Shown here: piece by piece, positions 1-64,000 of the stretch | Numbering within the stretch: the stretch's first letter is position 1 | How the letters are laid out: each line of letters opens with the position of its first letter | Assembly: GCF_023055435.1 (NCBI RefSeq) | Contig: NW_025963902.1 | Span: forward strand, 2,667,815 to 2,731,814 | Direction of reading: 5' to 3' | Origin: Haliotis rufescens | Lineage: Eukaryota | DNA: 64,000 bases | Translations under genes and position numbers: made by a program | The notes under the pieces: model-generated | Database searches by the model: none | Told to the model about the DNA's origin: nothing | What the model saw: the letters and a program-made list of their open reading frames with translations, nothing else

Positions 1-611
1 GTACAACTTTAGGGATCACAACTTCTGGCTTTTTGCATATATAGCAACGTTTTGCTCTAGATTCTTACACCGTTGTCAAGCTGGAGACGTTGTTGTCCAT
101 TAAGTTGTACATTTTTCTTACTTATTTGCCAACTTCTAATGCCAATCAAACAGTCATCTATTTGATAACGGAATTTAGGGCTTATGTGTTTCACTCCACC
201 TGTGATGATTAAAGATTTTTTGTTGGGTATCAACAAAACTTAAATTACTTCTATTGGGGAAGTAACCATAGTAACTCGTTGGTGAACTAATGCACAGTGG
301 AAACGAAAGCAAAAACGTAGGTATACAAGGAAACTGAGTCCGATACAACACTTCCCAGTGCTATCAGCTTGCTGTGCTAATTAATGCCATACCACATCAA
401 GCACGTACACTATTCCTGAAAACTATTATTCAGGGAGAATTGAAATTGTTTTTCTACTTTGTTAACTGACTTATCAAGGGGAACTGGCTGGTAACATGAA
501 GTAGGGAAATGTTTGGATGACTACAAGAAATTATCTTATATCTCCATCAGCGATATATCATATGTTAATCAGCGCATAGTAACAACTACATTGCGACATT
601 TCAGTTTTGAT

Positions 612-800
612 TTGGTTGGTTGGTTTGGTGTTTTACGTCGCACTCAGCAATATTCCAGCTATATGACTGCGGTCTGTAAATAATCGAGTCTGGACAAGAC
701 AATCCAGTGATTGACATCCTGAACATCGATCCACCCATTAGTTGCCTTTTACGGCAAGCATAGGTTGCTGAAGACCTATTCTACCCCATAACTTCACGGG
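612..800 (-). mobile_element. SINE family C (head cgtgaagatccggg.tagaatag..; (CAAC)n/(CAAA)n tail) copy
   Basis: (gttg)n gttttacgtcgcactcagcaatattccagctatatgac ... ggttgctgaagacctattctacccc. Confidence 0.5.
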
Positions 801-1930
801 TATTTCATTTTGGAAATATATAAGAGTAAATAAATTGGAAGTGATTCCTTGGCAATTGTACAGTTGCATTATATCTCACCTATCGACCACAGCATTCAAA
901 TCTTTACTTTTAACAATCAAATTTTTCAAGAAAATGTTTACCTCAAAATAAATAAACGTCTACGAACATGATGAATGAGATTGCAAAATAAGCAGTCATT
1001 ACCAGAGACAATTTTCGGAAATGAGTGCTATTGAAATTATAATAATTCATGATATTATATACGCTGATCACAGTATTGACAATAAATGGTTTGGGCAGTG
1101 TACTTCGATTATACTATTATCGGCATATCTGTGGTTGTCCCTGCCCTGGAAGAAGTGGCAAATATAAAATCATAAACATATAAATAATAAACATATGTCG
1201 CCACAGTCGGGGTCTATCCATTTGTGAATATGGCTGCACCTATCTACCTATCTCCGCCTCTAAACACTGTGCACTCCCAGTCAGTGGACAGTGCTTTGTC
1301 CAGACAGTAGGTACATGATTCTGCTGTAAACGAAGGTGTTGACAGGGTGAAAGATTTTACAAATTTTACAAATGGAACAAATTAGTACAGTACTTGAGCA
1401 AAGACACTGTGACAATTAGATTGCCAATTTTCTGATTCTACCACATGACCACTAGGCTACTTTGACATAAAGTTCCTCGAAATAGCAGACAATCGTCAAA
1501 ATCTGAATCTAGCTTACTGCTGAGCCTAACATGTTAATGACTACGGAGTCTATAATATTCACTAATACACACTATGTAACGACGAATATAATAACACTCG
1601 GGCATATTACCAACAATGACTTTTCAATCGTCAGTCCACAGGAGATTTGTCGTCTCTTTTTCTGTCGCCACTGTATATCTAGGGTCGAAGGCCTAACAGG
1701 AACTTGTATTCACCATGTTGATTGATTGACGTCACATGAAAACGAGAGTTGTCTTTCCTTGACAACAAAACGCACCTTCTAGACTTGCCACGGCTCTTTA
1801 TTTCCTTGAATCGTGACAGTTCTATCGCCGCACGCTTATCCGTCGTAATACGACTAGAAGCAAAATATCAGCCATTAAAGTATAAGGTTAACATGTGTAA
1901 TAATGTTCCAGCAAGTTACATCGTAAAACG

Positions 1931-2179
1931 ACCCGAGAAGATCCGGGATAGAATAGATCTTCAATAACCTATGCTTGTCGTAAGATGCGACTAACGGGAT
2001 CGGGTGGTCAGGCTCGCTGACTTGGTTGATACATGTCATCGATTCCAATTGCGTGGATCGATGCTCATGATATCAATCACTGGATTGTCTGGTCCAGACT
2101 TGATTATTTGCAGACCGCCGTCGTATAGCTGGAATATTGCAGACTGCGGCGTTAAACAACAATTTCAACCAACCAACAT
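1931..2179 (+). mobile_element. SINE family C, full copy
   Basis: cccgagaagatccgggatagaatagatcttcaataacctatgcttgtcg ... agctggaatattgcagactgcggcgttaaacaac..caaccaaccaac. Confidence 0.55.
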
Positions 2180-2439
2180 CGTAAAAAAATGCCAGGGTTG
2201 TAGAGAAAATGTCTTTTGCTAATTGGGAAAACCGACACCAAGTAGACCGCGTACTACAGGTCTATATTTCCATGATTATGATTCGCACCTTATTGCGCTA
2301 ATTGGCTCAGGCTGACGGCTGTGGCTCTCGCTTCATTGATCTCGCCTGCCGCTTCAATGTCCTTGATAAACGGGGTTAGTTGTGTGGGATGCGGTGAAAT
2401 CGAAGACACCGCCAACTCGTCGTCACAATTTACATTGAC

Positions 2440-2590
2440 AAACCGGGAGTGAAGCCCACGAGCACTGACATATATATGGTGGTGACAAACCAAGAATCTT
2501 AATCAGGGCGAATCTGGGATTCGAACCACTATCATAAATGTGGGACGCACTACCGCACAGTGGCTTGGGGTTGTCCGCACCCCAAAGCTG
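2440..2590 (-). mobile_element. SINE B-related fragment
   Basis: gtgaagcccacgagcactg ... gggattcgaaccact ... resembles the SINE B body. Confidence 0.35.
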
Positions 2591-2974
2591 ATATCATCAT
2601 GTCTTTGTGTGAGGATGGGGTTGAAGACGCACATTGACAACTATGGTATAAGGGAGGCTACTCTTGTCAGCCTATCTCATAAGGATTTTATTGTTGAAAA
2701 GTCAGTTGGCCACAGAGGAAAAGAGGCTTAGTTTCGGCTTTCGTTCCCACTTTTTCCTGTATACCTACAACCTTTTCTTTTGCATAAAGAAGGTATCTGT
2801 AATTGAGTAGGTTATTCGCCTAAAACTTTTGGGAATGGATTAGTTATAGAGTTTACTATATTAGTAGTAAATGTCTGTATTTCTGTTTGTTTGTTAGTTT
2901 AACGCCGCACTGTAGGCAGTTGATGCTCTGGGGGTGACTCGGGCGTGGTCGGATGGGGGCGGGATCCGATTCCA

Positions 2975-3150
2975 GTATGTATTCCTACACCTGGAATGTT
3001 TATCAGTCTCGTCAGTTTTGTCTGTTTGGATATATACAACTGTTTTTTGTTAAACTATTGTAGATAAAACATGTTTTACGTTGTCGAATTTAATCTTAAG
3101 CATTGACTGTGTAATTGTTTCGGTTCATTGAGGTATGAATCGAAAAACCG
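2975..3150 (+). repeat. Interspersed repeat, copy A
   Basis: tattcctacacctggaatgtttatca..ttttgtctgttt.gatatatacaactgtt...ttaaactattgtagataaaacatgtt.tacgttgtcgaatttaat...ttcggttcattgaggtatgaatcgaaaaaccga is shared with 48725..48905. Confidence 0.45.
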
Positions 3151-3596
3151 ACGCATCAAACAAGGGTCAGCACTCTTCTATGACGTCACAATGTGGCCTG
3201 CATCACAGGGAACTGATGTTAATGTGATGACCAGGATCTGGAGTATTTGGACACGTTATGGCTCTTCAGACTTAAAGTCAAGGCATTACGTGTATGCATA
3301 CACTAAAACACCCGGTGTTCTGTACATTATGTATTGCAGCTGTCCCCTAAAGAGGTAAACTTCCAACTACAACGTCAAACTAAGCTGTTATTGAAATGGA
3401 TATAAAATATGTCACGTGTGAATTTAAGTATTCTCCATTGATTTCCTCAAGTACAACCAGTGTAACAGTGCAGGGAATTAGCGATAGGCATTGACAAATC
3501 TCTGGCAACTGAAAATAACCGGAAAAGATCACAATGTCAGCAACAAGAATCCACCACATGAATAATTGAAACATAATGCATTAATGATCTACCCCT

Positions 3597-4108
3597 AACC
3601 AATCTCATTAAAATCAGATCTTAGTTCTCGCTACCGCTAAACAAAGATCTGAGGACATTCCATTAGGGGTCACGTCAGATCGACCTTTCATCCGACCAAT
3701 CAGAGCGTCGCTTACCAGATCATGAAAGTGACAGTCGGAATGTGATTTCTAATCATGCAGCCTCGAAAACGTTAAAACGGGGTATACCGAACGATAGTTA
3801 CGGGCTTCACGGCCGAATCTATACAATTTAGACCATATATTAGCCATTCTAGAACTTTCTTTTGTTCAGGTGTCTAATTTTTAAGCGAGAATTTGTCAAA
3901 AAAATGTTTCGAAGCGTAGTCGCCAATTCGAAATTAGTGCCGTAAAGCACGAGAAAGCTGCCTTCTGATTGGTTAATGTCGACAGTAATTCCATTGGTCG
4001 ATCAGAGTTTGCGAAAGGTCGGTCTGAATGGGACCCGTAATGGGATGTCCTCAGATGTTTGTGTAGCGGCAGCGGGAACTAGGATCTGATTTTAATGAGA
4101 TTGACCGG
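3597..4108 (+). mobile_element. MITE with roughly 110-bp TIRs (Mutator-like), copy X1
   Basis: TIRs caatctcattaaaatcagatcttagttctcgctaccgctaaacaaagatctgaggacat... at both ends in inverted orientation. The internal part is the reverse complement of X2's internal part. Confidence 0.5.
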
Positions 4109-4312
4109 TAACTGAATAAAAACTGTCGAAACACATCCTTAAACAAGTGCACTCACTTCCTGTCCAGTTATTTTGTTGTGAAAAGCGCTTTCATACAACA
4201 AATTATACCTATATCAGTTGAGTGTATGGTATAGCTGACACGAAGACTCAATTCTCAAGTTAGTTCATCATCACACAGACACGACAACTGATATCGATGT
4301 TAACTGTCTGTC

Positions 4313-4345
4313 ATTCATTCATTCATTCATTCATTCATTCACAGG
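4313..4345. repeat. (TCAT)n microsatellite
   Basis: tcattcattcattcattcattcattcattc. Confidence 0.8.
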
Positions 4346-5819
4346 GAACGTAATGTTACAAATACCTACAAGACACTTAGATCCTTATAAGAAGAAAGTA
4401 TAGCTGCCAGGCCATACAAAATCAGAAATACACGTATTTATGGGTTAAAATAAATTTATTGGCGAGTATGATGTGCATGCAAATATAAGATAAAAATAAG
4501 AAGCACAAATGACCAAAGTTATTGGGATGGGTAACAATGCACGATAGATATTGTTCTAATCTGCTCAAATGTAACCGTTCTGACACGCGTAACAGAGATG
4601 GATATTGGCGATGAATATCGTTCTAGTCAAGTGAAGGAAACAATACTGTGACACATCTAATACAGTCCTCGGTAACATATATAAACTTTTCCAAACGGTA
4701 TTGACACACACATCAGTGATGGAGAGGTATTGATAACTTAAAAGTTAAGTTTGCAAAATGGAAGTAATTCAAAACCCATTTTGTTTGACTGATGTTGTTT
4801 CTTAGCAGTTGATGCAAATAAACTCATCACACCAGTTACAACGTATAAACCAAGAACGAAAATGGGTACCCGGATGTGCATCCCAGCTCCACTTTAAAAT
4901 GTGTTGTAACAAAAACTAAGGGGAGAAAAATAAATAGAACCTGCAAATATAAAAAAAGATGATATACAAAAATGTTATGCAAAATTGGTGACTTGCTGAA
5001 TGTTGAACAAGACTCTCTCAATATAATATATAAATTGTCAGTGCAAGATAATAACCCATCTAGATTATCAGCCCAAACAGATTCCATTTAAACTTTTAGG
5101 GATTGAATTTGATGCAGACTCAGATGAAATGACTCAACTTTATTATCAAGAAAATCCGAAAAGATAAATAGAGAAATGAACATCGGGGACAAATGTTGTA
5201 CTGAAATCATTATTATTATTATCAAAACTTTCAAAAACAAATTCTTCAATTCCAAGCCCACCAGAACAACTAAAATTCAAACATAAACAGATGCTATAAA
5301 TTTATCTGGAAAGGAAAAAGAGGTAAAATTAAAAGAAACATTGTGCATTTAGCACCTGGATATGGAGGTGTTAGTGTTTCCAAAAGTTAAACATATTCAA
5401 CAAAAACCTTACATGGATAGACAGAATATTCATAATACATGGCGGATTCATTATACACGGCTGAACGTATTGTACCCAAATTTTAAACAAATTTTTGCAC
5501 TATGTATTAAATAGGTGGTCATGCTATTTGGAAAAAAACCGTGGTAATACAAAAAAAACTAGGCAGAATTAATAAACCAGTCAATATGGTACAACAATAA
5601 CATTACCGTGGATAATAAAACCACAACATAACATAATTTACATTATTGGAAAAAAGGAAGTAAGATGTTTTACCAATAACTACGTAATACATGTTTTGTT
5701 AAAATTCAAAACCAAGACATGTGGGAAATATAATGGGTAAGAAATATGAAGAAACTGAATGGATGAATGTTAATCTTAATTCACATGGATACACTACAAG
5801 GGTAAAATTGAGATGGTTT

Positions 5820-6000
5820 CAGTCCCCCCCCCCAAAAAAAAAACAACAACAACAAACAAATAATCAATAAATCAATAAAAAATAAAATAAATAAAATATA
5901 TAAAAAATATTTTTAAAAAATTTAAAAAATTTAAAAAAAAAAATAAAATAAAATAAATGAATAAATAAAAAAAATAAATAAAAAAAAATAAAAAAAATAT
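5820..6000. repeat. Low-complexity C9/A-rich tract ((A)n, (AAAT)n-like)
   Basis: cccccccccaaaaaaaaaacaacaacaacaaacaaataatcaataaa... Confidence 0.7.
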
Positions 6001-6589
6001 CATAACAGCAAATGTATTCTTATACAAGATAAAATATATCGACTCTCCATCCTGCACCTTTTGCAAAGGTACAGATGTAACAATTATAATCTATTATGTG
6101 AATGCAAATATGTTGAAGAAATATGGAAAGATATGTCAGTATGGCTATATACCGTTAGTGAAGGAAAAATAATGTTGACTCAGGAAAATATAATATTTGG
6201 CTTTAAAGGTAAACATAATAATCCTTTGAATACTACAGTTTGGAGAGGAAAACAATTTATATACAATATGAGTAAAACAAAGAAAGGTCAATCTTAAAAC
6301 AAATTCAAAGAGAAATTTTAGAATTCTATTCAGTAACAGAAAAGATCCTTTGTAAACTGCAACCAAGCCAGTTTTGTTTCATACTGGTCATCTTTCCATA
6401 CTCTGTTTGCAAATACAAAAGATGAGGACAGTTTCTCCAAGCTAATTTTCTCGGTATTTTAGTGAAGTTTTCGTATTCTCGGTACATTTAAAAAAATTAT
6501 GTATAACATTTGAATATCTTCAAAAGTCCGGCTAAATAAATGTCATTAATATTATCTCTCAAAAAGAAAAACGACCAATATTCTAACAA

Positions 6590-6990
6590 ACCTGCATGTG
6601 TAGATAAATAGAGAATCTCACCCGAGTGTCTTTTGATATCAAATATATCAACACGAGTTGATAAAAGTGGAAAAATCCGAGGCTTGCCGAGGATTTTTGC
6701 CACTTTTATCAATGAGTGTTGATATATTTGATATCAAAAGACACGAGGGTGAGATTTTATTTATCATCCAACATCATTCTTTCAACTTTTTCAATTTGTA
6801 GACAGTAATTAGCAGTGTCTTTAGTGTAAAAAGTACTGCAAACAGCTTCAGTAGCAGAGCCATTAGTGATGTCATTTGATTGTGACGTCATGGTAACCAG
6901 TGACGTCACAATGGTCTGCAAAGCATTGTGATGTAATTTCATTGCAGCGATATCTACAGTGTAGATATCGCTTGATCTCATCCAAGCGAT
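6590..6990 (-). mobile_element. Repeat family with a terminal long hairpin (about 55-bp arms), copy 1
   Basis: Foldback atctcacccgagtgtcttttgatatcaaatatatcaacacgagttgataaaagtgg ... ccacttttatcaa... plus an adjacent conserved segment (ORF frame ..KLHHNALQTIVTSLVTMTSQSNDITNGSATEAVCSTF..) and the short palindrome gcgatatctacactgtagatatcgc. Confidence 0.45.
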
Positions 6991-7235
6991 ATCTCCTGAG
7001 GGAGCCAGTTTTGGATGATAAACACTGTTGGTATGTTGGTATGAATACCCTCTGATCTACATGAAAATGCTGGTGGTGGTATGAATACTCTGCGATGTAT
7101 ATGACATTAGAACTGTATATGTACATATATACGGGAAATAAAAAAGAAGAAGAAGAAGTAAACCAAAAATAATATGAAAAAAAGAAGAAAAAGATTCCAT
7201 TAGGCTTGAAGTGCAAAATTGCTGTGAGAATTATA

Positions 7236-7545
7236 TGAATGGATCACTGAAGACCAGTGATGACACCAGGTGTTCGCGAAAGGGTAAGCATTTCCTGCCC
7301 TACCGGTTTCACCAACCATTCATACATTTTGCATAAAACAGTAAGTATTTATTGACGCTGCACAGCAGTAATCCTACTATAATTAGTCGTACGACTATGA
7401 ATTATTGCGAGTTGAATGAAAAGAAAACTCAATTAGTTAAACTGAAAATAACTTTTTCGGAATTGTCACTGATTTTAGTGAAAAGCGCTCACTTTTTCGC
7501 GAACACCTGGTATCATCACTATTTGATAGTGATATGTAAACACAT
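7236..7545. mobile_element. MITE of the GTGTTCGCGAAA family
   Basis: Inverted termini gatcactgaagaccagtgatgacaccaggtgttcgcgaaa / tttcgcgaacacctggtatcatcactatttgatagtgat. Solo or partial copies at about 17905-17990, 21345-21400, 28360-28480, 40080-40130 and 42000-42050. Confidence 0.4.
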
Positions 7546-9195
7546 GCTCATGACATAGTCGGAATCGTACAATGGACTCCGCTTTTAGCAGGGATTTTTA
7601 TTTAAAATGGAAAGAGTTTTGTCGCTTTTATTTAATTGGCATTGATTAGATGATTTAACAGGAAGACACAATGCTTGGTGATTTGTTTGTGGTGACGTTT
7701 CACGGTTACTTCTTCCCAATCATCAGGTGAATTCTTGAATGGACAAGAATTAGCCTTGAAACGCCCTAAGGGAAATAAAGGATTTCTTATCCATAAAAGG
7801 TTAGCTATCCGCAGCATAGTCTCTGTAGCGCCTAGTTGATTCATCATGAAAGTTTTATATTTCGACATGTTACATGCATGTTTACTGTGTATTCCAAAGT
7901 TTCGTGGACTTTATACTGTTGCACCAATATATGCTCCTTATGATTTACATTTTCTTCTCATCTATTACATTGCGTAACATAAATTATGTTATTTGTATCG
8001 TTGCCAGTGACGATGTTTTGATCAATATGTTGCATATTATCGCGTAATGTTGTAGATTTATATAAACTTTCCCACCAGAAATCGACCCAGGATCCCCCCA
8101 ATTGATATTCGGTGTTGGGGGTTGATGTGTGTTTAGGGAGTTGGGTATCTGACTTGGTTTGGATATGTGACGTGGTCTGTTTATAACAACAGCAATAGGA
8201 GTAAAAAACAGCAACAATGACAACTGAGGCAAGAACAAAACAATTAATTAATATAGAAATTAAGCAAGATTAGATGGTAACACATGGGTGTTTTTATGAT
8301 ACAAAGCATTAATTCGCATACACGGGTTAAATAATCACAAAGGTAAAGGGAACAATGTAGTTGGACCCAGTGTGACAACGGTAGCACTCAAGTATCGTAA
8401 TTCCTATACTTTAATACAGACTTACGACTGTCGCTCTGTGAAACGGTACCTGAACGCAGGAGCATTAAATGGCATCAGTGTTTTCCACTTGTGACAGTGA
8501 ATTCGAATAACTTTTGTAGCCCCCCAATCATGTTTCATGCGCATGGGGTATATTTAAACACTTAAGTTCCACAAATCCTCACAATGAGATATTAGTTGCT
8601 GGGTCCAGCAAATGTACCACCAAATCTCTGTCTCAAAGATTAACTACCATTGTTAATACAATTAAGCGAGGTATTTCTATATTTTCAAAGAAAATGTTTG
8701 ATACAAATAGAATTAATACCATGTTAATTTTCGTAATTCTTTGCAATCTCAGAAAAGACACCAGTTCAATTCTGTCAAAACATTTGATTTTTCACCACTA
8801 GTGACAAAAAGACTCTCAACACGACTGTCTGACGAGACGGAGGACTTCATGTCGAGCAATATTCCAGCAGCTCTAGCCTTTGTCAACATTTGACAACTTT
8901 TGAAGAACAGTCGACTATACTGTTTCTATGGAGATTTAAAAAAGCGCCATACAACTCTTGCACAAGAGATGTGTAACCAGGGTTACAACATTCAAGGCCC
9001 CAGAAAAAAAACTTTCAAAACGTTTTATGGAAGACATGTCGTATCAGTATCACAAATTATGTCTGAATGAATTCCCTATTTTGACTTGTACCATATATAC
9101 CTGTGTTTTTTAAGGTGAACAATTGACTTGCCCTTGCATGTGTTTGTTATGTATGCCCCTGGTGGGGAAGCTCACCTTTTCGCCAACCCTTTTCT

Positions 9196-9398
9196 TTATT
9201 GTTTAACGCCGCACTCCAGTATTTCAGCTATATGCCGGCGGTCTGTAAATAATCGAATCTGGACCAAACAATCCAGTGATTGACATCATGAGCATCGATC
9301 TACATATGAGGATACGATGATATACATGAACAAAGTCAGCGAGCCTGACCAGTCGATCCCGTTCGTCACCTCTAACGACAAGCATAGTCGCATCCTGA
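9196..9398 (-). mobile_element. SINE family C copy
   Basis: Matches the family-C body. Confidence 0.5.
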
Positions 9399-10887
9399 GA
9401 TAAGAAATGGGTGACCTAATACAATCACTAATTAATAGTGATTCCTAAACTCGAAATCGTACAATGGACTTTGCTTTTAGCAGAGAATTCCTCTGAATAT
9501 GGCGCATTTATTATGTGTACTTCATGCTTATTACACACAAATCACACTTTTTGTTGCACTCGCACGCAGGATATCTGCACAACAGTCTACGGTATATAAA
9601 TGGTAGCATTCTGTTGACAACACGTTACACAATTGTATTTTCAACATTACATTGCATGCATAATTCTACAGAGATAATGAAGTTTCATTGATACGAACTG
9701 ATAACATCTTTCAACAATCGTGTGTTATTTAACTTAAGATATCGTCAACATCAAACTAATTTTCCTACACAGTACATTATAGTTTGTAGTAGTTTGTGCC
9801 CATTGATTACCTTTTGGAAATAATATTTCAGAAAATGAATATCATTTTTACTAGAATGTGAAGCTTATTCAGTGTTTTGAAATAAATATCTAAATGCTCA
9901 ATATAATGTTATCCCTTAGCATAAAAATATTGAGGTATTGTCATCATGTAAATATACTAGCAGCTTTGCTACAATTATTATATTTTATTTCTAAATGCCA
10001 CTTTGCAATGCATAAATGACATACATAGCATTAACATCCATTGTTATTTATCATAATTTGGTATGGAGTTTCCAATAGTGCAGTCAACCTTATATATATG
10101 TAACTTTTCTTCAAATGCACTGCTTTGTACAAACTATTGTGTATATGTGTTCATTGGGGCAATTGCCTGAAACCTCATGAATAATCTAATCACATACAGT
10201 ACAATGTTGTGAAAGGTCTAATTCAAGTTAGTAGCTCACTCATTATAATGCCTATTCCCACCTCTTATCGCTTTGTCTGCTTCTGATAAGTCGAATGGGA
10301 TGCATCGCATGTTTGGTTAACTCCACATGAAGGTTCAGTGTGATTTATCCCAACGGATAAAAAGGTATATGTCAACTGGGGATTTATGGGCATTTAAGGA
10401 TACATATGCAAATATATAAGGTTCATTGTTTACAAACAAATATGGTGTCGCCCTGGTCTATTGGTGGTCGATTCAGAATTGACGATCGGACAAATTACTG
10501 GAATAATTGTTATCGTTATCAACCGTGTCTATAAGGGAGTAGATGAGGCCTTTCAACAGTGAAGGCAACTTTGGATTATAAATCGTGAAGAAGATTTGCA
10601 AGGCAGATATAGCGGGATTCCATATCTGTGCTTGAGGTCTTTTTTCCGATTTACAAAACAGTTTTACCTTTTTTCGTTTCTCGCTGTTTGGGGAATCTGA
10701 CTTCATTTCATAATCCTGTTACAAAACGTTAAAACGCGAGCCAGACTAGAGTAGCTTCCCTTTGGTGACTGTCTGTTTAGTTCCCAAATTACAACGTTTA
10801 TTCCCAATACAGCACATTGACTATCGCAAAACACTCGCAAAACACTCTCGAGTGATAACCTCTATCTGTTAATAATAGTTGTTTTTG

Positions 10888-10975
10888 AGTGAGTGAGTAT
10901 GGTTTTACGCCGCATTTAGCAATATTCCATCAATATCACGGCGGAGGACACCAGAAGTTGGTTTCGACAATGTTC
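10888..10975 (-). mobile_element. SINE family A, tail-proximal fragment
   Basis: gagtgagtgagtatggttttacgccgcatttagcaatattccatcaatatcacggcgg. Confidence 0.4.
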
Positions 10976-11246
10976 TATGTTTGGAAAGTTCCAATATTAA
11001 TAATCATATGTAACCACTAAAACTGTTATATTTTGGTAATATCATCTTGATAAGAAATTTGCAAACATATTGACACAATGTAAGGGGGCCCTTACTGTGA
11101 AGACTTCGTACGAGGGTACTACTAGTATATGTGAAACTCATTCTTGCTTCCCAACGCCGTAATATGTCTGCAAGAACGCTAACATGGCGTAAAACCCAAC
11201 TTACGCACTATTATGATTCAACACGATACAGTATCACTGGTCGGCA

Positions 11247-11457
11247 TTACATATGAAGGGTTTCTGGTGTTTCATACACGGACCCACATCCATCATCTTC
11301 CTCAGATGTCTTCTGGTAGTCGTTGTGAACCACGTCTCTTCGCACAGCAGACAATCTGGTATAGTTGTCCATTTCAGTAGCATGGTTGGCCACGCCAGAC
11401 AGTTCCTGATTTGGGGGTGTTCTTCGCTGCCCATACTTTATGCAATGACAGACGGTC
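11247..11457 (-). CDS. TSR/EGF-repeat membrane protein, terminal exon (cytoplasmic tail, stop TAA)
   Basis: Acceptor atttacttttag|g. Continues the frame of track ORF 11247..11492: (W)TVCHCIKYGQRRTPPNQELSGVANHATEMDNYTRLSAVRRDVVHNDYQKTSEEDDGCGSVYETPETLHM then stop. Contains YTRL, a YxxPhi sorting motif. Confidence 0.45.
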
Positions 11458-11808
11458 CTAAAAGTAAATATTGACATTACGTACAACTGCATCTCTTATG
11501 CATGCTTTCTGCACTTCCATGTTACTTTACCTTACGATATCCTTTCTGTCGCCTTTTCCTCAACGGTACGCTGTGTTAAGTAGGCGTATGCTATTCTTTG
11601 TAACTAGCAGATTTGAACTAAGGCACATGAGGGGGGTTATGTAATACAGGGATGGGTGGGATGCAGATTCAGCCTGATTGTGGTCACCGGTTTATAAGCA
11701 CGATACCCATGCTCATATTAATTACCAGTTTGGTATAAGACTTCGGTGAATACTCAATATTTTGACTACACTGTGTAGCCGAGATACACTTTAGAGAAGA
11801 ATACCTAC

Positions 11809-11881
11809 CAGACAAGCGACGTCAGCACGATGGAGGCGACAGAGGCGATGATTGTGTACATGAAGTGAATTTGTGTTGAAT
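11809..11881 (-). CDS. TSR/EGF-repeat membrane protein, exon 5 (transmembrane helix)
   Basis: Acceptor ttaacattttcag|at and donor gtctg|gtaggt. 73 nt, phase 1 in and phase 2 out. Encodes STQIHFMYTIIASVASIVLTSLV, a 20+ residue hydrophobic stretch. The phase is compatible with exons 4 and 6. Confidence 0.45.
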
Positions 11882-12109
11882 CTGAAAATGTTAACCATAT
11901 TGATAAATATACTAAATAATAGTGCGTATGACATTACATTCCTGAAGTATATATTTTTCAGCAGTAGGTAACTTGATTACGATTTAAATTAAATTATTCA
12001 AACCAAGTTTCTTTTGTTCACAGCAGTCGATAATTTGCTGCAGCATTTGCCATACAACTGATCAAAATTAGCAGTATTCTGACATTACATATTGACAGTA
12101 GTCTGGCAT

Positions 12110-12369
12110 GAGTGAGTGAGTTGGGTTTTACGCCGCTTTTAACAGTATTCCAGTTATATCACGGCGTGTCAGCTTAATGTGGGAGGAAAGCCCGAAGTGA
12201 TGCAGGTCTCAGACGTTTACCACTTCGGTGAAACCCACGAGCACTGGTATGGTGCTGACAATCCTAGAAACATAATCGGGGCGAACCGGGATTCGAACCC
12301 ACACTCATAGGTTTCTGGCGTGCCCAAGGGACGCAACTCTGCACAGACGACCGGGCCACCCTTGCCCCC
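12110..12369 (-). mobile_element. SINE family B (tRNA-like head gggggcaagggtggcccggtcg..gggttcgaatcccggttcgcccc), full copy
   Basis: Full length with a (GAGT)n tail and the shared central domain. Lies in a TSR-gene intron. Confidence 0.6.
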
Positions 12370-12549
12370 TATTCTGGCATGACCAGGTTAGTTACATACT
12401 ATATGTACTAACAATATTGTGACTGGTCACAGCAACTATATATTGTATGTACTGGTAGTGATCTGACATGATCATGGTAGACATAGATAACGTAATACTA
12501 TGCTGACAGTATTCTGGCATTATAAGTATCTGTTCCACATTCAACCCAC

Positions 12550-12756
12550 CTTTCACTACAAATAGGTCACATTGTTTCACGTCTACAGTTTCGTGTCTCT
12601 CTCGATTACACTGGGCGTAACACTCGTCTTCCTTCTGCCCCACACGACAACAGAGGGATCGTTTTCTCGTTACTTCTCCGTTCTCGGAACCATTACAAAG
12701 TCCCCATGGTTCCCACATCGCCCAGGTGCATTTGGAACAATTGTCACGTGTTGCCT
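12550..12756 (-). CDS. TSR/EGF-repeat membrane protein, exon 4 (TSR-like 4)
   Basis: Acceptor catttcag|ag and donor gtgaaag|gtgggt. Phase 1-1, 207 nt. Encodes CSKCTWAMWEPWGLCNGSENGEVTRKRSLCC (WxxWxxW..C...RxR..CC) plus a Cys-rich tail. Matches the frame of track ORF 12392..12718. Confidence 0.5.
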
Positions 12757-13017
12757 CTGAAATGAAATTAGCTTTGATTTAAAAAAAATAACCATGATGA
12801 GATGAAGATTTGATAAGAATATCATTAATGTCACTTCATCACGTTCAGATATTCTATCAAGTTAATTATAGTCAGAGATGCATATAACACTCATAGGTTA
12901 TTATTTACCCTTTCTGATATATAAGCTTTTGAATCGTTGTGGGCCAAACACATTTTGTATCCCAGTTCACACTTCGCGATCAACAGAAACACATGGAAAG
13001 ATAGAGAAGCATCCTAC

Positions 13018-13290
13018 CATCAGAGCAGCAGGATCCAGAGTAGCCTCGTACACACTCACAGATGCTGCTTGAGAAACTGCCGTCGTTGAAACAAACTTCA
13101 TTGCAGCTCTCGGACTCAACTGTGTCATTCTCAGACAGGCTGCAGTCGTACAGGCAGTCCTTAACGGTTTGCCCTTCACAGCAACAAGGTGACCGTGACC
13201 TTGTCCTTTGACCTCCTCCACATGTCTGGCTACAGCTGCTCCATGGCTGCCACGCGTTCCAGGAACAAAGGGGGCAAGTCCGAGTCCTGT
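13018..13290 (-). CDS. TSR/EGF-repeat membrane protein, exon 3 (TSR3 + EGF-like)
   Basis: Acceptor catccatttag|ac and donor gatg|gtagga. Phase 1-1, 273 nt, no stop. Encodes CSWNAWQPWSSCSQTCGGGQRTRSRSPCC, a near-perfect TSR motif, followed by CNEVCFNDGSFSSSICECVRGYSGSCC (EGF-like). Not in the ORF track because the frame has no start codon. Confidence 0.55.
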
Positions 13291-13377
13291 CTAAATGGAT
13301 GTTGTAATAATTGCAATGAAAATATTTTTTTCAGCGTTCTGTTCAATTTGCAAAGCTTAGGTGATGGTATCATCATA

Positions 13378-13600
13378 TTGCAGGTCAGGAGCCGATACCA
13401 CCAGCATCACTGCTATTCAAATCATCATATTACAGGTCAGGAGCCGATACTAACAGCATCACTGCTATTCAAATCATCATATTGCAGGTCAGGAGCCGAT
13501 ACCAACAGCTTCACTGCTATTCAAATCATCATATTGTAGGTCAGGAGCCGATACCACCAGCATCACTGCTTTTCAAATCATCATAATGATCTTATCTCTG
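13378..13600. repeat. Tandem repeat, roughly 60-bp unit x4 (gtcaggagccgataccaccagcatcactgctattcaaatcatcatattgcag)
   Basis: Four consecutive copies, in the TSR gene intron. Confidence 0.6.
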
Positions 13601-13667
13601 GCTAATAGGAGATATTTCACTCCATTACTACTGTTCAAATCATCATTGGAGGCCAGTTGCACATTTT

Positions 13668-14235
13668 ATGCTTCGCAGTGCGGGTGTTTACAGGCGTCGC
13701 GGGGAACGTTATGCACGAAACTGCATACAGGAAGTGGACAGGTTTGGAGGTGTTATTGTGATGATGGGGGCAGATATCTCCTACGCTTGTAGAACAGTCT
13801 TGGTGCTAGTTTTGGGTGAATTTAACGGCACAATGTTTCAGGGAAGAGATTCTTCGGCCACACGTCCTTCCGATTATGCGGCAAGCGAACGTCATTTTCC
13901 AACAAGACAACGCCCGACCTCACCCGGCAAGACTGACAACAGTTTTGTCCATGCATCACAAGATCCAGGTCCAGCCATGGCTCTCCTTGACTCCAGATTT
14001 TAACCCAATCGAACATTTATGGGACGCACTGGATCAACGACTGTGAGCACGTCAGCAACAACCACAGAACCCCGACAGTTGGCATAAGCACTGCAGACAG
14101 AGTGGGAGAACATTCCTCAGGCAACAATTCGGAATCTGATTGTTCCATGGGTACAACGATGCCAGTCAGTTTTAAACTCTGATGGTGGCCAAACAAGATA
14201 TTGATAAATAGATGACCTTCACCTTGAAAATCCAA
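13668..14235 (+). mobile_element. Tc1/mariner transposase fragment (frameshifted)
   Basis: ORFs 13668..14003 and 13816..14046 contain IFQQDNARPHPARLT ... SLTPDFNPIEHLWDALDQRL. Lies in intron 2 of the TSR gene. Confidence 0.6.
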
Positions 14236-15121
14236 AGCTCCATGTGTTCCACATGGAGCCTAGGTCAGTGACAATGATGTGTGTCAATTTTGAACAGTCG
14301 ATTACCATTTGTCGATTATTTATTTGATGTATAAACTGTACATCTAAATTCACTTTTCCGTTTCTTTTTTTGCAGGGTATATAATTCGAACATGTTTGTG
14401 AAGGGTGATATCAAAAGGAGAACGCTACAAACGAATTTGACAAAATGATGCTAGGTGGTGAAGTGAAGAAGGCTTAAGAAATTGAGCTAAATGTTATGAC
14501 CATTTTTTATCATTGTAATGGCTTTTTTGTCGCACTGTGTAATACAAATTATCTTTGTACTCTACCATGACAATGAAGAATGCTTGATTTTGCAAGAGAA
14601 ACATCTGTTTCTGTATTTTAGCCTTTTCACACAAAACACATGCGTATGAAAACATCGATAGCCTACATATTGATCCATAACAAATGGCTCAGATCACCGA
14701 TAAGAACTGTATACCGTATCGATATTAAATCTAATTTAATCTGTTCAGTCATACCCCCGTTCATTTGGTAATAACCACGTTGTACCAGCAGCCTCTTCCC
14801 AGTAAATATACAGGTTAATGTTGAACAACATCATAGATCGGGGTTGTCATCTTGCTTCGTGTGACAAATATTGTCAGAGGCACGGATCGAGGCAATCTGT
14901 TACCCATACAATGGGCGATGGCATATTCGATTTCCAAGAAATGACAACGAGTTGCGATGAATTTATAACACATGTCTTTGGGATCAGTTTGGAGGGTAAC
15001 ATCTTTTTGAAAAACTTTCTGTTTTGGACCCTTATTATGAACTACTCGAGAACATGTGCATTGTAATGTTTAACTCATATCATATTTTTTACTTTTATAA
15101 CTACCTGTGACCCCTTTTCGG

Positions 15122-15648
15122 AATGTTCTAAGACAATCTCATTAAAATCAGACCTTAGTTTTCGCTACCGCTAAACAAAGATCTGAGGACATCCCATTAA
15201 GGGTCACGTCAGAACGACCTCGCGAACTTTGACCGTTCAATGAAATGACTGACAAGAAATAGACATTAGCCAATCAGAAGGCAGCTTTCTCGAGCTTTAC
15301 GACACTAGTTTCAAACTGGCGACTACGCTTCGAAACATATTTTGACGTATTCTCGGTTAAACATTTTAAAACTGATAAAAAAAACCATTCTGGAATGGCT
15401 TATAGATGGCCTAGATTGTATGGATATAATCATAAAACCCGTAACTGTCGTTCCGAATACCCGCTGTTAAATATTTCGTGGTTACATGATCAGAAAACAC
15501 ATTCCGTCTGTCACTTTCATGATCTGGAAAGCGACGCTCTGATTGGTTGGATGAAAGGTCGTTCTGACGTGACCAATAATTGGATGTCCTCAGATCTTTG
15601 TTTAGCGATAGCGAGAACTAAGATCTGATTTTAATGAGATTGGTTCTA
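15122..15648 (-). mobile_element. MITE with roughly 110-bp TIRs (Mutator-like), copy X2, 9-bp TSD ttctaagac
   Basis: Same family as X1 in the opposite orientation. ttctaagac directly flanks both ends. Confidence 0.55.
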
Positions 15649-15834
15649 AGACAGCGGACCTTTTATGGTAGAATGGAGATAAACCTACTGTTTTGCAATT
15701 TGACGTAGTCCTCTCACTGGAGAGTAGACAGCGATCGGTTCCAAATTAAGATAAGAGGTATCTACTCGACAGTGAGACTACATCAAACTTCAAAACACAG
15801 TAGGTTCATCTCCTAAATGTCTCTTCCCTGGAGA

Positions 15835-16192
15835 CTGCCTCCGTGGTCTTGTGGTAGAGCGTCCGCCCGGAGAGCGGAAGGTCCAGGGTTCGATCCCCGG
15901 CCGTGTCATACCAAAAGACATTAAAAGATGGTACTTGTTGTTACCCTGTCTGGCGCTCGGCATTAAGGGGCTAAAACAAGGACTGGTCGGCTCGGAGTCA
16001 GTATACTGTGTCTGAGTGGGGTATTCATGTTAAACTGCGGCATGGTATCTCAGTGAGCTAGCACTATAAATCAGCATCAGTCCGGACTAGTACAAGCAGC
16101 CACACAAACACACACACGTACATGCACGTCGCTATATAAGTGCAATATTCTTGGACGCGACGTTAAAACCCATTTCACCTCACCTCACCTCT
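15835..16192 (+). mobile_element. SINE family D (tRNA-like head cgcctccgtggtctagtggtagagcgtccgcc..ggttcgatcccc; (cacct)n end), full copy
   Basis: About 360 bp with an internal (AC)n and a 3' end of cacctcacctcacctc. Confidence 0.6.
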
Positions 16193-16297
16193 TTCCTGGA
16201 AGGTTTCAGTTTAGTGTACAATTAGGTCGTAATGATGAAGGACAAATCTCACTTACAAACCGCTGACAGTATAATCATTATCGTACCATTTACTAAC

Positions 16298-16460
16298 AGT
16301 CGGGTAGCCTAGTGGTTAAGGCGTTCACTCGTCACGCCGAAGGCCTGGGTTCGATTCTTGATATGGGTATAATGTGTGAAGCCGATTTCTGGTGTCCCCC
16401 GCCGAGATATTGCTGGAATATTGCTCAAAGCGGCGTAAAACAATACTCAGTCAGTCAGTC
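16298..16460 (+). mobile_element. SINE family A (tRNA-derived head gggtagcctagtggttaagg..gggttcgattc; (AGTC)n/(GAGT)n tail), full copy
   Basis: A-box and B-box-like tRNA head, the shared central domain ttgctggaatattgctcaaagcggcgtaaaac, and a tetranucleotide tail. Lies just 3' of TSR exon 2. Confidence 0.6.
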
Positions 16461-16482
16461 CAAGGAAATCCCTAGATATTAC

Positions 16483-16704
16483 CATTCTTGGTGCACAAAT
16501 GGGTGCAGACCCTCGTGTCATTGCTGTTCCCCCGGAAGTTGCAGTCCTCAGCGCAATTACTCCGGCTCAGTGATGATATACAACAGGGTAATCTGCTCCT
16601 GGTTCGATTTCCACAGCCACAGCCTGTGCTACAGCCTCCCCATGAGAACCAGTTGGACCACGTGCAGTATCGGGGACAGTCACCAGAAGCAGCAGTTGTC
16701 TCTC
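16483..16704 (-). CDS. TSR/EGF-repeat membrane protein, exon 2 (TSR2)
   Basis: Acceptor gtgtttaccag|ga and donor aatg|gtaata. Phase 1 at both ends (symmetric), 222 nt. The open frame encodes CTWSNWFSWGGCSTGCGCGNRTRSRLPCC, a TSR consensus, then a Cys-rich segment. Matches the frame of track ORF 16472..16717. Confidence 0.55.
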
Positions 16705-16920
16705 CTGGTAAACACATGAATGCGAGGTTTGTTATGTCAACCTCATATCTTCCATAACAAGGCTAATCCTACTTACACTTGTTGCTGCTCAACCTACCAT
16801 TGTCCAAGCCCTGGTTTTGTTATTTACCCAACAAAGTGGAAACAAAAGCAGTGTGTGATAACCCATCTTCCTATGAATACAATGTTGTTAAATAATACAC
16901 ACATGGTATCTTTGGTTTTT

Positions 16921-17178
16921 TATTGTTGTTTTACGCTGCACTCAGCAATATTCCAGCTATATGACGGCGGTCTGTAAGTAATCGAGTCTGGACCAGACAA
17001 TCCAGTGATTAATATCATGAGCATCGATCCACGCAATATGGATCGAGGACAAGCCTCAACCAAGTCAGGGAGCCTGACCACCCGATCCCGTTAGTCGCCT
17101 TTTACGACAAGCATAGTCACCTTTCACGGCAAGCATGGGTTGCTGAAGACCTATTCTACCCCGGAATCTTCACGGGTT
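16921..17178 (-). mobile_element. SINE family C, full copy
   Basis: Matches the family-C body. Lies in TSR-gene intron 1. Confidence 0.55.
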
Positions 17179-18227
17179 GTATCTTTGGGGGATTTGGTTG
17201 TTGACTTTATTGAGTAACGAATTACAACACTACAACTAACCCATATGTTTTTAACAGAATAACGTCGCAGAAACCTTGCATTCTGGCACCTGTATGGTCA
17301 ATTGTGGCTTAACTGTCTTGTTTGTTTGTTTGTTTGTGTGTTGTTTAAACTGGTGACGTCAGCCGGAAGTCCGTCATGTTTTGTCTTGCCATGAACATGA
17401 TAAAGCATGGCCACAATACTGACGGTGCATTCTTGTTTTCTCGCGACTCAGGGTTGGCTGGACCAAAAAACTGGCAAAGTTCTATGCGAACATTTAAGAT
17501 AAATATGAAATAACTTTTGTCGTTGTAGAAATGACGAAATCTAGGCATCTTCGTGGGTCGCATTGATAATGTTAATGACGTTTTGATAAGCCACTTGCTT
17601 CGTATTCTGCGATTGTTTACGTAGTATCTCAACCTTTCATAGAGGAACAGAATCATGTCTTGAATAAAGACACAGTTTATACCACCAGAAGTATACAAGT
17701 CAGTGTTAGCAAAAGTTTAAATACGACCCCTTTGGGGGGCAGTCTTAATGTATCAGTCAAACTAATTCTTTTGCAGTTGTCTCAGCATAGTTAAATTACA
17801 CGCGATTAAACAGAATCATGAACCCAGTTCAAGTAAATGTTAAACGCCAACACCTGAGATTGTCCGTCGAAACAGATTCCACTTGGACTAATGGCCATAA
17901 TAACGGTGACAAGTTAATGAATGGATCACTGAAAAACAGTGATAGCACCAAGTGTTCGCGAAAAATGTAAGCATATCCTACCCCACCGATAGCATTCGCC
18001 AGTCCCACAATTTGCGTAAAAATGTATGTGTTTGTTGCCGGACATCAGACTATTTGTAATGGAATCGTGAACGATTTCTTTTCATGATGCTATTCACATA
18101 TTATTTGTATCTGTGTTCTGCATGAACTTCTGCGAAACTTCAGTTAGAACTGTTCCCATGTGCAATCTTTAAATGGAATGGATAACATTATCATGATTAC
18201 ATGTTTTGGACATTCAAGGCTAACTCG

Positions 18228-18509
18228 GGGGAACGGGGGGCCGAGTAGTCTAAGGCGCCGCGATTGGCTGTGCAGAGCTGCGTCCCTTGGGCACGCCAGA
18301 AACCTATGATTGTGGGTTCGAATCCCGGTTCGCCCCGTTTATATTTCTAAGTTTGTCAGCACCGTACCCGCCCTCGTGGGTTTCACCGAAGTGGTAAACG
18401 TCTGAGACCTGCATCACTTCGGGCTTTCCTCACATATTAAGCTGACACGCCGCGATAGAACTTGAATACTGTTAAAAGCGGCGTAAAACCAAACTCACTC
18501 ACTCACTCA
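18228..18509 (+). mobile_element. SINE family B, full copy
   Basis: Reverse complement of the 12110 copy. Tail (cact)n. A diverged B-related fragment follows at about 18530..18700. Confidence 0.6.
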
Positions 18510-18831
18510 AGACTAGCTCAATATTCTAACTTTATGGTATGAGTGAGTTTGGTCTGACGCCCATATTAATTAGCTTTATGGGATAGGATGAGTATGGCCA
18601 ACGATCTTGGATATGAAACCGGAATTTGAACCATGCATGCTATGAGGTTTCCTCTGCACAAGGAAATGCGGAGCCTCAGACGACTGGGCCAATCATTCCT
18701 CACATGAAGAAATTAATGACATATCTTTGACATAACATTGATATAAAATTGACATTTCATCCAATACCAGCACGCGAATGAGATGTTTGGCAAACCCAGT
18801 GACAAAACAAATATTAATAAAATACACATGC

Positions 18832-19147
18832 CTCGTTCACAACAGTTTCCATATCTGAGAGGAGGACAGTGACAGTAGCCATCGATGAAGCTTCCACCAT
18901 TAGGGCAGTGTGTCTCACAATATTCCGTCTCCACGGACGTGTTTGGTCGTTTGCAGATACCGATACAGTCTGGAACATGAACTCCACAGCACATCTTCCG
19001 TGTTCTGGTTCTGACCCCAGCACATGTTCTGGTACAGGAGCTCCACACACCCCAGGACTCCCACTCACAGGTTTGAAGCCCGGGTTCACACACACAGTCC
19101 ACCACCAGAGGCAGCACCACGGCGAGGTACACCTTCAGGAGAGTCAT
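18832..19147 (-). CDS. TSR/EGF-repeat type-I membrane protein, exon 1 (signal peptide + TSR1 + EGF-like Cys module)
   Basis: Minus-strand ORF (track 18713..19189) read from an internal ATG gives MTLLKVYLAVVLPLVVDC (signal peptide) then CEWESWGVWSSCTRTCAGVRTRTRKMCCG, which fits the thrombospondin type-1 consensus WxxWxxWSxCSxTCGxGxxxRxRxC, followed by a Cys-rich EGF-like segment. The 3' boundary is uncertain: a GC donor after ..CCER g gives phase 1, matching the next exon; alternative GT donors 4-6 nt downstream would give phase 2. An acceptor-like tttttcag sits about 40 nt upstream of the ATG, suggesting a 5'UTR exon boundary. Confidence 0.5.
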
Positions 19148-20865
19148 GTCAGCAGTGTGACTGAACCCAGTATCCTGCGATGGCAACACTTTCCTGAAAA
19201 ATAGGAAAACAGTGTTATCTCATTGTTTATTCAAATGCGATTGCCGTCGCTGCATGACTGATGCGTGATGTTTGTGTTTATGGCCTTCTGCAGATAAATG
19301 AGTATAATTGAATAATTGGTTAAACAAAACTATTTAAAAACTCTGTTTGATCATACTTTTTATAATATCGCAATCAGATATTACATTTTATTCTCAAAGG
19401 TAAAAGAGTGTGAGTGAGTTAATATTTTAAGTCACGTCAGCAATATTTCAGCCATTTGGTGACTAGACAAGATAATGCGTTTGATGTTATAAAGCGTACC
19501 GTCAAAGGAAGTAAAACAAGAAAACAGCGTTATCATTAACCCGACGTAAGGAGAACAAAATTTAGTTCTAATTCGTCCCGCAAACGAAGTTCAGCTGTTT
19601 CTGAGAAAACTTGCCCCTATTGCAAAATAACATGGATCGAAGGCCGTAACTCAGTAAACAATTAATTGACGGGACCAATTTTGGAACTCAGTCTTGACAA
19701 GTATCTCTTGACAAAACACAAGTTCAAAATCACGGAGCAAGGGCTTTTTCCCTGTACAAATTTAATTTACGACTGCTGACAAGTTTAGCCGATAATTAAG
19801 ACATACCAAATTATATTGCGATTAAAAACGTGGTAGCCATAAAAATACTGGCAATGACGTATGGGATAAAGCACGCCTCCGAGGTTTGGGTTGAAAATAT
19901 TTAAAAAAACGCCAGTGAGGGAGAGCTTTCCCCGAGGTCAAGGTTTTACATTTCCAACCAAAACCGAGGAGGCGTGTTTTATCCAACTTATGAACCGACT
20001 AAATGCAAGAAAAACACAGAAAAAAAGAAAACATTGAAATACCTTACAGTGAAACAATACAGTGTATCGCAGTATAAAAGGAATTTGCTCAAAGCGTGCG
20101 AGAGAAAAACCACGTGCAGCATGGACTAGCTGGAGTCATGACATGATGAACTTGACAACTTCTGATCACCTGCCCTGGTAGCTCAGTGATAAACAGTGGT
20201 TACAAAACTTAACACGATATGAGGTTTCAGGTTTGATTCAAGTCATGGAATTGTTCACATTAAAACAACTTTGGCTTTTAACCAATCATCAAACACAATT
20301 GTGTTCACATCAAGAGTAAAGTTAACAAAACGTTAATTGTGAAATCTAGGTATTTCAATTGAAATGTATTCATCAGGTCACGTGAATTACTCCGGAACGC
20401 TTTTTGGCATTGTTGGTATTGCCTTCCTTGTAAGGTTATCAACATTTAGAAGAACTTTCTGTTACTGTTGTGTGACGTCATCAGAGGTTTATAAGTGGTC
20501 TTATGTGCCCTCTCGGGGGCAATGGTTTTACGATTCTTCAACCCCTATCGAGGAATCGGCCTCTTTAACCTTAGTTACTGATTTCTTCTTCCAAATTAAA
20601 ACGCATTCAATTTATACAAAACAATATTAAAATTTGTGAATAAATTCATGTTTTTAAAAATAATAATAATAAACAATTAAAAGAATGTTTGTATTTCTAA
20701 AAAGATCCATCAATGAAGATGCTTTGAAAACATTATCACTTGTGTTGGCAAAATCAACAGTCAAGCAGGACATTTGTGACCGTGATTCGTTCATCACAAG
20801 GGATACAAAATTGAGGATAATAACCTTTCAATAAATAATCATGTAAAATCGTCCTCTTTACATCT

Positions 20866-21095
20866 GGACTGGACCCAGGAAGAACCTGGATAGAATAGCT
20901 CTTCACCAACCCATGCTTGCCGTAAAAGTGAGTGAGTGAGTTGGGCTTAACGCCGCTTTTAACAATATTCCAGTTATATCGCGGCGTGTCAGCTTAATGT
21001 GGGAGGAAAGCCCGAAGTGATGCAGGTCTCCGACGTTAGCCACTTAGCTGGAATATTGCTGAGTGCGGCGTTAAACAACAAAACAACCAACCAAC
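20866..21095 (+). mobile_element. Chimeric SINE: family C head and tail flanking an inverted family B tail segment
   Basis: C head through ccgtaaaag, then the reverse complement of the B 3' 115 bp (gagtgagtgagttgggcttaacgccgc...), then C resumes at agctggaatattgctgagtgcggcg. Confidence 0.5.
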
Positions 21096-22095
21096 ATCTG
21101 GACTGACAGCCTAAGTAGGAGTAACAAGGTAAAAGACGATGAACGTTTTGCACTTTTCAATAAATTCCACTCAACCAGATGTCGCGTTTTCTGCAATAAA
21201 ATAAAGAATATTCGGTAGAAACTGCTTTTAATGTTCTCTAAAAAAAGGCAGATATCCAATCCCATACCATTGCAAGTCCAAGAAGTCTTTGGAAGTGCAG
21301 GGTTAAGATAAAGCGATACGGCCCTTTCCTTCTCTGCCAAAATCTCTACCAGGTGTTCGCGAAAAGGTGAACGTATCTTGCCCCACCGATGACACCCGTC
21401 ACAAACACATGCAAAGGCAAATTAATTGTTCACCTGGAAAAACACGGGAACATAAGGCACAAGTCAATCACGCCAAGGGAAAATGATAGATGACGTGCCA
21501 TGGGAACGATCGCAACCTGACGTCGCACTTCAAAGAAACGTTCACGGGAACACCATATGACACTTATGGCGACAGAATACCCACGTCAGAGACCGTTTCC
21601 AGGTAGTGGCCACCAACCCCTGATAATCCCTCGCCAAGACATATGGATTCGAAATATTGTAAAATATTAGTATGAAGATTATCATGCACGTTCTAATGGC
21701 TGACATTTAGCCAAAATCTTAAAATCTAAATATGAGCAAGAGCAATTGTTGGCGACGTCATAAATACAACTTGCTTTTCGCTGTTCTGTAACCAGGACAT
21801 ATACTCTTTCAGTAAAGAAACGCAAATCCAGATTTGTGTGAGGTAGGAAAATGCATCTATACGAGGAACCGTACAAAGTATTGAGCCAAAATGCTGTGGA
21901 GAGAACACTTGGTGATTGTAGTCATCTCAGTTATGGGAACATAGGTAAAGTCCAGGGTGAAGGCTAGCTACCATCAATAACGCTTATGTCCCCCGTTGGG
22001 ATCGAAAGCGGCCTGACGTCTCCTGGAAGAGACGTGTATGAGGATCACATCCTGGTGATGGTAGCCCACTCGGCCTGCGACGCAAAAGCCAACTG

Positions 22096-23040
22096 CTACA
22101 ACGTCTTGGGTTGTGGTTGACGTCGGCGTAGCCGTCTATCCAATTCATCCCACTGGTGCTCTATCGGGTTCAAATCCGGGGATCTGGAGGTCCAGGGGAG
22201 AACCTTAACGTTGTTTTTGTGTAGACAGGCTCTTGTGATCCTTGCTGTATGCGGTCGAGCGTTGTCTTGCTGGAATACACCGTTGCCGTTGGCTGCAATT
22301 GGAAGGACGTGTGGTAGGAGAATTTCGTTGCTGTGTCGTTGAGTCGTAAGATTACTCTGGATATTGATTAAACCTGTCCTGCCATGATGAGAGATATCCG
22401 CCCACATCATAACGCTACCCCTACAAAACCTGTCCACTTCCTGTATGCAGTTTCCGGCGTAACGTTCTCCCTGACGTCTGTACACCCGTTCTCTACCATC
22501 CCCTCGACGAAGGAGAAATCGTCGCTGAACCAGACATCTCTCCATCGAAGTTGAGGCCATACCCTGTGTTGACGACATCAATGCAGTCGTTGGTGACGAT
22601 GTTGTGGACTCAATATGACGCATCGAACAGGACGTCTCGCTCGTAGACCTGCTGCTCTATAAGGTTTCTTACGGACTGCTCGGATATTCTGCGCAGTCCG
22701 GGTATTTGGGATGCGGTTGAAGTTGTTGTGATCGTCCTTTCACGTAGGTGGCGCAGTCGGATGTAGCGATCTTGGACGGGGGTGGTTACTCTTGGTCCTC
22801 CCGACCTTGGCCGATCACGTGTTAACCCATGCTGTTAAAACCGATCCCATAGCCTTGTGATGGTGCTGGGCGTTATATTGAAAACCTTGGCTACAGCTGA
22901 TCGTGATTCCCCTGCCTGTAAGCGGCCTATGACGTTGTTTCGTTGCACTTTTGTTAATCTTGGCATGTTGTTGAACTGTCACTGTTCGATCGACGCCGAT
23001 GCCAGGCAATAAAAAAACCCTGCACTTTAATACCGTTCAT
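22096..23040 (-). mobile_element. Tc1/mariner-family transposase relic (pseudogene)
   Basis: Track ORF 22096..22623(-) contains FQQDNARPHTAR ... WTSRSPDLNPIEHQWDELDRRL, the DD34E catalytic C-terminus of Tc1-like transposases. Upstream frames carry fragmented N-terminal DNA-binding region with frameshifts. Confidence 0.65.
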
Positions 23041-23207
23041 TGTGAGCTGCACGTGGTGTACGTGCAGCTCCAAGGCCCTTTTGTAAATACACTTGGTGCC
23101 GGTTTTTTTCCGAATCGCACGTATTTCCCGACTGTGGTTTCCCTCTGACGACGCCATTCCCAAACTGACTGTAACGTTGCAATGGACATCCTTTGCTTAC
23201 TGTGTGG

Positions 23208-23375
23208 GACACGGGGGGCCCAGTCGTCTAAGGCGCCGCGATTTGCTGTGCAGAGTTGCCCTCCCTTGAACCGAGATTCGAACCCACAATCACAGGTTTC
23301 TGGCGTGCCCAAGGGAGGGCAACTCTGCACAGCGAATCGCGGCGCCTTAGACGACTGGGCCACCCGTGCCCCCCG
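23208..23375. mobile_element. SINE B head in snap-back (palindromic) configuration
   Basis: Arms 23212..23268 and 23310..23366 are near-perfect reverse complements of about 55 bp. Track ORFs on both strands (23037..23384 - and 23182..23394 +) share the peptide GAQSSKAPRFAVQSCPPL. Confidence 0.6.
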
Positions 23376-23545
23376 CAACATCATGAATGAATAATAAAAA
23401 ATATAACATATATATAATCAAATCAAGAATATATCAAAATATCAATAATGAAGCTTGCTTTGGTATTGGTATCATTAGCGTAGCCAGCTTTGATTCTTTC
23501 TCCGTCTATGAACGTCAGTCATTTTGTAGATAAACTATTAGAATG

Positions 23546-23686
23546 CCAATGTGGGAGGAAAGCCCGAAGTGATGCAGGTGTCAGACGTTTACCACTTCGG
23601 GCTTTCCTCCCACATTAAGCTGACACGCCGCGATATAACTGGAATATTGTTAAAAGTGGCGTTAAATCCAACTCACTCACTCACTT
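23546..23686. mobile_element. SINE B tail fragment with an orientation switch at its internal hairpin
   Basis: Starts in minus orientation (aatgtgggaggaaagcccgaagtgatgcagg..gtttacc), then continues in plus orientation from cacttcgggctttcctccc to the (cact)n tail. Confidence 0.45.
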
Positions 23687-24140
23687 CATTTTGTTTTTCG
23701 AATGCTCATAGCAACACCAAAAAAACACAGGCATTTTCTTTAAGGACCATTATGAGTTCTTTATGCTATTTTACAAACAAGTGCTTAAATAATATTTTCT
23801 AAAGAAAAAAAATCGTGAAAGAACTGTTTGCTCTTTTTGTCCAGTTTGAGCTAGAATTCATCCGTTCATCAATCCACCTGTACGTCCGTCCGTTAGCAAT
23901 GAACAGCAGCTTATTCTATTCCATCACTGCAGTGCACATATCACTCTTTAACAACATACTGCATATGTCCCTGAGAACAAGAAGGGATCTAAAAGTGATC
24001 GATAACAGAGCAAAGTTGCAGATGACACAGATGAATAACACATTGTTCACACCGTCCCTGTCTGCTTTGAAACTATTTCTTGTTTTGAGACATTCCAAGA
24101 ATGTGTACTATAAGATCGTATCTTTAATACAGTATTGGTG

Positions 24141-24262
24141 GACGGATAGCCAAGTGGTTAAAGCTTCACGCCGAAGGCCTGTGTTCGATTCTCCACACAG
24201 GTATAATGTGTGAAGCCAATTTCCAACGCTGTTATTTCACCAGGGTATTGCTAAAATCTGTA
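24141..24262 (+). mobile_element. SINE family A, 3'-truncated copy
   Basis: Head gacggatagccaagtggttaaagcttcacgccgaaggcctgtgttcgattc matches family A. Confidence 0.45.
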
Positions 24263-24569
24263 ATATGGTTTTCAATATAATGACTTGCTTCATCATTAAG
24301 TATTGGATGTCTTATAATCCCTATTGGTGTTGTACTTAACAATCGCAGCACCTTGCTTCATACTAGAAACATACATCCCATGTCATTATCGACTAGCTAT
24401 ATGCTTCGAAGCTGAATCATGAAGTTCGGAACAGCGATGATCTGTTGTAACCAAACCTCTCGTTGATATTAATATAGCATGAAAACAAACAAACCCTCAT
24501 CCCACGTCTCCAAAACCTCTTCATCCTTTCTGAGCCTTCTGTCCAACCCTTCCCTCCTCACCTGATACC

Positions 24570-26190
24570 ACTGAGACACCAATAAGACACCAATCAGAAA
24601 TAAATAAGACACCACTTAGACAACACTGAGACACCAATAAGATACCAATCAGAAAAAAATAAGACCCCACTAATACACCACTGAGACACTAATAAGAAAA
24701 CCAATCAGAAATAAATAAGACACCACTAAGACAACACTGAGACACCAATAAGATACCAATCAGAAATAAATAAGACACCACTAAGACACCACTGAGACAC
24801 CAATAAGAGACCAATCAGAAATAAATAAGACACCACTAAGACACCACTGAGACACCAATAAGATACCAATCAGAAATAAATAAGACACCACTAATACACC
24901 ACTGATACACTAATGAGAAACCAATCAGAAATAAATAAGACACCACTAAGACACCACTGAGAAATCAATAAGATACCAATCAGAAATAAATAAGACACCA
25001 CTAAGACACCACTAAGCCACCAATAAGATACCAATCAGAAATAAATAAGGCACCACTAAGATACCACTGAGACACCAATCAGATATAAATAAGACACCAC
25101 TAATACACCACTGAGACACTAATAAGAAACCAATCAGAAATAAATAAGACACCACTAAGACAACACTGAGACACTAATAAGAAACCAATCAGAAATAAAT
25201 AAGACACCACTGAGACACCATTGAGACACCAATAAGATACCAATCAGAAATAAATAAGACACCACTAATACACCACTGAGACACTAATAAAAGCCAATCA
25301 GAAATAAATAAGACACCACTAAGACACCACTGAGACACCAATAAGAGACCAATCAGAAATAAATAAGACACCACTAATACACCACTGAGACACTAATAAG
25401 AAACCAATCAGAAATAAATAAGACACCACTAAGACACCACCGAGACACCAATAAGAAACCAATCAGAAATAAATAAGACACCACTGAGACACCAATAAGA
25501 TACCAATCAGAAATAAATAAGACACCACTAAGACACCAATAAGATACCAATCAGATCTAAATAAGACACCACTGAGACACCAATAAGATACCAATCAGAA
25601 ATAAATAAGACACCACTAAGAAACCACTGAGACACCAATAAGAAACCAATCAGAAATAAATAAGACACCACTGAGACACCAATAAGATACCAATCAGAAA
25701 TAAATAAGACACCACTGAGAAACCAATAAGAGACCAATAAGATACCAATCAGAAATAAATAAGGCACCACTAAGACACCAATAAGAAACCAATCAGAAAT
25801 AAATAAGACACCACTGAGACACCAATAAGATACCAATCAGAAATAAATAAGACACCACTGAGACACCAATAAGAGACCAATAAGATACCAATCAGAAATA
25901 AATAAGACACCACTGAGACACCAATAAGAGACCAATAAGATACCAATCAGAAATAAATAAGACACCACTAAGACACCAATAAGAAACCAATCAGAAATAA
26001 ATAAGACACCACTGAGACACCAATAAGAGACCAATAAGATACCAATCAGAAATAAATAAGACACCACTGAGACACCAAAAAGAGACCAATAAGATACCAA
26101 TCAGAAATAAATAAGACACCACTAAGACACCAATAGAACGCCAATAAGACACCGCAAGGAAATAAATAAGACACCACTAAGACACCAATA
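24570..26190. repeat. Minisatellite, roughly 55-bp unit (cagaaataaataagacaccactaagacaccactgagacaccaataagataccaat), about 30 copies
   Basis: Visible periodicity. Track ORFs 25189..26100(-) are read-through of the repeat. Confidence 0.7.
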
Positions 26191-26864
26191 AGAAGCATAG
26201 GTTTGTCAAAGCCAGCTAAATAGTGAATCCAGCATTGGTATATTTATTAGAATATGTAAATTTTACATATTTATGAATCTGATACATTTGTCGGAAAGAT
26301 TTACCTTTCGTGTAAAACTGTGGTCGTCTGGTTGAAGGATACAGTTATTCCTGAGCGGTGATGCAGTTTCTTGAATGTGATTACGTTAATACACGACTCA
26401 GACGTTTTATCACGGAACTGTAATGCTCGCCAGCAATAAGCCACGCCATTTATGAAGTATGAATACAGGTTATCAATACTATTTCTATACTGCTGTAACT
26501 TCCCTGTCACTGGAAATATGGACCGGAATATAAACAATGCCTTTTATTCGTAAATGTCAATTGTTTAAATCCTCTCCTTTATACGCATCATGTAACGTTC
26601 ACTGTAACACGTTGCTGAATAGCCTTGTTAGTACCGAGATGTTCTTTTCATCATATATTGTGTTTTTATTTCCTTCTTTTAATTTAGTAGCTTATGAGTG
26701 TTTCATGGTTTCATGTTTTTTCGTTTTGACAATGTCTGTCAGATTCATCACACATGCATTGAATCCCCATACATCCACGAAGACCCCTTCCAAACAGTGC
26801 ATGCTCTGAGACGATAATTTGGTTGTACATTTGTTGCATATACCATAATAAAACAGTGAGTACC

Positions 26865-27050
26865 CGTGAAGATCCGGGTTAGAATTGGTGTTCAACTTGT
26901 CGAAAGGAGCGACTACAGGCTCCCTGACTTGGTTGATACAGGTCATTGTATGCCAGTTGCATAGATCGATGCTCATGATGTCAATCACTGGAATTACAGA
27001 CCGCCATCATATAAATGGAATAATACTGAGTGCGGCGTTAACCAAGCAAC
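26865..27050 (+). mobile_element. SINE family C copy with internal deletions
   Basis: Head and tail-proximal parts match. The middle is shortened. Confidence 0.45.
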
Positions 27051-27214
27051 CTACAAATGTATATATATAACAATAATCGGGTGACCGGTCTCGGATTATG
27101 AAAATGCACACATAGGTCCACACAGTTACAGGAAGTGGGGTGAAATTGCGTTTAACGTTGCATTTATGATTAGTTCACTTATTTAGCGATGTTTTTCTGT
27201 GTTTATGTTGTTTA

Positions 27215-27417
27215 ACGCCGCAATCAGCAATCTTAATCTTGCAGCTATATGACGGTCGTCTGAAAATAATCGAGTCTGGACCAGACAATCCAGTTATTGG
27301 CACCATGAGCATCGACCCATGCAATTGGATACGATGACATGCATCAACTAAGTCAGCGAGCCCGACCAACCGATCCCGTTAGTCGCCTCTTTCGACAAGC
27401 ATGGGTTGCTGAAGACC
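27215..27417 (-). mobile_element. SINE family C copy
   Basis: Abuts a truncated SINE D at its 5' end. Confidence 0.5.
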
Positions 27418-27429
27418 TATGCACATGTG

Positions 27430-27499
<70 letters not shown>

Positions 27500-27802
27500 T
27501 GTGTGTCTGTGTGTGTGTGTCTGTGTGCCTGTGTGTCTGTGTCTGTGTCTGTGTCTACTAGTCCGGACTTATAAAGGTTTTATAGTTCTAGCTCATTGTG
27601 ATACGTTACCGCAGTTTAACATGGATCCCCAACTCAGACACATATTTTGATTCCGAGAAGGCCAGTCCGTGTTGAATGTCATTAATGTCGAGCGCCAGGC
27701 TACAACTAGTAGCATTAACGTGTGTTTGGTATGACGCGGACGGGATCGAACCACGGACCTTCCACTCTCCGGGCAGACACTCTATGCATTAGACCACGGA
27801 GG
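27418..27802 (-). mobile_element. SINE family D copy (3'-truncated) with its internal (AC)n expanded into a (GT)n/(GTAT)n microsatellite
   Basis: Head rc at 27700..27802 and body 27550..27700 match family D. 27428..27560 is a GT-rich microsatellite at the position of the SINE-internal (AC)n. Confidence 0.5.
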
Positions 27803-29264
27803 CGGCCTCAAGCATGTATAGACGAGTACATACATGTACGTGACATTTCCCTATGATGTGATTAGAATCGATCAATCAACACTGATTTTAGTAGAGATTA
27901 TTATGGGAGGAGTCTTACCACTTTTAATTATACATATTAATACTTTTAGACCTCCGTGTACCCACACTGTCATGATACACTTATAGTGTTCTCTAAAGTA
28001 GGTTTGACGTTTTAATCCCTATTCTGAAACGTGCGGCCCCTATTGCCAGTACATGACATGTCACAGACGAGTGGGTCATGTGCTTTGACGCACTGCACAG
28101 TTCAGAGACCCTCGAGCTACATGTTCTGTTTGTGATTGATGTTGAGAATGACGACGTGTTCTAATCAATCACGATCGAAAACAGGTACTACTGATACTAC
28201 TGAACGAATGGAGCGACGTGTTGTCTATGGGCGACAGAAGTTCTTTTGTAATTCCCATGCATGACATGGTCAGAATAACTGAAGTAGCTTTTAGCAGCTC
28301 ACCATTAAAAGTACATGCATATTACACGTGTTGGCATATTAACTACTATGAATTATGAACAGTTTTCGCGAACACCGGGCATCATCACTATTTGATAATG
28401 ATTTATTAACAAATGCTTATGATAAAGTCAAATCGTACAATGGACTTTGCTTTTAGTAGAGATTTCTTATGATGATGGGATTTTGTGTGCCGCTTATTTA
28501 TACAATATGTATATTGAAGGTTTTTCTGCGAGCGCCTGACAAAGTGTTTTGGTCTGTGTGAGAGAAATGCCTTAGATTCCAACAAAATGTATCTTTTTAA
28601 CTTGGCTGATCCAAATCTCCACAGTGTATTTACATTCGAACATAAATTGTGAGGTGATTTAGTCATGAGGCTTTCACATATGTTTACAACAAAAGTACAA
28701 AATCTTGCTGGTGCATCAGTCAAGCACGTCCATCCACTTTTATGTGGTTATTAGTCACTGTGTAATTATTGAAATGCATTTCACCCCATGATCTAGTTTG
28801 TTTTAATTTATATCTGAGATGTTTCAGTACTATTCGTACAGTTGCGAGATTTAATGTTTCACTCACTTACTTCATATTACTATATACAGACAATAAATAC
28901 ATGGTGGACCTATCAATTTGAAAAGATAATGTCCTTTCTTTATTAAACAAATATCCACCATTTCCTTGCTTTGGATAAAACATTTCGACGAAGCACTTGT
29001 AAACTTGTAGCATTATGAATTAATTTAACAAGTGAGAAGAAATCATTGCCATTGCTCAAAGCATATGGGACAATTTATGTGAGACATGATGACAGATTTA
29101 ACTGCGCCTGCGTCACAGCATATCCTCGTAATAATCACTCATGGAGAAAACGAGGTTGACAAACACACATTGTGACGTCAAGAGTGCCTTTGACCAATCT
29201 GTGTCAGTTCCGGCCAGACTTAATGACATAACTGCCCTCTGGTCATCGCAACAAACGCCATTGT

Positions 29265-29284
29265 CCAATCCGGGCGCTATAAAT
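29265..29284 (+). promoter_or_regulatory. CCAAT box plus TATA box (ctataaat) about 40 bp upstream of the gene-1 start codon
   Basis: tgtccaatccgggcgctataaatg lies immediately upstream of the ATG at about 29325. Spacing is consistent with a core RNA polymerase II promoter. Confidence 0.4.
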
Positions 29285-29324
29285 GTTCAAGGCAGGTTCA
29301 GTCGTGACTTCATCTCACACAACC

Positions 29325-29405
29325 ATGAGGGTGACGGCAACACTGGCAGTCATGTTGGGGCTTGTGTTATGCAGCTGTATGGTTCAAGGTCAAACTCGGC
29401 AACAG
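29325..29405 (+). CDS. Gene 1 (N-glycosylated secreted protein with internal repeat), exon 1: signal peptide
   Basis: ATG in an acc atg a context. Encodes MRVTATLAVMLGLVLCSCMVQGQTRQQ, a hydrophobic signal peptide, then donor cag|gtaaag, phase 0. Position taken from the frame of track ORF 29283..29525. Confidence 0.5.
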
Positions 29406-30261
29406 GTAAAGATCTTTATGTTTTCAATAATTCGTCTTATGATTTTCCAATCCTTTATCTCGGAAATTACTCTTAGGAGTTCTCATTTTTTGAAACCTTG
29501 GAATGGGGATGTTTCAACAAGATAATTTTGCGCCAAATAAAGTAATTGTAAATCTCTACACACAAACATGCAGCCATTAAGGGGAGGAATAATACACCAT
29601 CAGTACATTGCCGCGATATCGCTTCACTGCTGCTGACTGAGGCGACAAACAACAACACAACATATAAAAGGGTAGCGGAGTTTCCGAAGGACGATTGTGG
29701 CCTGATCTTAAAGTATCTCACCTAAAACATGAATGTCGAATTGTGATTGGCTTAGGCCCATTCTGTTGTTTTCAATGTACCCCAATAACACGTAAGGTGC
29801 ATTTCTTATATTTCCCGCTCGGATTGCCGAACTGTGGTAACATACCAACCGCATTTGTATCTCGAACTGAGGATGTATTTACGAAATTTTAGAAATGAAA
29901 TTATTAAATAAGTTTCTTTATTGCCATTGCTAATTTTCCAAAATGTTTAATTCTTACCGACTGAGATCATGGCATGCATACATAAGACATATATTAGGTG
30001 TGCAGTTAGAAAACTTCTTGGTCCTCTGGTTCCCCCGGTGACACAGGTTAATGTACCCTCAGTGTTAATTTAAGTTACTGGTGGACAACTTATAATATAT
30101 GCCATTGGAATCATCTAGTCTAATGTAACTGTTGACACGATGCCCGGACATTTCTATTTTCACCACAAAGCATCCGTTGCAATGATGCTAATGTTAACAT
30201 TGTAGATAAACATTTCACTAAAACATACAGCATTCAAAATTGAGTTGATTGTGTATTTCAG

Positions 30262-30438
30262 CGTCGCCGAGCAAAAGTTTTAAGAAGTAGATGGTCACGT
30301 GACATCGATACAAACGTAACCGTAAAGGAAGCGGCAGCCATTTTGAAGTCCAAAGAGAGAATATTTTTCCGATCCTCTGACAGACGGCTGACAGCTTTGA
30401 ACATCACACGATCCTACTCCTACATCGACTACAGCAGC
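30262..30438 (+). CDS. Gene 1 exon 2 (polybasic plus N-glycosylation sites)
   Basis: Acceptor tgattgtgtatttcag|c and donor cagc|gtgagt. 177 nt, phase 0-0, no stop. Encodes RRRAKVLRSRWSRDIDTNVTVKEAAAILKSKERIFFRSSDRRLTALNITRSYSYIDYSS. Not in the ORF track because it has no Met. Confidence 0.4.
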
Positions 30439-30469
30439 GTGAGTATATACACATCCTTATTTGGAAATA

Positions 30470-31200
30470 ACTGATCATACTCTGATTTATCACGAGTTAT
30501 ATCACGGAACGTGAGCTTGATGTGAACATATCACGGCGCGTCAGCTTCATGTGAACAGTATTTCAGTTATACCACGGCACGTCAGCTTGACGTGTGATGT
30601 GAACAGTATTTCAGTTAGCTTTCACGTCAGCTTGATGTGTGGTGTAAACAGTATTTCAGTTATACCACGGCACGGCACGTCAGTTTGACGGGTGATGTGA
30701 ACAGCATTTCAGTTATACCACGGCACGTCAGCTTGACGTGTGATGTGAACAGTATTTCAGTTATATTACGGCACGTCAGCTTGACATGTGATGTGAACAG
30801 TATTTCAGTTATATTACGGCACGTCAGCTTGACGTGTGGTGTAAACAGTATTTCAGTTATATTACGGCACGTCAGCTTGACGTGTGATGTGAACAGCATT
30901 TCAGTTATATTACGGCACGTCAGCTTGACGTGTGATGTGAACAGCATTTCAGTTATATTACGGCACGTCAGCTTGACGTGTGATGTGAACAGCATTTCAG
31001 TTATATTACGGCACGTCAGCTTGATGTATGATGTGAACAGTATTTCAGTTATATTACGGCACGTCAGCTTGATGTGTGGTGTGAACAGTATTTCAGTTAT
31101 ATCACGGCATGTGAGTTTGCTGTGAACAATATTTCAGCTATATTACGGCACGTCAGTTTGACGTGTGATGTGAACAGTATTTCATTTATATCACAGTGCG
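30470..31200. repeat. Minisatellite, 48-bp unit, about 14 copies, each unit containing the inverted repeat cacgtca-gct-tgacgtg
   Basis: ORFs 30637..31125(+) and 30660..30995(-) show 16-aa periodic peptides. Lies in gene 1 intron 2 immediately after exon 2. Confidence 0.7.
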
Positions 31201-31299
31201 TCAGCTTGATGTGAAATTTTGACCTCTCTTTAGTCTGTACAAAGTTAGATCCTTACAATAACGGACACTACAGTATCCCAATCGGTACAACGCTTGTTC

Positions 31300-31705
31300 C
31301 GAACGATAAATAGCTCGATTTATCATCCAAAACTGGCTCCTACAGGAGATAACGCTTGGATGAGATCGAATGAAATTACATCACAATGCTTTGCAGACCA
31401 TTGTGACATCACTGGTTACCATGACGTCACAATCAAATGACATCACTAATGGCTCAGCTACTGAAGCTGTTTGCAGTACTTTTCACACTGAAAACACTGC
31501 TAATTACTATCTACAAAATGAAAAAGTTGAAAGAATGATGTTGGATGATACATAAAATCTCACCCGAGTGTCTTTTGATATCAGATATATCAACACTCGT
31601 TGATAAAAGTGGCAAATATCCTCGGCAAGCCTCGGCATTTTTCCACTTTTATCAACTCGTGTTGATATATTTGATATCAAAAGACACTCGGGTGAGATTC
31701 TCTAT
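31300..31705 (+). mobile_element. Same hairpin-ended repeat family, copy 2
   Basis: Near-identical nucleotide sequence to copy 1 (ORF 31370..31555) plus a complete hairpin at 31555..31700. Confidence 0.45.
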
Positions 31706-34344
31706 ATATTTGCGATGTTACCAATGATTTCGGCTTACCGATCTTCAAGTACTTTGCCCTCTACCAACACCCGAATAATTCAAAGGGCTACAATATCCAC
31801 CACCAGTGAGCCATATTTAAAACAGTAACATTATGCGAAGCTAAAACAAAAATCTCTTTCTGTTCCCAAGTCATGACACTGAGTTTCGTAATATTAACTG
31901 CATATAAGTATTCTCTACATGTTTTTACTTCCCTCTATCACGACTGTCTGTTTATGTTTCATTTGCTCGTTACTACACAGGTCCTCGTAATACCCATTAG
32001 GACAGAACAAGGGCTGTTACGACGTAAATTGTAATAAAAAGGTAAATTGTAATACTTGCAGCAAATTGTAATAATTTTGACGTAAATTGTAATAACAACG
32101 TAAATTGTAATAAAATTTGACGTAAATTGTAATACGCAAATTGTAATAAAAATTGACATAAATTGTAATAATCTCAACTTGCGGTAAAATGTAATAACTT
32201 TTTACGTAAATTGTTATAACCTTATAAGTTTAGTGTCAAAGGCATTAAAAGACTAGAACCTATCCTTGTCAGGGTTGGTACAGGGTTTATCGTACAATCG
32301 TCATTAAAGTATGGGTTTTGGGGAGGATTGAGGTCGTTATCGTACATTGTTGTATAATTATATGTATATATAAACGCATTGGAATTTCATTTCTATGGTT
32401 GCCCAGAAGAGGATTAATTACTAGAATGAACTTAGTTTTCTTATTTATTTGAGAAATACTCCTTGTGTTTTGTACTTAATTGTAATTTATATATCCTATT
32501 GACGATTTTCATCATAATTGTTCATATTTAACCTAATGGAATCATATTTCAATTGGTAAAGTAGGTAGTAATATACACAATGGAATAATTATAACGTAAC
32601 AAACTTACACAACTATATTGATGTATGAATGTGGAAAGTCTGACTTTTACTGACTGAAGCAAATTTATTTATTTTGCAACTGTATGTTTGTACAGATTTT
32701 ATGCGGAGAGGGGTTTACTAAGTTGCAAGAACTTGTCCCCATTACAATTCTGATTTTGTGAATAAAATATGTTTAAACTAAACTAAACTAGCAAATGGAT
32801 GGCATGTCATTCTGCAGTAGTCTGTGTGCAAGCTGATTTATACATGTTCATATACATAATATCAATTTATTATTATTCAAGTTTCAATTTTTTTAACGTT
32901 GCTCGGAGGATGTAAAGCAAATAATGACAATGTCCTGGGCGATGTACATGTAGATATGTGAACCCGCAAGGACTACCTTTATCAATTATTTTACGTGCAG
33001 CTTGTGTCATGTCTGTATTGTTAGAATGATACTCTAGCAACTGTACACATCGAAATTTATGACTGAAAGATCCACCCTCGGGTTAAAAATGATGGATTCG
33101 ATAGGTAGGTCTATTCGACAAATAGGTTAATTGTTTTATCATCCAATACTAGCTTAGCTAGGAGTCCATTGCAATAACGTTGAGTGACGAGTTACCGAAG
33201 AGAGCTCTGTGCAACCGGACCCTGAAATTATGTCGATTTGCATTGGAGGTTTACTTAATTTGATAAGGAGCACATGACCGTTTCCTTGAAACAAACGAGA
33301 CAATTCAATCGTATTTATACATTATATTTTGACGAAGAATTCAAATTTCAACAAATGAGTGTCAGATCTCCTGTGCAATGTCAAAGGAAAAAACCAGTCG
33401 TCAGCAAATGCAGCATAGATTTCCCATGCATGGGAAAGGAGAATACTGAATACATAAAATTATATACAATGTTTTTATTAATATCAAAAGAGGGGCGTGG
33501 ATATTCTTTACCTACATTGCATATACTATTAGATATTGAGTACTCTCGATCTCTGTGAACTTCTCACAGATAAAGAAATAATAATAAATAAATGCAAACC
33601 ATGTTAACTTATGCAATATTTGTAGCAATGTATGATTAACATATGGATCATTAATATAACATAAAATATTTCCTTTCATAGGAAGAAGTATATTTAATGA
33701 AATAAATGAATAAATGTAACTGTCTGGATTCCTTTCACATGTCATGAAGAACTAACAACAACTTACTGACAACTTTTGCTGGGATAAAAACTCCTTGCCC
33801 CAACAAGAAAAACAGAATCCATCATGATAACGGCACGAAATCATAATTCAAAGCATACACAAATAATATCCGGTATCTTCGGGCATGTCTTGTTGAGTTT
33901 CAAAGAGCATCAGAATGTATAATTAATTTGTTGCAATCAATTATTGCTGAAATATATCTATTTTGATCAAAATTGAAAGGATGGAAAATCTATAATGCAA
34001 AGGGTTTTGTCACTAACGTAAATATTCTCTTTGACCTTATACGAAGAGTATTCTAAGATCATTAAACTCGGCAATCGTTGGTGGATTGCGCAAAGCAACC
34101 TTGATACCAAATTTGGTACCTCACGTATAATGCGGTACATAATTTTCATAATTTTTCATAAGTTATCACTAATTTGTGACATATAGACGGACAAAAATTA
34201 CCTCAGAGGATAATCTTCTCTGGGGGTTTAAGAGGATTAAAATAATTCCAGCTAACATCAAGCACTGTAATAAAATATTGAAATTATGGCATACCTTCTT
34301 AACAATGCAATGAAAAGAATAGTGACTAGCTAAGAAACCAAATT

Positions 34345-34456
34345 ATATGTATGTGTGTATGTATGTATGTATGTATGTATGTATGTATGTATGTATGTAT
34401 GTATGTATGTATGTATGTATGTATGTATGTATGTATGTATGTATGTATGTATGTAT
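34345..34456. repeat. (ATGT)n microsatellite, 5' flank of hAT copy 1
   Basis: About 27 units. Continues at 36117..36230 on the other side of the hAT insertion. Confidence 0.8.
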
Positions 34457-36116
34457 TAGTGGTGTAACGATACGGCGATACAGTATTGTATCCCGATGCA
34501 CAGCCCACGATACGATGCATCGATTTGGAAAGCATGTATCGCGATACATACGATATTTTCATAACAGCAGTTATACCTACCGTATTTTCTTGAGTATAGT
34601 GCGCACTTTTTTCCTAAAAACACAGCTGTGTAGAAGGGGTTGCTCATTGTACACGAATTAATGAGTTTTGATGTTTTTCCCCCATGGAAAGACATTACCG
34701 TGAGCACGTAACCCCGGAAATACCATGTCAACAAATCCATACTGAAGTTCGCAAATTATTCATGTAATTACACTGTCTGGCTATAAAAAAAGTGTTCTTT
34801 GAATATCTGGACTCATGTTTGTAACTTATTTCATTAATTTTATTCAAAATTCCTTTTAATATTGTTATAATTAATTTCGGCGAAATCGTGTGTGAAGCGA
34901 TCGGAAGATCGCACAACTCACCGTTATTAACAGCAACCCCCGGTCAGATTACCGCTATTGACGCCTTGAAAGGAATTTTAGTTGACAGAGAATGGATACA
35001 TATATCATAAATGCCATACTTTGATTCGTCAAAAGTCAGATTTGTTTTTGTTGGACGATTATATGTCAACACATAATTCTCGCGATCACGCGATCACGTG
35101 CACGGGAGCCTTGACGGTGTCTGGTCAGACTGGTTCCATGTAAAAAATAATACCCGGCAATAGCGATCAGCTGCTTCGCTTAGGGTTATTATTATTTTAA
35201 ATATGTTTAGTAAAAGCTGCATCTAAATTAACAATATATTGGAATATATTATTCCTGATAAAAAAATAGTTTTAGATACAACTTTTGCCGATCCTTGCAT
35301 TAAAATACTGAAAAGTTCTATCATTGGGTGTGTCTTGCCCGAATCACCGGTAGATTCCAAGAAAACGTGTGTACATGTACAGCTGATTGCTGTGTCCGGC
35401 TTAGTTTACGAGAAAATACACAAGGTAATCTTAATCCCTGGATATAAAACAATGCCTAGCTGAACAAAAAATACAATTTAAACGGTAAATCAACATGTCT
35501 GGTGATTTTTTATCTCAAATTTCGAATTTGTACTAACGAAGTTTCTCATCACCCGTTCGTTTGCCGGACTTCGCTGAAGGGGTACGGTGTAATTTTTTTC
35601 TGCGCATAATATTCATATTTCTTTTTTTCCAAAATATTGAACCCGCTAGAGGGGCGTGCGCATTATACATCGGTGCGCACTATACTCAAGAAAATAGATG
35701 AAATACATGGGCGGATACAGCTTTTTTGAAAAGGGGGGGTGCACAATTAAGATCTATTTATTATTGTCTTTGGTGGTAATTTATACAGAAATAAAGATTT
35801 TTTTCTAAATAAAAAGGTGTGTGTGTGTTGGGGTGGGTGGGGGTGGGGTGTGTGTGCGCCCATGAAATACTTTAACAGTTTCAAAGCCAGTTTGTTGTTT
35901 CAGTAAAACATACTGTATTGCTGACAATTTACTATAACAGTAAATAAACACCTTATATCTTCTTCAACTGTACTTGTCACATATTTTAGATAGCAGAAAG
36001 ACAGCAACTTGGCTTAGCTTGTACCAGTAAACACTGTATCGTGATACGTATCGTATCGCGACCCCTGTATCGGGATACGTATCGTATCGCGACCCTCCCG
36101 TATCGTTACACCTCTA
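34457..36116 (+). mobile_element. Nonautonomous hAT-like DNA transposon, copy 1 (1660 bp)
   Basis: 19-bp TIRs TAGTGGTGTAACGATACGG ... CCGTATCGTTACACCTCTA. Subterminal GATACG-type repeats. Perfect 8-bp TSD gtatgtat. Inserted in an (ATGT)n microsatellite. No long ORF. Near-identical to copy 2. Confidence 0.7.
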
Positions 36117-36230
36117 GTATGTATGTATGTATGTATGTATGTATGTATGTATGTATGTATGTATGTATGTATGTATGTATGTATGTATGTATGTATGTAT
36201 GTATGTGTGTATGTATGTATGTATGTATGC
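36117..36230. repeat. (GTAT)n microsatellite, 3' flank of hAT copy 1
   Basis: About 27 units. Confidence 0.8.
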
Positions 36231-38183
36231 CAGTAAATACGACCGCTATATGTCATTGGTATCAGATCTATGACTGCACTTCTACATATAGTTCCAAGTG
36301 AAAGATGAGTGACACTACTTTGTGAGAGGTCCCACAAAAATGCTGATACGAGCAATTAAAGGTTATTCAAAATGTAGCAAATGAACAAAGTAAGATACGA
36401 GATCGTATTTTAAAAGATAAAATAGAAACACAAACCTGTAGATATACTCCGAACAGTTGGAGTACATATATATACAAAGGTACAAAACTGTTTAGAAAAG
36501 GTTGGTACAGCATTTATCGTACAATCGTCATTAAATATGACTTAGTGTGGGGTGTGAGAACTTTTTGAAACTTGATATATAGAACATTGTTGTTTATATA
36601 TATGGAGTGTTATTTCTGTAGGTTAAGTACGTTGTTATCAACACAATGTATTAATATATAAAAATATTTGTTTGGGATGCTTTCCTTGCATTTAAAGTGT
36701 GTTAGCAGTAGTTGAAAATAGCGATTCAGCATGAAACCAAATTTGAAATGGGGTGAAACAGTTGTTACATAGTGTATGAAATACCCTCTGAAGACATATA
36801 TTGCAGTCTCAAATTTAGAAGTTTTAACTCAATATCAGAAAAAAAAGTGATAAGGGTAGGCAATTAGAACAATCGGAGCAAAATATAATTTGACTTTTTG
36901 GTAAGTCACCAGTCATTTCATTGGTATTTTAAGAGAGTATGTTATTACAGTGCTTGACGTTAGCCTAAATTACTTTAATCCTCTTAATCTTTCAGAGGAG
37001 GTTATGTTTTCAGGGGATTATTGTACGTATATATTTCGTATCAAGGTTTCTTGGCGCAATCCACCAACGATTGTCGAGTTTTATGATCTTCAAGTACGTT
37101 TCAAGGTCAAAGAGAAAATTTACTTTAGTGGCAATCATATTTTCATTATTCATTTTCAATTCCTTTCCATTTGGATACAAGCAGATATATTTCAGCAATT
37201 GATTGCAAGAAATTTAAGATAATTCGTATACTCTTTGCAACTGTACAAGAGTTATCCGAAGATACCGGATGTTATTTGTGTATGCACGGGATCTGTCAAC
37301 TCATTTGTTGTGTTTGAATTCTTCGTCAAAATATAAATATGATTAAATTCCCTCGTTTGTTTCAAGAAAAGGATCATGTACTCCTTATCAACTCGTATAG
37401 CGTTTCCACTGAAAATCGACACACTGGTTGATCAGCCTGTGTTTGTACACTTCGTCATCACTCGTTCAGTCGTGTCGAACTGGTCAACGTACTGTTGAAG
37501 CAAGTCATGCAAAAAACATCTTGAATAGCCTTATAAGAGAATTGAACAATATGTCTCAATTAAGTTATTTGTCGAATATACGGTTGTGTAACCCATCATT
37601 TTGAACCCGAGGATGGATCTTTCAGTCATTTAAATTTATCGATGTTGACACCACCCTTTAATGACGATTGTACGATAAAGGCTATACCAACCATCCCTAA
37701 CTTAACAGTTTTGTACGTTTGTCATCATACACAGTATTACTCGAATTGTACATGTGAAACGCAAGCTCAACTGACAAAGATCATTTCTAGTCAATTGGCG
37801 TCTTGGACACTACGGTAGTAAGGTTATTACAATTTACGTAAGAATTTATTACATTTTACCGCAAGTAGAGATTATTACAATTTACGTCAATTTTTATTAC
37901 AATTTGCGTATTACAATTTACGTCAAATATCATTACAATTTACGTTGTTATTACAATTTACGTCAAAATTATTACAATTTGCTGCAAGTGTTACAATTTA
38001 CCTTTTTATTACAATTTACGTCGTAACAAGGGCATATCTACCTGTTAAGTCCCACCTCCTTCAGTCTACGGCTACTGGATGACGTGGTACCCCTTTTGGC
38101 AGGAACGCTGTTTGTACCCAAATGTTGCTTGTGTTCCACCTAAAACGTTGGTAACATGGAAATGACAATTCTATTTGCTACAG

Positions 38184-38294
38184 GACATGGTGGTGACTAA
38201 AGCCTACGTGTCAGGGAGCCGGAAGTGCATCGTCCTCCCAGGAAATATCACCGAGGACTTCAATACCACCATGACTGACATACTGGCCAGGAAG
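38184..38294 (+). CDS. Gene 1 exon 3
   Basis: Acceptor ttctatttgctacag|g and perfect donor aag|gtgagt. 111 nt, phase 0-0. Encodes DMVVTKAYVSGSRKCIVLPGNITEDFNTTMTDILARK. Frame of track ORF 38175..38378. Confidence 0.5.
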
Positions 38295-38371
38295 GTGAGT
38301 TGTGTGTTGAGGGGCGGGGTGAGGGATGGGGTTGTGTGTCTGGGGGTGGGGGGTGTGGGGGTGAGGATGCA

Positions 38372-39190
38372 GATGTAGGGACATCTTGATGCAAGATAGG
38401 ACTGAGGATGCAGATGTAGGGACATCTTGATGCAAGATAGGACTGAGGATGCAGATGTAGGGACATCTTGATGCAAGATAGGACTGAGGATGCAGATGTA
38501 GGGACATCTTGATGCAAGATAGGACTGAGGATGCAGATGTAGGGACATCTTGATGCAAGATATGACTGAGGATGCAGATGTAGGGACATCTTGATGCAAG
38601 ATAGGACTGAGGATGGAGGTGTAGGGACATCTTGATGCAAGATAGGACTGAGGATGCAGATGTAGGGACATCTTGATGCAAGATAGGACTGAGGATGCAG
38701 ATGTAGGGACATCTTGATGCAAGATAGGACTGAGGATGCAGATGTAGGGACATCTTGATGCAAGATAGGACTGAGGATGCAGATGTAGGGACATCTTGAT
38801 GCAAGATAGGACTGAGGATGCAGATGTAGGGACATCTTGATGCAAGATAGGACTGAGGATGCAGATGTAGGGACATCTTGATGCAAGATAGGACAGAGGA
38901 TGCAGATGTAGGGACATCTTGATGCAAGATATGACTGAGGATGCAGATGTAGGGACATCTTGATGCAAGATAGGACTGAGGATGGAGGTGTAGGGACATC
39001 TTGATGCAAGATATGACTGAGGATGCAGATGTAGGGACATCTTGATGCAAGATAGGACTGAGGATGCAGATGTAGGGACATCTTGATGCAAGATAGGACT
39101 GAGGATGCAGATGTAGGGACATCTTGATGCAAGATAGGACTGTGGATGCAGATGTAGGGACATCTTGATGCACGATAGGACTGAGGATGG
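38372..39190. repeat. Minisatellite, 41-bp unit (ggatgcagatgtagggacatcttgatgcaagataggactga), about 20 copies
   Basis: Three 330-aa minus-strand ORFs are read-through artefacts (41x3 = 123 nt, giving 41-aa periodicity). Starts about 75 bp after the gene 1 exon 3 donor, preceded by a G-rich stretch. Confidence 0.7.
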
Positions 39191-39654
39191 AGGTGTTGAA
39201 CCATCCATGTCCGTGTGATCTTATTTGTTGTATGAGCTATTAATGTTATCGTCCATACCAACATGGTTTAGAAATGTTGTTTTCTTATTTGAAAGCCGGA
39301 TTGGTAAACAAGCAAACACTTATTTATATAAATACCGCTCCTGGAAAACAGATCATCATAAGTACCTGTGGGGGTCGTTAAAAGAGCCCACACATTCGTT
39401 AAAAGTATGGCTATGTCGCGTCATTCTGTATACAACACAGCCCTGACAAGACAAACCTGTGTCTTAAAAAATAAGAAGACATTAATGCAACGATGAAACA
39501 CAACACGCAAAATCACAGATTCCGCGAGCAAATCCTCGTTTTAGGCATATCTTATACACTTAGTAATTATATGACCTGCTTTCTCCCGGCAACGGGAAGA
39601 AGTCGCTGAAGTTAATTTACATGTAGTATGTGACTGGGTGAATCAACAAGTGGA

Positions 39655-39735
39655 CTTTTAAAAAAAAAAATTAATTTTTTTTTATATTTTTTTTTTTTTT
39701 TGGGGGGGTGGGGGGGTGGGGGGGTGGGGGGGATT
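39655..39735. repeat. Homopolymer block A11/T-runs followed by (G7T)n G-tract array
   Basis: tttgggggggtgggggggtgggggggtgggggggattggttggggg has four or more G7 runs. Confidence 0.7.
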
Positions 39736-40345
39736 GGTTGGGGGCCGAATGTCAAGTTAAAGCAGATCTGATGGATTTCAGCAATTACGACAATGGCAAA
39801 AGCCAAACAAGGGAAACGACATGAACAACATGGACCAAGGAAATGATTAGTTAGAAATTGTCATAAAAGCGTGATTGATCGTTAATCAAGTGACGCATCA
39901 ATTAAAATCAACTATGTTAAGTGGTTCACACAGTGAAACCTCTTTAAACACGCAATAAATCATGAGGAGTTACCCGTTCTTTCGAGACAAACGGAGTACT
40001 CACAAAAAGCATAGAACTGAGAATGATTCTATCGCAGGAATTTTGCATTAAATATTGTATGGGTTTTGTGGTAATGATGTTTCACATTTTTGCGAACACC
40101 TGGTGTCATCACTGATTCTCATATGGATTCAATGGAATCTGTTTCGGGAAACTGATCGAAACTGCTTGTACTCTGAACTGTCTGTCTGTTGAGAAAGTGG
40201 ACACTTGACGACCGAATCCGATACAATTAGCTTAGACATTGGTGCATTTCATTACAGACATGTTTTACTCTACATATTCCTGCGCCATTGGTGTCTGGAA
40301 CGCCTACTTAATCTCACAGGCACTTATTTCACCTTTTTTTCTCAG

Positions 40346-40505
40346 AAACAGAGGTTGAATGAGACAGTTGAAATTGGCCAGTTTGCGATGACGTCAGACA
40401 TTGCCATGACCCCTCCGGAGAGAGAAGCCTTTCAGACTGCCAGTCCTTATCTTGCTAGGAAATGTCGCAACATGGATATCCTCAACGCAACAGCACCTGC
40501 GACGG
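40346..40505 (+). CDS. Gene 1 exon 4
   Basis: Acceptor ttcaccttttttt ctcag|a and donor cgg|gtgagt. 160 nt, phase 0 in and phase 1 out. Encodes KQRLNETVEIGQFAMTSDIAMTPPEREAFQTASPYLARKCRNMDILNATAPAT. Frame of track ORF 40205..40528. Confidence 0.5.
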
Positions 40506-40775
40506 GTGAGTGTGTGCCCAACGAGTAGTGTTAGGATATCCGATATTTCTAAAAACAATTAGCATCTGCCAAAACTGTACTAAGAATATGTTGTAAACGA
40601 AAACTGTTACTTAATGTTTCTATTTTTTCGTATAGTAAATGTTCTCATCATACATTCAATGCTCTAAAATCTAAAATATTGATATTTAAAACATACATCG
40701 GATGTATAAACACTATAATGGTGACATCGTCATTTCTCTGCCCAAATACAACACGAGTATGTTTTTGCGTTTCAG

Positions 40776-40873
40776 ATATGACAGACATCCTGGATAAATT
40801 TCCATTGACTTTACTAACTGTCGGAGGAAGCGTCACCATCTACGTCAGTTCCACTTTACATGCCTTGTCATGA
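40776..40873 (+). CDS. Gene 1 terminal exon (hydrophobic C-terminus, stop TGA)
   Basis: Acceptor gtttttgcgtttcag|at. The phase-1 entry reconstitutes a GAT codon and continues the frame of track ORF 40679..40873: DMTDILDKFPLTLLTVGGSVTIYVSSTLHALS then stop. The MTDIL motif repeats that of exon 3. Confidence 0.5.
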
Positions 40874-42751
40874 AGATGACAGAGGGTCACATTCACCTGT
40901 GAACTGTGTGTGTATGATATGTGATGCGTTGTGGTAATACTGTTAAAACAGGCCTAGTTTTAGAATTTGACCTCATGGTCGATGTTTCAGTTACAAAGGA
41001 TGAGCAGCGTATAAAGATTGTGTTCACGTTATACCTGAAATGAACGTGAATATATTTGCATAAAGCTTATGATCACGTTTGCGATGTCGATGAATTTGGT
41101 GATCTTTCGGTGGTAATTTATATTCATATAAGCGGCCTTGAGAAGCATTGAGACAATCGAGGTTTCGAGACGTACAGAACAGAAAAGATGTCAGATCTAC
41201 ATCTGTCTACGAGACACAATGTCAGTGGCTAGTGGTGTTACTAGTACACAGGTTGTTTGAAACAGTTTGTACTTTGAAATGTGAAGGGCACTGTATAAAA
41301 ATCACACTGAAACTGTCCAATTCTTAAGTATAAAAGTAATCGGACTGAAAACTGGTTGTTTTTTCCTTCAATCGAGTGGAGTGTTTTAGGTCATGACCAT
41401 CAGCAGAAGCCGATTGTAACGCACTTTTAAGCTAAAACCAGCAAGTTTTTGAACCAAGGAGACATACTCTCTTCATGTCTATACTGTCCTCTACTGACCA
41501 AATCACCATGGGTCAAAAACTTGCTCGTGTTCAAATAAAAAGATAACACTTACTCAATGACTCTTACAAGAGGTTTGCAGATTCATATGTGCTTTACGTG
41601 TGCAATTGGTGTTGTTATAAATCCAAAAGATGCAAATGTTGAAGAGAAAAACCTATTCACATTCGTCTGAACACCTCTGAAACATTTCACATCCACTTCT
41701 TGACCGTTTGTTCATTTCGTACACAAGGCATGTCAAACCACGTCCTTTCCATCATTTTAATGTACAGTTTACATGTTGATACTTACACTGTAGATTGTGA
41801 GATGCAAATAAAGACTAAAACAAAATTGCTTTCTGTTGCTTACCCTTCTATGCCGACAGATCAATGTCACCCCTTATCAATAGACTTGATGATGGTTCAG
41901 ACTTTTTTGTATCAAGATAATAAAAAAACATCTCCGCCAGAGAAGTATCAGTCTCGATTATCTACCGAGGCGAAAAGGCAAAATTGTGGAAACAATTACA
42001 TGAATGGATCACTGAAAATCAGTGATGACACCAGGTGTTCGCGAAAATAGCAATAAGTCAGGTCCTGGAACACAGGGACCTGTGCATAATCCCTGAAATC
42101 TGGGTAAGTATTTTCTGACGAATATCGAATGTTGGAAACAGTTGTTGTGGTACTTAAACATACTTGAGTCATGTTGTTATTGTATTCAGGGTCGGTGTGC
42201 CTTGTGTAACGGCATGTGAGCATATCGTGTGATAGGAAGCCTAGTTACACAATTGACAACTCCGTGACGCGTCACACGTGAATTATGACCTTGAGGCACA
42301 AGCATGTTTGTCACGTGGAGGGTAACGTGTTCCATTGTTCCCAGCGACTACACAAAATTGTAACAATATTATATCATGTCATACTGTCTGAGGAAAGCAT
42401 AACGTATGCACATCGGAGACGTTTCAGTCACCATAACGTAACGTTACTATGTTGACAGATCATAGATCTTACCAGTGACATTTACATTTAATGTCAGAGT
42501 CGAGAAGGGTATTGTGTAATATAAGCTTTCCTAGACTGAATGTTAGTTTGATATATGTGTGACTTGTATCTTTGCATCATCATATTATTTGCTACGGGAG
42601 GTACAGCTTGTCTATCTTTATTATTGTATGTACAGTTTACTTTCATTAATTGTCCCTGAAGGTAGAGTTGGTCAAATAGGTTTTGCCTGATCACCGATCC
42701 CTTTCCTTTTTGGAAATAAATAATGTTAAAATCAAGTATCAGCTGTGTCAT

Positions 42752-43108
42752 GAAAAAGGGGACCGTATTCGACGTAATAAGCGCCCTGCTCTAATAAGCG
42801 CCCACGGCCATATTTGCTAATATATTGGGCAGTGAACAATCCCAATTAGCACCCCTTCCGATTGGTCAATGTACAAAAGACTTATTTATTCGCGTATACT
42901 GCGCACTCGTGTGTTATATGCAACGTTAATTATGGGCAATTAAATTCTGGAAAAATATATCTGTCGTATATAAACATTTCAGGCTGTCAGCATAAACCAC
43001 GAAATTTATCTTTCAACTCTGTTTTTTTCACCAAAATATTATTCTAATAAGAGCCCCCCATTTTTAATTTTGAGAGCCCCCTGGGCGCTTATTACGTCGA
43101 ATACGGTA
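42752..43108. mobile_element. MITE, about 357 bp, with roughly 24-bp TIRs (ccgtattcgacgtaataagcgcc)
   Basis: Perfectly inverted termini. A rearranged second copy lies at about 54030..54300 sharing the terminal cgcatattacgtcgaatacggta. Confidence 0.45.
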
Positions 43109-43629
43109 TTTGTGATATAGCTGTCCAGCCAAGATTACGTCTACCGTGACAAGAGTCACACATTTATACCTATAGTGAGGTCGCTGGACGAGGAATACAG
43201 GCTACCTTGTCCAAACAGGGATGTTCTGGACAGACTATTTATATTACTGGACAACATGGAATTTTCCACACGGCAGTCGCATAAGAAAGACATCCGCGTC
43301 CGGAGCTGGGAACTGTAAACGTGAAGTTGCTGCATGGTCAGAGAGTTATAAGTGACGGGAGATGGTATTCCTGGGCCGAAGTTCAGTGCACAGTAAGAGT
43401 GAAGGCCTTGTTTGTTTCATCCACGAAGTAAACCCTGGGCGCCAGGTCCAAAGGGTAAAACCCTGCTTAAATGCTGAGGTGGTTGTCAGGGAGGGCCAAG
43501 AACCTCGGGAGACAGAGAATCAGCAGCACATAGCGAGAATGTCCCGCGTGAGACCGGAGTTGTGAGCCAGAGCCATTTGTACCTGTCAAATAAACCCGCC
43601 TCTCCAGGAAACAGGTCATTTCAGCGACA

Positions 43630-43760
43630 GTGACAATCTCATTAAATTCAAATATTTTACTCTGACACGACACCCCCTGCGTGAAAATCTGAGGACACTT
43701 CCACAGAAATATCGTCACGTGATCCCTTAGCGGACTTTGACCGTCAAGTTTAAATGAAAC
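43630..43760 (+). mobile_element. Solo diverged TIR of the X1/X2 MITE family
   Basis: caatctcattaaattcaaat...atctgaggacacttcc...tcacgtgatc...actttgaccgtcaagtttaaatgaaac aligns with the X2 terminal region. Confidence 0.35.
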
Positions 43761-45202
43761 GGGGATGCGTAGGTTTTTAGACTAAGTTTTCATTTCTTAA
43801 CTACCCCCATTCGGAAATTAACCAGCTTAGGAAAGGAAACCCGCACGCAACACAACATTGACCTTTTGAGTGTAGATGCCATTGTGCTCAGAAACGACAG
43901 GGTGTATGTACACATCCACAAGAATACATATGCGCGGCATTTTATTTCGCATTCGGGTTTTCCCTCTATACAGAAATCAGATGTGCTTGTCTAAATGCTC
44001 CGCTCACTCGTACAAAGAAGTTTGGGGCCTCGATGCTGATGGGCTGATCAGAAAGTTCACGTGACTAGACCTCCTATTGAGGTGTCCCAAGATCTTCACA
44101 CAGATAGGTATTGTATGGAAGTTTCAAATCTTTGATAAGATTAGTTACAATATATTGACATTATTACTTAGTATACTTAAGTTACAAGACGAAGAAGTGA
44201 GATAAAATATTGAATAGTTCAAGAAAGGAAAGCTCAGAGAATAAAATGAGCTGTTCAATATACAGAGAACATCTTGATGGCATATCTGTATGACGGATCG
44301 TTTGGTGGAATCTGCGAGCACGGCTATGGTGCTGACAAACCTACAATCATTATCTTGGTGAATATGGGGCTAGTGCTAAACATTAGCAGATCCTGGAACG
44401 ACAATGCGATGCAATTCTGCAGGGTGGATTGCAACACCTTAATCCATTGTGCAACCGCTGGCCTCTGAAACGCAATATTTGTCATTTGAAAAATAGATTA
44501 AAACGCGGATATTATGTGATTGCTAAAGGAAATCTCAAGTCGTGTCACATTTCACACTCCGCGAACCTTCAGCGATTACTTAAAGAAACATATTATTACA
44601 GTAATTTTATTCTTAATACGACCACAAAATCTATAGTTTTGAGAAATAATCGATAATCAATAAACAAGTACAAAGTGAAAAATGTGATGTCATTACCGAG
44701 GGTATAGTCTATCATACGTGATTATGTGCCATGTAGTAGGTTATGGTTGTAAGACGCGTACATAAACATATGCTTGATTTTAATGCTAATTTGCATATTC
44801 GGAGACATGTGCTCATGGGAGCTGTATAATTATCGCACACATCTTTTTTGACCCCGGTAAAGTAGTTTAGATTAGGAACACTGCTCATTGTATATATATA
44901 TATATGCGGACGTGTGTGCGGGTGTGTTGGGGAAATGTGCCTATATATTTTCACACATTTCTTACATTATTCGTTGCATCGTGGGCTTCTCGTATGTTTT
45001 GTTTGTTTTTTGTTTGTTCAAATTTTAACTCACACGTAGTGTGAAAATCATCTGTGTTAACTCACTCACTCAATCAAAAACTAACGCAAAAAAATCTAGT
45101 CCCTTGTCACAACAAGTGCTATGCCCCTTGGTCAATAGTCCGCATCGAAACAGCATCCCTTAATATCATGGCCATTGCTGTAAAACTCCCTTGTCACTAC
45201 GG

Positions 45203-45560
45203 TGAGGTGAGGTGAGGTGAAATGGGGTTTAACGTCGCGTCCAAGATTATTGCACTTATATAGCGACGTGCACGTACGTGTGTGTGTTTGTGTGGCTGCT
45301 TGTACTAGTCCGGACTGATGCCGATTATAGTGCTAGCTCACTGAGATACCATGCCGCAGTTTAACACGAATACCCCACTCAGACACAGTATACTGACTCC
45401 AAGCCGACCAGTCCTTGTTTTAGCCCCTAAATGCCGAGCGCCAGACAGGGTAACAACAAGTACTATCTTTTAACGTCTTTTGGTATGACGCAGCCGGGGA
45501 TCGAACCCCGGACCTTCCGCTCTGCGGGCGGACGCTCTACCACTAGACCACGGAGGCGGT
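45203..45560 (-). mobile_element. SINE family D, full copy, about 230 bp upstream of the gene 2 start
   Basis: Reverse complement of the 15835 copy. Confidence 0.6.
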
Positions 45561-45791
45561 TGTCACTACAGAATACATGCAAACGCTGATGCCTCTCCCA
45601 ATGTTCTTTCAACCTGACGCTTATATCACAAGTTGTGAATATCATTATTTGGAACGACTAAAAAGGTATAAGAATATTCATCAGGTCACCGTTAGGTCAA
45701 AATTTGAATACATAGCAGTACATATAGGACTGACAGTGGGTGAATGTTTTATACAGAGAACCAGCATCAGGGAGTTCGGACATTTTGAAAA

Positions 45792-45863
45792 ATGAATTCT
45801 CTTCTTCTTGCTACAGCTCTTGCTTGCCTGGGTCATGTTGTTTTGGCTCAAACAAGTCCTGCG
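45792..45863 (+). CDS. Gene 2 (novel secreted protein family) exon 1: signal peptide
   Basis: ATG then MNSLLLATALACLGHVVLAQTSPA, then donor gcg|gtgagt. 72 nt, phase 0. Confidence 0.5.
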
Positions 45864-46327
45864 GTGAGTTAATATATTTGCGTAATTTGATATTATGTAA
45901 AACATGTTCCATGGCATGATTGGCAGCAAATATTTAGGTTCAGTCATTAGAATGTTATAAAACTCAAACTATTTATATTTCAGAAAATACTGTAATTATA
46001 CAAAAACTGGTGTTGTATCTGACCACGGTGGACCTACAAGGACAATTAATGAAAGTTTCATCGTCATGTGCGTTACCGGGTCACTGGATGTTCTAGTCCA
46101 TCACTTGATTGTCACGATTGTTTACATGCAACCGTCGCATTGCAGTAGCATCACTGCTGTGGGAGTCAGGCAACAAGCACAATTGCTGTTTCATGCACAC
46201 TGTGTGTGGCGGATGCTTCCAGTATGGAAGGACATCAAGGATTTTCAATCATATAATTTTCACCGCGAAACTGTTTCAGCGTATAATCAAGACTGGTTAT
46301 TCTCTGCCATTGACGTTTTGTACGTAC

Positions 46328-46503
46328 AGTAAACTACGGTTATAACGAACACGCTTATAAAGAACTAACGGATATAACGAACTAACTTTTTAGTCCCGAC
46401 TATATGCTGTAGTTATGCTGTATATATGCTTATAACCAATTACGGTCATAACGAACTAAAATTAGTAGTCCCGTTGAGTTCGTTATAACCGTAGTTTACT
46501 GTA
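46328..46503. mobile_element. Stowaway-like (Tc1/mariner-type) MITE, about 176 bp
   Basis: 27-bp TIRs tacagtaaactacggttataacgaac / gttcgttataaccgtagtttactgta. TA dinucleotides flank both ends. Lies in gene 2 intron 1. Confidence 0.5.
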
Positions 46504-46519
46504 TATCTGTCCCTTGTGG

Positions 46520-46795
46520 GGACACGGGTGGCCCAGTTGTCAAAGGCAACGCAATTCGCTGTGTTGAGTTGCGTTCCTTGACCACGCCAGAAACCTATGA
46601 TTCTGGGTTCGGTTCCCGATTCGCCCAGATTATGTATCTAGGTTTGTCAATACCATACCCGTGCTCGTGGGTTTCACCAACGTGGAAACCAGCATCACTT
46701 CGGACTTTTCTCCCACATGAAGTTAATGGGCGTGATATAATTGGAATACGGTTCAAGGCGGTGATTAGCCTCACTCACTCACTCACTCACGCAAC
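46520..46795 (+). mobile_element. SINE family B copy in gene 2 intron 1
   Basis: gggacacgggtggcccagttgtcaaaggc ... cactcactcactcactcac. Confidence 0.55.
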
Positions 46796-46894
46796 GAGGT
46801 CAGAACATCTAAGCCATCGTTATCTTGGCGTTGAAAGTAACCTGGCGTTTAAAATAATAAATAAACTACATATTTCATTTTTTGCCTATTTCAG

Positions 46895-47059
46895 GCGAGC
46901 ATAAAGGCCTCATGGACTCGGGTCGTGACTCCAACCGTAACAGCAAAGGAAAGAGCCGTTATAGACGACGCTGCCCAGACCATCAAATTCGTCGCTCCAT
47001 CCAGGGCTCTGGCATCTGTCGGTCTGAAAAGCAACGCCGAGTATATTGAATACAACACG
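46895..47059 (+). CDS. Gene 2 exon 2
   Basis: Acceptor ttttgcctatttcag|g and donor acacg|gtacgt. 165 nt, phase 0-0, no stop. Encodes ASIKASWTRVVTPTVTAKERAVIDDAAQTIKFVAPSRALASVGLKSNAEYIEYNT. Homologous to gene 3 exon 2. Confidence 0.55.
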
Positions 47060-47296
47060 GTACGTGATTCGGGTATACTATGAGATGTATACAAAAGCGA
47101 ATGTGTTTCATCGGAAGAGGATTCCATATTGTTTAATGTCTATTTGATATGGACATATGTAGTAGACTGTGCTATATTATTGTCAGATGTACATATCACG
47201 GATGTTGATCTCAGTAAGCGACAACGTATCATAAACACACACTATTTACATCTTACTGGGAAGGTGATCGATAACTGGACTGCTCGTTACTTTCAG

Positions 47297-47410
47297 GAAA
47301 TGTTTGCTGTGAAACTTTTCGATCGGCCGGTTAAGACTTGTTTCATTTTCAACGGTACCAACGTGCTTGATACATTCTCCGCCACAAGTGCTGACTTGCA
47401 AGCCCGAGTT
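47297..47410 (+). CDS. Gene 2 exon 3
   Basis: Acceptor ctcgttactttcag|g and donor gtt|gtaagt. 114 nt, phase 0-0. Encodes EMFAVKLFDRPVKTCFIFNGTNVLDTFSATSADLQARV. Frame of track ORF 47129..47578. Homologous to gene 3 exon 3, also 114 nt. Confidence 0.55.
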
Positions 47411-47878
47411 GTAAGTTTTCAGTCATTACCGGTTCTGTTTGTTTTTTTCTCAAATATTCAATTGGCAAGAATGATACATGTAACAAATGTCATATTTGGG
47501 ATAACACTTTCTGAGTTAAGTACAGATTCCTTTTGGGTTGAGTCCCGTCCGGGATTCGAACCAACACCGCCAGAGTGAGGCAACTAATCGCCAGCACACA
47601 GAGTCAACGATCTAACCCACTCAGCCACCGAGGCCTCTACAAAATTGAAACTGGTAGTCTAGATCACGTACTTTGTGTACCCCTCTGACAAGTGTATGAT
47701 AAATACAAGAATGGTACATTTTACAAATATAAACATGATATTATGTCGGGATCATTGTGGGATTCTATTGGCACGCCCGCCCGCCCGCACACACTCGCTG
47801 TTTGAATCCCAGCTTGTTGTAAATGAAAAACAATGATAATTGTAGATAGAATAACTGTGACATATTTTTTAATTATAG

Positions 47879-48026
47879 CAAGTGAATCCAGTGATGGAGA
47901 AGCAGTTTATGACCCTGACAACGCCAATGGACGCAGCAAGTCAGGCCACCTTGATCACGGCCAATCCATTCATCGCAACAGAATGTGCAGCTGACACCTA
48001 CATTGACACGACAGAGTTGTCTGCAG
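47879..48026 (+). CDS. Gene 2 exon 4
   Basis: Acceptor ttttttaattatag|c and donor ctgcag|gtgaag. 148 nt, phase 0 in and phase 1 out. Encodes QVNPVMEKQFMTLTTPMDAASQATLITANPFIATECAADTYIDTTELSA(G). Read-through reaches a TGA at about 48058, so this could alternatively be a terminal exon. The downstream exon is unresolved. Confidence 0.45.
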
Positions 48027-48724
48027 GTGAAGCAATGTTGCAACGTGTCTTGTCTGCGTGAACAAGCGCCCTAACTCAATTTACATCCTTATAATTAAGT
48101 TGTCGTTGTGTGCATTGAAATCCCTGCATTCTGATTAACTGAATTGGTCACGTGTTATTGCATTCATTTCCCAATGAATGTAAACATTTAAGCCACGCCC
48201 ACCGAGGCGCACTACTTTTATTACTGCGGAATGTCGGGGAATCCCAATATTACAGTTGAGGGAATTTCCTTTCTGCTTACGTGTATCGCCATGCACAGGA
48301 CATTTAGCGACTTTCATGCATATTCATTGTCCAAACTACCCTTTGAAACCGAAGGCCGAGAATGAATGAAACAGCAAACGAACAGGCTCGCTCGCCTGTT
48401 TTTTTTCCGCTCACCCCGTTCAACTTTCATGTCTTCGGGTTTCATTTCTGACCAGCATTTTTCCTACTGTGTTTTACCGTAATCAGGGAAGTAATGTTTG
48501 AATGTGGCGGTAACTGACCATGTTATTTGAAACAGCCGCCTTCTCCCGGACATATTTCTTCTGGTTCTGACAGTCTGACTGTTGCAGTTCTTCTCGCCTC
48601 TTGCCATAATTGACAGGGCCAATGAACATTGTTTTGATCCTACTTTCCGTTGATTGGCTACTGACAGTGTAGGCGTGTCAAGTTGTGTGCATAAATTAAA
48701 CGATCCCCTGATTCATGTCACGCC

Positions 48725-48965
48725 AAAGTGTATATTCCTACACCTGGAATGTTTATCAATCTCGTCATTTTTGTCTGTTTTGATATATACAACTGTTTAT
48801 GGTTAAACTATTGTAGATAAAACATGTTATACGTTGTCGAATTTAATTATAAGCATTGACTGTATTTATTTCGGTTCAGTTCATTGAGGTATGAATCGAA
48901 AAACCGATGTGCGGATTCTTACAAATGTTTGCACATCGGTTTTTCGATTCATACCTCAATGAACC
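48725..48965 (+). repeat. Interspersed repeat, copy B, ending in a perfect 40-bp-arm hairpin (48880..48965)
   Basis: ttcggttcattgaggtatgaatcgaaaaaccgatgtgc ... gcacatcggtttttcgattcatacctcaatgaaccgaa. Confidence 0.45.
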
Positions 48966-49899
48966 GAAAATAATACACAGTCAATCCTTAAATGATTATT
49001 CTTCGGCTATTAATTTTACAGTTGGTGTCTAAAGTATAACCTTTAAAAACGTAGGGAGTACTCCATCATCCCGAGGCAAGAGAGTTAACTGACTTTAAAG
49101 TCCAGGTTCCACACTTGCCGAACTAGACTGGTATTATGGAGTTATATTTTGGCTGGACTATCGAGTCTGTGCATAGTCCAATCAAAATTGCGAAATGAAA
49201 TCGATATCCGGTTCGTAAACTGACGTGCAGATTTCGATCGATTGCAGGATTTGCAAAGCATGTGTACTGCCAACTCGGCGTCAACAGATATTTCCCGAAT
49301 CCTTTCAAGCTTTTAATCAAGGTTCTCTCGTGATTTGATGCACTTCGCGAAGTAAGACCCGTTTTATCACTTTTAATCTTGATTTTCGATAGGATCGTCT
49401 TGACTGGGCGCCTCCATTTTCTTTGAAGCAAATGCAAGTGATATGCGAGGTGGAATTTGATTGGTCAATAGTGGGGTTATCGGAGGGAAATAACTCGTAA
49501 TAGCCACTGGTGGCGCTAAGTTCGGCAAGGATGGAAACTGGACTTTAAGAGTCAGTTGACGCAGTTGCCTCGGAAAGATGGGGGTAACTTAATATTTCTA
49601 AATTGTGAGACACATTATTTTCTAGTAATAGTTGCATGATAAGAATAAACGAAGTGGGACCAGGTAGTGAAGTATGACAGTAGATGGTATGACTGCCAAC
49701 GATCTTGAAAGACGATATAGGTAAGATGGGAAATTTCAAAGTTGACGTTTTTGGATCAGTAGTGCGTAATACCGCCAAGATTTGTCAAAGATTCATTCAA
49801 TCGACGAGGCATACTGCCTCAACGTCTCCCAATGGAAATTTGGAAGTCTGTCTCATTCCTTTGCAACCCTTCGCCAAGTTCAGCTGACATGATCACCAG

Positions 49900-51050
49900 T
49901 TGACGTTGACGCACACGTCTCCTTATCGAGTCCTAGACGTGTTCAGTGGGGGACCATCTGGGCTCATTACTGGACATGGCTTTCTAGGGATGTTGTGCTG
50001 CTGGAGGTGAGCCTTGACGATTCGTGCACGGTGGGCATGGACGTTGACGTCCTGAAAGACAAAACGTCGACCCACACGTCTTGCAAACTGGACAACAAAT
50101 GGTGTCAGTATATTTTCCCGATAGTACTGTCCAGTGACCATTCCTTGCACGATATGAAGTGGAAGTGAATCGGAATTCATTTGAAAAGATGACACATGGC
50201 CAGCGACGATTACCCCAGTTTCGACGTGTAAACCATTGCCGTCTGTAGGCAATATGACGATTTGTAAGGGGCGACACAACACGTGGTCATCGAGCATGGA
50301 GACGAGCTGCATGTAGACGATTTCTAAGCGTGTGACCCGTAATTCGTACTCGAGTAGCGTGAAGAACGTTTGCAGAAATTTGATTCACCGTTTGAGCTCG
50401 ATTTCGAAAAGCCTGGACCGCCTCTGTGGCCTGGTGTTAGAACGTCCGCCCGGAGAGCGGAAGGTCTGGTGTTCGATCCTTGGCCGAGTCGTACTAAAAG
50501 ACGTTAAAAGATGGTACATGTTGTTACCCTGCCTGGCGCTAGGCATACAGCGGGTAAAACAAGGACTGGTTGGCTCGGAGTCAGTATACTGTGTCTGAGT
50601 GAGTTATTCATGATAAACTGTGGCATGGTATCTCAGTGGGCAAGCACTATACAATCGGCATTAGTCCGGACTAGTACAAGCAGCCGCACCCCAACACCCA
50701 CGTACACGCACATCGCTATATAAGTGCAACAATTTTAAACGCGATGTTAAACACCATTTCACGTCACCTCACCTCGCAGAGCCTGGTTTTGGACCAATCG
50801 ATAACATTGTCGTCAACATGGGACACCCTGAACGTGGTTGATCGTCGACATTTATGGTATGTTGATACCTTTTCCATGGTCCGCTATTCCCAGACTGTGA
50901 AACATTGAACGTATTGGCCACAGCACGCTGACGTCTGTCTGTTTCAAGCAAGTTAATTGCACGTAGGCGCTCTGCGCGTTGCAGACACCGCATCGCCAGT
51001 TCAAACACAAACAAAGAATGAAAATCAAGTAAATCACAAGTGTATGATAG
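49900..51050 (-). mobile_element. Tc1/mariner relic split by a SINE D insertion
   Basis: ORF 50769..51014(-) carries the N-terminal motif VDDQPRSGCPMLTT. ORF 49923..50312(-) carries degenerate C-terminal transposase similarity (FVFQDVNVHAHRARIVKAHL). SINE D at 50420..50777 sits between them. Confidence 0.45.
50420..50777 (+). mobile_element. SINE family D copy inserted in a Tc1 relic
   Basis: Matches family D full length. Confidence 0.55.
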
Positions 51051-51410
51051 GCAGAATTAATAACATTCACAGAAATAATAGCCCAAAGAGATAAATCGAC
51101 CTTCCTTGAAAGTGTCAAAATCACGAATGACACTCTTCTCACGTGTGTGGCGCTAAGTACTGCGTGAGGCATGTGCAAACTATCGGATGTGTTTTGGTGT
51201 GATGTTTTAAATTCATAAACGTTCTTGCATTGGATGTTTGTCGTCAACACGTATCCTTGTTCTTATACTTGGTATAAACATTTATATTTCTTTATCCCCT
51301 ACTTTTTATAAAGATATTTTTTTATAATAACCATTTGATACTATTAAGCTTAAGTATAAGGCACACGGTGTGGTCTTATGTTTAAGTCTTGGTCTTAAAA
51401 GATGAGATTC

Positions 51411-51670
51411 GTGAAGATCCGGGGTAGAATAGTTCTTCAGCAACCCATGCTTGCCATAAAAGGCGACTATGCTTGTCGTAAGAGGCGACTAACGTGATCG
51501 GGTATCAGGCTCGCTGACTTGGCTGATGCATGTCATCGTATCCCAATTGCGTGGATCGATGCTCATGATATCAATCACTGAATTGTCTGGTCCAGACTCG
51601 ATTATTTACAGACCGCCGTCATATAGCTAGAATATTGCTGAGTGCGGCGTTAAACAACAAACAAACAAAC
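51411..51670 (+). mobile_element. SINE family C, full copy
   Basis: cgtgaagatccggggtagaatagttcttcagcaacccatgcttgcc ... (caaa)n. Confidence 0.55.
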
Positions 51671-52689
51671 ATTTCTTAATAGATGCCTTTGTATATTATT
51701 TGATGACTTGATGTCATTTTATTACAAACTGTATTGAATACGTGCATACTATTTGATGAAGACAATTTCAATTAGAAGATAGTGTTTAGGACTCAATGTG
51801 ATCATAATACTAATTGTCTTGAATGCATGTTTCCTACATGCTGATAATGCTCTTGACAGCATGCATACTATTTGTATACGAAAATCTTTTTATAATGGTG
51901 TTCCAGGGTCCACTGCTCCCGCTAACAGTGAAGTTGTGACGTTCCCGACGCTGTGGGGCAAACTAACGCTGTACATCCTGTAGGCAGCTGGTTCCGCCCT
52001 CATCTGCCTCGTGGTTTTGGAAAATATCCCTTCATGATGTGTACTAATGAACATAATAAAATATCTGAGTACGTTTTCGTGCTCAGCTTCAGCATGAAAT
52101 ACCTACGATGTCAAGTACGCTTTGGACCGTGCTCAACGCTGAGTTCGATATCAACAATGGCAGCTCACCTGCGTCAGACTCGACACACCACTTCCTTTTA
52201 TTTCTGCAAACAAAAGTTGTTCTCGTTGGACCACCTCCTGGACAAGACACACTTCCTCCGCCTGTGACCAACCCTTACATCGCCTTCTTGACTCGGGCAT
52301 GCTCTACGTTGCCATTGGAAATAATCAGACGACAACAGTCGGGTTGTTTTCCTACCTTTCTCGACGGAAGAGTTCAAAATTGCCGCTTGTGTCATAAACA
52401 AAGAGTACTTTGAGCATGCTCAAGCCGAGCGTGAGTTGTGCTCAGCTGAGTACAGACTCAAGATGTTTTATAACCTCTGCTTGAGTCCAAAACTCAACTG
52501 AGTACGAACATGAGCACGAGCATGAATTTGAGCATGAAACTGAGTTGAGCACGAATTGTTTTATAACCTCGGGGCCAGGTCTTCAACGTGACGTGATTTA
52601 CCTTGGCTAAGCCATCGCGCAATGTCTTTGAATATCTTGAATTTGATTGGTCATGTCACAGTAACACTCTTCTACGTGAATTCTATATA

Positions 52690-53490
52690 ATGTAGATACA
52701 TATAATGTAGATTAAATAATGTAGATACATATAATGTAGATATAAATAATGTATATATCAATAATTTAGATTCACATAATGTAGATACACATAATGTAGA
52801 TACATATATCATAGACACACATAATGTAGATACACATAACTCTAGATACACATAATGTAGATACACATAATGTAGATATGAAGAATGTTGATACACATAA
52901 TGTAGATATAAATAATGTAGATACACATAATTTAGATACACATAATGTAGATACATATATTATAGATACATATATTATAGATACACATAATTTAGATACA
53001 CATTATGTAGATATAAATAATGTAGATACACATAATGTAGATACATATATTATAGATACATATATTATAGATACACATAATTTAGATACACATTATGTAG
53101 ATATAAATAATGTAGATACACATAATTTAGATACACATAATGTAGATACACATAATGTAGATACACATAATGTAGATACACATAATGTAGATATGAATAA
53201 TGTAGATACACATAATGTAGATACACATAATGTAGATATGAATAATGTAGATACACATAATGTAGATATAAATAATGTAGATACACATAATTTAGATACA
53301 CATAATGTAGATACATATATTATAGATACATATATTATAGATACACATAATTTAGATACACATTATGTAGATATAAATAATGTAGATACACATAATTTAG
53401 ATACACATAATGTAGATACACTTAATGTAGATATGAATAATGTAGATACACATAATTTAGAGACATATAATGTAGATGCACATAAAGTTG
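52690..53490. repeat. Minisatellite, 15-bp unit (cacataatgtagata) with roughly 105-120-bp higher-order periodicity
   Basis: ORFs 52878..53522(+) and 53065..53316(-) show 5-aa periodic peptides (NVDTH / YLHYV). Confidence 0.7.
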
Positions 53491-53559
53491 TGAAAAATAC
53501 TTCTCAGAAAGGAATATCATAAGTGAGCCAGCACAACTTGGGCTATGTTCCCCTGTATG

Positions 53560-53935
53560 GGTAATTTCTACCGATAAGGATAAGTATGGATAATTTCTAC
53601 TGCTATGGATAAGTATGGATAGTTTCTACCGATCGATATGGATAAGTATGGATAATTTCTACCGATAAGGATAAGTATGGATAATTTCTACCGCTATGGA
53701 TAAGTATGGATAATTTCTACCGCTATAGATAAGTATGGATAATTTCTACCGCTATGGATAAGTATGATATTTTCTACCTATAAGGATAAAGTAATGCTAA
53801 TTTCTACCTATAAGGATAAAGTATGGATAATTTCTACCGATATGGATAAGTATGGATAATTTCTAACTAAAGGATAAAGTATGGAGACGTTCTACCGATA
53901 TGGAGAAGTATGGATAATTTCTACCGATGAAGGAA
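53560..53935. repeat. Minisatellite, roughly 29-bp unit (ggataagtatggataatttctaccgctat), about 13 copies
   Basis: Directly visible tandem copies with variants. Confidence 0.65.
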
Positions 53936-55878
53936 TCCAGTTTTGTTCAAAGTCACACTCAAATACACTCGGCACAGGGATAAGTTACAACATTTAGGTG
54001 GCAGCCTGAAGGTGAAGAGTACACCATTTCCAAGGCATACCGCCAAGGGCGCTCTCAAAAATTGGTTTATGCTGACGGCTTGAATTTTTTTATATACGAC
54101 AGATATATTTTTCCAGAATTTAATTGCCCATAATTACGGGTGCAAATAACTCACGAGTGCGTATTATACACGAATAAATACGTCTTGTGTACATTGATCA
54201 ATCGGAAGGGGTGCTAATGGGATTGTTCACTAGCCAATATATCAGCAAATATTGCTGTGGGCTCTTTTTTGAGCGGGGCGCATATTACGTCGAATACGGT
54301 AGTAGTGTCAAAGTTATGTTTCCTATTTTAATGATCTTCACAGCAACATAACATCAATGCACTGAAAACTTAAAGGGAAATGAAGGTAGTTCTGAGTTAA
54401 TGTGCTTCTAAAATCGCATAATAAAACAAATAATACATAATAACGGATATATTTTAGTTTAGTTTTAGAAATCTTTCGATATGACTAGCACTTTAAACCA
54501 CTGGATTGGTAATTAAATTTATCATGTGTGACGCCAAGACCATTCTTCTGTGACATGTGAAGACGTTTGATGAAAGTTCTACTGATAACTGAAACCAGTT
54601 TCAATACACAGCCCAAGCATAATCACCACATGCACCAGCTTTGACCAATCCATCCCCATGTCGCCCAACCTCACTGCATACAACGTGATAACAAAGCTTC
54701 ATTTAATCCGTACACAGAGAGATATTGCTGGGTCCAGCAAAAGTACCACTAAATGCCTGTCTCAAAAATAAGCCATTATACTGAACTCAATCAAAAAAGG
54801 TCTTTTTTATATTCGCAATAAATATTTGAGTCAAGTGGAATCAATACAATGTGGAATCCCATAAACTCACAGGATTTGCTGGACCACTTTTGCAAAATCA
54901 GCACAAAACAGGTTCAATTCTGTGAACCCTTTTGATTCTTCAACTGCGCCCACCTATAATTCCACATGACAAACTTAAGAGAAATCTTCCTACCTTAACC
55001 CATGGGACATGGGGTAATATTTTTTAATTTGACGTTAACACGATATACGGCTTTTCCATTGGACGAGAGGTCGGTCACATGACCGCGAAATTGACGTTCA
55101 TAAGTGTATGAACGGCACAATTTGGCGTTCATACGACTTTTTCACAAGACCGTGTTCTTGAAATGACGTAAACACTGACGTACTACCTACACATTCTTTG
55201 GGGAACCCCGAGGAAGTCCCTAGCTCAAATACTAACAGAAGCGCTCTTTCTGACCATTTGGACCCTTTAGTCTTGAACTCAGCGTTTTAATATACATTGA
55301 GAAACGTCAGAGAGTTTAAATGCATGATCCTTCTATGAATTTACCTTAGTGTCTATTTGACACATTATAATCACTTTTCAATGATCGGCCCATTTGTTTA
55401 ATGATGACGAAAGCATGTAACCGCCACAGGTTCATAAACCACTCGAAATCTCTTCCGTCACGTTTATCGTGTCGACCACTTTGACATCTTGTACTTGATG
55501 TACATGTTTTACGTAATGCATTGTCATTCTGACTGATTTATTGACGTAGCTCTTGACAGACCTTTCTCATCAAATGGTGATACTATTTGAATAATGTGTT
55601 GTGTCAAATGTTTCTGAAGAGCAATGTGTGCATACATCCGCTAATGTCACCTCTCTATTTGGGGAACTATATTATTCCTCGATAAAACTGGTTGTTGTAT
55701 GGCTGTCAGTGTAAACATGAAGTCACACGCACTAAATAAAATTGTGCATGGATCCAGGCCTATATCCTTTGAGGTAACAACATGTGATACAAAATGATAA
55801 GAATTGACTTTCACTTTGTGTGAGTCATTTCCTAACTAAGAGTCGTGACCAAAGATACAGTTGCAGATCTATCTTCAG

Positions 55879-56044
55879 AGTGAGTGAGTGAGTATGGTTT
55901 TACGCCGCTTTTAGCAATATTCCAGCAATATCACGGCGGGGGACACCAGAAATGGGCTTCACACATTGTACCCATGTCGGGAATCGAACCCGTGTCTTCG
56001 GCGTGACGAGCGAACGCTTTAACCACTAGGCTACCCGACCGCCC
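55879..56044 (-). mobile_element. SINE family A, full copy
   Basis: Reverse complement of the 16298 copy with high identity. Confidence 0.6.
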
Positions 56045-57124
56045 CTCTATCTTCAGAGGTTCAGGACAGTTTGTCAAAATTGAAAGCAAATGCCATCTGA
56101 AGGTTACTGAGAAAACAATATGTGATATGCTGGATTTCCTCATAAATAAAATCTATCTATGTATCTATGTACCTAGGTAAGACATTTAAGCTAAAGGTAG
56201 GCATCCCCATGGACACCAAGGGTACTCCCCTTCTTGCTGATCTGTTTTTTTCTCTATGATATGAATCGGCATTTCTGCTCTGATTGGCAAAGTTAAACCA
56301 AGGTGATGAGGCCAAGAAGTTTAACTTAAGCTGCAAGTATAACGATGATCTGATACCGTTCAGTTACTTTCAAGGTGCCAATTCCCTTCCATTGATTTAC
56401 CAACCAGACCTAGAAATAAAGGAGACCAGTGAGACGGCATCGTGTTTCATATTTAGATCTATGCTGATAGATTGAGGATGATAAAAATCTATCCACAAGG
56501 CTGTATGACGAGAGGGATTACCCCAACTTTCCAACGGTCAACTTTCCCTTTATGTCAAACAGTATTCGACCATCTCCGGCCCTTGGTGTCCACATGTCAC
56601 AACTTTTGGGGTGCAATGGAGCATGCTCTTTCTACTAAGATTTCAAAGAGCGTCATACGACTCTCGATCAAAGGTTGTTTGATCAAGGTTACAAGGTTTG
56701 TTCACTAGAGTGAGTAGTAGCGAGAATATTCAATCCTGGACAAGCAGTCAAACACTTTGATTTGTTTTGTTGTCTGGTTTAAAATCAAAGTAATGGAGTT
56801 ACAAGTTTGTTGTTATGGTTGATGCATTACTCAGTCACTCAGTCACTCATCTCACGGTCACCCAGTCACTCATCTCACGCCTCTCTTATTCCTCTAAGTG
56901 CCTTTGTACTGGATATACTTTGTCAAATGTAAAACAAATTGGCTCAGGGACTGCCTCGTATCACATAAAGGTACAAAAGAAATACACAGAGCTGAGCGAT
57001 CACATTTCTTTATTCTGAAGACATACACGATGATGTGGACAGCTTTTAAGGAGGGGTGGCAGTGGTGGTTGTCACAAGACCAGTTGACCGAAGGATGTAG
57101 AGATGCACAGTCCCCCACGAGGTG

Positions 57125-57400
57125 AAAAAAGTGAACTTATCACTTGCAGCTGGGGGAGGGGCTCCTGAAAAATGGACATCATCATCAACATTCATCATTA
57201 TCATTAAACAGCTTCATCAACAACAACATCGTCATCGACAATCATCATTAACATTGAACCTCTTCATCAACAACATCCTAATTAACAATCATCATTATCA
57301 TTAAACATATCCATCAACAACAACAACATCGTCACCAACAATCATTATAGTCAATAAACACCACCATCAGCAACAATCATCATTATCATTAAACACCAAC
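57125..57400. repeat. CAT/CAA-rich cryptic repeat with roughly 60-bp periodicity
   Basis: atcatcattatcattaaacagcttcatcaacaacaacatcgtcatcgacaatc-like units about four times. Confidence 0.5.
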
Positions 57401-57616
57401 AAAAGTAAATAAAAGTTAGTAAATCGACAATAAGCCCCTACAATTATCCACATCATCATCTTTTCAAGTATTCATCAACATCATAAGGAATCAGTAGCAG
57501 CCACAAATTCATCTGCACGAATCTCAACCATCACACGTGAATATCTTGACGCACTTACAAAATCGATGACAGGAAAATAAAGTATACAAAATAAATAAGA
57601 CAATACACTATTACCT

Positions 57617-57773
57617 GCGGCCATTTCGGTGGTCGCCACGTAGTTGTTTCTTCTGTCGGAACACTTCTTTTGAATGAAGGGATGTTTCAAATTGAAGGCA
57701 CTTTGACTGGTTGCGTTCATGACAGATCCAGCTGTATGGTAGCTTTTCTCCACAGTCGTGTTTAACAATGTCT
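57617..57773 (-). CDS. Gene 3 exon 4
   Basis: Acceptor cataatttcag|a and donor gcag|gtaata. 157 nt, phase 0 in and phase 1 out. Encodes TLLNTTVEKSYHTAGSVMNATSQSAFNLKHPFIQKKCSDRRNNYVATTEMAA(G). Aligns with gene 2 exon 4 and has the same phase. Confidence 0.5.
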
Positions 57774-58323
57774 GAAATTATGAAAGTAGTAAAGATTATA
57801 TACCACAATAATGTTCGTTAAGACAGTTCACTTATCTGTCGTCAGAAGCAAGGCTTAAATGTGTCTGCTGTAGATAACATGCTGTTGTGACGAACACAAC
57901 ATTATAAAAAAAACTTTTTAAGTCAGGAAATACTTGTCAGTGAGTGTTACAGGTAACGTCGCGCTATATTTCAGCCATACAACAGAGGCCTGAAAATAAA
58001 CTAGACCATACAATACGAAGACCCGCAATGAAACCTTGACATTGAACATCAACACCCGTTCCATCACGAGTGAGTGAGTGACTGAGTGAGTGAGTGAGTG
58101 AGTTATGGGTAACATATTTCAGATGGGAGTGGGGGGCTTCTTTCTGTAGCATAAAAAAACATCGAACTAAATCATGTTTGCAAAAACAACTGACTAATGT
58201 TTCACCCTCACACCTGTTTTATTTTAAACGCAACCCATTTTCCAAACAGCTGCTACTCTACACAATCTGCCCCACCCAAACACTTTTCCACCAAGCTGTA
58301 TCCGAGTGTGGCCATTACTTACA

Positions 58324-58436
58324 AGCGCCTGCAAAGCGGTGCTTGTTGCACTGAAGGTACCGATAAGGGCAGGGACGACGTCGAGAAGGAAGCACGTTCT
58401 ACCAACATCCCTTTGAAGCTTTGCTGCCACCTTAGC
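58324..58436 (-). CDS. Gene 3 exon 3
   Basis: Acceptor atttattttcag|g and perfect donor ctt|gtaagt. 114 nt, phase 0-0. Encodes AKVAAKLQRDVGRTCFLLDVVPALIGTFSATSTALQAL. Aligns with gene 2 exon 3 (KTCFIFNGTNVLDTFSATSADLQA). Confidence 0.55.
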
Positions 58437-59613
58437 CTGAAAATAAATAACAAAAAGAAGATGGTTTACCTACAGATTAGGTATTGGGAGAGACGTGTCA
58501 CATTCAATGAGTGAACATATAGTTGTGACCGTGACAGTATATTCCAGCAACATTAATAATCGAGTGAAACGATACACAACGAACTAAATAACAATTTATC
58601 TTCACTGGTTGGCTCATACCACAAGAATTGAACTGGGGATACTCTTCACGAAATCAGGACACGCTGCGCCCTCTGATCCAAATTCAGTATAGCAAATAAT
58701 TTGTTCCTAATCTTTAAGTGATCTACTGACCGTATTGTCAGTTCGTGGTGTTATACTGCAGTGTAATTTATTGTTAATCAGTGTGCAATTTTACTATATT
58801 GATTCTGCTGAGATTCAGCAGAAGTTCATAGCATTATGTTTTGACAATAATTGGTTGTCTGGAATGTGGCACTATTTAATGTAAGCAGTGGTGTGGAAGT
58901 TACTATATTTAGACGCTTTTTGGAGTTAGATGTAACCTAGAATGTTCTAGAACAGCTGGAGTAATCCAACATTGTACAGAACCTTCCAGGAGGTTTTAGA
59001 CAATATTATGGGGCACGAGCATGTCTCTATCATCTGACATTACATGTCATATTACATCAAGACCAGCTGTTGTCTGAAGATAGTATTTATACCCTGGATA
59101 TCTATTTTGTAAGCTTGACCACTGTTGCTACTAGCCGAATATTACTATCACTGAATTTCTTCTTTCACCACTACTATCGTATTTAATGGTGCCATTGTTA
59201 ATCTACTGCCATTGATTTTTGTACTTCCACTCTATTGTGTACGGCATTTGTAGTAATTTGTATTGATTTGTAAACCTATTTAATTTTAATATACAATTAT
59301 ATGTCATTTCCTTATTGTTTGTTGGTTTTACATTGAATACTTATACGCATAGATTTCTGTGTTAGCGTATTGTTTTAATTTTGAATTCGACACGTAACAG
59401 TTGAAGTAAAAAAAAAAAGGAATCAACAAAAATTCTTTTGGAAAAACGTCAAAGGCTTGATTCCCTTTCCTTACTGTTTCACATTGAAGTTTAGAATCAA
59501 ATAAGATGAGCTAAAAGAATCGTCGGTAAGAATACAAACAACAACAAAAACTGTTATGTATTTAATCTTATTTCACTTCTTTGAATTTTTGGTAATTAAA
59601 ACCAACGCCTTAC

Positions 59614-59781
59614 ACTGCTGTAATCTGTGTAGGTGCGGCTCCTAGCGATGCCAGTTCCGACCAGCTCCCTGCTTCTGGAGCTAAAGCTGATGCCGGAGTC
59701 AGCATTCCATATGTACGCACTCTGGGTGACATTAAGCGTGTCGCTCACTACCCGCAACCACTTCGCCCTTATGGCACCTTC
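59614..59781 (-). CDS. Gene 3 exon 2
   Basis: Acceptor ccttgtttcag|g and donor agt|gtaagg. 168 nt, phase 0-0. Encodes EGAIRAKWLRVVSDTLNVTQSAYIWNADSGISFSSRSRELVGTGIARSRTYTDYSS. Frame of track ORF 59596..59790 (-). Aligns with gene 2 exon 2. Confidence 0.5.
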
Positions 59782-59879
59782 CTGAAACAAGGTTATTTTA
59801 CGTAAGTGTTAGTTTACACCGTTGGCATCAGTTTATTTCTCCGAATAACCACCAACGGTGCTACAAGAGTTTACCACCC

Positions 59880-60200
59880 AAAACTGACTCCCACAGAAGA
59901 TGGCGTTTGGGTGAGATCAAGTGATATCTACATTGTAGATATCGCTGCAATGAAATGGCATCACAATGCTTTGGAGACCATTGTGACGTCATGGGTTACC
60001 ACTAATGGCTCTGGTACTGAAGCTGTTAGCAGTACTTGTTACACTTAAGACACTGCTTATTAATGTCCACAAACTGTAAAAGTTGAAAGAGTGATGTTTG
60101 ATGATAAATTAAATCTCACCCTCGTGTCTTTTGATATCAAGTATATCAACACTCGTTGATAAAAGTGGAAAATCGCCTTGGCAAGCCTCAGGGCTTTTTC
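59880..60200 (+). mobile_element. Same hairpin-ended repeat family, copy 3 (second hairpin arm truncated)
   Basis: ORF 59806..60048 shares ..IAAMKWHHNALETIVTSWVTT.. The hairpin first arm is at 60113..60170. Lies in gene 3 intron 1. Confidence 0.4.
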
Positions 60201-60547
60201 CACTTTTAACACTCTCTCTATACAACATATACTATGTATTCAATGAGGATGAAGATAGTAACATGCTTTAATGAGTGAGTGAGTTACACGTCACATCGGC
60301 ATTATTTCAGCCATACACCGACCAATAAGTGATGTAGCCACTTCAACATAATTAATGTATATAAATGTACAATTAATCTGGACAGATGTTTCAGAGTGGA
60401 TATAGATTTAGGTGATAATGTTTCACGTAATTTACACGTTTGGACAGATATAACAATTCTTTGAGATATAAACAGCCATACCCACAGCAGTCTGTATATA
60501 GTTGTGTCTGTGACAGGCAAGCTAAACACGCCGTCACGAAGACATGC

Positions 60548-60655
60548 TCATTATATTAATCACTGGATTGTCTGGTCCAGACTCGATTATTTACAGACCG
60601 CCGTCATATAGCTGGAATATTGCTGAGTGCGGCGTTAAACAACAAACCAAAAAAA
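60548..60655 (+). mobile_element. SINE family C, 3' half
   Basis: atcactggattgtctggtccagactcgattatttacagaccgccgtcatatagctggaatattgctgagtgcggcgttaaacaac. Confidence 0.45.
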
Positions 60656-60668
60656 TCCTTCAGTATAC

Positions 60669-62690
60669 GACCGCCTCCGTGGTCTAGTGGTAGAGCATCC
60701 GCCCAGAGAGCGGCAGGTCCGGCGTTCAATCCCCGACCGCGACATACCAAACAACGTTAAAAAATGGTACTTGTTGTTACCCTGTCTGGCCCTCGGCATT
60801 AAGGGGCTAAAACAACGACTGGTCGGTCAGTAAACTGTGTCTGAGTGGAGTATTCATGTTAAACTGCGGCATGGTATCTAGAGGTGTAACGATACGGGAG
60901 GGTCGCGATACGATACGTATCCCGATACAGGGGTCGCGATACGATACGTATCACGATACAGTGTTTACTGGTACAAGCTAAGCCAAGTTGCTGTCTTTCT
61001 GCTATCTAAAATATGTGACAAGTACAGTTGAAGAAGATATAAGGTGTTTATTTACTGTTATAGTAAATTGTCAGCAATACAGTATGTTTTACTGAAACAA
61101 CAAACTGGCTTTGAAACTGTTAAAGTATTTCATGGGCGCACACACACCCCACCCCCACCCACCCCAACACACACACACCTTTCTATTTAGAAAAAAATCT
61201 TTATTTCTGTATAAATTACCACCAAAGACAATAATAAATAGATCTTAATTGTGCACCCCCCCTTTTCAAAAAAGCTGTATCCGCCCATGTATTTCATCTA
61301 TTTTCTTGAGTATAGTGCGCACCGATGTATAATGCGCACGCCCCTCTAGCGGGTTCAATATTTTGGAAAAAAAGAAATATGAATATTATGCGCAGAAAAA
61401 AATTACACCGTACCCCTTCAGCGAAGTCCGGCAAACGAACGGGTGATGAGAAACTTCGTTAGTACAAATTCGAAATTTGAGATAAAAAATCACCAGACAT
61501 GTTGATTTACCGTTTAAATTGTATTTTTTGTTCAGCTAGGCATTGTTTTATATCCAGGGATTAAGATTACCTTGTGTATTTTCTCGTAAACTAAGCCGGA
61601 CACAGCAATCAGCTGTACATGTACACACGTTTTCTTGGAATCTACCGGTGATTCGGGCAAGACACACCCAATGATATAACTTTACAGTATTTTAATGCAA
61701 GGATCGGCAAAAGTTGTATCTAAAACTATTTTTTTATCAGGAATAATATATTCCAATATATTGTTAATTTAGATGCAGCTTTTACTAAACATATTTAAAA
61801 TAATAATAACCCTAAGCGAAGCAGCTGATCGCTATTGCCGGGTATTATTTTTTACATGGAACCAGTCTGACCAGACACCGTTAAGGCTCCCGTGCACGTG
61901 ATCGCGTGATCGCGAGAATTATGTGTTGACATATAATCGTCCAACAAAAACAAATCTGACTTTTAACGAATCAAAGTATGGCATTTATGATATATGTATC
62001 CATTCTCTGTCAACTAAAATTCCTTTCAAGGCGTCAATAGCGGTAATCTGACCGGGGGTTGCTGTTAATAACGGTGAGTTGTGCGATCTTCCGATCGCTT
62101 CACACACGATTTCGCCGAAATTAATTATAACAATATTAAAAGGAATTTTGAATAAAATTAATGAAATAAGTTACAAACATGAGTCCAGATATTCAAAGAA
62201 CACTTTTTTTATAGCCAGACAGTGTAATTACATGAATAATTTGCGAACTTCAGTATGGATTTGTTGACATGGTATTTCCGGGGTTACGTGCTCACGGTAA
62301 TGTCTTTCCATGGGGGAAAAACATCAAAACTCATTAATTCGTGTACAATGAGCAACCCCTTCTACACAGCTGTGTTTTTTAGGAAAAAAGTGCGCACTAT
62401 ACTCAAGAAAATACGGTAGGTATAACTGCTGTTATGAAAATACATGCGATATATGCTTTCCAAATCGATGCATCGTATCGTGGGCTGTGCATCGGGATAC
62501 AATACTGTATCGCCGTATCGTTACACCACTAATGGTATCTCAGTGAGCTAGCACTATAAATCGACATCAGCTCGGACTAGTACAAGCAGCCACACACACG
62601 TGCATGCATGTCGCTATATAATTGCAATAATCTTGGACACGTCGTTAAACCCCATTTCACCACACCTCATCTCCTTCAGTATACTCTGCA
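60669..62690 (+). mobile_element. SINE family D copy disrupted by the hAT copy 2 insertion
   Basis: The two SINE halves join exactly across the hAT element plus its 8-bp TSD. Lies in gene 3 intron 1. Confidence 0.6.
60879..62531 (-). mobile_element. Nonautonomous hAT-like DNA transposon, copy 2 (1653 bp), inserted into a SINE D copy
   Basis: Same TIRs in inverse orientation. Perfect 8-bp TSD atggtatc. Internal sequence is near-identical to copy 1: track ORFs 34728..34916(-) and 62079..62267(+) translate identically. It splits the SINE D at 60669..62690. Confidence 0.7.
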
Positions 62691-62713
62691 TTATCTTGCA
62701 CGCTAAGACTTAC

Positions 62714-62786
62714 CAGTCCCGCCCACTGTGTACAGCCATTTGCCACCAGACACACGAATACCGCGAGGCAGGGAACGTAACTCATG
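62714..62786 (-). CDS. Gene 3 (paralogue of gene 2) exon 1: signal peptide
   Basis: Minus-strand ATG then MSYVPCLAVFVCLVANGCTQWAGL, then donor ctg|gtaagt. 24 codons, phase 0, the same length as gene 2 exon 1. Confidence 0.45.
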
Positions 62787-63399
62787 ATGTCAAAGCGTTT
62801 TTCCAACCGGTAGATAAACTCAGAACTTCTCAAGTGGTTGTCGATGACAACTGATGTGACACAACATGGACTGCTCTTTTATAGTGTTTAAATGCGTCAC
62901 TGATTTAATCCTTGCCATGAATGTCATTGGAAATGTGACAGACAAGAGCAACTAAAACCACAAGAATTTCATTTGAAATAATTCCTATGTTTTATTTTTT
63001 AACGACAACTGGTCTATATTTTGACCTACAGGACATAGCACGGCTCATAGATTCAGCGTAGGTTGGTGAACAAACTTATGCTAAACATAACGGAACCCTA
63101 AATCTTGCTGACAAATGATGTGTGCCAGATGTTTGCACACGTGACCGGGATGTTGAATACATAAATAAACGTATTTCATAAGATTCACTTGGAAACATCA
63201 GTAACATAAAGTAATACATGATTCATCTCATGCAACTTATGAAACGTATATATTTTCAAACTTTTGGCAGCTTGATAACATTAATATAAATTTCAGTAAT
63301 TGATGACATAATACACCATATGTATAACAATTCAAACAGATCAGTAATTACGAACAACTTTATACGATCTAGCGGCCCAGGCGTTTATAAAAATACACA

Positions 63400-63520
63400 G
63401 TTCGATGCTCAGAGTTGCGTCCCTTGGGCATGCAAGAAACCTATGATCATGAGTTCGATTCCCGGTCGCGCTTGATTATGTTTCCAGGTTTGTCAGCACC
63501 GTATCGTGTGTCCGTCAGTC
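63400..63520 (+). mobile_element. SINE B head fragment
   Basis: cagagttgcgtcccttgggcatgcaagaaacctatgatcatgagttcgattcccggtcgcgc. Confidence 0.4.
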
Positions 63521-64000
63521 AAGTCCTAAATCACCGACATTAGCAATGCAAATGAATACTGTTCAAAGAGGCGTTAATTCTTATTCACTAATTTACACGG
63601 AGACGTACTGATTCCATGGTCCCATATTTGCTGGATCAGACATTGTTACATTATTAATGAATGTACAATATCAATTAATATAAGATCATGTGGGCCAAAT
63701 GACTGTGCGGGTTGACCAGATTGTAGTCTGACATTAATCACATCAAACCAGGGAAGCTTTCAGTCGTTTTCACGCGAATTGGGATAAACACTCAACATGT
63801 CTTGCTGAAGTTAAACATTAAAATGAAAAAAGAAAAGAAAAAAGCTTCATGTATGAAGTGTTCAATTATAAGGAAGCCTAATGGTGCCCCTTTGTTGGCA
63901 TAATTTTATTTTTCCTAAATCTAAATTTAAACTTAAACTAAACTTCTATTATTTTCCCGAAATTTCGAGTTCTTTCTCGTGTCTTCGAGTTTTTCTCGTC

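Follow-up and report, generated by a model that had tools for sequence, protein, structure and literature searches.

A six-exon Haliotis rufescens gene predicted to encode a type-I membrane protein with four thrombospondin type-1 repeats and a hypervariable second repeat

The red abalone locus LOC124133313 raises two questions: whether the minus-strand gene proposed for it is genuine and yields a full-length protein, and what kind of protein this would be. We addressed both in a 64,000-nucleotide stretch of H. rufescens DNA (the window), by comparison with relatives in other abalones and with known thrombospondin type-1 repeats (TSRs).

Gene model, existing annotation, and the first intron

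The coding exons and their contents, as read from translation and hydropathy, are as follows.

18832..19147, minus strand: exon 1 (316 nt of coding sequence); signal peptide at aa 1-20, followed by TSR1 (CEWESWGVWSSCTRTCAGVRTRTRKMCC...) with its complete EGF-like piece (CETHCPNGGSFIDGYCHCPPLRYGNCC)
16483..16704, minus strand: exon 2, 222 nt, phase 1-1; TSR2 and a Cys-rich linker, without an EGF-like half
13018..13290, minus strand: exon 3, 273 nt, phase 1-1; near-canonical TSR3 (WNAWQPWSSCSQTCGGGQRTRSRSPC) and a complete EGF-like piece (CNEVCFNDGSFSSSICECVRGYSGSCC)
12550..12756, minus strand: exon 4, 207 nt, phase 1-1; degenerate TSR4 (WAMWEPWGLCNGSENGEVTRKRSLCC), without the TC-G-G motif, and a Cys-rich linker
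11809..11881, minus strand: exon 5, 73 nt, phase 1 to 2; juxtamembrane stalk, then the greater part of the transmembrane helix (FMYTIIASVASIVLTSLV)
11247..11457, minus strand: exon 6, 211 nt counting the TAA stop; end of the transmembrane helix, a KYGQRR stop-transfer sequence, then the cytoplasmic tail (63 aa)

From the ATG at 19147-19145 to the TAA at 11249-11247, the joined frame spans 1302 nt without internal stops and encodes 433 aa, not the ~390 aa given in the preliminary description. Junction phases are, in order, 1, 1, 1, 1, and 2, and exons 2 to 4 are all phase 1-1 symmetric, as had been proposed for the TSR exons. Exon lengths in four H. cracherodii RefSeq paralogues (316/219/273/207/73/211 nt) equal those of the red abalone gene except in exon 2, which is 3 nt longer here. 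The open frame and the exon structure shared with orthologues and paralogues thus bear out the six phase-compatible exons first described. In simulations of 79 random substitutions, the number separating the red abalone gene from its H. cracherodii orthologue, the ORF stayed free of stops in only 2.2% of cases. Judged from its sequence, the locus is a genuine protein-coding gene of H. rufescens with six exons.

RefSeq protein XP_046353625.2 (LOC124133313, 150 aa, H. rufescens), 100% identical to aa 284-433 of our model, is the existing annotation of this locus and records only its last 150 residues. Its CDS begins at the Met of MWEPWG in exon 4, and in comparison with the 433-aa model it lacks the signal peptide and TSR1-3. 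The orthologue, left unassigned in the preliminary description, is now identified as H. cracherodii XP_071092922.1 (P0020). The window and the locus of this protein are collinear, with ~94% nucleotide identity, and by sequence comparison the protein is the full-length orthologue, sharing all six exons and the GC-AG first intron. It carries the name 'semaphorin-5A-like'; H. cracherodii paralogues are XP_071093777.1, XP_071092931.1, and XP_071092930.1, and an H. rufescens relative, XP_046347506.2, is named 'hemicentin-1-like'. These full-length Haliotis relatives are computational predictions with misleading names; they have 432 or 431 aa, 89-90% identity to the red abalone protein, and identical six-exon structure and phases. 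The red abalone gene differs from them by an additional Ala, from a 3-nt insertion in exon 2, and by a distinct TSR2 loop. Its tail resembles those of other paralogues and not that of its own orthologue, exon 6 showing 14 nonsynonymous and 0 synonymous differences.

Splice sites are AG acceptors and GT donors throughout, except for the GC donor of intron 1 (GCATGT; GCATGTGT), at which exon 1 closes in phase 1 (G|GCATGT). The nearest GT lies 4 nt downstream; splicing there shifts the frame, and the longest ORF left has the length and the MWEPWG… start of the 150-aa RefSeq protein. The locus might be crippled, a T-to-C change at this donor having led to use of the +4 GT, so that the 433-aa protein is not made; the outcome would be only a 114-aa secreted stub, degradation of the mRNA, or translation of a 150-aa C-terminal ORF. 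Such a reading accommodates the fact that RefSeq annotates a 150-aa protein only, matching the longest ORF in the mRNA spliced at the +4 GT. The high omega between the two orthologues (0.81) and the wholly nonsynonymous differences in exon 6 also point this way. We nevertheless consider it unlikely, as the same GC donor occurs in H. cracherodii P0020, for which RefSeq predicts the full 432 aa. Because both species have the GC donor, it probably predates their split, and still neither ORF is broken. With 79 random changes, a stop-free ORF has a probability of 0.022; the sole indel between the orthologues is in frame, the Cys, Trp, and Arg scaffold residues are all retained, and paralogues with canonical GT donors have similar omega values. 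The donor context AG|GCATGT also retains -1G, +3A, and +5G, as in known GC-AG introns. The case for use of the GC donor, and hence for a full-length H. rufescens protein, is a purely comparative one, and we treat both as probable.

Noncoding features of the locus include a conserved region upstream of the ATG and several repeats in the introns.

19148..19550, minus strand: conserved upstream region, putative 5'UTR and promoter
13369..13585, no strand assigned: intron 2 tandem repeat (4.2 copies of a 52-bp unit, with 93% matches)
13668..14046, plus strand: degraded Tc1/mariner-type DDE transposase fragment in intron 2, read from ORFs (…FQQDNARPH…NPIEHLW…)
15833..16191, no strand assigned: SINE-like interspersed repeat in intron 2 (copies at 45204-45560, 50416-50775, and 60669-60904)
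16299..16460, no strand assigned: second SINE-like repeat in intron 2 (partner at 55878-56039)
16918..17177, no strand assigned: intron 1 repeat of a third interspersed family (further copies at 1969-2163, 9214-9389, 27234-27420, and 51410-51670)
18227..18515, no strand assigned: intron 1 repeat of a fourth interspersed family (in the opposite orientation to an intron 4 copy, 12099-12360)

The upstream region shares 99.5-100% identity with H. cracherodii, where the background is 96-97%, and a noncoding exon further upstream is suggested by an AG acceptor (TTTTTCAG|G) that precedes the ATG by ~48 nt. A sister copy of the first SINE-like repeat (45486-45557) scores as a tRNA in Rfam, and the partner copy of the second also has an Rfam tRNA match. 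The Tc1-type fragment matches Pfam DDE_3 below threshold (E=0.0012, 19.2 bits). Interspersed repeats and a Tc1 fragment had been noted in the introns from the outset; the tandem unit is 52 bp, not 60.

Protein architecture and relation to known repeats

Hydropathy finds two hydrophobic segments only, at aa 1-20 and aa 344-370, in agreement with the signal peptide and single transmembrane helix originally described. The short cytoplasmic tail with a YTRL motif was likewise recovered. Its tyrosine motifs are Y396-TRL (YTRL at aa 396-399), DY411, and VY425-ETPE; Y396 and Y425 are invariant in a six-sequence alignment that includes H. asinina. YTRL is not kept as YxxΦ in the H. asinina clade, where it reads YTNN.

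Four WxxWxxW motifs are present, and the lack of TC-G-G in TSR4 accords with the earlier view of the fourth repeat as degenerate. The proposed alternation of TSRs with EGF-like modules holds only in part, since a complete EGF-like piece follows TSR1 and TSR3 only; TSR2 lacks a 22-aa piece that paralogue P0007 still has, and TSR4 has no EGF-like part. A Pfam search, the check suggested in the preliminary description, gave a TSP_1 match of 19.8 bits for the 433-aa protein, just below the 21.6-bit gathering threshold that P0007 clears with 34.8 bits. No Pfam EGF model reached threshold on the protein, and its EGF identity is supported at the level of pattern only, more weakly than was held before. 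An AlphaFold model of module 3 (exon 3; pLDDT 81.9) had TSR structures only as its best structural matches; that of the whole protein was poor (pLDDT 50.6). Taken together, the data support a single-pass type-I membrane protein with a signal peptide, four TSR modules, a transmembrane helix, and a tail.

We compared these modules with canonical TSRs from thrombospondin-1 (TSR2/3), F-spondin, properdin, UNC5, BAI1, and semaphorin-5A. Like them, the abalone repeats have WxxWxxW and an RxRxR ladder; the module profile matches sequences of solved thrombospondin-1 TSRs (E=5e-10), and the predicted fold matches over ~50-58 residues. Unlike them, the abalone protein is subthreshold for Pfam TSP_1, its repeats have a 'CC' doublet after strand B, and a short Cys-rich segment, predicted to contain a helix, appears to replace the canonical C-terminal half. 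The fused EGF-like pieces lack the usual third Cys and end in a second 'CC'. Among the abalone repeats, TSR3 only has the O-fucose site C-x-x-S/T-C-x-x-G.

The same composite module is found in bivalve proteins, namely LOC132733354 of Ruditapes philippinarum (P0047) and the unionid EGF-like proteins P0053 and P0122. The TSR, linker, and EGF-like unit of exon 3 aligns with the clam protein from end to end (42% over 89 aa, E=1e-15), with most Cys matched. The clam protein is likewise a type-I membrane protein and carries Tyr in its tail (…VYENL…), but its single module is followed by Ig domains, whereas the unionid proteins, which are short, lack an evident transmembrane segment and run on into true EGF repeats. 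None of the bivalve proteins has the four-module array or the Haliotis transmembrane and tail sequence.

Gene family and divergence of exon 2

Strong matches to the family occur in Haliotis only. Its members are near-identical and number at least five, of which four lie within one 0.24-Mb cluster in H. cracherodii. It is possible to ask whether the gene has a named metazoan TSR protein (ADAMTS adt-2, semaphorin-5A, or hemicentin-1) as its orthologue, as the NCBI names of P0001-P0007, P0020, and P0023 imply and as Sema5A TSR3-4, the top structural match for a single module, might suggest. We regard this as extremely improbable. Pfam gives subthreshold TSR matches only, with no metalloprotease, disintegrin, Sema, PSI, VWA, or Ig domain, in a protein of 433 aa with one transmembrane helix. 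Against 1.84 billion representative proteins, a profile of the half from TSR4 through the transmembrane helix and tail gave no convincing match outside Haliotis, and what the full protein matches beyond this genus are generic TSR arrays, with 25-31% identity. Domain content thus refutes all three orthologies, and the automatic names of the relatives (ADAMTS adt-2-like, semaphorin-5A-like, hemicentin-1-like) reflect their TSRs only.

Between the two paralogue lineages, exon distance is 0.01-0.10 against an intron-flank distance of 0.14-0.45, so that exons are far more alike than introns. The exception is exon 2, which is still diverged. This exon, encoding TSR2, is hypervariable within the family, a new observation. 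With the orthologous locus it shares 83-84% identity, the background being 96-97%, and its pairwise dN is 0.09-0.22, compared with 0.01-0.06 in most other exons. The density of nonsynonymous changes is 2-6x that of other exons (Fisher p 1e-6 to 1e-11 in nine of ten pairs). The most variable part is a single short stretch.

16553..16582, minus strand: most variable 8-residue stretch, codons 147-156 (C-ISSLSRSN-C), from alignments and reading frame

Since the two flanking Cys are lost together in three H. rubra paralogues, this stretch is a putative disulfide-closed loop, placed directly after the RxRxR strand of TSR2.

Is this variability meaningful? Omega for the gene as a whole is high (0.56-0.93). 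Exon 2 shows an increase in dS as well as in dN, and its overall omega of ~0.7-1.5 is close to 1; positive selection is therefore not demonstrated, and escape from gene conversion or relaxed constraint would produce the same picture. TSR2 may have come under relaxed constraint on losing its EGF-like partner, with gene conversion homogenizing the other exons and exon 2 too diverged to join in. Mosaic near-identity of single exons between otherwise distant paralogues (for example exon 1 of P0020 and P0022, dS 0.014) shows that conversion is active, and in recent pairs the intron flanks of exon 2 are more diverged than those of other exons; the loss of the Cys pair in H. rubra is also compatible with variability that has no functional meaning. 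We see this as a possibility to be taken seriously, although we lean against it. The Cys, Trp, and Arg-ladder residues of TSR2 are invariant in six sequences from the California species, whereas the intervening residues vary. For the 46 non-scaffold codons of exon 2, omega is 1.0-3.0 in all ten pairs, a partition picked post hoc, after the data had been seen. Moreover, dN in exon 2 between the orthologues (0.166) exceeds the noncoding background distance of ~0.03-0.05.

Proposed function

We searched for ligand, expression, and literature evidence on the red abalone protein and found none; a role as an adhesion or guidance receptor is putative. On balance, we favor the joint reading of a genuine gene for a 433-aa type-I surface protein that would act as a binding receptor, with TSR2 determining its specificity. 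As a cell-surface binding receptor, the protein might use its Trp-Arg ladder TSRs to present ligand-binding faces, by analogy with thrombospondin, properdin, UNC5, BAI1, and semaphorin-5. TSR2, and particularly the short Cys-bracketed loop after its RxRxR strand, would be the specificity-determining part, differing between paralogues, and the conserved tail tyrosines (YTxL, VYExP) could couple binding to endocytic sorting or tyrosine-based signaling. The gene itself is of an ordinary kind, and its variable exon is of modest note.

Gene model and the intron-1 donor

Translation of the minus strand over 10.5-20.5 kb gave four long open stretches that were Cys-rich and bore W-x-x-W-x-x-W. The exons of the gene, LOC124133313, are as follows.

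Exons of the thrombospondin type-1 repeat (TSR) membrane-protein gene
Exon 1: 19147 (ATG) to 18832, minus strand
Exon 2: 16704-16483, minus strand; 222 nt, phase 1-1
Exon 3: 13290-13018, minus strand; 273 nt, phase 1-1
Exon 4: 12756-12550, minus strand; 207 nt, phase 1-1
Exon 5: 11881-11809, minus strand; 73 nt
Exon 6: 11457-11247, minus strand; terminates at TAA

Joined, they form a 1302-nt open frame encoding a 433-aa protein. The six phase-compatible exons proposed in the preliminary description are borne out by the unambiguous splice sites and this open frame, and the length of ~390 aa given there is corrected to 433 aa. No microexon encoding the EGF-like half missing from module 2 was seen, and the exon 2-exon 3 junction was confirmed by all orthologues. 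By tblastn, no second family member was found within the window.

Intron 1 has the putative donor AG/GCATGT, and all the other introns are GT-AG. Only this site preserves the frame; two nearby GT donors lead to stops at codon 115 or 108. The GC donor is common to the window and the gene for H. cracherodii XP_071092922.1 (P0020, "semaphorin-5A-like"), with GCATGTGT identical in both, and because it is found in both species it is probably older than the H. rufescens/H. cracherodii split. It is possible that the locus is splice-crippled and the full-length open reading frame (ORF) nonfunctional in red abalone, but we judge this quite improbable given the shared donor, the retention of all scaffold residues in the full-length ORF, and the fact that both ORFs are free of stops despite 79 differing positions and one in-frame 3-nt indel. 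When 79 substitutions were placed at random in simulation, the ORF stayed open in only 2.2% of cases, an argument that is somewhat weaker if some of the changes came by conversion from intact paralogues. Taken together, these comparisons support a predicted full-length 433-aa protein made via a GC-AG intron in H. rufescens.

With a profile of TSR4, the transmembrane (TM) helix and the tail, a search of 1.84 billion representative proteins recovered a 150-aa sequence matching the C terminus of our model at 100% identity, XP_046353625.2, "uncharacterized protein LOC124133313 [Haliotis rufescens]." The window thus belongs to red abalone, and its locus is already annotated, but in truncated form. 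With exon 1 spliced instead to the GT lying 4 nt beyond the GC donor, the longest ORF is 150 aa and starts MWEPWG…, as in the RefSeq protein; splicing at this +4 GT is a candidate origin that would explain the truncated annotation.

TSR modules, topology, and tail

The motif WxxWxxW occurs in all four modules, paired with R-x-R-x-R in TSR1-3 and T-R-K-R in TSR4. The Pfam TSP_1 model (PF00090), proposed earlier as a check on the spliced translation, scored below threshold on the whole protein (19.8 bits versus a gathering cut-off of 21.6 bits; E = 9e-4), with a match that covers TSR3 only (profile positions 2-35 of 49). A more conservative paralogue, P0007, lies above the threshold at 34.8 bits, so the TSP_1 membership of the window protein holds by homology within the family. 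When a 22-module family profile was compared with PDB sequences, it matched thrombospondin-1 (E = 5.1e-10) and F-spondin (1.3e-5), then C6, TRAP, and BAI1 (all <0.003); Sema5A and properdin were also among the matches. As modeled, the module is consistent with the elongated three-strand TSR fold; the whole-protein AlphaFold prediction (8-row alignment; pLDDT 50.6, pTM 0.23) was left out of the fold search. The W motifs, the match to solved TSRs, and the P0007 score bear out the TSR-repeat architecture described before, and they make a strong sequence-based case for the TSR identity of the modules despite the sub-threshold Pfam result. The thrombospondin-1 alignment spans profile positions 5-59, which implies that the Cys-rich "linker" belongs to the TSR as its C-terminal half and is itself followed by an EGF-like piece.

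The case for the EGF-like label is weaker. No Pfam EGF family model matched the whole protein at E ≤ 1. The isolated piece of module 3 matched EGF_TEN at E = 0.012 (15.7 bits versus 65) and that of module 1 gave no match, while other scores were those of hEGF in P0007 (E = 0.035) and of Reelin EGF for the module profile against PDB sequences (E = 0.8). The usual third EGF Cys is absent, replaced by GSF/GSY. The PROSITE EGF_1 pattern, C-x-C-x5-G-x2-C, could be fitted by eye to CHCPPLRYGNCC in module 1 and CECVRGYSGSCC in module 3, and was not found in modules 2 and 4; the module model places a predicted beta-hairpin ahead of it (strands 71-73 and 76-78). Pattern and hairpin together suggest that modules 1 and 3 are EGF-like. 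The alternation of TSRs with EGF-like modules claimed in the preliminary description therefore stands in part: TSR1 and TSR3 carry a complete piece, but TSR2 and TSR4 do not, and no curated EGF model reaches threshold. Module 2 is without the 22-aa EGF half, which P0007 retains. The composite of TSR plus EGF-like piece, judged by sequence similarity, is not unique to abalone: the N-terminal module of P0047, an Ig-domain membrane protein of the clam Ruditapes philippinarum (LOC132733354), aligns with it end to end (42% identity, E = 1e-15), and two unionid EGF-like proteins (P0053 and P0122) also have the unit, with its EGF-like piece ending in CC.

Kyte-Doolittle 19-residue windows exceed 1.6 only at window starts aa 1-6 and 344-352. 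These correspond to the only two hydrophobic segments: the signal peptide at aa 1-20, and the TM helix at aa 344-370, after which comes KYGQRR. This agrees with the type-I topology of signal peptide, single TM helix, and short tail that had been described. The ectodomain has six N-glycosylation sequons. The protein thus has a secretory-pathway type-I topology and combines four TSR modules with a short tail. The reported YTRL motif is present in that tail at 396-399, and its Tyr is invariant: the California species have YT[RSN]L and H. rubra has YTSL or YPSL, but the H. asinina clade has YTNN. YxxΦ is an endocytic sorting signal, AP-2 mu recognizing Tyr-x-x-bulky-hydrophobic in cytosolic tails. 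There are two invariant tail tyrosines, Y396 (YTxL) and Y425 (VYExP). ITIM, ITAM, and Grb2-type readings of them were considered, and none is claimed because the motifs are inconsistent across species. It is also worth pointing out that exon 6 (11247-11457) differs between the window and the P0020 locus (L002) by 14 nonsynonymous and 0 synonymous changes. Here the window tail matches the other paralogues, so the exception is the H. cracherodii orthologue: either its tail changed fast or gene conversion took place in one lineage.

In thrombospondin, properdin, UNC5, BAI1, and Sema5A, TSRs are known to bind ligands such as sulfated glycans and proteins. By analogy with such roles, the protein may be a cell-surface binding receptor in which TSR2 would serve as the contact module specific to each paralogue, and Y396 and Y425 could act in sorting or signaling.

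Orthologue, family, and surroundings of the gene

Among 5.8 billion proteins searched, strong matches were confined to abalone: H. cracherodii (89-90%), H. rubra (70-71%), and H. asinina (62%). Everything else matched at 25-31% identity and was a generic TSR array. Four H. cracherodii proteins, all encoded on one chromosome, and a single H. rufescens protein make up the 90% cluster; the exact 433-aa sequence was absent. A profile search with the module alignment was uninformative, returning only P0024, an H. rufescens protein, from 125 candidates, and the ENA metagenome contig behind a weak match (P0029) offered no helpful context.

The preliminary description had left the orthologue unassigned. 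The window is collinear with the P0020 locus over the entire 29 kb compared, at ~94% identity in megablast blocks and 96-97% in cleanly aligned noncoding stretches. In all four H. cracherodii genes the reconstructed coding sequence has exons of 316/219/273/207/73/211 nt, with phases as in the window. On the basis of collinearity, exon structure, and the GC donor, we assign P0020 as the orthologue by sequence comparison. The RefSeq names of relatives (ADAMTS adt-2-like, semaphorin-5A-like, and hemicentin-1-like) are artifacts of TSR similarity. An ADAMTS (adt-1/adt-2), semaphorin-5, or hemicentin identity was rejected, as Pfam found no reprolysin, disintegrin, Sema, PSI, VWA, or Ig domain and 433 aa is too small. 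The "hemicentin-1" gene from a GWAS of growth in abalone covers ~120 kb of a different chromosome and has no relation to this one. We found no literature on this gene family. The gene encodes a familiar type of membrane protein, one that contains TSRs, and its orthologues are automatically annotated. What is new here is the orthologue and species assignment, a full-length model that corrects the truncated RefSeq entry, and one hypervariable TSR exon in a clustered family.

Three tandem paralogues (loci L001, L003, and L004) lie at 5.22-5.32 Mb of H. cracherodii JAJLRC010000011.1, interleaved with opposite-strand DUF4874 + DUF4832 genes, an alternation which indicates that the duplicated unit is a two-gene cassette. 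No DUF4874/DUF4832 neighbor occurs within 10 kb of the window gene or its orthologue. A further H. cracherodii gene call (L002 1-943, equivalent to window ~29100-30035, plus strand; 222-aa product) starts ~10 kb upstream of the orthologue and points away from it; its exons were not recognized among window ORFs around 29.1-30.0 kb.

Repeats and flanking features of the window
13369-13585: tandem repeat, 52-bp unit, 4.2 copies
13668-14046: Tc1-type DDE fragment, intronic
19150-19550: 400 bp that directly precede the start codon; identity to H. cracherodii 99.5-100% (background 96-97%)
22096-22623, minus strand: Tc1/mariner-type transposase remnant (Pfam DDE_3, 33.3 bits, above threshold), ~3 kb upstream of the gene
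24590-26200: large satellite, 11-bp/55-bp periodicity, extreme strand asymmetry
30496-31234: tandem array, 48-bp units
34607-36117 and 60878-62388: 1511-nt element, two inverted copies, 99% identical, no long ORF
38198-39317: tandem array, 41-bp units, ~98% identity, with spurious minus-strand ORFs of 320-334 aa
45486-45557, minus strand: Rfam tRNA match, 31.7 bits
52738-53500: tandem array, 15-bp units
55969-56040, minus strand: Rfam tRNA match, 31.1 bits

The conserved noncoding block at 19150-19550 is probably a 5'UTR or promoter, and at ~19196 it contains a possible acceptor that would serve an upstream noncoding exon. Interspersed repeats of four or five families occupy parts of the introns and recur elsewhere in the window. 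Both tRNA matches, just above the gathering score, fall within interspersed repeats that are also represented in intron 2, and so they are best read from sequence as tRNA-derived SINE heads, not tRNA genes. This fits the intronic SINE copies described earlier, sister copies of two of the families being those that score as tRNA; the intronic Tc1 fragment was likewise recovered, and the tandem-repeat unit, put at 60 bp, measured 52 bp. The copies of the 1511-nt element each adjoin a (TATG)n-type microsatellite and look like a very recently copied nonautonomous element, a ~70%-identity relative of which lies in intron 1 of an H. cracherodii paralogue (L001 11527-12353). The 24-26 kb bin containing the satellite has a GC skew of -0.30 and an AT skew of +0.43, and the orthologous H. 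cracherodii array (L002 ~4155-4618) is far shorter.

Divergence of exon 2 and its significance

Across six California-species sequences, exon 2 accounts for nearly all amino-acid variation, which is concentrated in 8 residues between the second Cys of "CC" and the next Cys (aa 147-156). Both bracketing Cys are lost together in three H. rubra paralogues, and this joint loss suggests that the pair forms a disulfide closing a variable loop.

Nei-Gojobori distances over ten pairs
Exon 2: dN 0.09-0.22, dS 0.09-0.28
Other exons, typical: dN 0.01-0.06, dS 0.00-0.15

Beyond the typical ranges are exon 5 (73 nt; dS up to 0.34) and P0020 exon 6 (dN up to 0.09). Exon 2 is 2-6 times as dense in nonsynonymous changes as the other exons (Fisher p 1e-6 to 1e-11 in 9 of 10 pairs). 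In 200-nt windows, it is 83-84% identical between the window and P0020, against a background of 96-97%. The paralogues form two lineages, window/P0020 and P0001/P0021/P0022 (the other H. cracherodii copies). Between them, distances are 0.14-0.45 in intron flanks, 0.01-0.07 in exons 1, 3, 4, and 6, and 0.09-0.20 in exon 2, and paralogues that are distant overall can be near-identical in single exons (P0020 and P0022, for instance, have dS 0.014 in exon 1). The simplest reading of these sequences is frequent exon-scale gene conversion plus purifying selection except in exon 2, which would retain old diverged versions.

The dN/dS (omega) of exon 2 is ~0.7-1.5 for the whole exon and 1.0-3.0 at the 46 codons other than invariant Cys, Trp, Arg, and Gly, a partition chosen post hoc, after the data were seen. 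This pattern fits diversifying selection without proving it; relaxed constraint together with escape from conversion could produce the same divergence and is a live rival. Tentatively, and with more doubt than confidence, we raise the possibility that the family is a clustered, lineage-specific set of surface receptors acting as a diversified recognition repertoire built on the TSR, in which conversion holds the scaffold exons near-identical while the exon for TSR2 and its Cys-closed 8-residue loop is kept different between copies and species. If so, possible targets include microbes, gametes, and settlement cues.

The public annotation of the H. rufescens locus, at 150 aa, is due for re-annotation, as comparative evidence favors 433 aa, and the misleading automatic names (ADAMTS, semaphorin-5A, hemicentin) could contaminate functional enrichment analyses in abalone. 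The family offers a compact case of exon-level mosaic evolution, with scaffold exons homogenized and one TSR exon diverged. This hypervariable exon in a conversion-shaped cluster is the sole part that could be of interest beyond the routine. If exon 2 is under diversifying selection, a TSR-based candidate would join the few diversified recognition receptors of molluscs, with a bearing on disease and reproduction in abalone, several species of which are endangered.

What the first reader, a model, noticed from the sequence alone, without database searches (positions are those of the whole stretch)
32006..38033. Candidate 6-kb foldback-type transposon: long inverted termini built from 22-bp tandem subrepeats, 9-bp flanking direct repeat, nested hAT
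About 32015-32335 and 37637-38024 are inverted copies of each other. Their outer roughly 230 bp are arrays of the 21-22-bp subrepeat acgtaaattgtaataa.... The inner parts carry the shared motif ggttggtacag..tttatcgtacaatcgtcattaaag. The direct repeat AACAAGGGC occurs immediately outside both ends, consistent with a 9-bp TSD. The interior holds a second inverted pair (about 34020-34150 and 36990-37140), a third partial arm copy (36490-36640) and the hAT insertion. This organisation, long TIRs made of tandem repeats with a variable interior, is what Foldback-type elements look like. Such TIR arrays are recombinogenic and can drive rearrangements. The whole structure lies inside gene 1 intron 2.
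Basis: partly seen in the sequence, partly recalled or inferred. Interest (0 to 1): 0.6.

Follow-up and report, generated by a model that had tools for sequence, protein, structure and literature searches.

The report
Foldback-type DNA transposon in abalone intron
A 6-kb non-coding "foldback" jumping gene, whose two ends are mirror-image arrays of a repeated 15-base motif, sits in an intron of an abalone gene and is cleanly absent from the same intron in a related abalone; it is a well-documented but ordinary kind of mobile element.

Summary
Window 32015-38028 is bounded by inverted arms: 258 nt at 91% identity, then a shared 36-42-nt inner motif. Each arm carries 10 copies of the core AAATTGTAATA (8 match the 15-nt form ACGTAAATTGTAATA) at identical distances from the ends. 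The motif occurs nowhere else in the 64 kb.

The host is a Haliotis (abalone) gene, and the element lies in intron 2. The orthologous Haliotis rubra intron has an intact empty site, AACAAGAGC followed directly by ATATCTACC. So the whole 6,019 bp is one insertion, not two independent repeats.

No coding capacity was found, so the element is non-autonomous. A 1,660-bp hAT-type element with an 8-bp duplication is nested in a central (TATG)n microsatellite. It has a 99% identical sibling at 60878-62533.

The superfamily is unresolved. The 9-bp flanking repeat AACAAGGGC fits Mutator/Foldback elements. However, its first four bases also complete a flush TGTTACG...CGTAACA inverted terminus. A 5-bp duplication (AGGGC) with integrase-type TGT...ACA ends is therefore equally compatible. 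No other copies could be reached with these tools.

Verdict: a new member of a known kind, of low to moderate interest.

The parts
32006..32014 (.). Left flanking direct repeat AACAAGGGC (target-site duplication; only the last 5 bases, AGGGC, if the 5-bp reading is right)
   Evidence: Read directly. H. rubra carries this 9-mer once, as AACAAGAGC at L001 9872-9880.
32015..32314 (+). Left terminal inverted repeat. It starts with TGTTACG. A zone of 10 subrepeat cores runs to 32219, followed by a less conserved spacer and the inner motif GGTTGGTACAGGGTTTATCGTACAATCGTCATTAAA (32273-32308).
   Evidence: The outer 205 nt are 96% identical to the right arm; nt 206-258 are only 70% identical.
32315..34345 (+). 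Left inner arm, non-coding. Blocks 33047-33133, 33231-33368, 33853-34112 and 34178-34348 are inverted copies of right-arm blocks. Stretches 32315-33046 and 33369-33852 are specific to the left arm.
   Evidence: BLAST self-comparison, the repeat finder pairs I2-I13, and no Pfam hit in a six-frame translation.
34346..34456 (+). (TATG)n microsatellite, left half (about 28 units). Its last 8 bases, GTATGTAT, are the left duplication of the nested hAT.
   Evidence: TRF and the sequence itself.
34457..36116 (+). Nested non-autonomous hAT-type element (1,660 bp). Its ends read TAGTGGTGTAACGATACGG ... CCGTATCGTTACACCTCTA, with an 8-bp duplication GTATGTAT.
   Evidence: A 99.0% identical copy lies at 62533-60878 with its own 8-bp duplication GATACCAT, which fixes the ends. 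No ORF exceeds 104 aa within it; one 113-aa ORF (36014-36355, minus strand) starts in the flanking microsatellite and runs about 100 nt into its end.
36117..36229 (+). (TATG)n microsatellite, right half (about 28 units). Its first 8 bases are the right duplication of the nested hAT.
36230..36882 (+). Central unpaired region. It contains a third, truncated arm copy (36474-36604) in the same orientation as the left arm. That copy shares a 78-nt piece with the right arm that the left arm lacks.
   Evidence: (D6, D10, I9, I21).
36883..37650 (-). Right inner arm, the inverted counterpart of left blocks 33047-34348 (70-80% identity)
37651..38028 (-). Right terminal inverted repeat: inner motif (37657-37692), an extra 78 nt (37693-37770), then the 258-nt arm with 10 subrepeat cores (37824-38028), ending ...CGTCGTAACA.
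38025..38033 (.). Right flanking direct repeat AACAAGGGC. Positions 38025-38028 (AACA) can be read instead as the last 4 bases of the inverted repeat.

Best explanation
Window 32015-38028 (or 32015-38024) is a single copy of a non-autonomous, cut-and-paste (class II) DNA transposon with foldback architecture. It inserted into intron 2 of an abalone gene after that lineage separated from Haliotis rubra.

Shown:
- One 6,019-bp block is present here and absent from the orthologous site.
- The block ends in inverted repeats and is flanked by a direct repeat of the target.
- It has no coding capacity.

Inferred:
- A transposase supplied in trans by an autonomous relative binds the roughly 10 copies per arm of the 15-nt motif ACGTAAATTGTAATA.
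- That transposase pairs the two ends, excises the element, and integrates it at a staggered cut whose repair produced the flanking duplication.
- The outer 205 nt that carry the motifs are 96% alike between arms, while the adjoining arm sequence is only 70-80% alike. This gradient is what is expected if only the motif zone is functionally constrained, or homogenised, in the family.
- The long inverted arms can snap back into a hairpin in single-stranded DNA or in the intron RNA.

After insertion, the centre acquired or carried a (TATG)n microsatellite, into which a young hAT-type element jumped.

The most likely superfamily is Mutator in the broad sense (the Foldback/Phantom/Tm1-like lineage). 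This rests on a 9-bp duplication plus inverted repeats made of about 15-bp repeats. It remains provisional.
For: - Inverted arms of 258 nt at 90.7% identity, E = 6e-100.
- The motif occurs 16 times against 0.5 expected, and only in the arms.
- There are 10 cores per arm at identical offsets, with an identity gradient of 96% falling to 70%.
- Collinear inverted blocks run through both arms.
- The 9-bp direct repeat abuts both ends.
- The H. rubra orthologous locus is collinear for exons 1-5. It has an ungapped empty site with one copy of the 9-mer, at 78% identity over 246 nt across the junction.
- No part of the 6 kb is found in the H. rubra locus or elsewhere in the window.
- The six-frame translation gives no Pfam family and has about one stop per 16 codons.
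- The two arms pair at -329.5 kcal/mol, against -87.9 +/- 3.7 when the right arm is shuffled.
- Literature: foldback elements are defined by long, internally repetitive inverted repeats and a non-coding middle, and most belong to Mutator, with 8-10-bp duplications (PMC4079207). Tm1 combines 9-bp duplications, short asymmetric outer motifs and 13-15-bp tandem repeats in its inverted repeats (PMC3169594).
Against: - Only one copy could be examined. No second copy, no autonomous relative and no transposase were found, so family membership and trans-mobilisation are inferred.
- The 9-bp reading makes the left end 4 nt longer (TGTT) than the right. Those 4 nt are exactly complementary to the first 4 nt of the duplication, a 1-in-256 coincidence.
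- Without an outgroup, insertion here versus precise loss in H. rubra is polarised only by the transposon-like anatomy.
- The subrepeats are irregularly spaced rather than forming a clean tandem array.
Confidence: 0.85

Rival explanations
1. The element is the same kind of thing (a non-autonomous transposon with foldback architecture) but belongs to an integrase-like superfamily (Ginger2/TDD-like). On this reading the true ends are flush, TGTTACG...CGTAACA (32015-38028). The duplication is 5 bp (AGGGC), and the extra AACA match on the left flank is a coincidence.
For: - With ends at 32015 and 38028 the inverted repeat is perfect from the first base for 38 nt. All 10 motif copies then sit at identical distances from both ends.
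- The 5' end TGTTA fits the TGTNR pattern reported for Ginger1/2 and Gypsy termini.
- TDD-4/5 make 5-bp duplications, and Ginger2 occurs in a gastropod, Littorina (PMC2836005). The characteristic duplication for Ginger2 is given as '4 or 5 bp' (PMC10045372).
- The empty site is equally compatible with this reading.
Against: - Metazoan Ginger2 elements make 4-bp duplications and prefer AT-rich RTATAY targets (PMC2836005). Here the target AGGGC is GC-rich.
- This reading also needs a 1-in-256 coincidence: host AACA matching the element's end.
- No foldback-type Ginger2 element is described in the papers read.
- Two Ginger2-like loci retrieved with the Littorina integrase core show no similarity to this element. 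That result is uninformative, because their host organisms are unknown.
Confidence: 0.3
2. The structure is two independent insertions of an unrelated repeat in opposite orientation, with host intron DNA between them. The flanking 9-mer would then be a coincidence.
For: The inner parts of the arms are much more diverged (70-80%) than the tips, and a third partial arm copy exists. This shows the interior has a complex history.
Against: - In H. rubra the sequences immediately left of 32015 and right of 38033 are contiguous, with one copy of the 9-mer and no gap.
- Nothing between the arms is homologous to the H. rubra intron.
- Neither arm has its own pair of ends or its own duplication.
- An exact 9-mer abutting both ends has a chance of about 4e-6 per placement.
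Confidence: 0.03
3. The structure is not a transposon. It is a local inverted duplication (a fold-back rearrangement from replication template switching or hairpin-capped break repair), or it is ancestral sequence that H. rubra deleted.
For: Polarity (gain here versus loss in H. rubra) cannot be fixed without an outgroup. Large palindromes can arise by fold-back repair.
Against: - Fold-back duplication copies adjacent host sequence. Here no part of the arms matches the flanking intron or the H. rubra locus.
- It would produce neither a flanking direct repeat of the target nor termini packed with a repeated 15-nt motif.
- A deletion ending exactly at both inverted-repeat tips and leaving one 9-mer is what excision or absence of a transposon looks like.
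Confidence: 0.04

Closest known systems
Tm1 (Mutator/Foldback family of root-knot nematodes; PMC3169594)
   Same: Both have composite terminal inverted repeats made mostly of a variable number of about 14-bp repeats. In both, a few bases at the extreme ends are not symmetric, a 9-bp flanking duplication is present, many copies are non-coding, and the two arms are about 93% alike.
   Different: There is no sequence similarity. Here the repeats are irregularly spaced (14-26 nt) rather than head-to-tail, and inverted homology continues for more than 1 kb inward. No Phantom-type transposase partner has been identified. The 9-bp duplication is not unambiguous.
Drosophila Foldback (FB) elements and Tetris (PMC4079207)
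   Same: The architecture matches: an outer inverted-repeat domain with tandem subrepeats, an inner domain, a variable non-coding middle, 8-10-bp duplications, rearranged internal forms, and an unknown autonomous partner (as for Tetris).
   Different: The subrepeat is short (15-nt core) and confined to about 205 nt per arm, not expanded into long arrays. The host is a mollusc, and there is no sequence relationship.
Galileo (P superfamily, Drosophila; PMC3573991)
   Same: It has long, internally repetitive inverted repeats that resemble Foldback. Its repeats carry extra transposase-binding sites (as cited in PMC4079207).
   Different: Galileo makes 7-bp duplications and encodes a P-type (THAP) transposase. 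Neither 7-bp nor 8-bp duplications fit here.
Ginger2/TDD integrase-type DNA transposons (PMC2836005)
   Same: The termini start TGTNR and end YNACA, and 5-bp duplications occur in TDD-4/5. The family is present in a gastropod.
   Different: Reported inverted repeats are 50-180 bp, and no repeat arrays were noted in the passages read. Metazoan members make 4-bp duplications in AT-rich RTATAY targets.
TU elements of the sea urchin (Liebermann et al. 1983; recalled from memory, cited only as a foldback example in PMC4079207)
   Same: It is a marine-invertebrate foldback-type element whose inverted repeats have an outer domain of about 15-bp tandem repeats.
   Different: The details (8-bp duplication, about 800-bp inverted repeats) are from memory and were not checked here. 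No sequence comparison was possible.

Membership tests
Foldback-type elements (structural class) | Long terminal inverted repeats that make up a large part of the element | tested here: met
   Arms of 300-378 nt are alignable end to end. Collinear inverted blocks extend to 34348 on the left and from 36883 on the right. The outer 258 nt of the two arms pair at -329.5 kcal/mol.
Foldback-type elements (structural class) | Inverted repeats that are internally repetitive (short direct subrepeats) | tested here: met
   There are 10 cores per arm with 14-26-nt spacing. The count is 16 matches against 0.5 expected, all within the arms.
Foldback-type elements (structural class) | A variable middle domain without transposase in most copies | tested here: met
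   No Pfam family at E <= 1 in the six-frame translation of 32273-34345 plus 36230-37770. The longest ORF in that scanned part is 94 aa.
Foldback-type elements (structural class) | Mobility: a target-site duplication and empty sites | tested here: met
   A direct repeat abuts both ends, and there is an ungapped empty site in H. rubra.
Foldback-type elements (structural class) | A dispersed multi-copy family | not testable with these tools
   No eukaryotic genome DNA collection was available. There are no further copies in the window, in L001, or in the metagenome or viral collections.
Mutator superfamily (FB / Phantom / Tm1 lineage) | 8-10-bp (usually 9-bp) target-site duplication | tested here: inconclusive
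   An exact 9-mer is present on both sides, but 4 of its bases double as the end of the inverted repeat, so a 5-bp duplication is equally possible.
Mutator superfamily (FB / Phantom / Tm1 lineage) | An autonomous relative encoding a MULE (DDE) transposase, often with a FLYWCH or SWIM finger | not testable with these tools
   There is no coding capacity here and no way to search a Haliotis genome for copies sharing these termini.
Ginger2/TDD | Termini 5'-TGTNR ... YNACA-3' | tested here: met
   The ends read TGTTA...TAACA if they are placed at 32015 and 38028. The pattern is taken from PMC2836005.
Ginger2/TDD | 4-bp (metazoan) or 5-bp (TDD-4/5) duplication in an AT-rich RTATAY target | tested here: not met
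   A 5-bp reading (AGGGC) is possible, but a 4-bp reading is not. The target AACAAGGGCATAT contains no RTATAY at the insertion point.
Ginger2/TDD | An rve-type integrase-like transposase in autonomous relatives with the same termini | tested here: inconclusive
   525 relatives of the Littorina Ginger2 core were found in the protein collection, none labelled Haliotis. The two loci inspected share nothing with this element.
P superfamily foldback-like elements (Galileo) | 7-8-bp target-site duplication | tested here: not met
   Neither a 7-bp nor an 8-bp reading gives matching ends. Only 9 bp or 5 bp are self-consistent.
hAT superfamily (nested element 34457-36116 only) | 8-bp duplication and short inverted termini starting (T/C)A(A/G)NG | tested here: met
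   Two independent copies have different 8-bp duplications (GTATGTAT and GATACCAT). Their termini read TAGTG.../...CTCTA. The terminal consensus is from memory.

The most novel reading that the evidence does not exclude
The element is the first recognised foldback-architecture family mobilised by an integrase-like (Ginger2/TDD-type) transposase. It would have flush TGT...ACA termini, a 5-bp duplication and arrays of a 15-nt binding motif. That would add a third independent origin of the foldback architecture, besides Mutator and P, and it would be in a mollusc.
Probability: 0.2. Interest if true: 0.45.

Novelty: new member of a known kind. Interest (0 to 1): 0.27.

Why it matters
It gives a cleanly documented transposon insertion in a mollusc, with both ends, the duplication and an orthologous empty site. 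The full-text searches run here turned up no description of a foldback-type element in abalone or other molluscs.

The insertion makes up 78% of the intron, which is 7.7 kb here against about 2.6 kb in H. rubra. It places a 258-nt near-perfect hairpin, and about 1 kb of weaker pairing, in the pre-mRNA. That hairpin could be a substrate for RNA editing or small-RNA production, and a hotspot for rearrangement.

The repeated 15-nt motif is a concrete candidate transposase-binding site, and it can be used to fish out the family and its autonomous partner. None of this is surprising to a transposon specialist.

Tried and rejected
- Other copies by DNA pattern. I ran two metagenome scans, one with two adjacent cores and one with the 23-nt inner motif, plus one viral scan. 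All gave nothing. The core is absent from the H. rubra locus. nhmmer with six pieces of the element against the rest of the window and L001 gave no hit at E <= 1.
- Other copies through proteins. The reverse strand of the motif is open in all three frames. I therefore queried the 5.8-billion-protein collection with concatenated translations of both arms, hoping for ORFs called across related arrays. None scored.
- Coding remnants. X-masked six-frame translations gave no Pfam family.
- RNA genes. There are no Rfam or tRNA hits inside the element.
- Ginger2 partner. I took the Littorina Ginger2 integrase core from the supplement of PMC2836005 and searched with it. There were many hits of unknown origin. 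The two loci inspected are unrelated to this element.
- Mutator partner.
- KolobokP (PMC9587614) was considered and rejected. It has long terminal direct repeats, not inverted ones.
- Literature searches for foldback elements in abalone or molluscs found no description.
Full report
WHAT IS THERE

Reading the sequence and running repeat searches confirm a large inverted structure between about 32015 and 38028.

- The outermost 258 nt of each side (32015-32272 and 37771-38028) pair without gaps at 90.7% identity (BLAST E = 6e-100).
- The pairing resumes at a shared inner motif, GGTTGGTA(C/T)AGnnTTTATCGTACAATCGTCATTAAA (32273-32314 against 37651-37692, 88%). Before that motif the right arm has a 78-nt stretch that the left arm lacks.
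- The 15-nt motif ACGTAAATTGTAATA, allowing 2 mismatches, occurs 16 times in the 64-kb window. All 16 are in these two arms, 8 per arm. Dinucleotide shuffles give 0.5 +/- 0.67.
- Using the 11-nt core AAATTGTAATA there are 10 copies per arm. They begin at 8, 26, 45, 66, 84, 106, 120, 142, 168 and 190 nt from the ends, identically on both sides when the ends are placed at 32015 and 38028.
- The spacing is irregular (14-26 nt). 'Array of 22-bp tandem subrepeats' is therefore an approximation. TRF reports competing periods of 18, 22, 36 and 40.

Four further collinear inverted blocks link the two halves:

- 33047-33133 with 37557-37645
- 33231-33368 with 37290-37421
- 33853-34112 with 37033-37285
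- 34178-34348 with 36883-37037

These blocks are 70-80% identical. The element is thus essentially one long imperfect palindrome. The left arm is 32015-34348 and contains two left-specific stretches. The right arm is 36883-38028.

The middle contains a (TATG)n microsatellite, a nested transposon, and 653 nt of unpaired sequence. That unpaired sequence includes a third, truncated arm fragment (36474-36604) in the orientation of the left arm. It shares the 78-nt piece with the right arm.

Identity between the arms is graded. It is 96% over the first 205 nt, which carry the motifs (8 mismatches). It falls to 70% over nt 206-258 (16 mismatches in 53 nt) and is 70-88% further in. The two 258-nt tips alone would pair at -329.5 kcal/mol as RNA, against -87.9 +/- 3.7 when the right arm is shuffled.

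HOST AND CONTEXT

- The window is eukaryotic, with introns, microsatellites and Tc1-like remnants.
- I assembled three exons by eye: 29326-29406, 30262-30440 and 38184-38296, all in phase with GT-AG borders.
- Their translation found one relative, an uncharacterised Haliotis rubra protein (P0001, 91% identity over exon 3).
- The H. rubra locus (L001, GCA_003918875.1 contig QXJH01002095.1) is collinear with the window for five exons at 76-87% identity.
- The source is therefore a Haliotis species that is not close to H. rubra, and the element lies in intron 2. The insertion accounts for 6,019 of the 7,743 bp of that intron. The H. rubra intron is about 2.6 kb.

THE DECISIVE TEST: THE EMPTY SITE

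In H. rubra the intron reads ...CCGATTAGGAGAAAACAAGAGCATATCTACCTGACG.... I joined the window's left flank, including one AACAAGGGC, directly to the sequence after the second AACAAGGGC. This reconstruction aligns to H. rubra straight through the junction without a gap, at 78% identity over 246 nt.

Nothing from 32015-38024 has a counterpart in the 21-kb H. rubra locus or elsewhere in the window. So the whole 6 kb is a single block that is present here and absent there. It is bounded by inverted repeats and flanked by a duplicated copy of the target.

It also makes a local fold-back duplication very unlikely, because such a duplication would copy neighbouring host sequence and leave no target duplication.

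CODING CAPACITY

The interior has about one stop per 16 codons. Outside the nested element and the microsatellite, its longest ORF is 94 aa. X-masked six-frame translations of both arms and the centre match no Pfam family at E <= 1. No Rfam family or tRNA lies inside. The element is non-autonomous.

THE NESTED ELEMENT

Positions 34457-36116 have a 99.0% identical copy at 62533-60878, which fixes the ends.

- The termini read TAGTGGTGTAACGATACGG ... CCGTATCGTTACACCTCTA.
- The two copies have different 8-bp duplications, GTATGTAT here and GATACCAT there.
- An 8-bp duplication and a TAGnG terminus are hAT hallmarks (the terminal consensus is from memory). No ORF exceeds 104 aa within it; one 113-aa ORF (36014-36355, minus strand) starts in the flanking microsatellite and runs about 100 nt into its end.
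- The element sits within a (TATG)n tract that it splits into halves of 111 and 113 bp.
- Its near-identity to its sibling shows that it arrived recently, long after the host element.

HOW THE ELEMENT MOST LIKELY WORKS

Shown: a one-block insertion with inverted ends and a target duplication, and no coding capacity.

Inferred from the general biology of class II elements:

- A transposase encoded elsewhere recognises the repeated 15-nt motif. There are about ten sites per end, all in the same orientation relative to the tip.
- It synapses the two ends, cuts at the tips, and integrates at a staggered break whose fill-in creates the duplication.
- The sharp fall in arm-to-arm identity just inside the last motif copy fits a functional terminal zone of about 205 nt. 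The deeper palindromic arms are older and unconstrained.

For comparison, extra binding sites in inverted-repeat tandem repeats are reported for Galileo (cited in PMC4079207).

COMPARISON WITH KNOWN FAMILIES

Foldback elements are defined structurally. They have long, internally repetitive inverted repeats with outer and inner domains, a variable non-coding middle, and 8-10-bp duplications. Most belong to Mutator, but the architecture has arisen more than once; Galileo, for example, is a P element (PMC4079207, PMC3169594, PMC3573991).

All the structural criteria tested here are met. The closest described analogue is Tm1 of root-knot nematodes. It has 9-bp duplications, a few asymmetric bases at the extreme ends, then a variable number of 13-15-bp repeats. 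Most of its copies are non-coding, and its arms are about 93% alike (PMC3169594).

THE UNRESOLVED POINT: 9 BP OR 5 BP

The left end reads AACAAGGGC|TGTTACGACG. The right end reads CGTCGTAACAAGGGC.

- If the duplication is the 9-mer, the element ends at 38024. Its left end then carries four bases (TGTT) with no partner on the right.
- If the ends are flush (TGTTACG...CGTAACA, ending at 38028), the duplication is AGGGC. The host AACA upstream then matches the element's last four bases by chance.
- Each reading needs the same 1-in-256 coincidence, and the empty site fits both.

The flush reading gives termini of the TGTNR/YNACA type typical of integrase-related transposons. Ginger2/TDD occurs in a gastropod, and TDD-4/5 make 5-bp duplications (PMC2836005, PMC10045372). 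Against this, metazoan Ginger2 elements make 4-bp duplications in AT-rich RTATAY targets, which is not the case here.

The described foldback-type families checked here make 7-10-bp duplications, and Tm1 shows that asymmetric tips occur. I therefore favour the Mutator-like 9-bp reading at roughly 55-60%, against about 30% for an integrase-like family.

ATTEMPTS TO SETTLE IT

All failed for lack of a searchable Haliotis genome.

- DNA pattern scans of the metagenome and viral collections gave nothing.
- A protein search with translations of the motif arrays gave nothing.
- A search with the Littorina Ginger2 integrase core returned 525 unnamed relatives. The two loci I inspected are unrelated to this element.
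- Literature searches found no description of foldback-type elements in abalone or other molluscs.

VERDICT

It is a non-autonomous foldback-type DNA transposon with a nested hAT, inserted in an abalone intron, with an orthologous empty site as proof. It is a new member of a known kind. Superfamily assignment needs other genomic copies. Interest is low to moderate.

Noticed in passing
window 60878-62533 (minus strand): This is a second copy of the nested 1.66-kb hAT-type non-autonomous element. It is 99.0% identical and has its own 8-bp duplication GATACCAT. The family has therefore been active very recently in this genome.
   Followed up: yes
window 34346-34456 and 36117-36229: The (TATG)n tract that received the hAT insertion is split into two almost equal halves (111 and 113 bp, about 28 units each). 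An interrupting TGTG variant sits at different relative positions in the two halves, so they are not duplicates of each other. Either the insertion hit the middle by chance, or both sides expanded afterwards.
   Followed up: partly
window 31501-31709, with copies at 6604-6811 and 60059-60211: A palindromic element of about 160-210 bp, of miniature inverted-repeat type (arms of 69 nt, 90% complementary, 22-nt loop), lies just upstream of the foldback element in the same intron. Two further copies are in the window, at 95% and 86% identity.
   Followed up: no
window 30480-31215 (intron 2) and 38362-39200 (intron 3): There are two intronic minisatellites. One has a 48-bp unit (also visible as an 89-bp higher-order period) and about 15 copies. 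The other has a 41-bp unit, 97% pure, with more than 15 copies. The 48-bp repeat has a weak counterpart in the H. rubra intron (L001 9032-9113).
   Followed up: no
window 614-731, 1934-2162, 9195-9320, 16923-17111, 27206-27415, 51469-51662, 60544-60647; L001 7358-7587, 10308-10415, 11609-11767: A short interspersed repeat of about 100-230 bp is present in at least seven copies in the window and three in the H. rubra locus, at 80-91% identity. It is therefore a family older than the split between the two species. It is probably a SINE but was not classified.
   Followed up: no
window 45486-45557 and 55969-56040 (minus strand): Two Rfam tRNA matches fall just above the gathering score (31.7 and 31.1 bits). 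ARAGORN does not call them, so they are likely tRNA-derived repeat heads rather than genes.
   Followed up: no
window 22096-22623, 13668-14003, 49923-50312: These ORFs carry Tc1/mariner-type transposase motifs (for example DNARPHTA...LPWTSRSPDLNPIEHQWDEL). They are decayed Tc1-like elements.
   Followed up: no
L003 7577-9932 (ENA ERZ26696514 contig, organism unknown): This is an unrelated foldback-type structure whose two arms are each built from about 15-20 copies of a 20-21-bp unit (TATTTTATCAAAGTGAAATAA). It ends about 70 bp upstream of a Ginger2-like integrase ORF (10001-11056). Whether the two belong to one element was not examined.
   Followed up: partly

Follow-up and report, generated by a model that had tools for sequence, protein, structure and literature searches.

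Two nearly identical, non-autonomous hAT-like elements in a 64-kb stretch of Haliotis rufescens DNA

What has placed two nearly identical stretches of about 1.65 kb within 64 kb of Haliotis rufescens DNA, and if they are transposons, of which kind? A first-pass annotation of this DNA (the whole 64-kb stretch is called the window here) described them as a pair of recently transposed, hAT-like elements. To answer the question, the relationship between the two stretches and their surroundings has to be established, then the structure of their ends and their coding capacity, and finally the nature of the DNA that lies between those ends.

The two copies and their target sites

Both stretches are copies of one recently inserted mobile-element family. 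They are separated by 24.8 kb and lie in inverted orientation relative to each other:

34457 to 36116, plus strand: copy 1 of the element, 1660 bp, non-autonomous and hAT-like
60879 to 62531, minus strand: copy 2, 1653 bp, in the opposite orientation to copy 1

When copy 2 is reverse-complemented and aligned globally with copy 1, the two are 99.6% identical over 1652 aligned bases. Of the aligned positions, 1646 match and 6 are substitutions. There are also 4 gap events, confined to two places: at 34542-34553 the copies show a complex 8-bp difference, and at 34616 they differ by a single A within a poly-A run. The first-pass annotation had claimed a near-identical pair of about 1.65 kb at these coordinates with copy 2 inverted, and had proposed an alignment to obtain the percent identity; direct reading and the alignment both agree with it. 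The similarity between the copies ends exactly at their terminal inverted repeats (TIRs), beyond which the flanks are unrelated, and a BLASTN search with the element against the 64-kb window returns, beyond the two copies, low-complexity noise only. The flanks themselves are a microsatellite in the case of copy 1 and a SINE in the case of copy 2, as had been claimed, and each is split by the element into two parts that carry the nominal target-site duplications (TSDs):

34346 to 34456, no strand: left half of an (ATGT)n microsatellite, (TATG)27.8; the nominal TSD GTATGTAT is its last 8 bp (34449-34456)
36117 to 36229, no strand: right half of the (ATGT)n microsatellite, (GTAT)28.2; the nominal TSD GTATGTAT is its first 8 bp (36117-36124)
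60669 to 60878, plus strand: 5' part (210 bp) of the host SINE of copy 2, comprising its tRNA-like head and body; the TSD ATGGTATC is its last 8 bp (60871-60878)
62532 to 62677, plus strand: 3' part of the host SINE, which opens with the second TSD ATGGTATC (62532-62539)

Perfect 8-bp TSDs had been claimed for both copies, and here the two sites differ in what they can say. Copy 1 is bracketed by GTATGTAT on both sides, and the duplication is real as sequence; it is, however, in phase with an array of period 4, so that no distinction can be drawn between duplications of 0, 4, 8 and 12 bp, and the copy 1 TSD is uninformative on length. (A target duplication of about 111 bp, comprising the whole microsatellite, was considered for copy 1 and rejected: variant units are found near the outer end of each half-array. 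This position of the variant units, which is unlike that in a direct duplication, indicates that the half-arrays are one array that has been split.) Because copy 1 is embedded in this microsatellite, the evidence for an 8-bp TSD comes from copy 2 alone.

For copy 2, the empty site was rebuilt by joining the flanks with one ATGGTATC and was then compared with the window. The alignment of the rebuilt site runs uninterrupted through three SINE copies, at 15833-16195, 45204-45560 and 50416-50775, and each of them reads ...CTGCGGCATGGTATCTCAGTGAGC... / ...AAACTGCGGCATGGTATCTCAGTGAGCTAGC... with a single ATGGTATC. Since three uninterrupted paralogues carry this sequence once, the two occurrences around copy 2 are a true target-site duplication of exactly 8 bp, and for this copy the claim is proven. 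A 9-bp TSD, AGATACCAT, was also considered and rejected, since its additional A belongs to the symmetric TIR as the final base and has no counterpart at copy 1. The element entered about 210 bp into the SINE, which is tRNA-derived (the head of the copy at 45.2 kb gives an Rfam tRNA match) and to which the other SINE copies are 74-87% identical.

It is highly improbable that a segmental duplication, or gene conversion between linked inverted copies, lies behind the high identity of the pair. Two inverted copies 24.8 kb apart do have a geometry that permits conversion, but the similarity halts at the TIRs instead of running on into the flanks as it would in a segmental duplication, and each copy has its own flanking repeat. 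In addition, the presence of three paralogous empty sites for copy 2 excludes segmental duplication, as the first-pass annotation had argued from the differing flanks. Conversion could raise the identity of existing copies, but it could not create insertions or separate target duplications. The unrelated flanks and the paralogous empty site argue that the two copies are independent insertions of one mobile element.

Termini, subterminal repeats and coding capacity

The ends of the element and the repeats that lie just inside them are as follows:

34457 to 34475, plus strand: 5' TIR of copy 1, TAGTGGTGTAACGATACGG, with a YARNG start; the first CGATAC repeat lies in its inner part
36098 to 36116, minus strand: 3' TIR of copy 1, which reads inward TAGAGGTGTAACGATACGG, with 1 mismatch to the 5' TIR
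60879 to 60897: 3' TIR of copy 2, located by pattern search
62513 to 62531: 5' TIR of copy 2, located by pattern search
34457 to 34556, plus strand: 5' subterminal region of copy 1, with 6 GATAC/GTATC cores, a direct pair CGATACGGCGATAC and a palindromic pair GTATCGCGATAC
36034 to 36095, plus strand: 31-bp tandem duplication in the 3' subterminal region, 2 units that are 97% identical

The TIRs are 19 bp long, with 18 of the 19 bases complementary, and their ends, TAGTG and TAGAG, fit YARNG. A search of the 64-kb window with the 19-bp pattern and up to 3 mismatches recovers the four expected ends and no others (0.01 would be expected by chance), in agreement with the earlier claim of shared 19-bp TIRs that start with TAG; relaxed TIR patterns reveal no solo ends or diverged relatives in the same window. 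Outside of it, scans with the TIR gave 0 matches in prokaryotic genomes and 0 in a viral collection, and two metagenome matches of the TIR 19-mer were set aside as chance matches because similarity is lost straight after the 19-mer.

GATAC/GTATC cores are concentrated at the two ends: the first 100 bp contain six and the last 100 bp nine, whereas the 1460 bp between them contain three. The terminal 200 bp thus hold 15 cores, compared with 0.51 predicted by their frequency elsewhere in the window (Poisson P about 2e-17), and CGATAC/GTATCG hexamers number 12 compared with 0.06 expected. Both counts bear out the description of these regions as rich in GATACG repeats. The hexamers at the two ends mirror each other, since those at the 5' end are mostly CGATAC and those at the 3' end are all GTATCG, and the termini form an imperfect inverted repeat over about 95 bp. 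Palindromic repeat pairs are present at the 5' end (GTATCGCGATAC) and at the 3' end (GTATCGTGATAC); copy 2 has lost the 5' pair through the 8-bp difference. At the 3' end, each 31-bp unit of the tandem duplication carries GTATCG-N-GATAC and two further (G)TATCG repeats, and this duplicated palindromic block gives the 3' subterminal region a strong propensity to form a hairpin (z = -4.0).

The element has no recognisable coding capacity. Its longest stop-to-stop frame is 99 aa, and a search of all six frames for Pfam domains at E<=10 returns only CRAL_TRIO_2, which at E=0.055 is below the cut-off for that family and was rejected as a chance-level match; the lack of coding capacity claimed for the element is thus upheld. 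No Rfam family reaches its gathering score inside the element. (Matches like mir-297, at E<=1, lie in the flanks, are driven by the microsatellite and are far below threshold, and were also rejected.) A homology search with the 99-aa frame, which covers the 5' end, gave no candidate, and none of nine ORFs of the element, nor one Tc1-like ORF, has an exact match in the gene calls of public assemblies.

A hAT transposase would have a BED finger, an RNase-H-like DDE core and a C-terminal hAT dimerisation domain. No such protein, or fragment of one, is found in the element or among the window ORFs of at least 70 aa. This domain search covered the 157 such ORFs that passed a low-complexity filter, and the domains detected are a weak TSP_1 and the DDE_3 of a Tc1-like remnant only. 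The Tc1-like DDE_3 remnant lies at 22.1-22.7 kb. The only recognisable exons of the window are TSP1-like and lie at 12.4-19.2 kb on the minus strand; they include, at 18.7-19.2 kb on the minus strand, a clear TSP1-like first exon with a signal peptide, for which a word index returned no homologue.

Assignment to the hAT superfamily

Since a transposase is absent both from the element and from the window ORFs of at least 70 aa, the superfamily has to be judged from the structure of the ends alone. Elements of the hAT superfamily are recognized by an 8-bp TSD together with YARNG termini (PMC3014272), and TIRs, subterminal repeats and an 8-bp TSD have been given as their defining features (PMC4890040). 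The present element has all three structural features: an 8-bp TSD (at copy 2), short TIRs with YARNG ends, and dense subterminal repeats at both ends. On these structural grounds, it is likely to be a non-autonomous cut-and-paste (class II) transposon of the hAT superfamily, and the hAT-like nature claimed for it is supported on the same basis. The label MITE, which stands for elements of a few hundred bp with a high copy number, does not suit copies of 1660 and 1653 bp, of which the 64-kb window holds two; they are better described as a non-autonomous element. Mobile elements of this kind are ordinary and well understood, and in molluscs hAT elements, together with derivatives that are non-autonomous, are among the most frequent DNA transposons (PMC10294476).

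The pair might instead represent a non-autonomous member of another superfamily with TSDs of about 8 bp (P, Mutator-like, Merlin, Zisupton or Novosib), which we consider unlikely. A small number of other superfamilies also produce 8-bp duplications. Members of the P superfamily have an 8-bp TSD and TIRs of about 31 bp that start with CANRG; MULEs usually have long TIRs and TSDs of 9-11 bp; and the ends of Merlin elements begin with GG. The P superfamily was tried as a candidate and rejected: although the TSD is of the right length, the TIR has 19 bp and begins with T, and TAGTG does not fit the R position either. What leaves room for another superfamily is that there is a single informative TSD and that no transposase ties the element to hAT or to any other superfamily. 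Against this, both ends are YARNG, which in combination with an 8-bp TSD is the hAT signature (PMC3014272); the ends are like those of Tol2 and Tgf2 at 10 of 12 positions (PMC4818426, PMC4890040); and short TIRs with dense, short subterminal repeats are the hAT architecture (PMC4890040, PMC10368747).

Within the hAT superfamily, which remains the preferred assignment, close parallels in kind are Ds (of Ac) and the hobo-N and hAT-N families of Anolis carolinensis, which like the present element have 8-bp TSDs and YARNG termini and no transposase of their own (PMC3014272). Non-autonomous hAT families of this type are 1.3-3.4 kb in length, share just their ends with autonomous elements and contain foreign filler DNA (PMC3014272). 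Their interiors are unrelated to transposase genes and are sometimes captured DNA or other TEs, and their copies have barely diverged (PMC3014272). Unlike Ds and the Anolis families, the element described here is represented by two copies in 64 kb, and no transposase partner for it turned up in the window or in the metagenome, prokaryote and virus collections.

The 3' end suggests a more particular resemblance. Its first 12 bases, TAGAGGTGTAAC, are the same at 10 of 12 positions as those of Tol2 (CAGAGGTGTAAAG; PMC4818426) and, likewise, at 10 of 12 as those of Tgf2 (CAGAGGTGTAAAAG; PMC4890040), the Tol2/Tgf2 form being CAGAGGTGTAAA. Tol2 of medaka and Tgf2 of goldfish also have 8-bp TSDs and short TIRs, with numerous short repeats just inside the latter (PMC4818426, PMC4890040). 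However, they are autonomous, 4.7-kb elements of vertebrates, and their quoted subterminal sequence is like AAGTACTT rather than GATAC; no likeness is seen beyond the first 12 bases. This similarity of sequence may be taken as a lead, not as a test, of relationship.

In Hermes of the housefly, whose transpososome offers a working model for ends of this type, subterminal repeats are bound by the zinc fingers of the BED domain, and a quasi-palindromic pair lies beside the TIR (PMC10368747). The palindromic pairs GTATCGCGATAC and GTATCGTGATAC are similar in arrangement, although the repeat sequence differs, and they are putative binding sites. Hermes integrates across 8 bp with a preference for nTnnnnAn (PMC10368747, PMC2803484), the target consensus of the Ac/Hermes type (PMC2803484). 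Of the target sequences here, GTATGTAT fits this consensus at both informative positions and ATGGTATC at one of the two; together they fit at 3 of 4, from two sites only. The Drosophila hAT MITE Mar is likewise non-coding, with TIRs of about 11 bp (CAG(G/A)GG...) and conserved 8-bp TSDs (PMC3517528), which have been taken as a sign of recent mobilisation (PMC3517528). Mar differs in belonging to the MITE class of short elements, compared with 1.65 kb here, and to the Buster family, whose target consensus is nnnTAnnn (PMC3517528); the TA at positions 4-5 is absent from GTATGTAT and from ATGGTATC/GATACCAT.

The interior of the element, its movement and its age

Within the element lies a second, perfect inverted repeat of 24 bp, which is absent from the first-pass annotation and which suggests a composite structure:

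34583 to 34606, plus strand: left arm of the internal inverted repeat, TATTTTCTTGAGTATAGTGCGCAC, perfect over 24 bp
35673 to 35696, minus strand: right arm of the internal inverted repeat; the arms enclose 1066 bp
61299 to 61322 and 62390 to 62413: arms of the internal inverted repeat in copy 2

The module bounded by the 24-bp arms (34583-35696) is 1114 bp in length, and the enclosed part makes up about two thirds of the element; both copies have the inverted repeat. The 1.1 kb inside the arms are probably not the remnant of a transposase gene but passenger DNA, whether from a second element nested there or from captured filler. One possible, tentative reading is that the whole is a composite unit, in which a hAT element of about 546 bp has received a second inverted-repeat element or filler (34583-35696) and moves it by means of the hAT ends. 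Such a composite would refine, and not contradict, the explanation as a non-autonomous hAT element. In its favour, both copies share an inverted repeat around 1.1 kb that is perfect over 24 bp, where none is expected by chance; a TA target duplication could account for the TA at the outer tip of each arm; and filler DNA with other TEs has been documented in non-autonomous hAT and hobo families (PMC3014272). On the other hand, the TA is palindromic and perhaps part of the repeat itself, so that the inner module lacks an unambiguous TSD; there is no free-standing copy of the module within the 64-kb window; and the similarity of the arms ends at 24 bp. The sole external match of the inner 22-mer, to a Prevotella MAG in the scan of prokaryotic genomes, has no flanking similarity and was rejected as a chance match. 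In the literature that was searched, the TIR and the inner repeat as literal strings returned unrelated primers only, and neither the TIR sequence nor the GATAC subterminal repeat was found there.

The movement of such an element would depend on a hAT transposase that an autonomous relative encodes at some other place in the genome. By analogy with known hAT systems, this protein would bind the subterminal repeats, perhaps through a BED zinc finger, and pair the two ends; it would then excise the element and re-insert it across a staggered cut of 8 bp, the repair of which would generate the TSD. An increase in copy number could follow if the donor site were restored from the sister chromatid, or if the element left replicated DNA and landed in DNA still to be replicated. 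Elements of the hAT superfamily typically re-insert at short range. The 24.8 kb that separate the two copies would fit local re-insertion of this kind.

The divergence between the copies is 0.36%, which corresponds to a Jukes-Cantor distance of 0.0036. If the neutral rate is taken as 1e-9 to 1e-8 per site per year, an assumption not specific to this organism, this distance places the last shared template of the copies at roughly 0.2-1.8 million years before present, a figure that should be read as an order of magnitude only. Insertion was much later than the origin of the SINE family, because the two copies are 99.6% alike whereas the SINE copies are 74-87% alike; the same difference supports the recent transposition that had been claimed. 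Two recent insertions also imply recent activity of a hAT transposase source in this genome.

A stronger reading would be that the pair belongs to a currently active, low-copy lineage of invertebrate hAT elements, with Tol2-like ends, short-range hops and a second inverted-repeat element as a passenger. We regard this as doubtful. Were it true, one transposon would be spreading another, and the inverted pair, at 99.6% identity, would readily allow the segment in between to be inverted or to undergo alternative transposition. The current understanding of hAT elements is unchallenged by this locus, which is of limited importance as a clean case of two recent DNA-transposon insertions, one of them with a proven 8-bp duplication; the possible composite structure would be a small illustration of how non-autonomous elements acquire and spread other sequences. 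For annotation, the two copies supply the exact boundaries of a repeat family for masking, and the insertions may serve as polymorphism markers.

Interior of the element

In both copies of the element, a non-autonomous hAT-like transposon of ~1.65 kb found at 34457-36116 (+) and 60879-62531 (-), 1.1 kb of the interior is flanked by the arms of a perfect 24-bp inverted repeat, TATTTTCTTGAGTATAGTGCGCAC.

34583-34606 and 35673-35696: arms in copy 1
62390-62413 and 61299-61322: arms in copy 2

This inner module may be a second transposon, either nested or captured; its sole candidate target-site duplication is a palindromic TA, and within the window there is no free-standing copy of it. The one sizeable difference between the two copies is an 8-bp complex indel (34542-34553 versus 62443-62446), which in copy 2 destroys a palindromic pair of subterminal repeats, GTATCGCGATAC. 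Should a transposase bind at this pair, copy 2 could be the less mobile of the two. The element also carries, at 35817-35861 in copy 1, a (GT)n tract that includes GGGG runs, GGTGTGTGTGTGTTGGGGTGGGTGGGGGTGGGGTGTGTGTG; its composition is G-quadruplex-like, and copy 2 has the same sequence.

The microsatellite around copy 1

Copy 1 lies between two stretches of (ATGT)n.

34346-34456: microsatellite, first half
36117-36229: microsatellite, second half

Variant units rule out a long duplication of the array and show the halves to be a single array that has been split. The cut falls almost exactly at the midpoint (27.8 versus 28.2 units), a near-equality taken as coincidence, with a chance of roughly 1-2%.

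Other repeats in the window

The tRNA-derived SINE family that hosts copy 2 is ~350 bp long and has at least five copies in the window, with 74-87% identity to the transposon-hosting one.

15833-16195, 27539-27805, 45204-45560, 50416-50775, 60669-62677: SINE copies

Of two Rfam tRNA matches, one (45486-45557) sits where a SINE copy has its head, and the other (55969-56040) lies outside the mapped SINE copies. A separate ~100-bp repeat, distinct from the SINE, occupies seven positions.

620-712, 2061-2162, 9195-9295, 16923-17024, 27188-27298, 51559-51669, 60544-60655: ~100-bp repeat

Remnants of Tc1/mariner-like transposases lie at three places, one identified by Pfam and two by visual inspection of the motifs, QQDNARPH...PDLNPIEH among them.

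22099-22656 (-): remnant, Pfam DDE_3, E=6e-7
13.6-14.0 kb (+): remnant, by eye
49.9-50.4 kb (-): remnant, by eye

Cysteine-rich exons and minisatellites

12395-19219 (-): four cysteine-rich exons

Three of these exons contain a TSP1-like W..W..C motif, the Pfam TSP_1 match is weak (E=0.0016), and the exon at ~19.1 kb begins with a signal peptide. For this last exon, a word index of a 5.8-billion-protein collection returned no homologue. The window also contains large minisatellite arrays.

24567-26194: period 55/44 bp
30549-31215: period 48 bp
38362-39196: period 41 bp
52687-53485: period 15 bp
53555-53934: period 29 bp

The 41-bp array comprises 20 copies at 97% identity, and at the 24-26 kb array the base composition is strongly skewed between the strands (GC skew -0.30, AT skew +0.43).

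What the first reader, a model, noticed from the sequence alone, without database searches (positions are those of the whole stretch)
45792..62786. Convergent inverted paralogue pair encoding an unrecognised secreted-protein family
Gene 2 (plus strand, exons 45792-45863, 46895-47059, 47297-47410, 47879-48026) and gene 3 (minus strand, exons about 62786-62714, 59781-59614, 58436-58324, 57773-57617) share exon structure. Both have a 24-codon signal-peptide exon, and exons 2-4 have matching lengths (165/168, 114/114, 148/157 nt) and identical phases. Peptide similarity is clear, for example VKTCFIFNGTNVLDTFSATSADLQA against GRTCFLLDVVPALIGTFSATSTALQA, and PFIATECAADTYIDTTELSA against PFIQKKCSDRRNNYVATTEMAA. 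The two genes point at each other across about 9.6 kb, which suggests an inverted tandem duplication. I cannot assign the family, so it is a candidate lineage-specific secreted protein. The 3' terminal exons are unresolved in both copies. Gene 3 has a candidate last exon at about 57128..57000 (tccatttttcag|ga, Thr/Pro-rich, stop, then an AATAAA).
Basis: partly seen in the sequence, partly recalled or inferred. Interest (0 to 1): 0.7.

Follow-up and report, generated by a model that had tools for sequence, protein, structure and literature searches.

The report
Abalone UP6 shell-protein gene cluster
The two facing genes are real paralogues, part of a cluster of three red-abalone genes of the already catalogued but uncharacterised shell-matrix protein family UP6, and that family looks like a very divergent, gastrokine-like member of the BRICHOS anti-aggregation chaperone superfamily.

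Summary
Gene 2 (+) and gene 3 (-) are intact five-exon genes with identical intron phases, and their products are 38% identical (BLASTP E=1e-30). Both missing terminal exons were found: 51907-51983 for gene 2 and 57164-57047 for gene 3. A third, more divergent paralogue lies at 29325-40873 (+).

The family is not unrecognised. Genes 2 and 3 are identical to RefSeq "uncharacterized protein 6-like" proteins of Haliotis rufescens. Gene 3 is 69% identical to UP6_HALAI, a protein identified by mass spectrometry in the H. asinina shell. The gene order and the inversion are conserved in H. cracherodii.

Two points appear new. First, sequence relatives exist in Patella, Littorina, Physella and Elysia, so the family is gastropod-wide. 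Second, it is probably a BRICHOS-type domain:
- the profile-profile match has P=1.4e-4, with the hallmark acidic residue and both cysteines aligned;
- the AlphaFold secondary structure (pLDDT 84) follows the extended BRICHOS core plus a C-terminal beta-hairpin;

This is suggestive rather than proven. No member reaches Pfam's threshold, and the top structural hits are ependymin/LolA-like folds. A chaperone role is inferred only. Interest is moderate.

The parts
29278..29284 (+). TATA box of gene 1 (TATAAAT). The RefSeq start codon of the near-identical LOC124128149 overlaps it.
29325..29405 (+). Gene 1 exon 1: signal-peptide exon, 27 codons, phase 0.
30262..30438 (+). Gene 1 exon 2: N-terminal beta-strands of the domain. 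The family HMM gives E=1.8e-9.
38184..38294 (+). Gene 1 exon 3: contains the first conserved Cys.
40346..40505 (+). Gene 1 exon 4: helix with the second conserved Cys; ends in phase 1.
40776..40873 (+). Gene 1 exon 5: linker plus C-terminal beta-hairpin, stop TGA. The whole product is 208 aa.
45792..45863 (+). Gene 2 exon 1: signal-peptide exon, 24 codons.
46895..47059 (+). Gene 2 exon 2.
47297..47410 (+). Gene 2 exon 3.
47879..48026 (+). Gene 2 exon 4 (phase 1 at its end).
51907..51983 (+). Gene 2 exon 5, newly located: linker plus hairpin GSTAPANSEVVTFPTLWGKLTLYIL, stop TAG. The 191-aa product is identical to XP_046353862.2.
52055..52060 (+). AATAAA polyadenylation signal of gene 2.
57009..57014 (-). 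AATAAA polyadenylation signal of gene 3.
57047..57164 (-). Gene 3 exon 5: linker plus hairpin plus Thr-rich tail, stop TAA. It is 100% nucleotide-identical in H. cracherodii.
57615..57771 (-). Gene 3 exon 4.
58323..58436 (-). Gene 3 exon 3.
59614..59781 (-). Gene 3 exon 2.
62714..62785 (-). Gene 3 exon 1: signal-peptide exon, 24 codons. The 209-aa product is identical to RefSeq 'uncharacterized protein 6-like' of H. rufescens.
62877..62883 (-). TATA box of gene 3 (TATAAAA), about 95 nt upstream of the ATG.

Best explanation
The window comes from Haliotis rufescens (red abalone). It carries three members of a small gene cluster of the UP6 family: gene 1 (+, 29325-40873), gene 2 (+, 45792-51983) and gene 3 (-, 62785-57047). 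UP6 proteins are secreted, N-glycosylated proteins of about 190-210 aa. The H. asinina orthologue has been detected in the calcified shell.

All three genes share one layout. Exon 1 encodes the signal peptide. Exons 2-4 encode a domain of about 140 aa. Exon 5 encodes a Pro/Ala-rich linker and a strongly beta-prone hairpin of about 18 aa.

The cluster arose by tandem and inverted duplication before H. rufescens and H. cracherodii separated. The copies have since diverged in charge (mature pI 9.8, 4.9 and 9.8) and in evolutionary rate.

My best reading of the domain is that it is a very divergent BRICHOS domain, closest to the gastrokines. It has the extended core b1'-b2'-b1-b2-b3-b4-a1-b4'-a2-b5, an acidic residue at the end of b2, and a Cys in b4 paired with a Cys in a2. 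The C-terminal hairpin takes the place of the aggregation-prone 'client' peptide that BRICHOS domains keep soluble.

Inferred, not shown: the protein acts in the mantle secretory pathway or extrapallial space as a holdase for beta-prone segments (its own tail or other matrix proteins). It is then trapped in the prismatic shell layer.
For: Gene models and family:
- Genes 2 and 3 are identical to RefSeq proteins of H. rufescens.
- Gene 3 is 69% identical to UP6_HALAI, whose sequence is that of EST ML5B8.
- The paralogues are related at E=1e-30 (genes 2 and 3), 1e-17 (genes 1 and 2) and 8e-17 (genes 1 and 3), with the same five exons and phases.
- The shell MS/MS peptides NYNYLATTELTAGAAPPPASDK and FTVFTTWGK span the exon 4/5 junction and enter the hairpin.
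- H. cracherodii is collinear, with the order g1>, g2>, <g3, <P0003.

BRICHOS assignment (hypothesis written down, before testing):
- Pfam BRICHOS is the only match of the Patella member, covering model positions 5-90 of 91 at the predicted place, E=0.16.
- hhalign of the 20-sequence family against four verified human BRICHOS domains scored 33.0, P=1.4e-4, probability 53%, with the acidic residue and both Cys aligned.
- 300 column shuffles gave a mean score of 10.2, sd 1.7, maximum 16.8, and the reversed alignment scored 10.4.
- Against GKN1 alone P=1.1e-3, and the matched stretch 56-146 coincides with Pfam's BRICHOS 56-149.
- The family HMM ranks the gastrokine-1 orthologues above 2220 shuffled decoys.
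- The AlphaFold2 model has pLDDT 83.9 and pTM 0.78. The order of its elements equals the extended BRICHOS core plus C-terminal hairpin described in PMC9714404.
- An ependymin profile gives only the null score of 12.3, P=0.52.

Constraint on exon 5: in gene 3 it has 0 changes in 118 nt between the two species, against about 7% divergence in exons 1-4.
Against: - No family member reaches Pfam's BRICHOS threshold (best 12.7 bits against 25). The family consensus sequence did not hit BRICHOS at all.
- HH probabilities are only 20-53%. Single subfamilies other than gastrokine give P=0.03-0.24.
- The hallmark Asp is Glu in gene 2 and in several relatives, and Gly in one.
- There is no proprotein-convertase site before the hairpin, and the hairpin has no cysteines.
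- I could not inspect the model coordinates. The Cys-Cys distance and the docking of the hairpin were therefore not checked.
- No expression or functional data exist for H. rufescens. In H. laevigata UP6 is only a minor shell protein, so its presence in the shell could be incidental.
Confidence: 0.65

Rival explanations
1. The domain is a very divergent ependymin-related or LolA-like fold, a half-barrel with a hydrophobic pocket. On this reading UP6 would be a lipid or hydrophobic-ligand carrier related to the ependymin-type shell proteins (Sometsuke/ML1E6, 6G3) found in the same prismatic layer.
For: - The top Foldseek PDB hits are EPDR1 structures (E=0.05-0.4, probability up to 0.98).
- The mature size is similar, about 185 aa.
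- Abalone ependymin-related shell proteins contain a similar 'IYDYKKGIAY...C' motif.
Against: - Profile-profile comparison with an ependymin alignment (human and mouse EPDR1, ML1E6, 6G3) is at noise level: score 12.3, P=0.52, probability 0.1%.
- Pfam Ependymin is not hit by any member.
- The structural alignments cover only 73-101 residues, with TM 0.25-0.33 and rmsd 3.2-4.3 A.
- UP6 has two conserved Cys, not the multi-Cys pattern seen in the ependymin alignment.
Confidence: 0.1
2. UP6 is a gastropod-specific orphan family with no true homologue elsewhere. On this reading the BRICHOS-like motif and topology are convergent or a chance resemblance.
For: - The profile search of 1.84 billion representative proteins found only 10 proteins at E<=1e-3, all gastropod.
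- There is no Pfam hit above threshold.
- HH probabilities are at most 53%.
- The fold-search scores are all in the grey zone.
Against: Several separate lines agree on the same family and the same register:
- the Pfam sub-threshold hit spanning the full model;
- the hhalign score far above the shuffled and reversed controls;
- the three hallmark residues aligned;
- the same order of ten secondary-structure elements plus a C-terminal hairpin;
Confidence: 0.2
3. The hydrophobic C-terminus is a GPI-anchor signal that is removed. Alternatively, as in annelid arenicin-type BRICHOS precursors, it is a beta-hairpin antimicrobial peptide that is cleaved off.
For: - Gene 2 ends exactly after a moderately hydrophobic stretch (VVTFPTLWGKLTLYIL), preceded by small residues (SAGS).
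- Invertebrate BRICHOS precursors of beta-hairpin antimicrobial peptides are known (PMC9714404).
Against: - Peptides from the shell protein of H. asinina cover the linker and the first hairpin strand. The C-terminus is therefore retained in the extracellular, shell-embedded form.
- In gene 3 and its orthologues the hairpin is followed by a polar Thr-rich tail, which does not fit a GPI signal.
- There is no dibasic cleavage site.
- The hairpin has no Cys and is not cationic.
Confidence: 0.03

Closest known systems
UP6_HALAI (Uncharacterized protein 6; EST ML5B8) of Haliotis asinina, and the RefSeq 'uncharacterized protein 6-like' models
   Same: - Gene 3 is 69% identical over all 209 residues.
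- Genes 2 and 3 are identical to the H. rufescens RefSeq models.
- Length, signal peptide, two Cys and C-terminal hairpin are the same.
   Different: Nothing essential differs for gene 3. Genes 2 and 1 are divergent paralogues, 38% and 30% identical to gene 3. Gene 2 is acidic and lacks the Thr-rich tail. The literature treats UP6 as domain-less and Haliotis-only.
Gastrokines (GKN1/2/3), secreted BRICHOS proteins of vertebrate gastric mucosa
   Same: - The architecture and size match: a signal peptide, N-terminal strands, a BRICHOS core and a beta-prone C-terminal segment, about 185 aa in all.
- This is the best profile match (P=1.1e-3 for GKN1 alone).
- The gastrokine-1 orthologues are the top hits of the family HMM.
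- Both are secreted by an epithelium.
   Different: - Sequence identity is only about 15-18%, and Pfam's threshold is not reached.
- In GKN1 the C-terminal segment contains Cys, whereas the UP6 hairpin has none.
- Any functional parallel is untested.
BRICHOS superfamily in general (proSP-C, BRI2/ITM2B, tenomodulin, OAF; Pfam PF04089)
   Same: - The order of secondary-structure elements of the extended core is the same.
- The acidic residue at the end of b2 and the Cys(b4)-Cys(a2) pair are present.
- There is an N-terminal signal and a C-terminal hairpin.
- The strength of evidence is similar to that used to add OAF to the family (HHpred E=1.6e-4 to 0.015; PMC9714404).
   Different: - There is no furin-type cleavage site, and the hairpin apparently stays attached.
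- Asp is replaced by Glu in some members.
- The family is restricted to gastropods.
Ependymin-related shell proteins (Has-Sometsuke/ML1E6, 6G3) and EPDR1
   Same: - They occur in the same shell layer in H. asinina.
- The size is similar.
   Different: - There is no profile similarity (P=0.52).
- The cysteine pattern is different.
- There is no Pfam Ependymin hit.

Membership tests
UP6 shell-matrix protein family (UP6_HALAI) | Significant full-length sequence similarity to UP6_HALAI | tested here: met
   Gene 3 matches P0004 (UP6_HALAI) at 69% identity, 100% coverage, E=2.4e-89. Gene 2 matches gene 3 at E=1e-30, and gene 1 matches genes 2 and 3 at about E=1e-17.
UP6 shell-matrix protein family (UP6_HALAI) | Secreted: N-terminal signal peptide | tested here: inconclusive
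   All three products start with a hydrophobic stretch (mean Kyte-Doolittle 1.4-2.0 over the first 20 residues). SignalP was positive for ML5B8 in PMC2989941. No signal-peptide predictor was available here.
UP6 shell-matrix protein family (UP6_HALAI) | Protein present in the calcified shell matrix | not testable with these tools
   This has been shown only for H. asinina (two MS/MS peptides) and H. laevigata (minor protein). There are no data for H. rufescens or for the gene 1 and gene 2 paralogues.
BRICHOS (Pfam PF04089) | Match to the Pfam model above the gathering score (25 bits) | tested here: not met
   The three... window products of genes 2 and 3 gave no hit. The best hit in the family is the Patella member at 12.7 bits, E=0.16, model positions 5-90 of 91. 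The family consensus gave no hit.
BRICHOS (Pfam PF04089) | Profile-profile similarity to bona fide BRICHOS domains | tested here: met
   hhalign scored 33.0, P=1.4e-4, probability 53%, against four human domains. Shuffled controls reached at most 16.8 in 300 trials. Against GKN1 P=1.1e-3, and against the 8-sequence core alignment P=6.3e-4. The result is significant but not overwhelming.
BRICHOS (Pfam PF04089) | Fold: b-sheet core b1'-b2'-b1-b2-b3-b4, a1, b4', a2, b5 (PMC9714404) | tested here: inconclusive
BRICHOS (Pfam PF04089) | Conserved Asp at the end of b-strand 2 | tested here: inconclusive
   The position is Asp in gene 3 (D77) and gene 1, and Glu in gene 2. It is acidic in 17 of 18 family members, Asp in 11.
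BRICHOS (Pfam PF04089) | Two conserved Cys, one in b4 and one in helix 2 (disulphide) | tested here: met
   C95 and C155 are invariant in 20 of 20 sequences. They lie in strand 94-99 and helix 149-158 and align with the BRICHOS cysteines. The bond itself could not be checked.
BRICHOS (Pfam PF04089) | C-terminal beta-hairpin 'mature' peptide preceded by a proprotein-convertase site | tested here: not met
   A hairpin is predicted with confidence (178-184 and 189-195; block means of pLDDT over residues 171-200 are 88-94). However, the linker AAGAPPPAASDK has no basic cleavage site, and shell peptides span it.
Ependymin (EPDR1-like, LolA-like fold) | Sequence-profile similarity and the conserved cysteine pattern | tested here: not met
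GPI-anchored surface proteins | C-terminal hydrophobic signal that is removed at an omega site | tested here: not met
   MS/MS peptides from the shell protein cover the linker and hairpin. In gene 3 the hairpin is followed by a polar Thr-rich tail.

The most novel reading that the evidence does not exclude
UP6 proteins are a gastropod-specific branch of the BRICHOS chaperones that has been recruited to shell building. On this reading they keep beta-prone, silk-like or Gln-rich matrix proteins (or their own tethered hairpin) from aggregating until deposition. That would link anti-amyloid chaperoning to biomineral matrix assembly. The fast-evolving gene 3 would be tracking fast-evolving matrix clients.
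Probability: 0.2. Interest if true: 0.65.

Novelty: new member of a known kind. Interest (0 to 1): 0.38.

Why it matters
UP6 is one of the abalone shell proteins that two proteomic studies left as 'no homology, no domain, Haliotis only'.

If the BRICHOS assignment holds, it gives the family a testable biochemical role: binding beta-prone peptides and preventing their aggregation. It would also extend the family to other gastropods, and it would add a non-cleaved, cysteine-free hairpin variant to the BRICHOS superfamily.

The three linked paralogues differ in charge (basic, acidic, basic) and in evolutionary rate (dN/dS 0.08, 0.54, 1.17). That makes them a compact case of divergence after duplication in the shell-forming secretome.

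The gene cluster itself is already annotated, so the finding as written is largely ordinary.

Tried and rejected
- Pfam scans of the window proteins, of 18 family members and of the family consensus gave no hit above threshold. The consensus gave only a spurious rotavirus VP6 match at E=0.003-0.006.
- The profile search of PDB sequences gave only a chance hit to a poxvirus protein, E=0.66.
- The first AlphaFold2 run, with 7 close sequences, was poor (pLDDT 52). Only the 20-sequence alignment gave a usable model.
- AlphaFold-database fold libraries were not available.
- The third word-index search was swamped by Arg/Gly-rich tails and added only two relatives.
- The GPI-anchor idea for the C-terminus was rejected because of the shell peptides.
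- The ependymin relationship suggested by Foldseek was rejected at sequence level.
- hhalign against single BRICHOS subfamilies (OAF, ITM2, proSP-C) was not significant on its own, with P=0.13-0.24.
- Looking up the window's own locus failed.
- ARAGORN found no tRNA in the window.

Full report
**1. Checking the observation**

Gene 2's four stated exons have AG/GT boundaries and an open frame. Gene 3's coordinates were 1-2 nt off. The corrected exons are 62785-62714, 59781-59614, 58436-58323 and 57771-57615. With these the frame is open and every boundary is AG/GT.

BLASTP of the four-exon products gives 35% identity over 143 aa, E=6e-25. A tblastn of each product against the whole window finds the partner's exons as the best non-self hits.

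**2. Completing the genes**

The same tblastn found a match to gene 3's proposed last exon at 51906-51992 (+). With the acceptor at 51906|51907 the phase-1 junction closes correctly. It gives ...ELSA-G-STAPANSEVVTFPTLWGKLTLYIL*, with an AATAAA 72 nt further on. It has a TAA stop, and an AATAAA follows at 57014.

The full products (191 and 209 aa) are identical to RefSeq proteins of Haliotis rufescens named 'uncharacterized protein 6-like'. The window is therefore red abalone and both models are right. The stop codons face each other across 5.06 kb.

**3. A third paralogue**

An HMM of the family, run on the six-frame translation of the window, found further exon-like pieces on the + strand. 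They lie at 30244-30471 (E=1.8e-9), 38166-38375 and 40193-40525, in the right order.

Reading the DNA gave a complete five-exon gene: 29325-29405, 30262-30438, 38184-38294, 40346-40505 and 40776-40873. It has the same phases, all AG/GT boundaries, and a TATA box at 29278. Its 208-aa product matches genes 2 and 3 at E=1e-17 and 8e-17.

It differs at 9 residues from RefSeq LOC124128149, so a further near-identical copy exists elsewhere.

**4. What the family is**

Gene 3 is 69% identical over its full length to UP6_HALAI. The supplement of Marie et al. 2010 (PMC2989941) shows that this is EST ML5B8. It is a 209-aa protein with 'no homology, no recognised domains'. It was found in the acid-soluble matrix of prism+nacre but not of nacre alone, in a 32-kDa band against a theoretical 21 kDa. 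Two peptides identified it: NYNYLATTELTAGAAPPPASDK and FTVFTTWGK.

Mann et al. 2018 (PMC6003135) found the H. laevigata homologues as minor prismatic-layer proteins. They noted that UP6 matched only the H. asinina data set.

The two shell peptides also matter structurally. They span the exon 4/5 junction and run into the C-terminal hydrophobic segment. That segment is therefore kept in the extracellular protein. This removes my initial idea of a GPI signal.

**5. Distribution and neighbourhood**

A profile search of 1.84 billion representative proteins found only ten proteins at E<=1e-3. They are further Haliotis paralogues plus Physella acuta, Elysia chlorotica and Patella caerulea. A word-index search added Elysia crispata and Littorina saxatilis. 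The family is therefore gastropod-wide but, at this sensitivity, not seen outside gastropods. Some relatives carry long Arg/Gly-rich tails.

The H. cracherodii scaffold JAJLRC010000011.1 is collinear with the window at about 91-94% nucleotide identity. The gene order there is g1>, g2>, <g3 orthologue (P0002), <P0003. There is also a 4.7-kb insertion between g2 and g3 carrying two ORFs, which is absent from the window. The inversion therefore predates the split of the two species. The fourth copy should lie just past the window's end.

Between the two species dN/dS is 0.08 for gene 1 (exons 2-5), 0.54 for gene 2 and 1.17 for gene 3 (26 of 209 residues differ). Yet gene 3's exon 5 has no change in 118 nt, against about 7% divergence in exons 1-4. 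Mature pI is 9.8, 4.9 and 9.8, and the sequon counts are 6, 1 and 3.

**6. What the domain is**

The motif Y-(D/E)-Y...A.KL...C-F-L...P-F-I...C...Y, followed by a beta-prone tail, reminded me of BRICHOS domains. I wrote that down before testing it. The tests were as follows.

- **(a) Pfam.** The Patella member's only Pfam match is BRICHOS, covering model positions 5-90 of 91 at the expected place. The score is only 12.7 bits (E=0.16) and no other member hits.
- **(b) Profile-profile comparison.**
  - I verified the human proSP-C, ITM2B, GKN1 and TNMD sequences by exact look-up and by Pfam, then compared profiles.
  - The family scored 33.0 against the four domains, P=1.4e-4, probability 53%, with 84 aligned columns and the acidic residue and both cysteines in register.
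  - 300 column shuffles gave 10.2 +/- 1.7 (maximum 16.8) and the reversed alignment 10.4.
  - Against GKN1 alone P=1.1e-3, and the matched stretch 56-146 equals Pfam's BRICHOS 56-149.
  - An eight-protein core alignment gave P=6.3e-4.
  - Single subfamilies other than gastrokine were weak.
  - The family HMM ranks the gastrokine-1 orthologues above 2220 shuffled decoys.
- **(c) Structure prediction.** With 20 sequences AlphaFold2 gave pLDDT 83.9 and pTM 0.78.
  - The strands are 28-37, 40-49, 54-59, 72-77 (ending at D77), 82-87 and 94-99 (containing C95).
  - A helix follows at 108-117, then strand 126-131, helices 138-158 (containing C155) and strand 161-167.
  - A linker and a hairpin (178-184 and 189-195) complete the model.
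  - This is element for element the extended BRICHOS core (b1', b2', b1-b4, a1, b4', a2, b5) with a C-terminal hairpin peptide, as described by Sanchez-Pulido and Ponting 2022 (PMC9714404).
- **(d) Fold searches.** The PDB results are equivocal.
  - Foldseek ranks EPDR1 first (E=0.05), with Bri2 BRICHOS at E=1.1.
- **(e) The ependymin alternative.** It fails at sequence level. hhalign against human and mouse EPDR1 plus the two abalone ependymin-type shell proteins scores 12.3, P=0.52.

Of the five family features listed in PMC9714404:
- the signal peptide is present;
- the Cys pair is present;
- the acidic residue is present as Asp or Glu;
- the hairpin is present but has no cysteines;
- the convertase cleavage site is absent.

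I therefore call the domain BRICHOS-like and probably homologous, with about 0.65-0.7 confidence. It should not be filed as a Pfam-level member.

**7. How it probably works**

Shown or directly supported:
- Three intact paralogous genes are present.
- The products start with a signal-like sequence.
- The orthologue is an extracellular, probably glycosylated protein of the shell's outer layer, with its C-terminal hairpin attached.
- The hairpin exon is under strong constraint.

Inferred from the BRICHOS analogy:
- The domain shields a beta-prone segment, either its own tethered hairpin or segments of other matrix proteins, during secretion and before deposition.

Not shown:
- any chaperone activity;
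- any effect on mineral;
- expression of the three genes in H. rufescens.

**8. Verdict**

The family is already known by name, and the pair is part of a larger cluster.

The added value is the resolved gene models, the third copy, the gastropod-wide distribution and a probable BRICHOS assignment. I found no paper linking BRICHOS to mollusc shell matrix. Interest is moderate.

Noticed in passing
window 29283-29327: RefSeq's models of the near-identical LOC124128149 start 14 codons upstream (MFKAGSVVTSSHTT...). In the window that ATG lies inside the TATAAATG box. Starting there would bury the signal peptide, so the ATG at 29325 looks like the true start.
   Followed up: partly
window 29325-40873 compared with P0016: The window's gene 1 differs at 9 residues from RefSeq LOC124128149 of the same species, while genes 2 and 3 are identical to their RefSeq proteins. 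This implies another, roughly 95% identical gene-1-like copy elsewhere on the scaffold. H. cracherodii shows the same thing: the copy in L001 is not P0007.
   Followed up: partly
window 57047-57164 and 51907-51983, compared with L002: Exon 5 (linker plus hairpin) is 100% nucleotide-identical between H. rufescens and H. cracherodii in both gene 3 and gene 2. Gene 3's other exons differ by 5-7% and evolve at dN/dS of about 1.2. Either constraint is very strong or there is gene conversion among the copies.
   Followed up: partly
window 22096-22623 (-) and 49923-50312 (-): These look like remnants of Tc1/mariner-type transposases. The first hits Pfam DDE_3 (E=5e-8). The second lies inside intron 4 of gene 2 and looks similar by eye, but has no Pfam hit.
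   Followed up: partly
window 30549-31213, 38362-39196, 57176-57388, 52687-53934, 24567-26194: Large minisatellites:
- 48-mer x14 in gene 1 intron 2;
- 41-mer x20 starting about 70 nt after gene 1 exon 3;
- 50-mer x4 in gene 3 intron 4;
- 15-mer x53 and 29-mer x13 between genes 2 and 3;
- a 55-mer x30 array with strong strand skew at 24.6-26.2 kb.

Several create long spurious ORFs.
   Followed up: no
L001 16691-21425 (H. cracherodii): A 4.7-kb insertion between the gene 2 and gene 3 orthologues carries two intronless ORFs (287 aa coiled-coil; 337 aa). It is absent from the H. rufescens window, where the flanks join near 52452. It may be a non-LTR retrotransposon, but Pfam gave only weak coiled-coil hits.
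   Followed up: partly
window 18713-19189 (-): A Cys-rich ORF with a thrombospondin-type-1-like motif (WESWGVWSSCTRTCAGVRTRTR) suggests an exon of another secreted-protein gene upstream of the cluster. It has no Pfam hit at E<=0.01.
   Followed up: no
window 47520-47640 (intron 3 of gene 2): This stretch resembles a tRNA-derived SINE on the reverse strand. ARAGORN calls no tRNA anywhere in the window.
   Followed up: no
P0009, P0013, P0012, P0020, P0021 (relatives outside the window): Several family members carry long Arg/Gly/Pro-rich, highly basic low-complexity extensions. In Haliotis paralogues these precede the domain. In Elysia and Littorina they follow the hairpin. The window genes lack them.
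   Followed up: no
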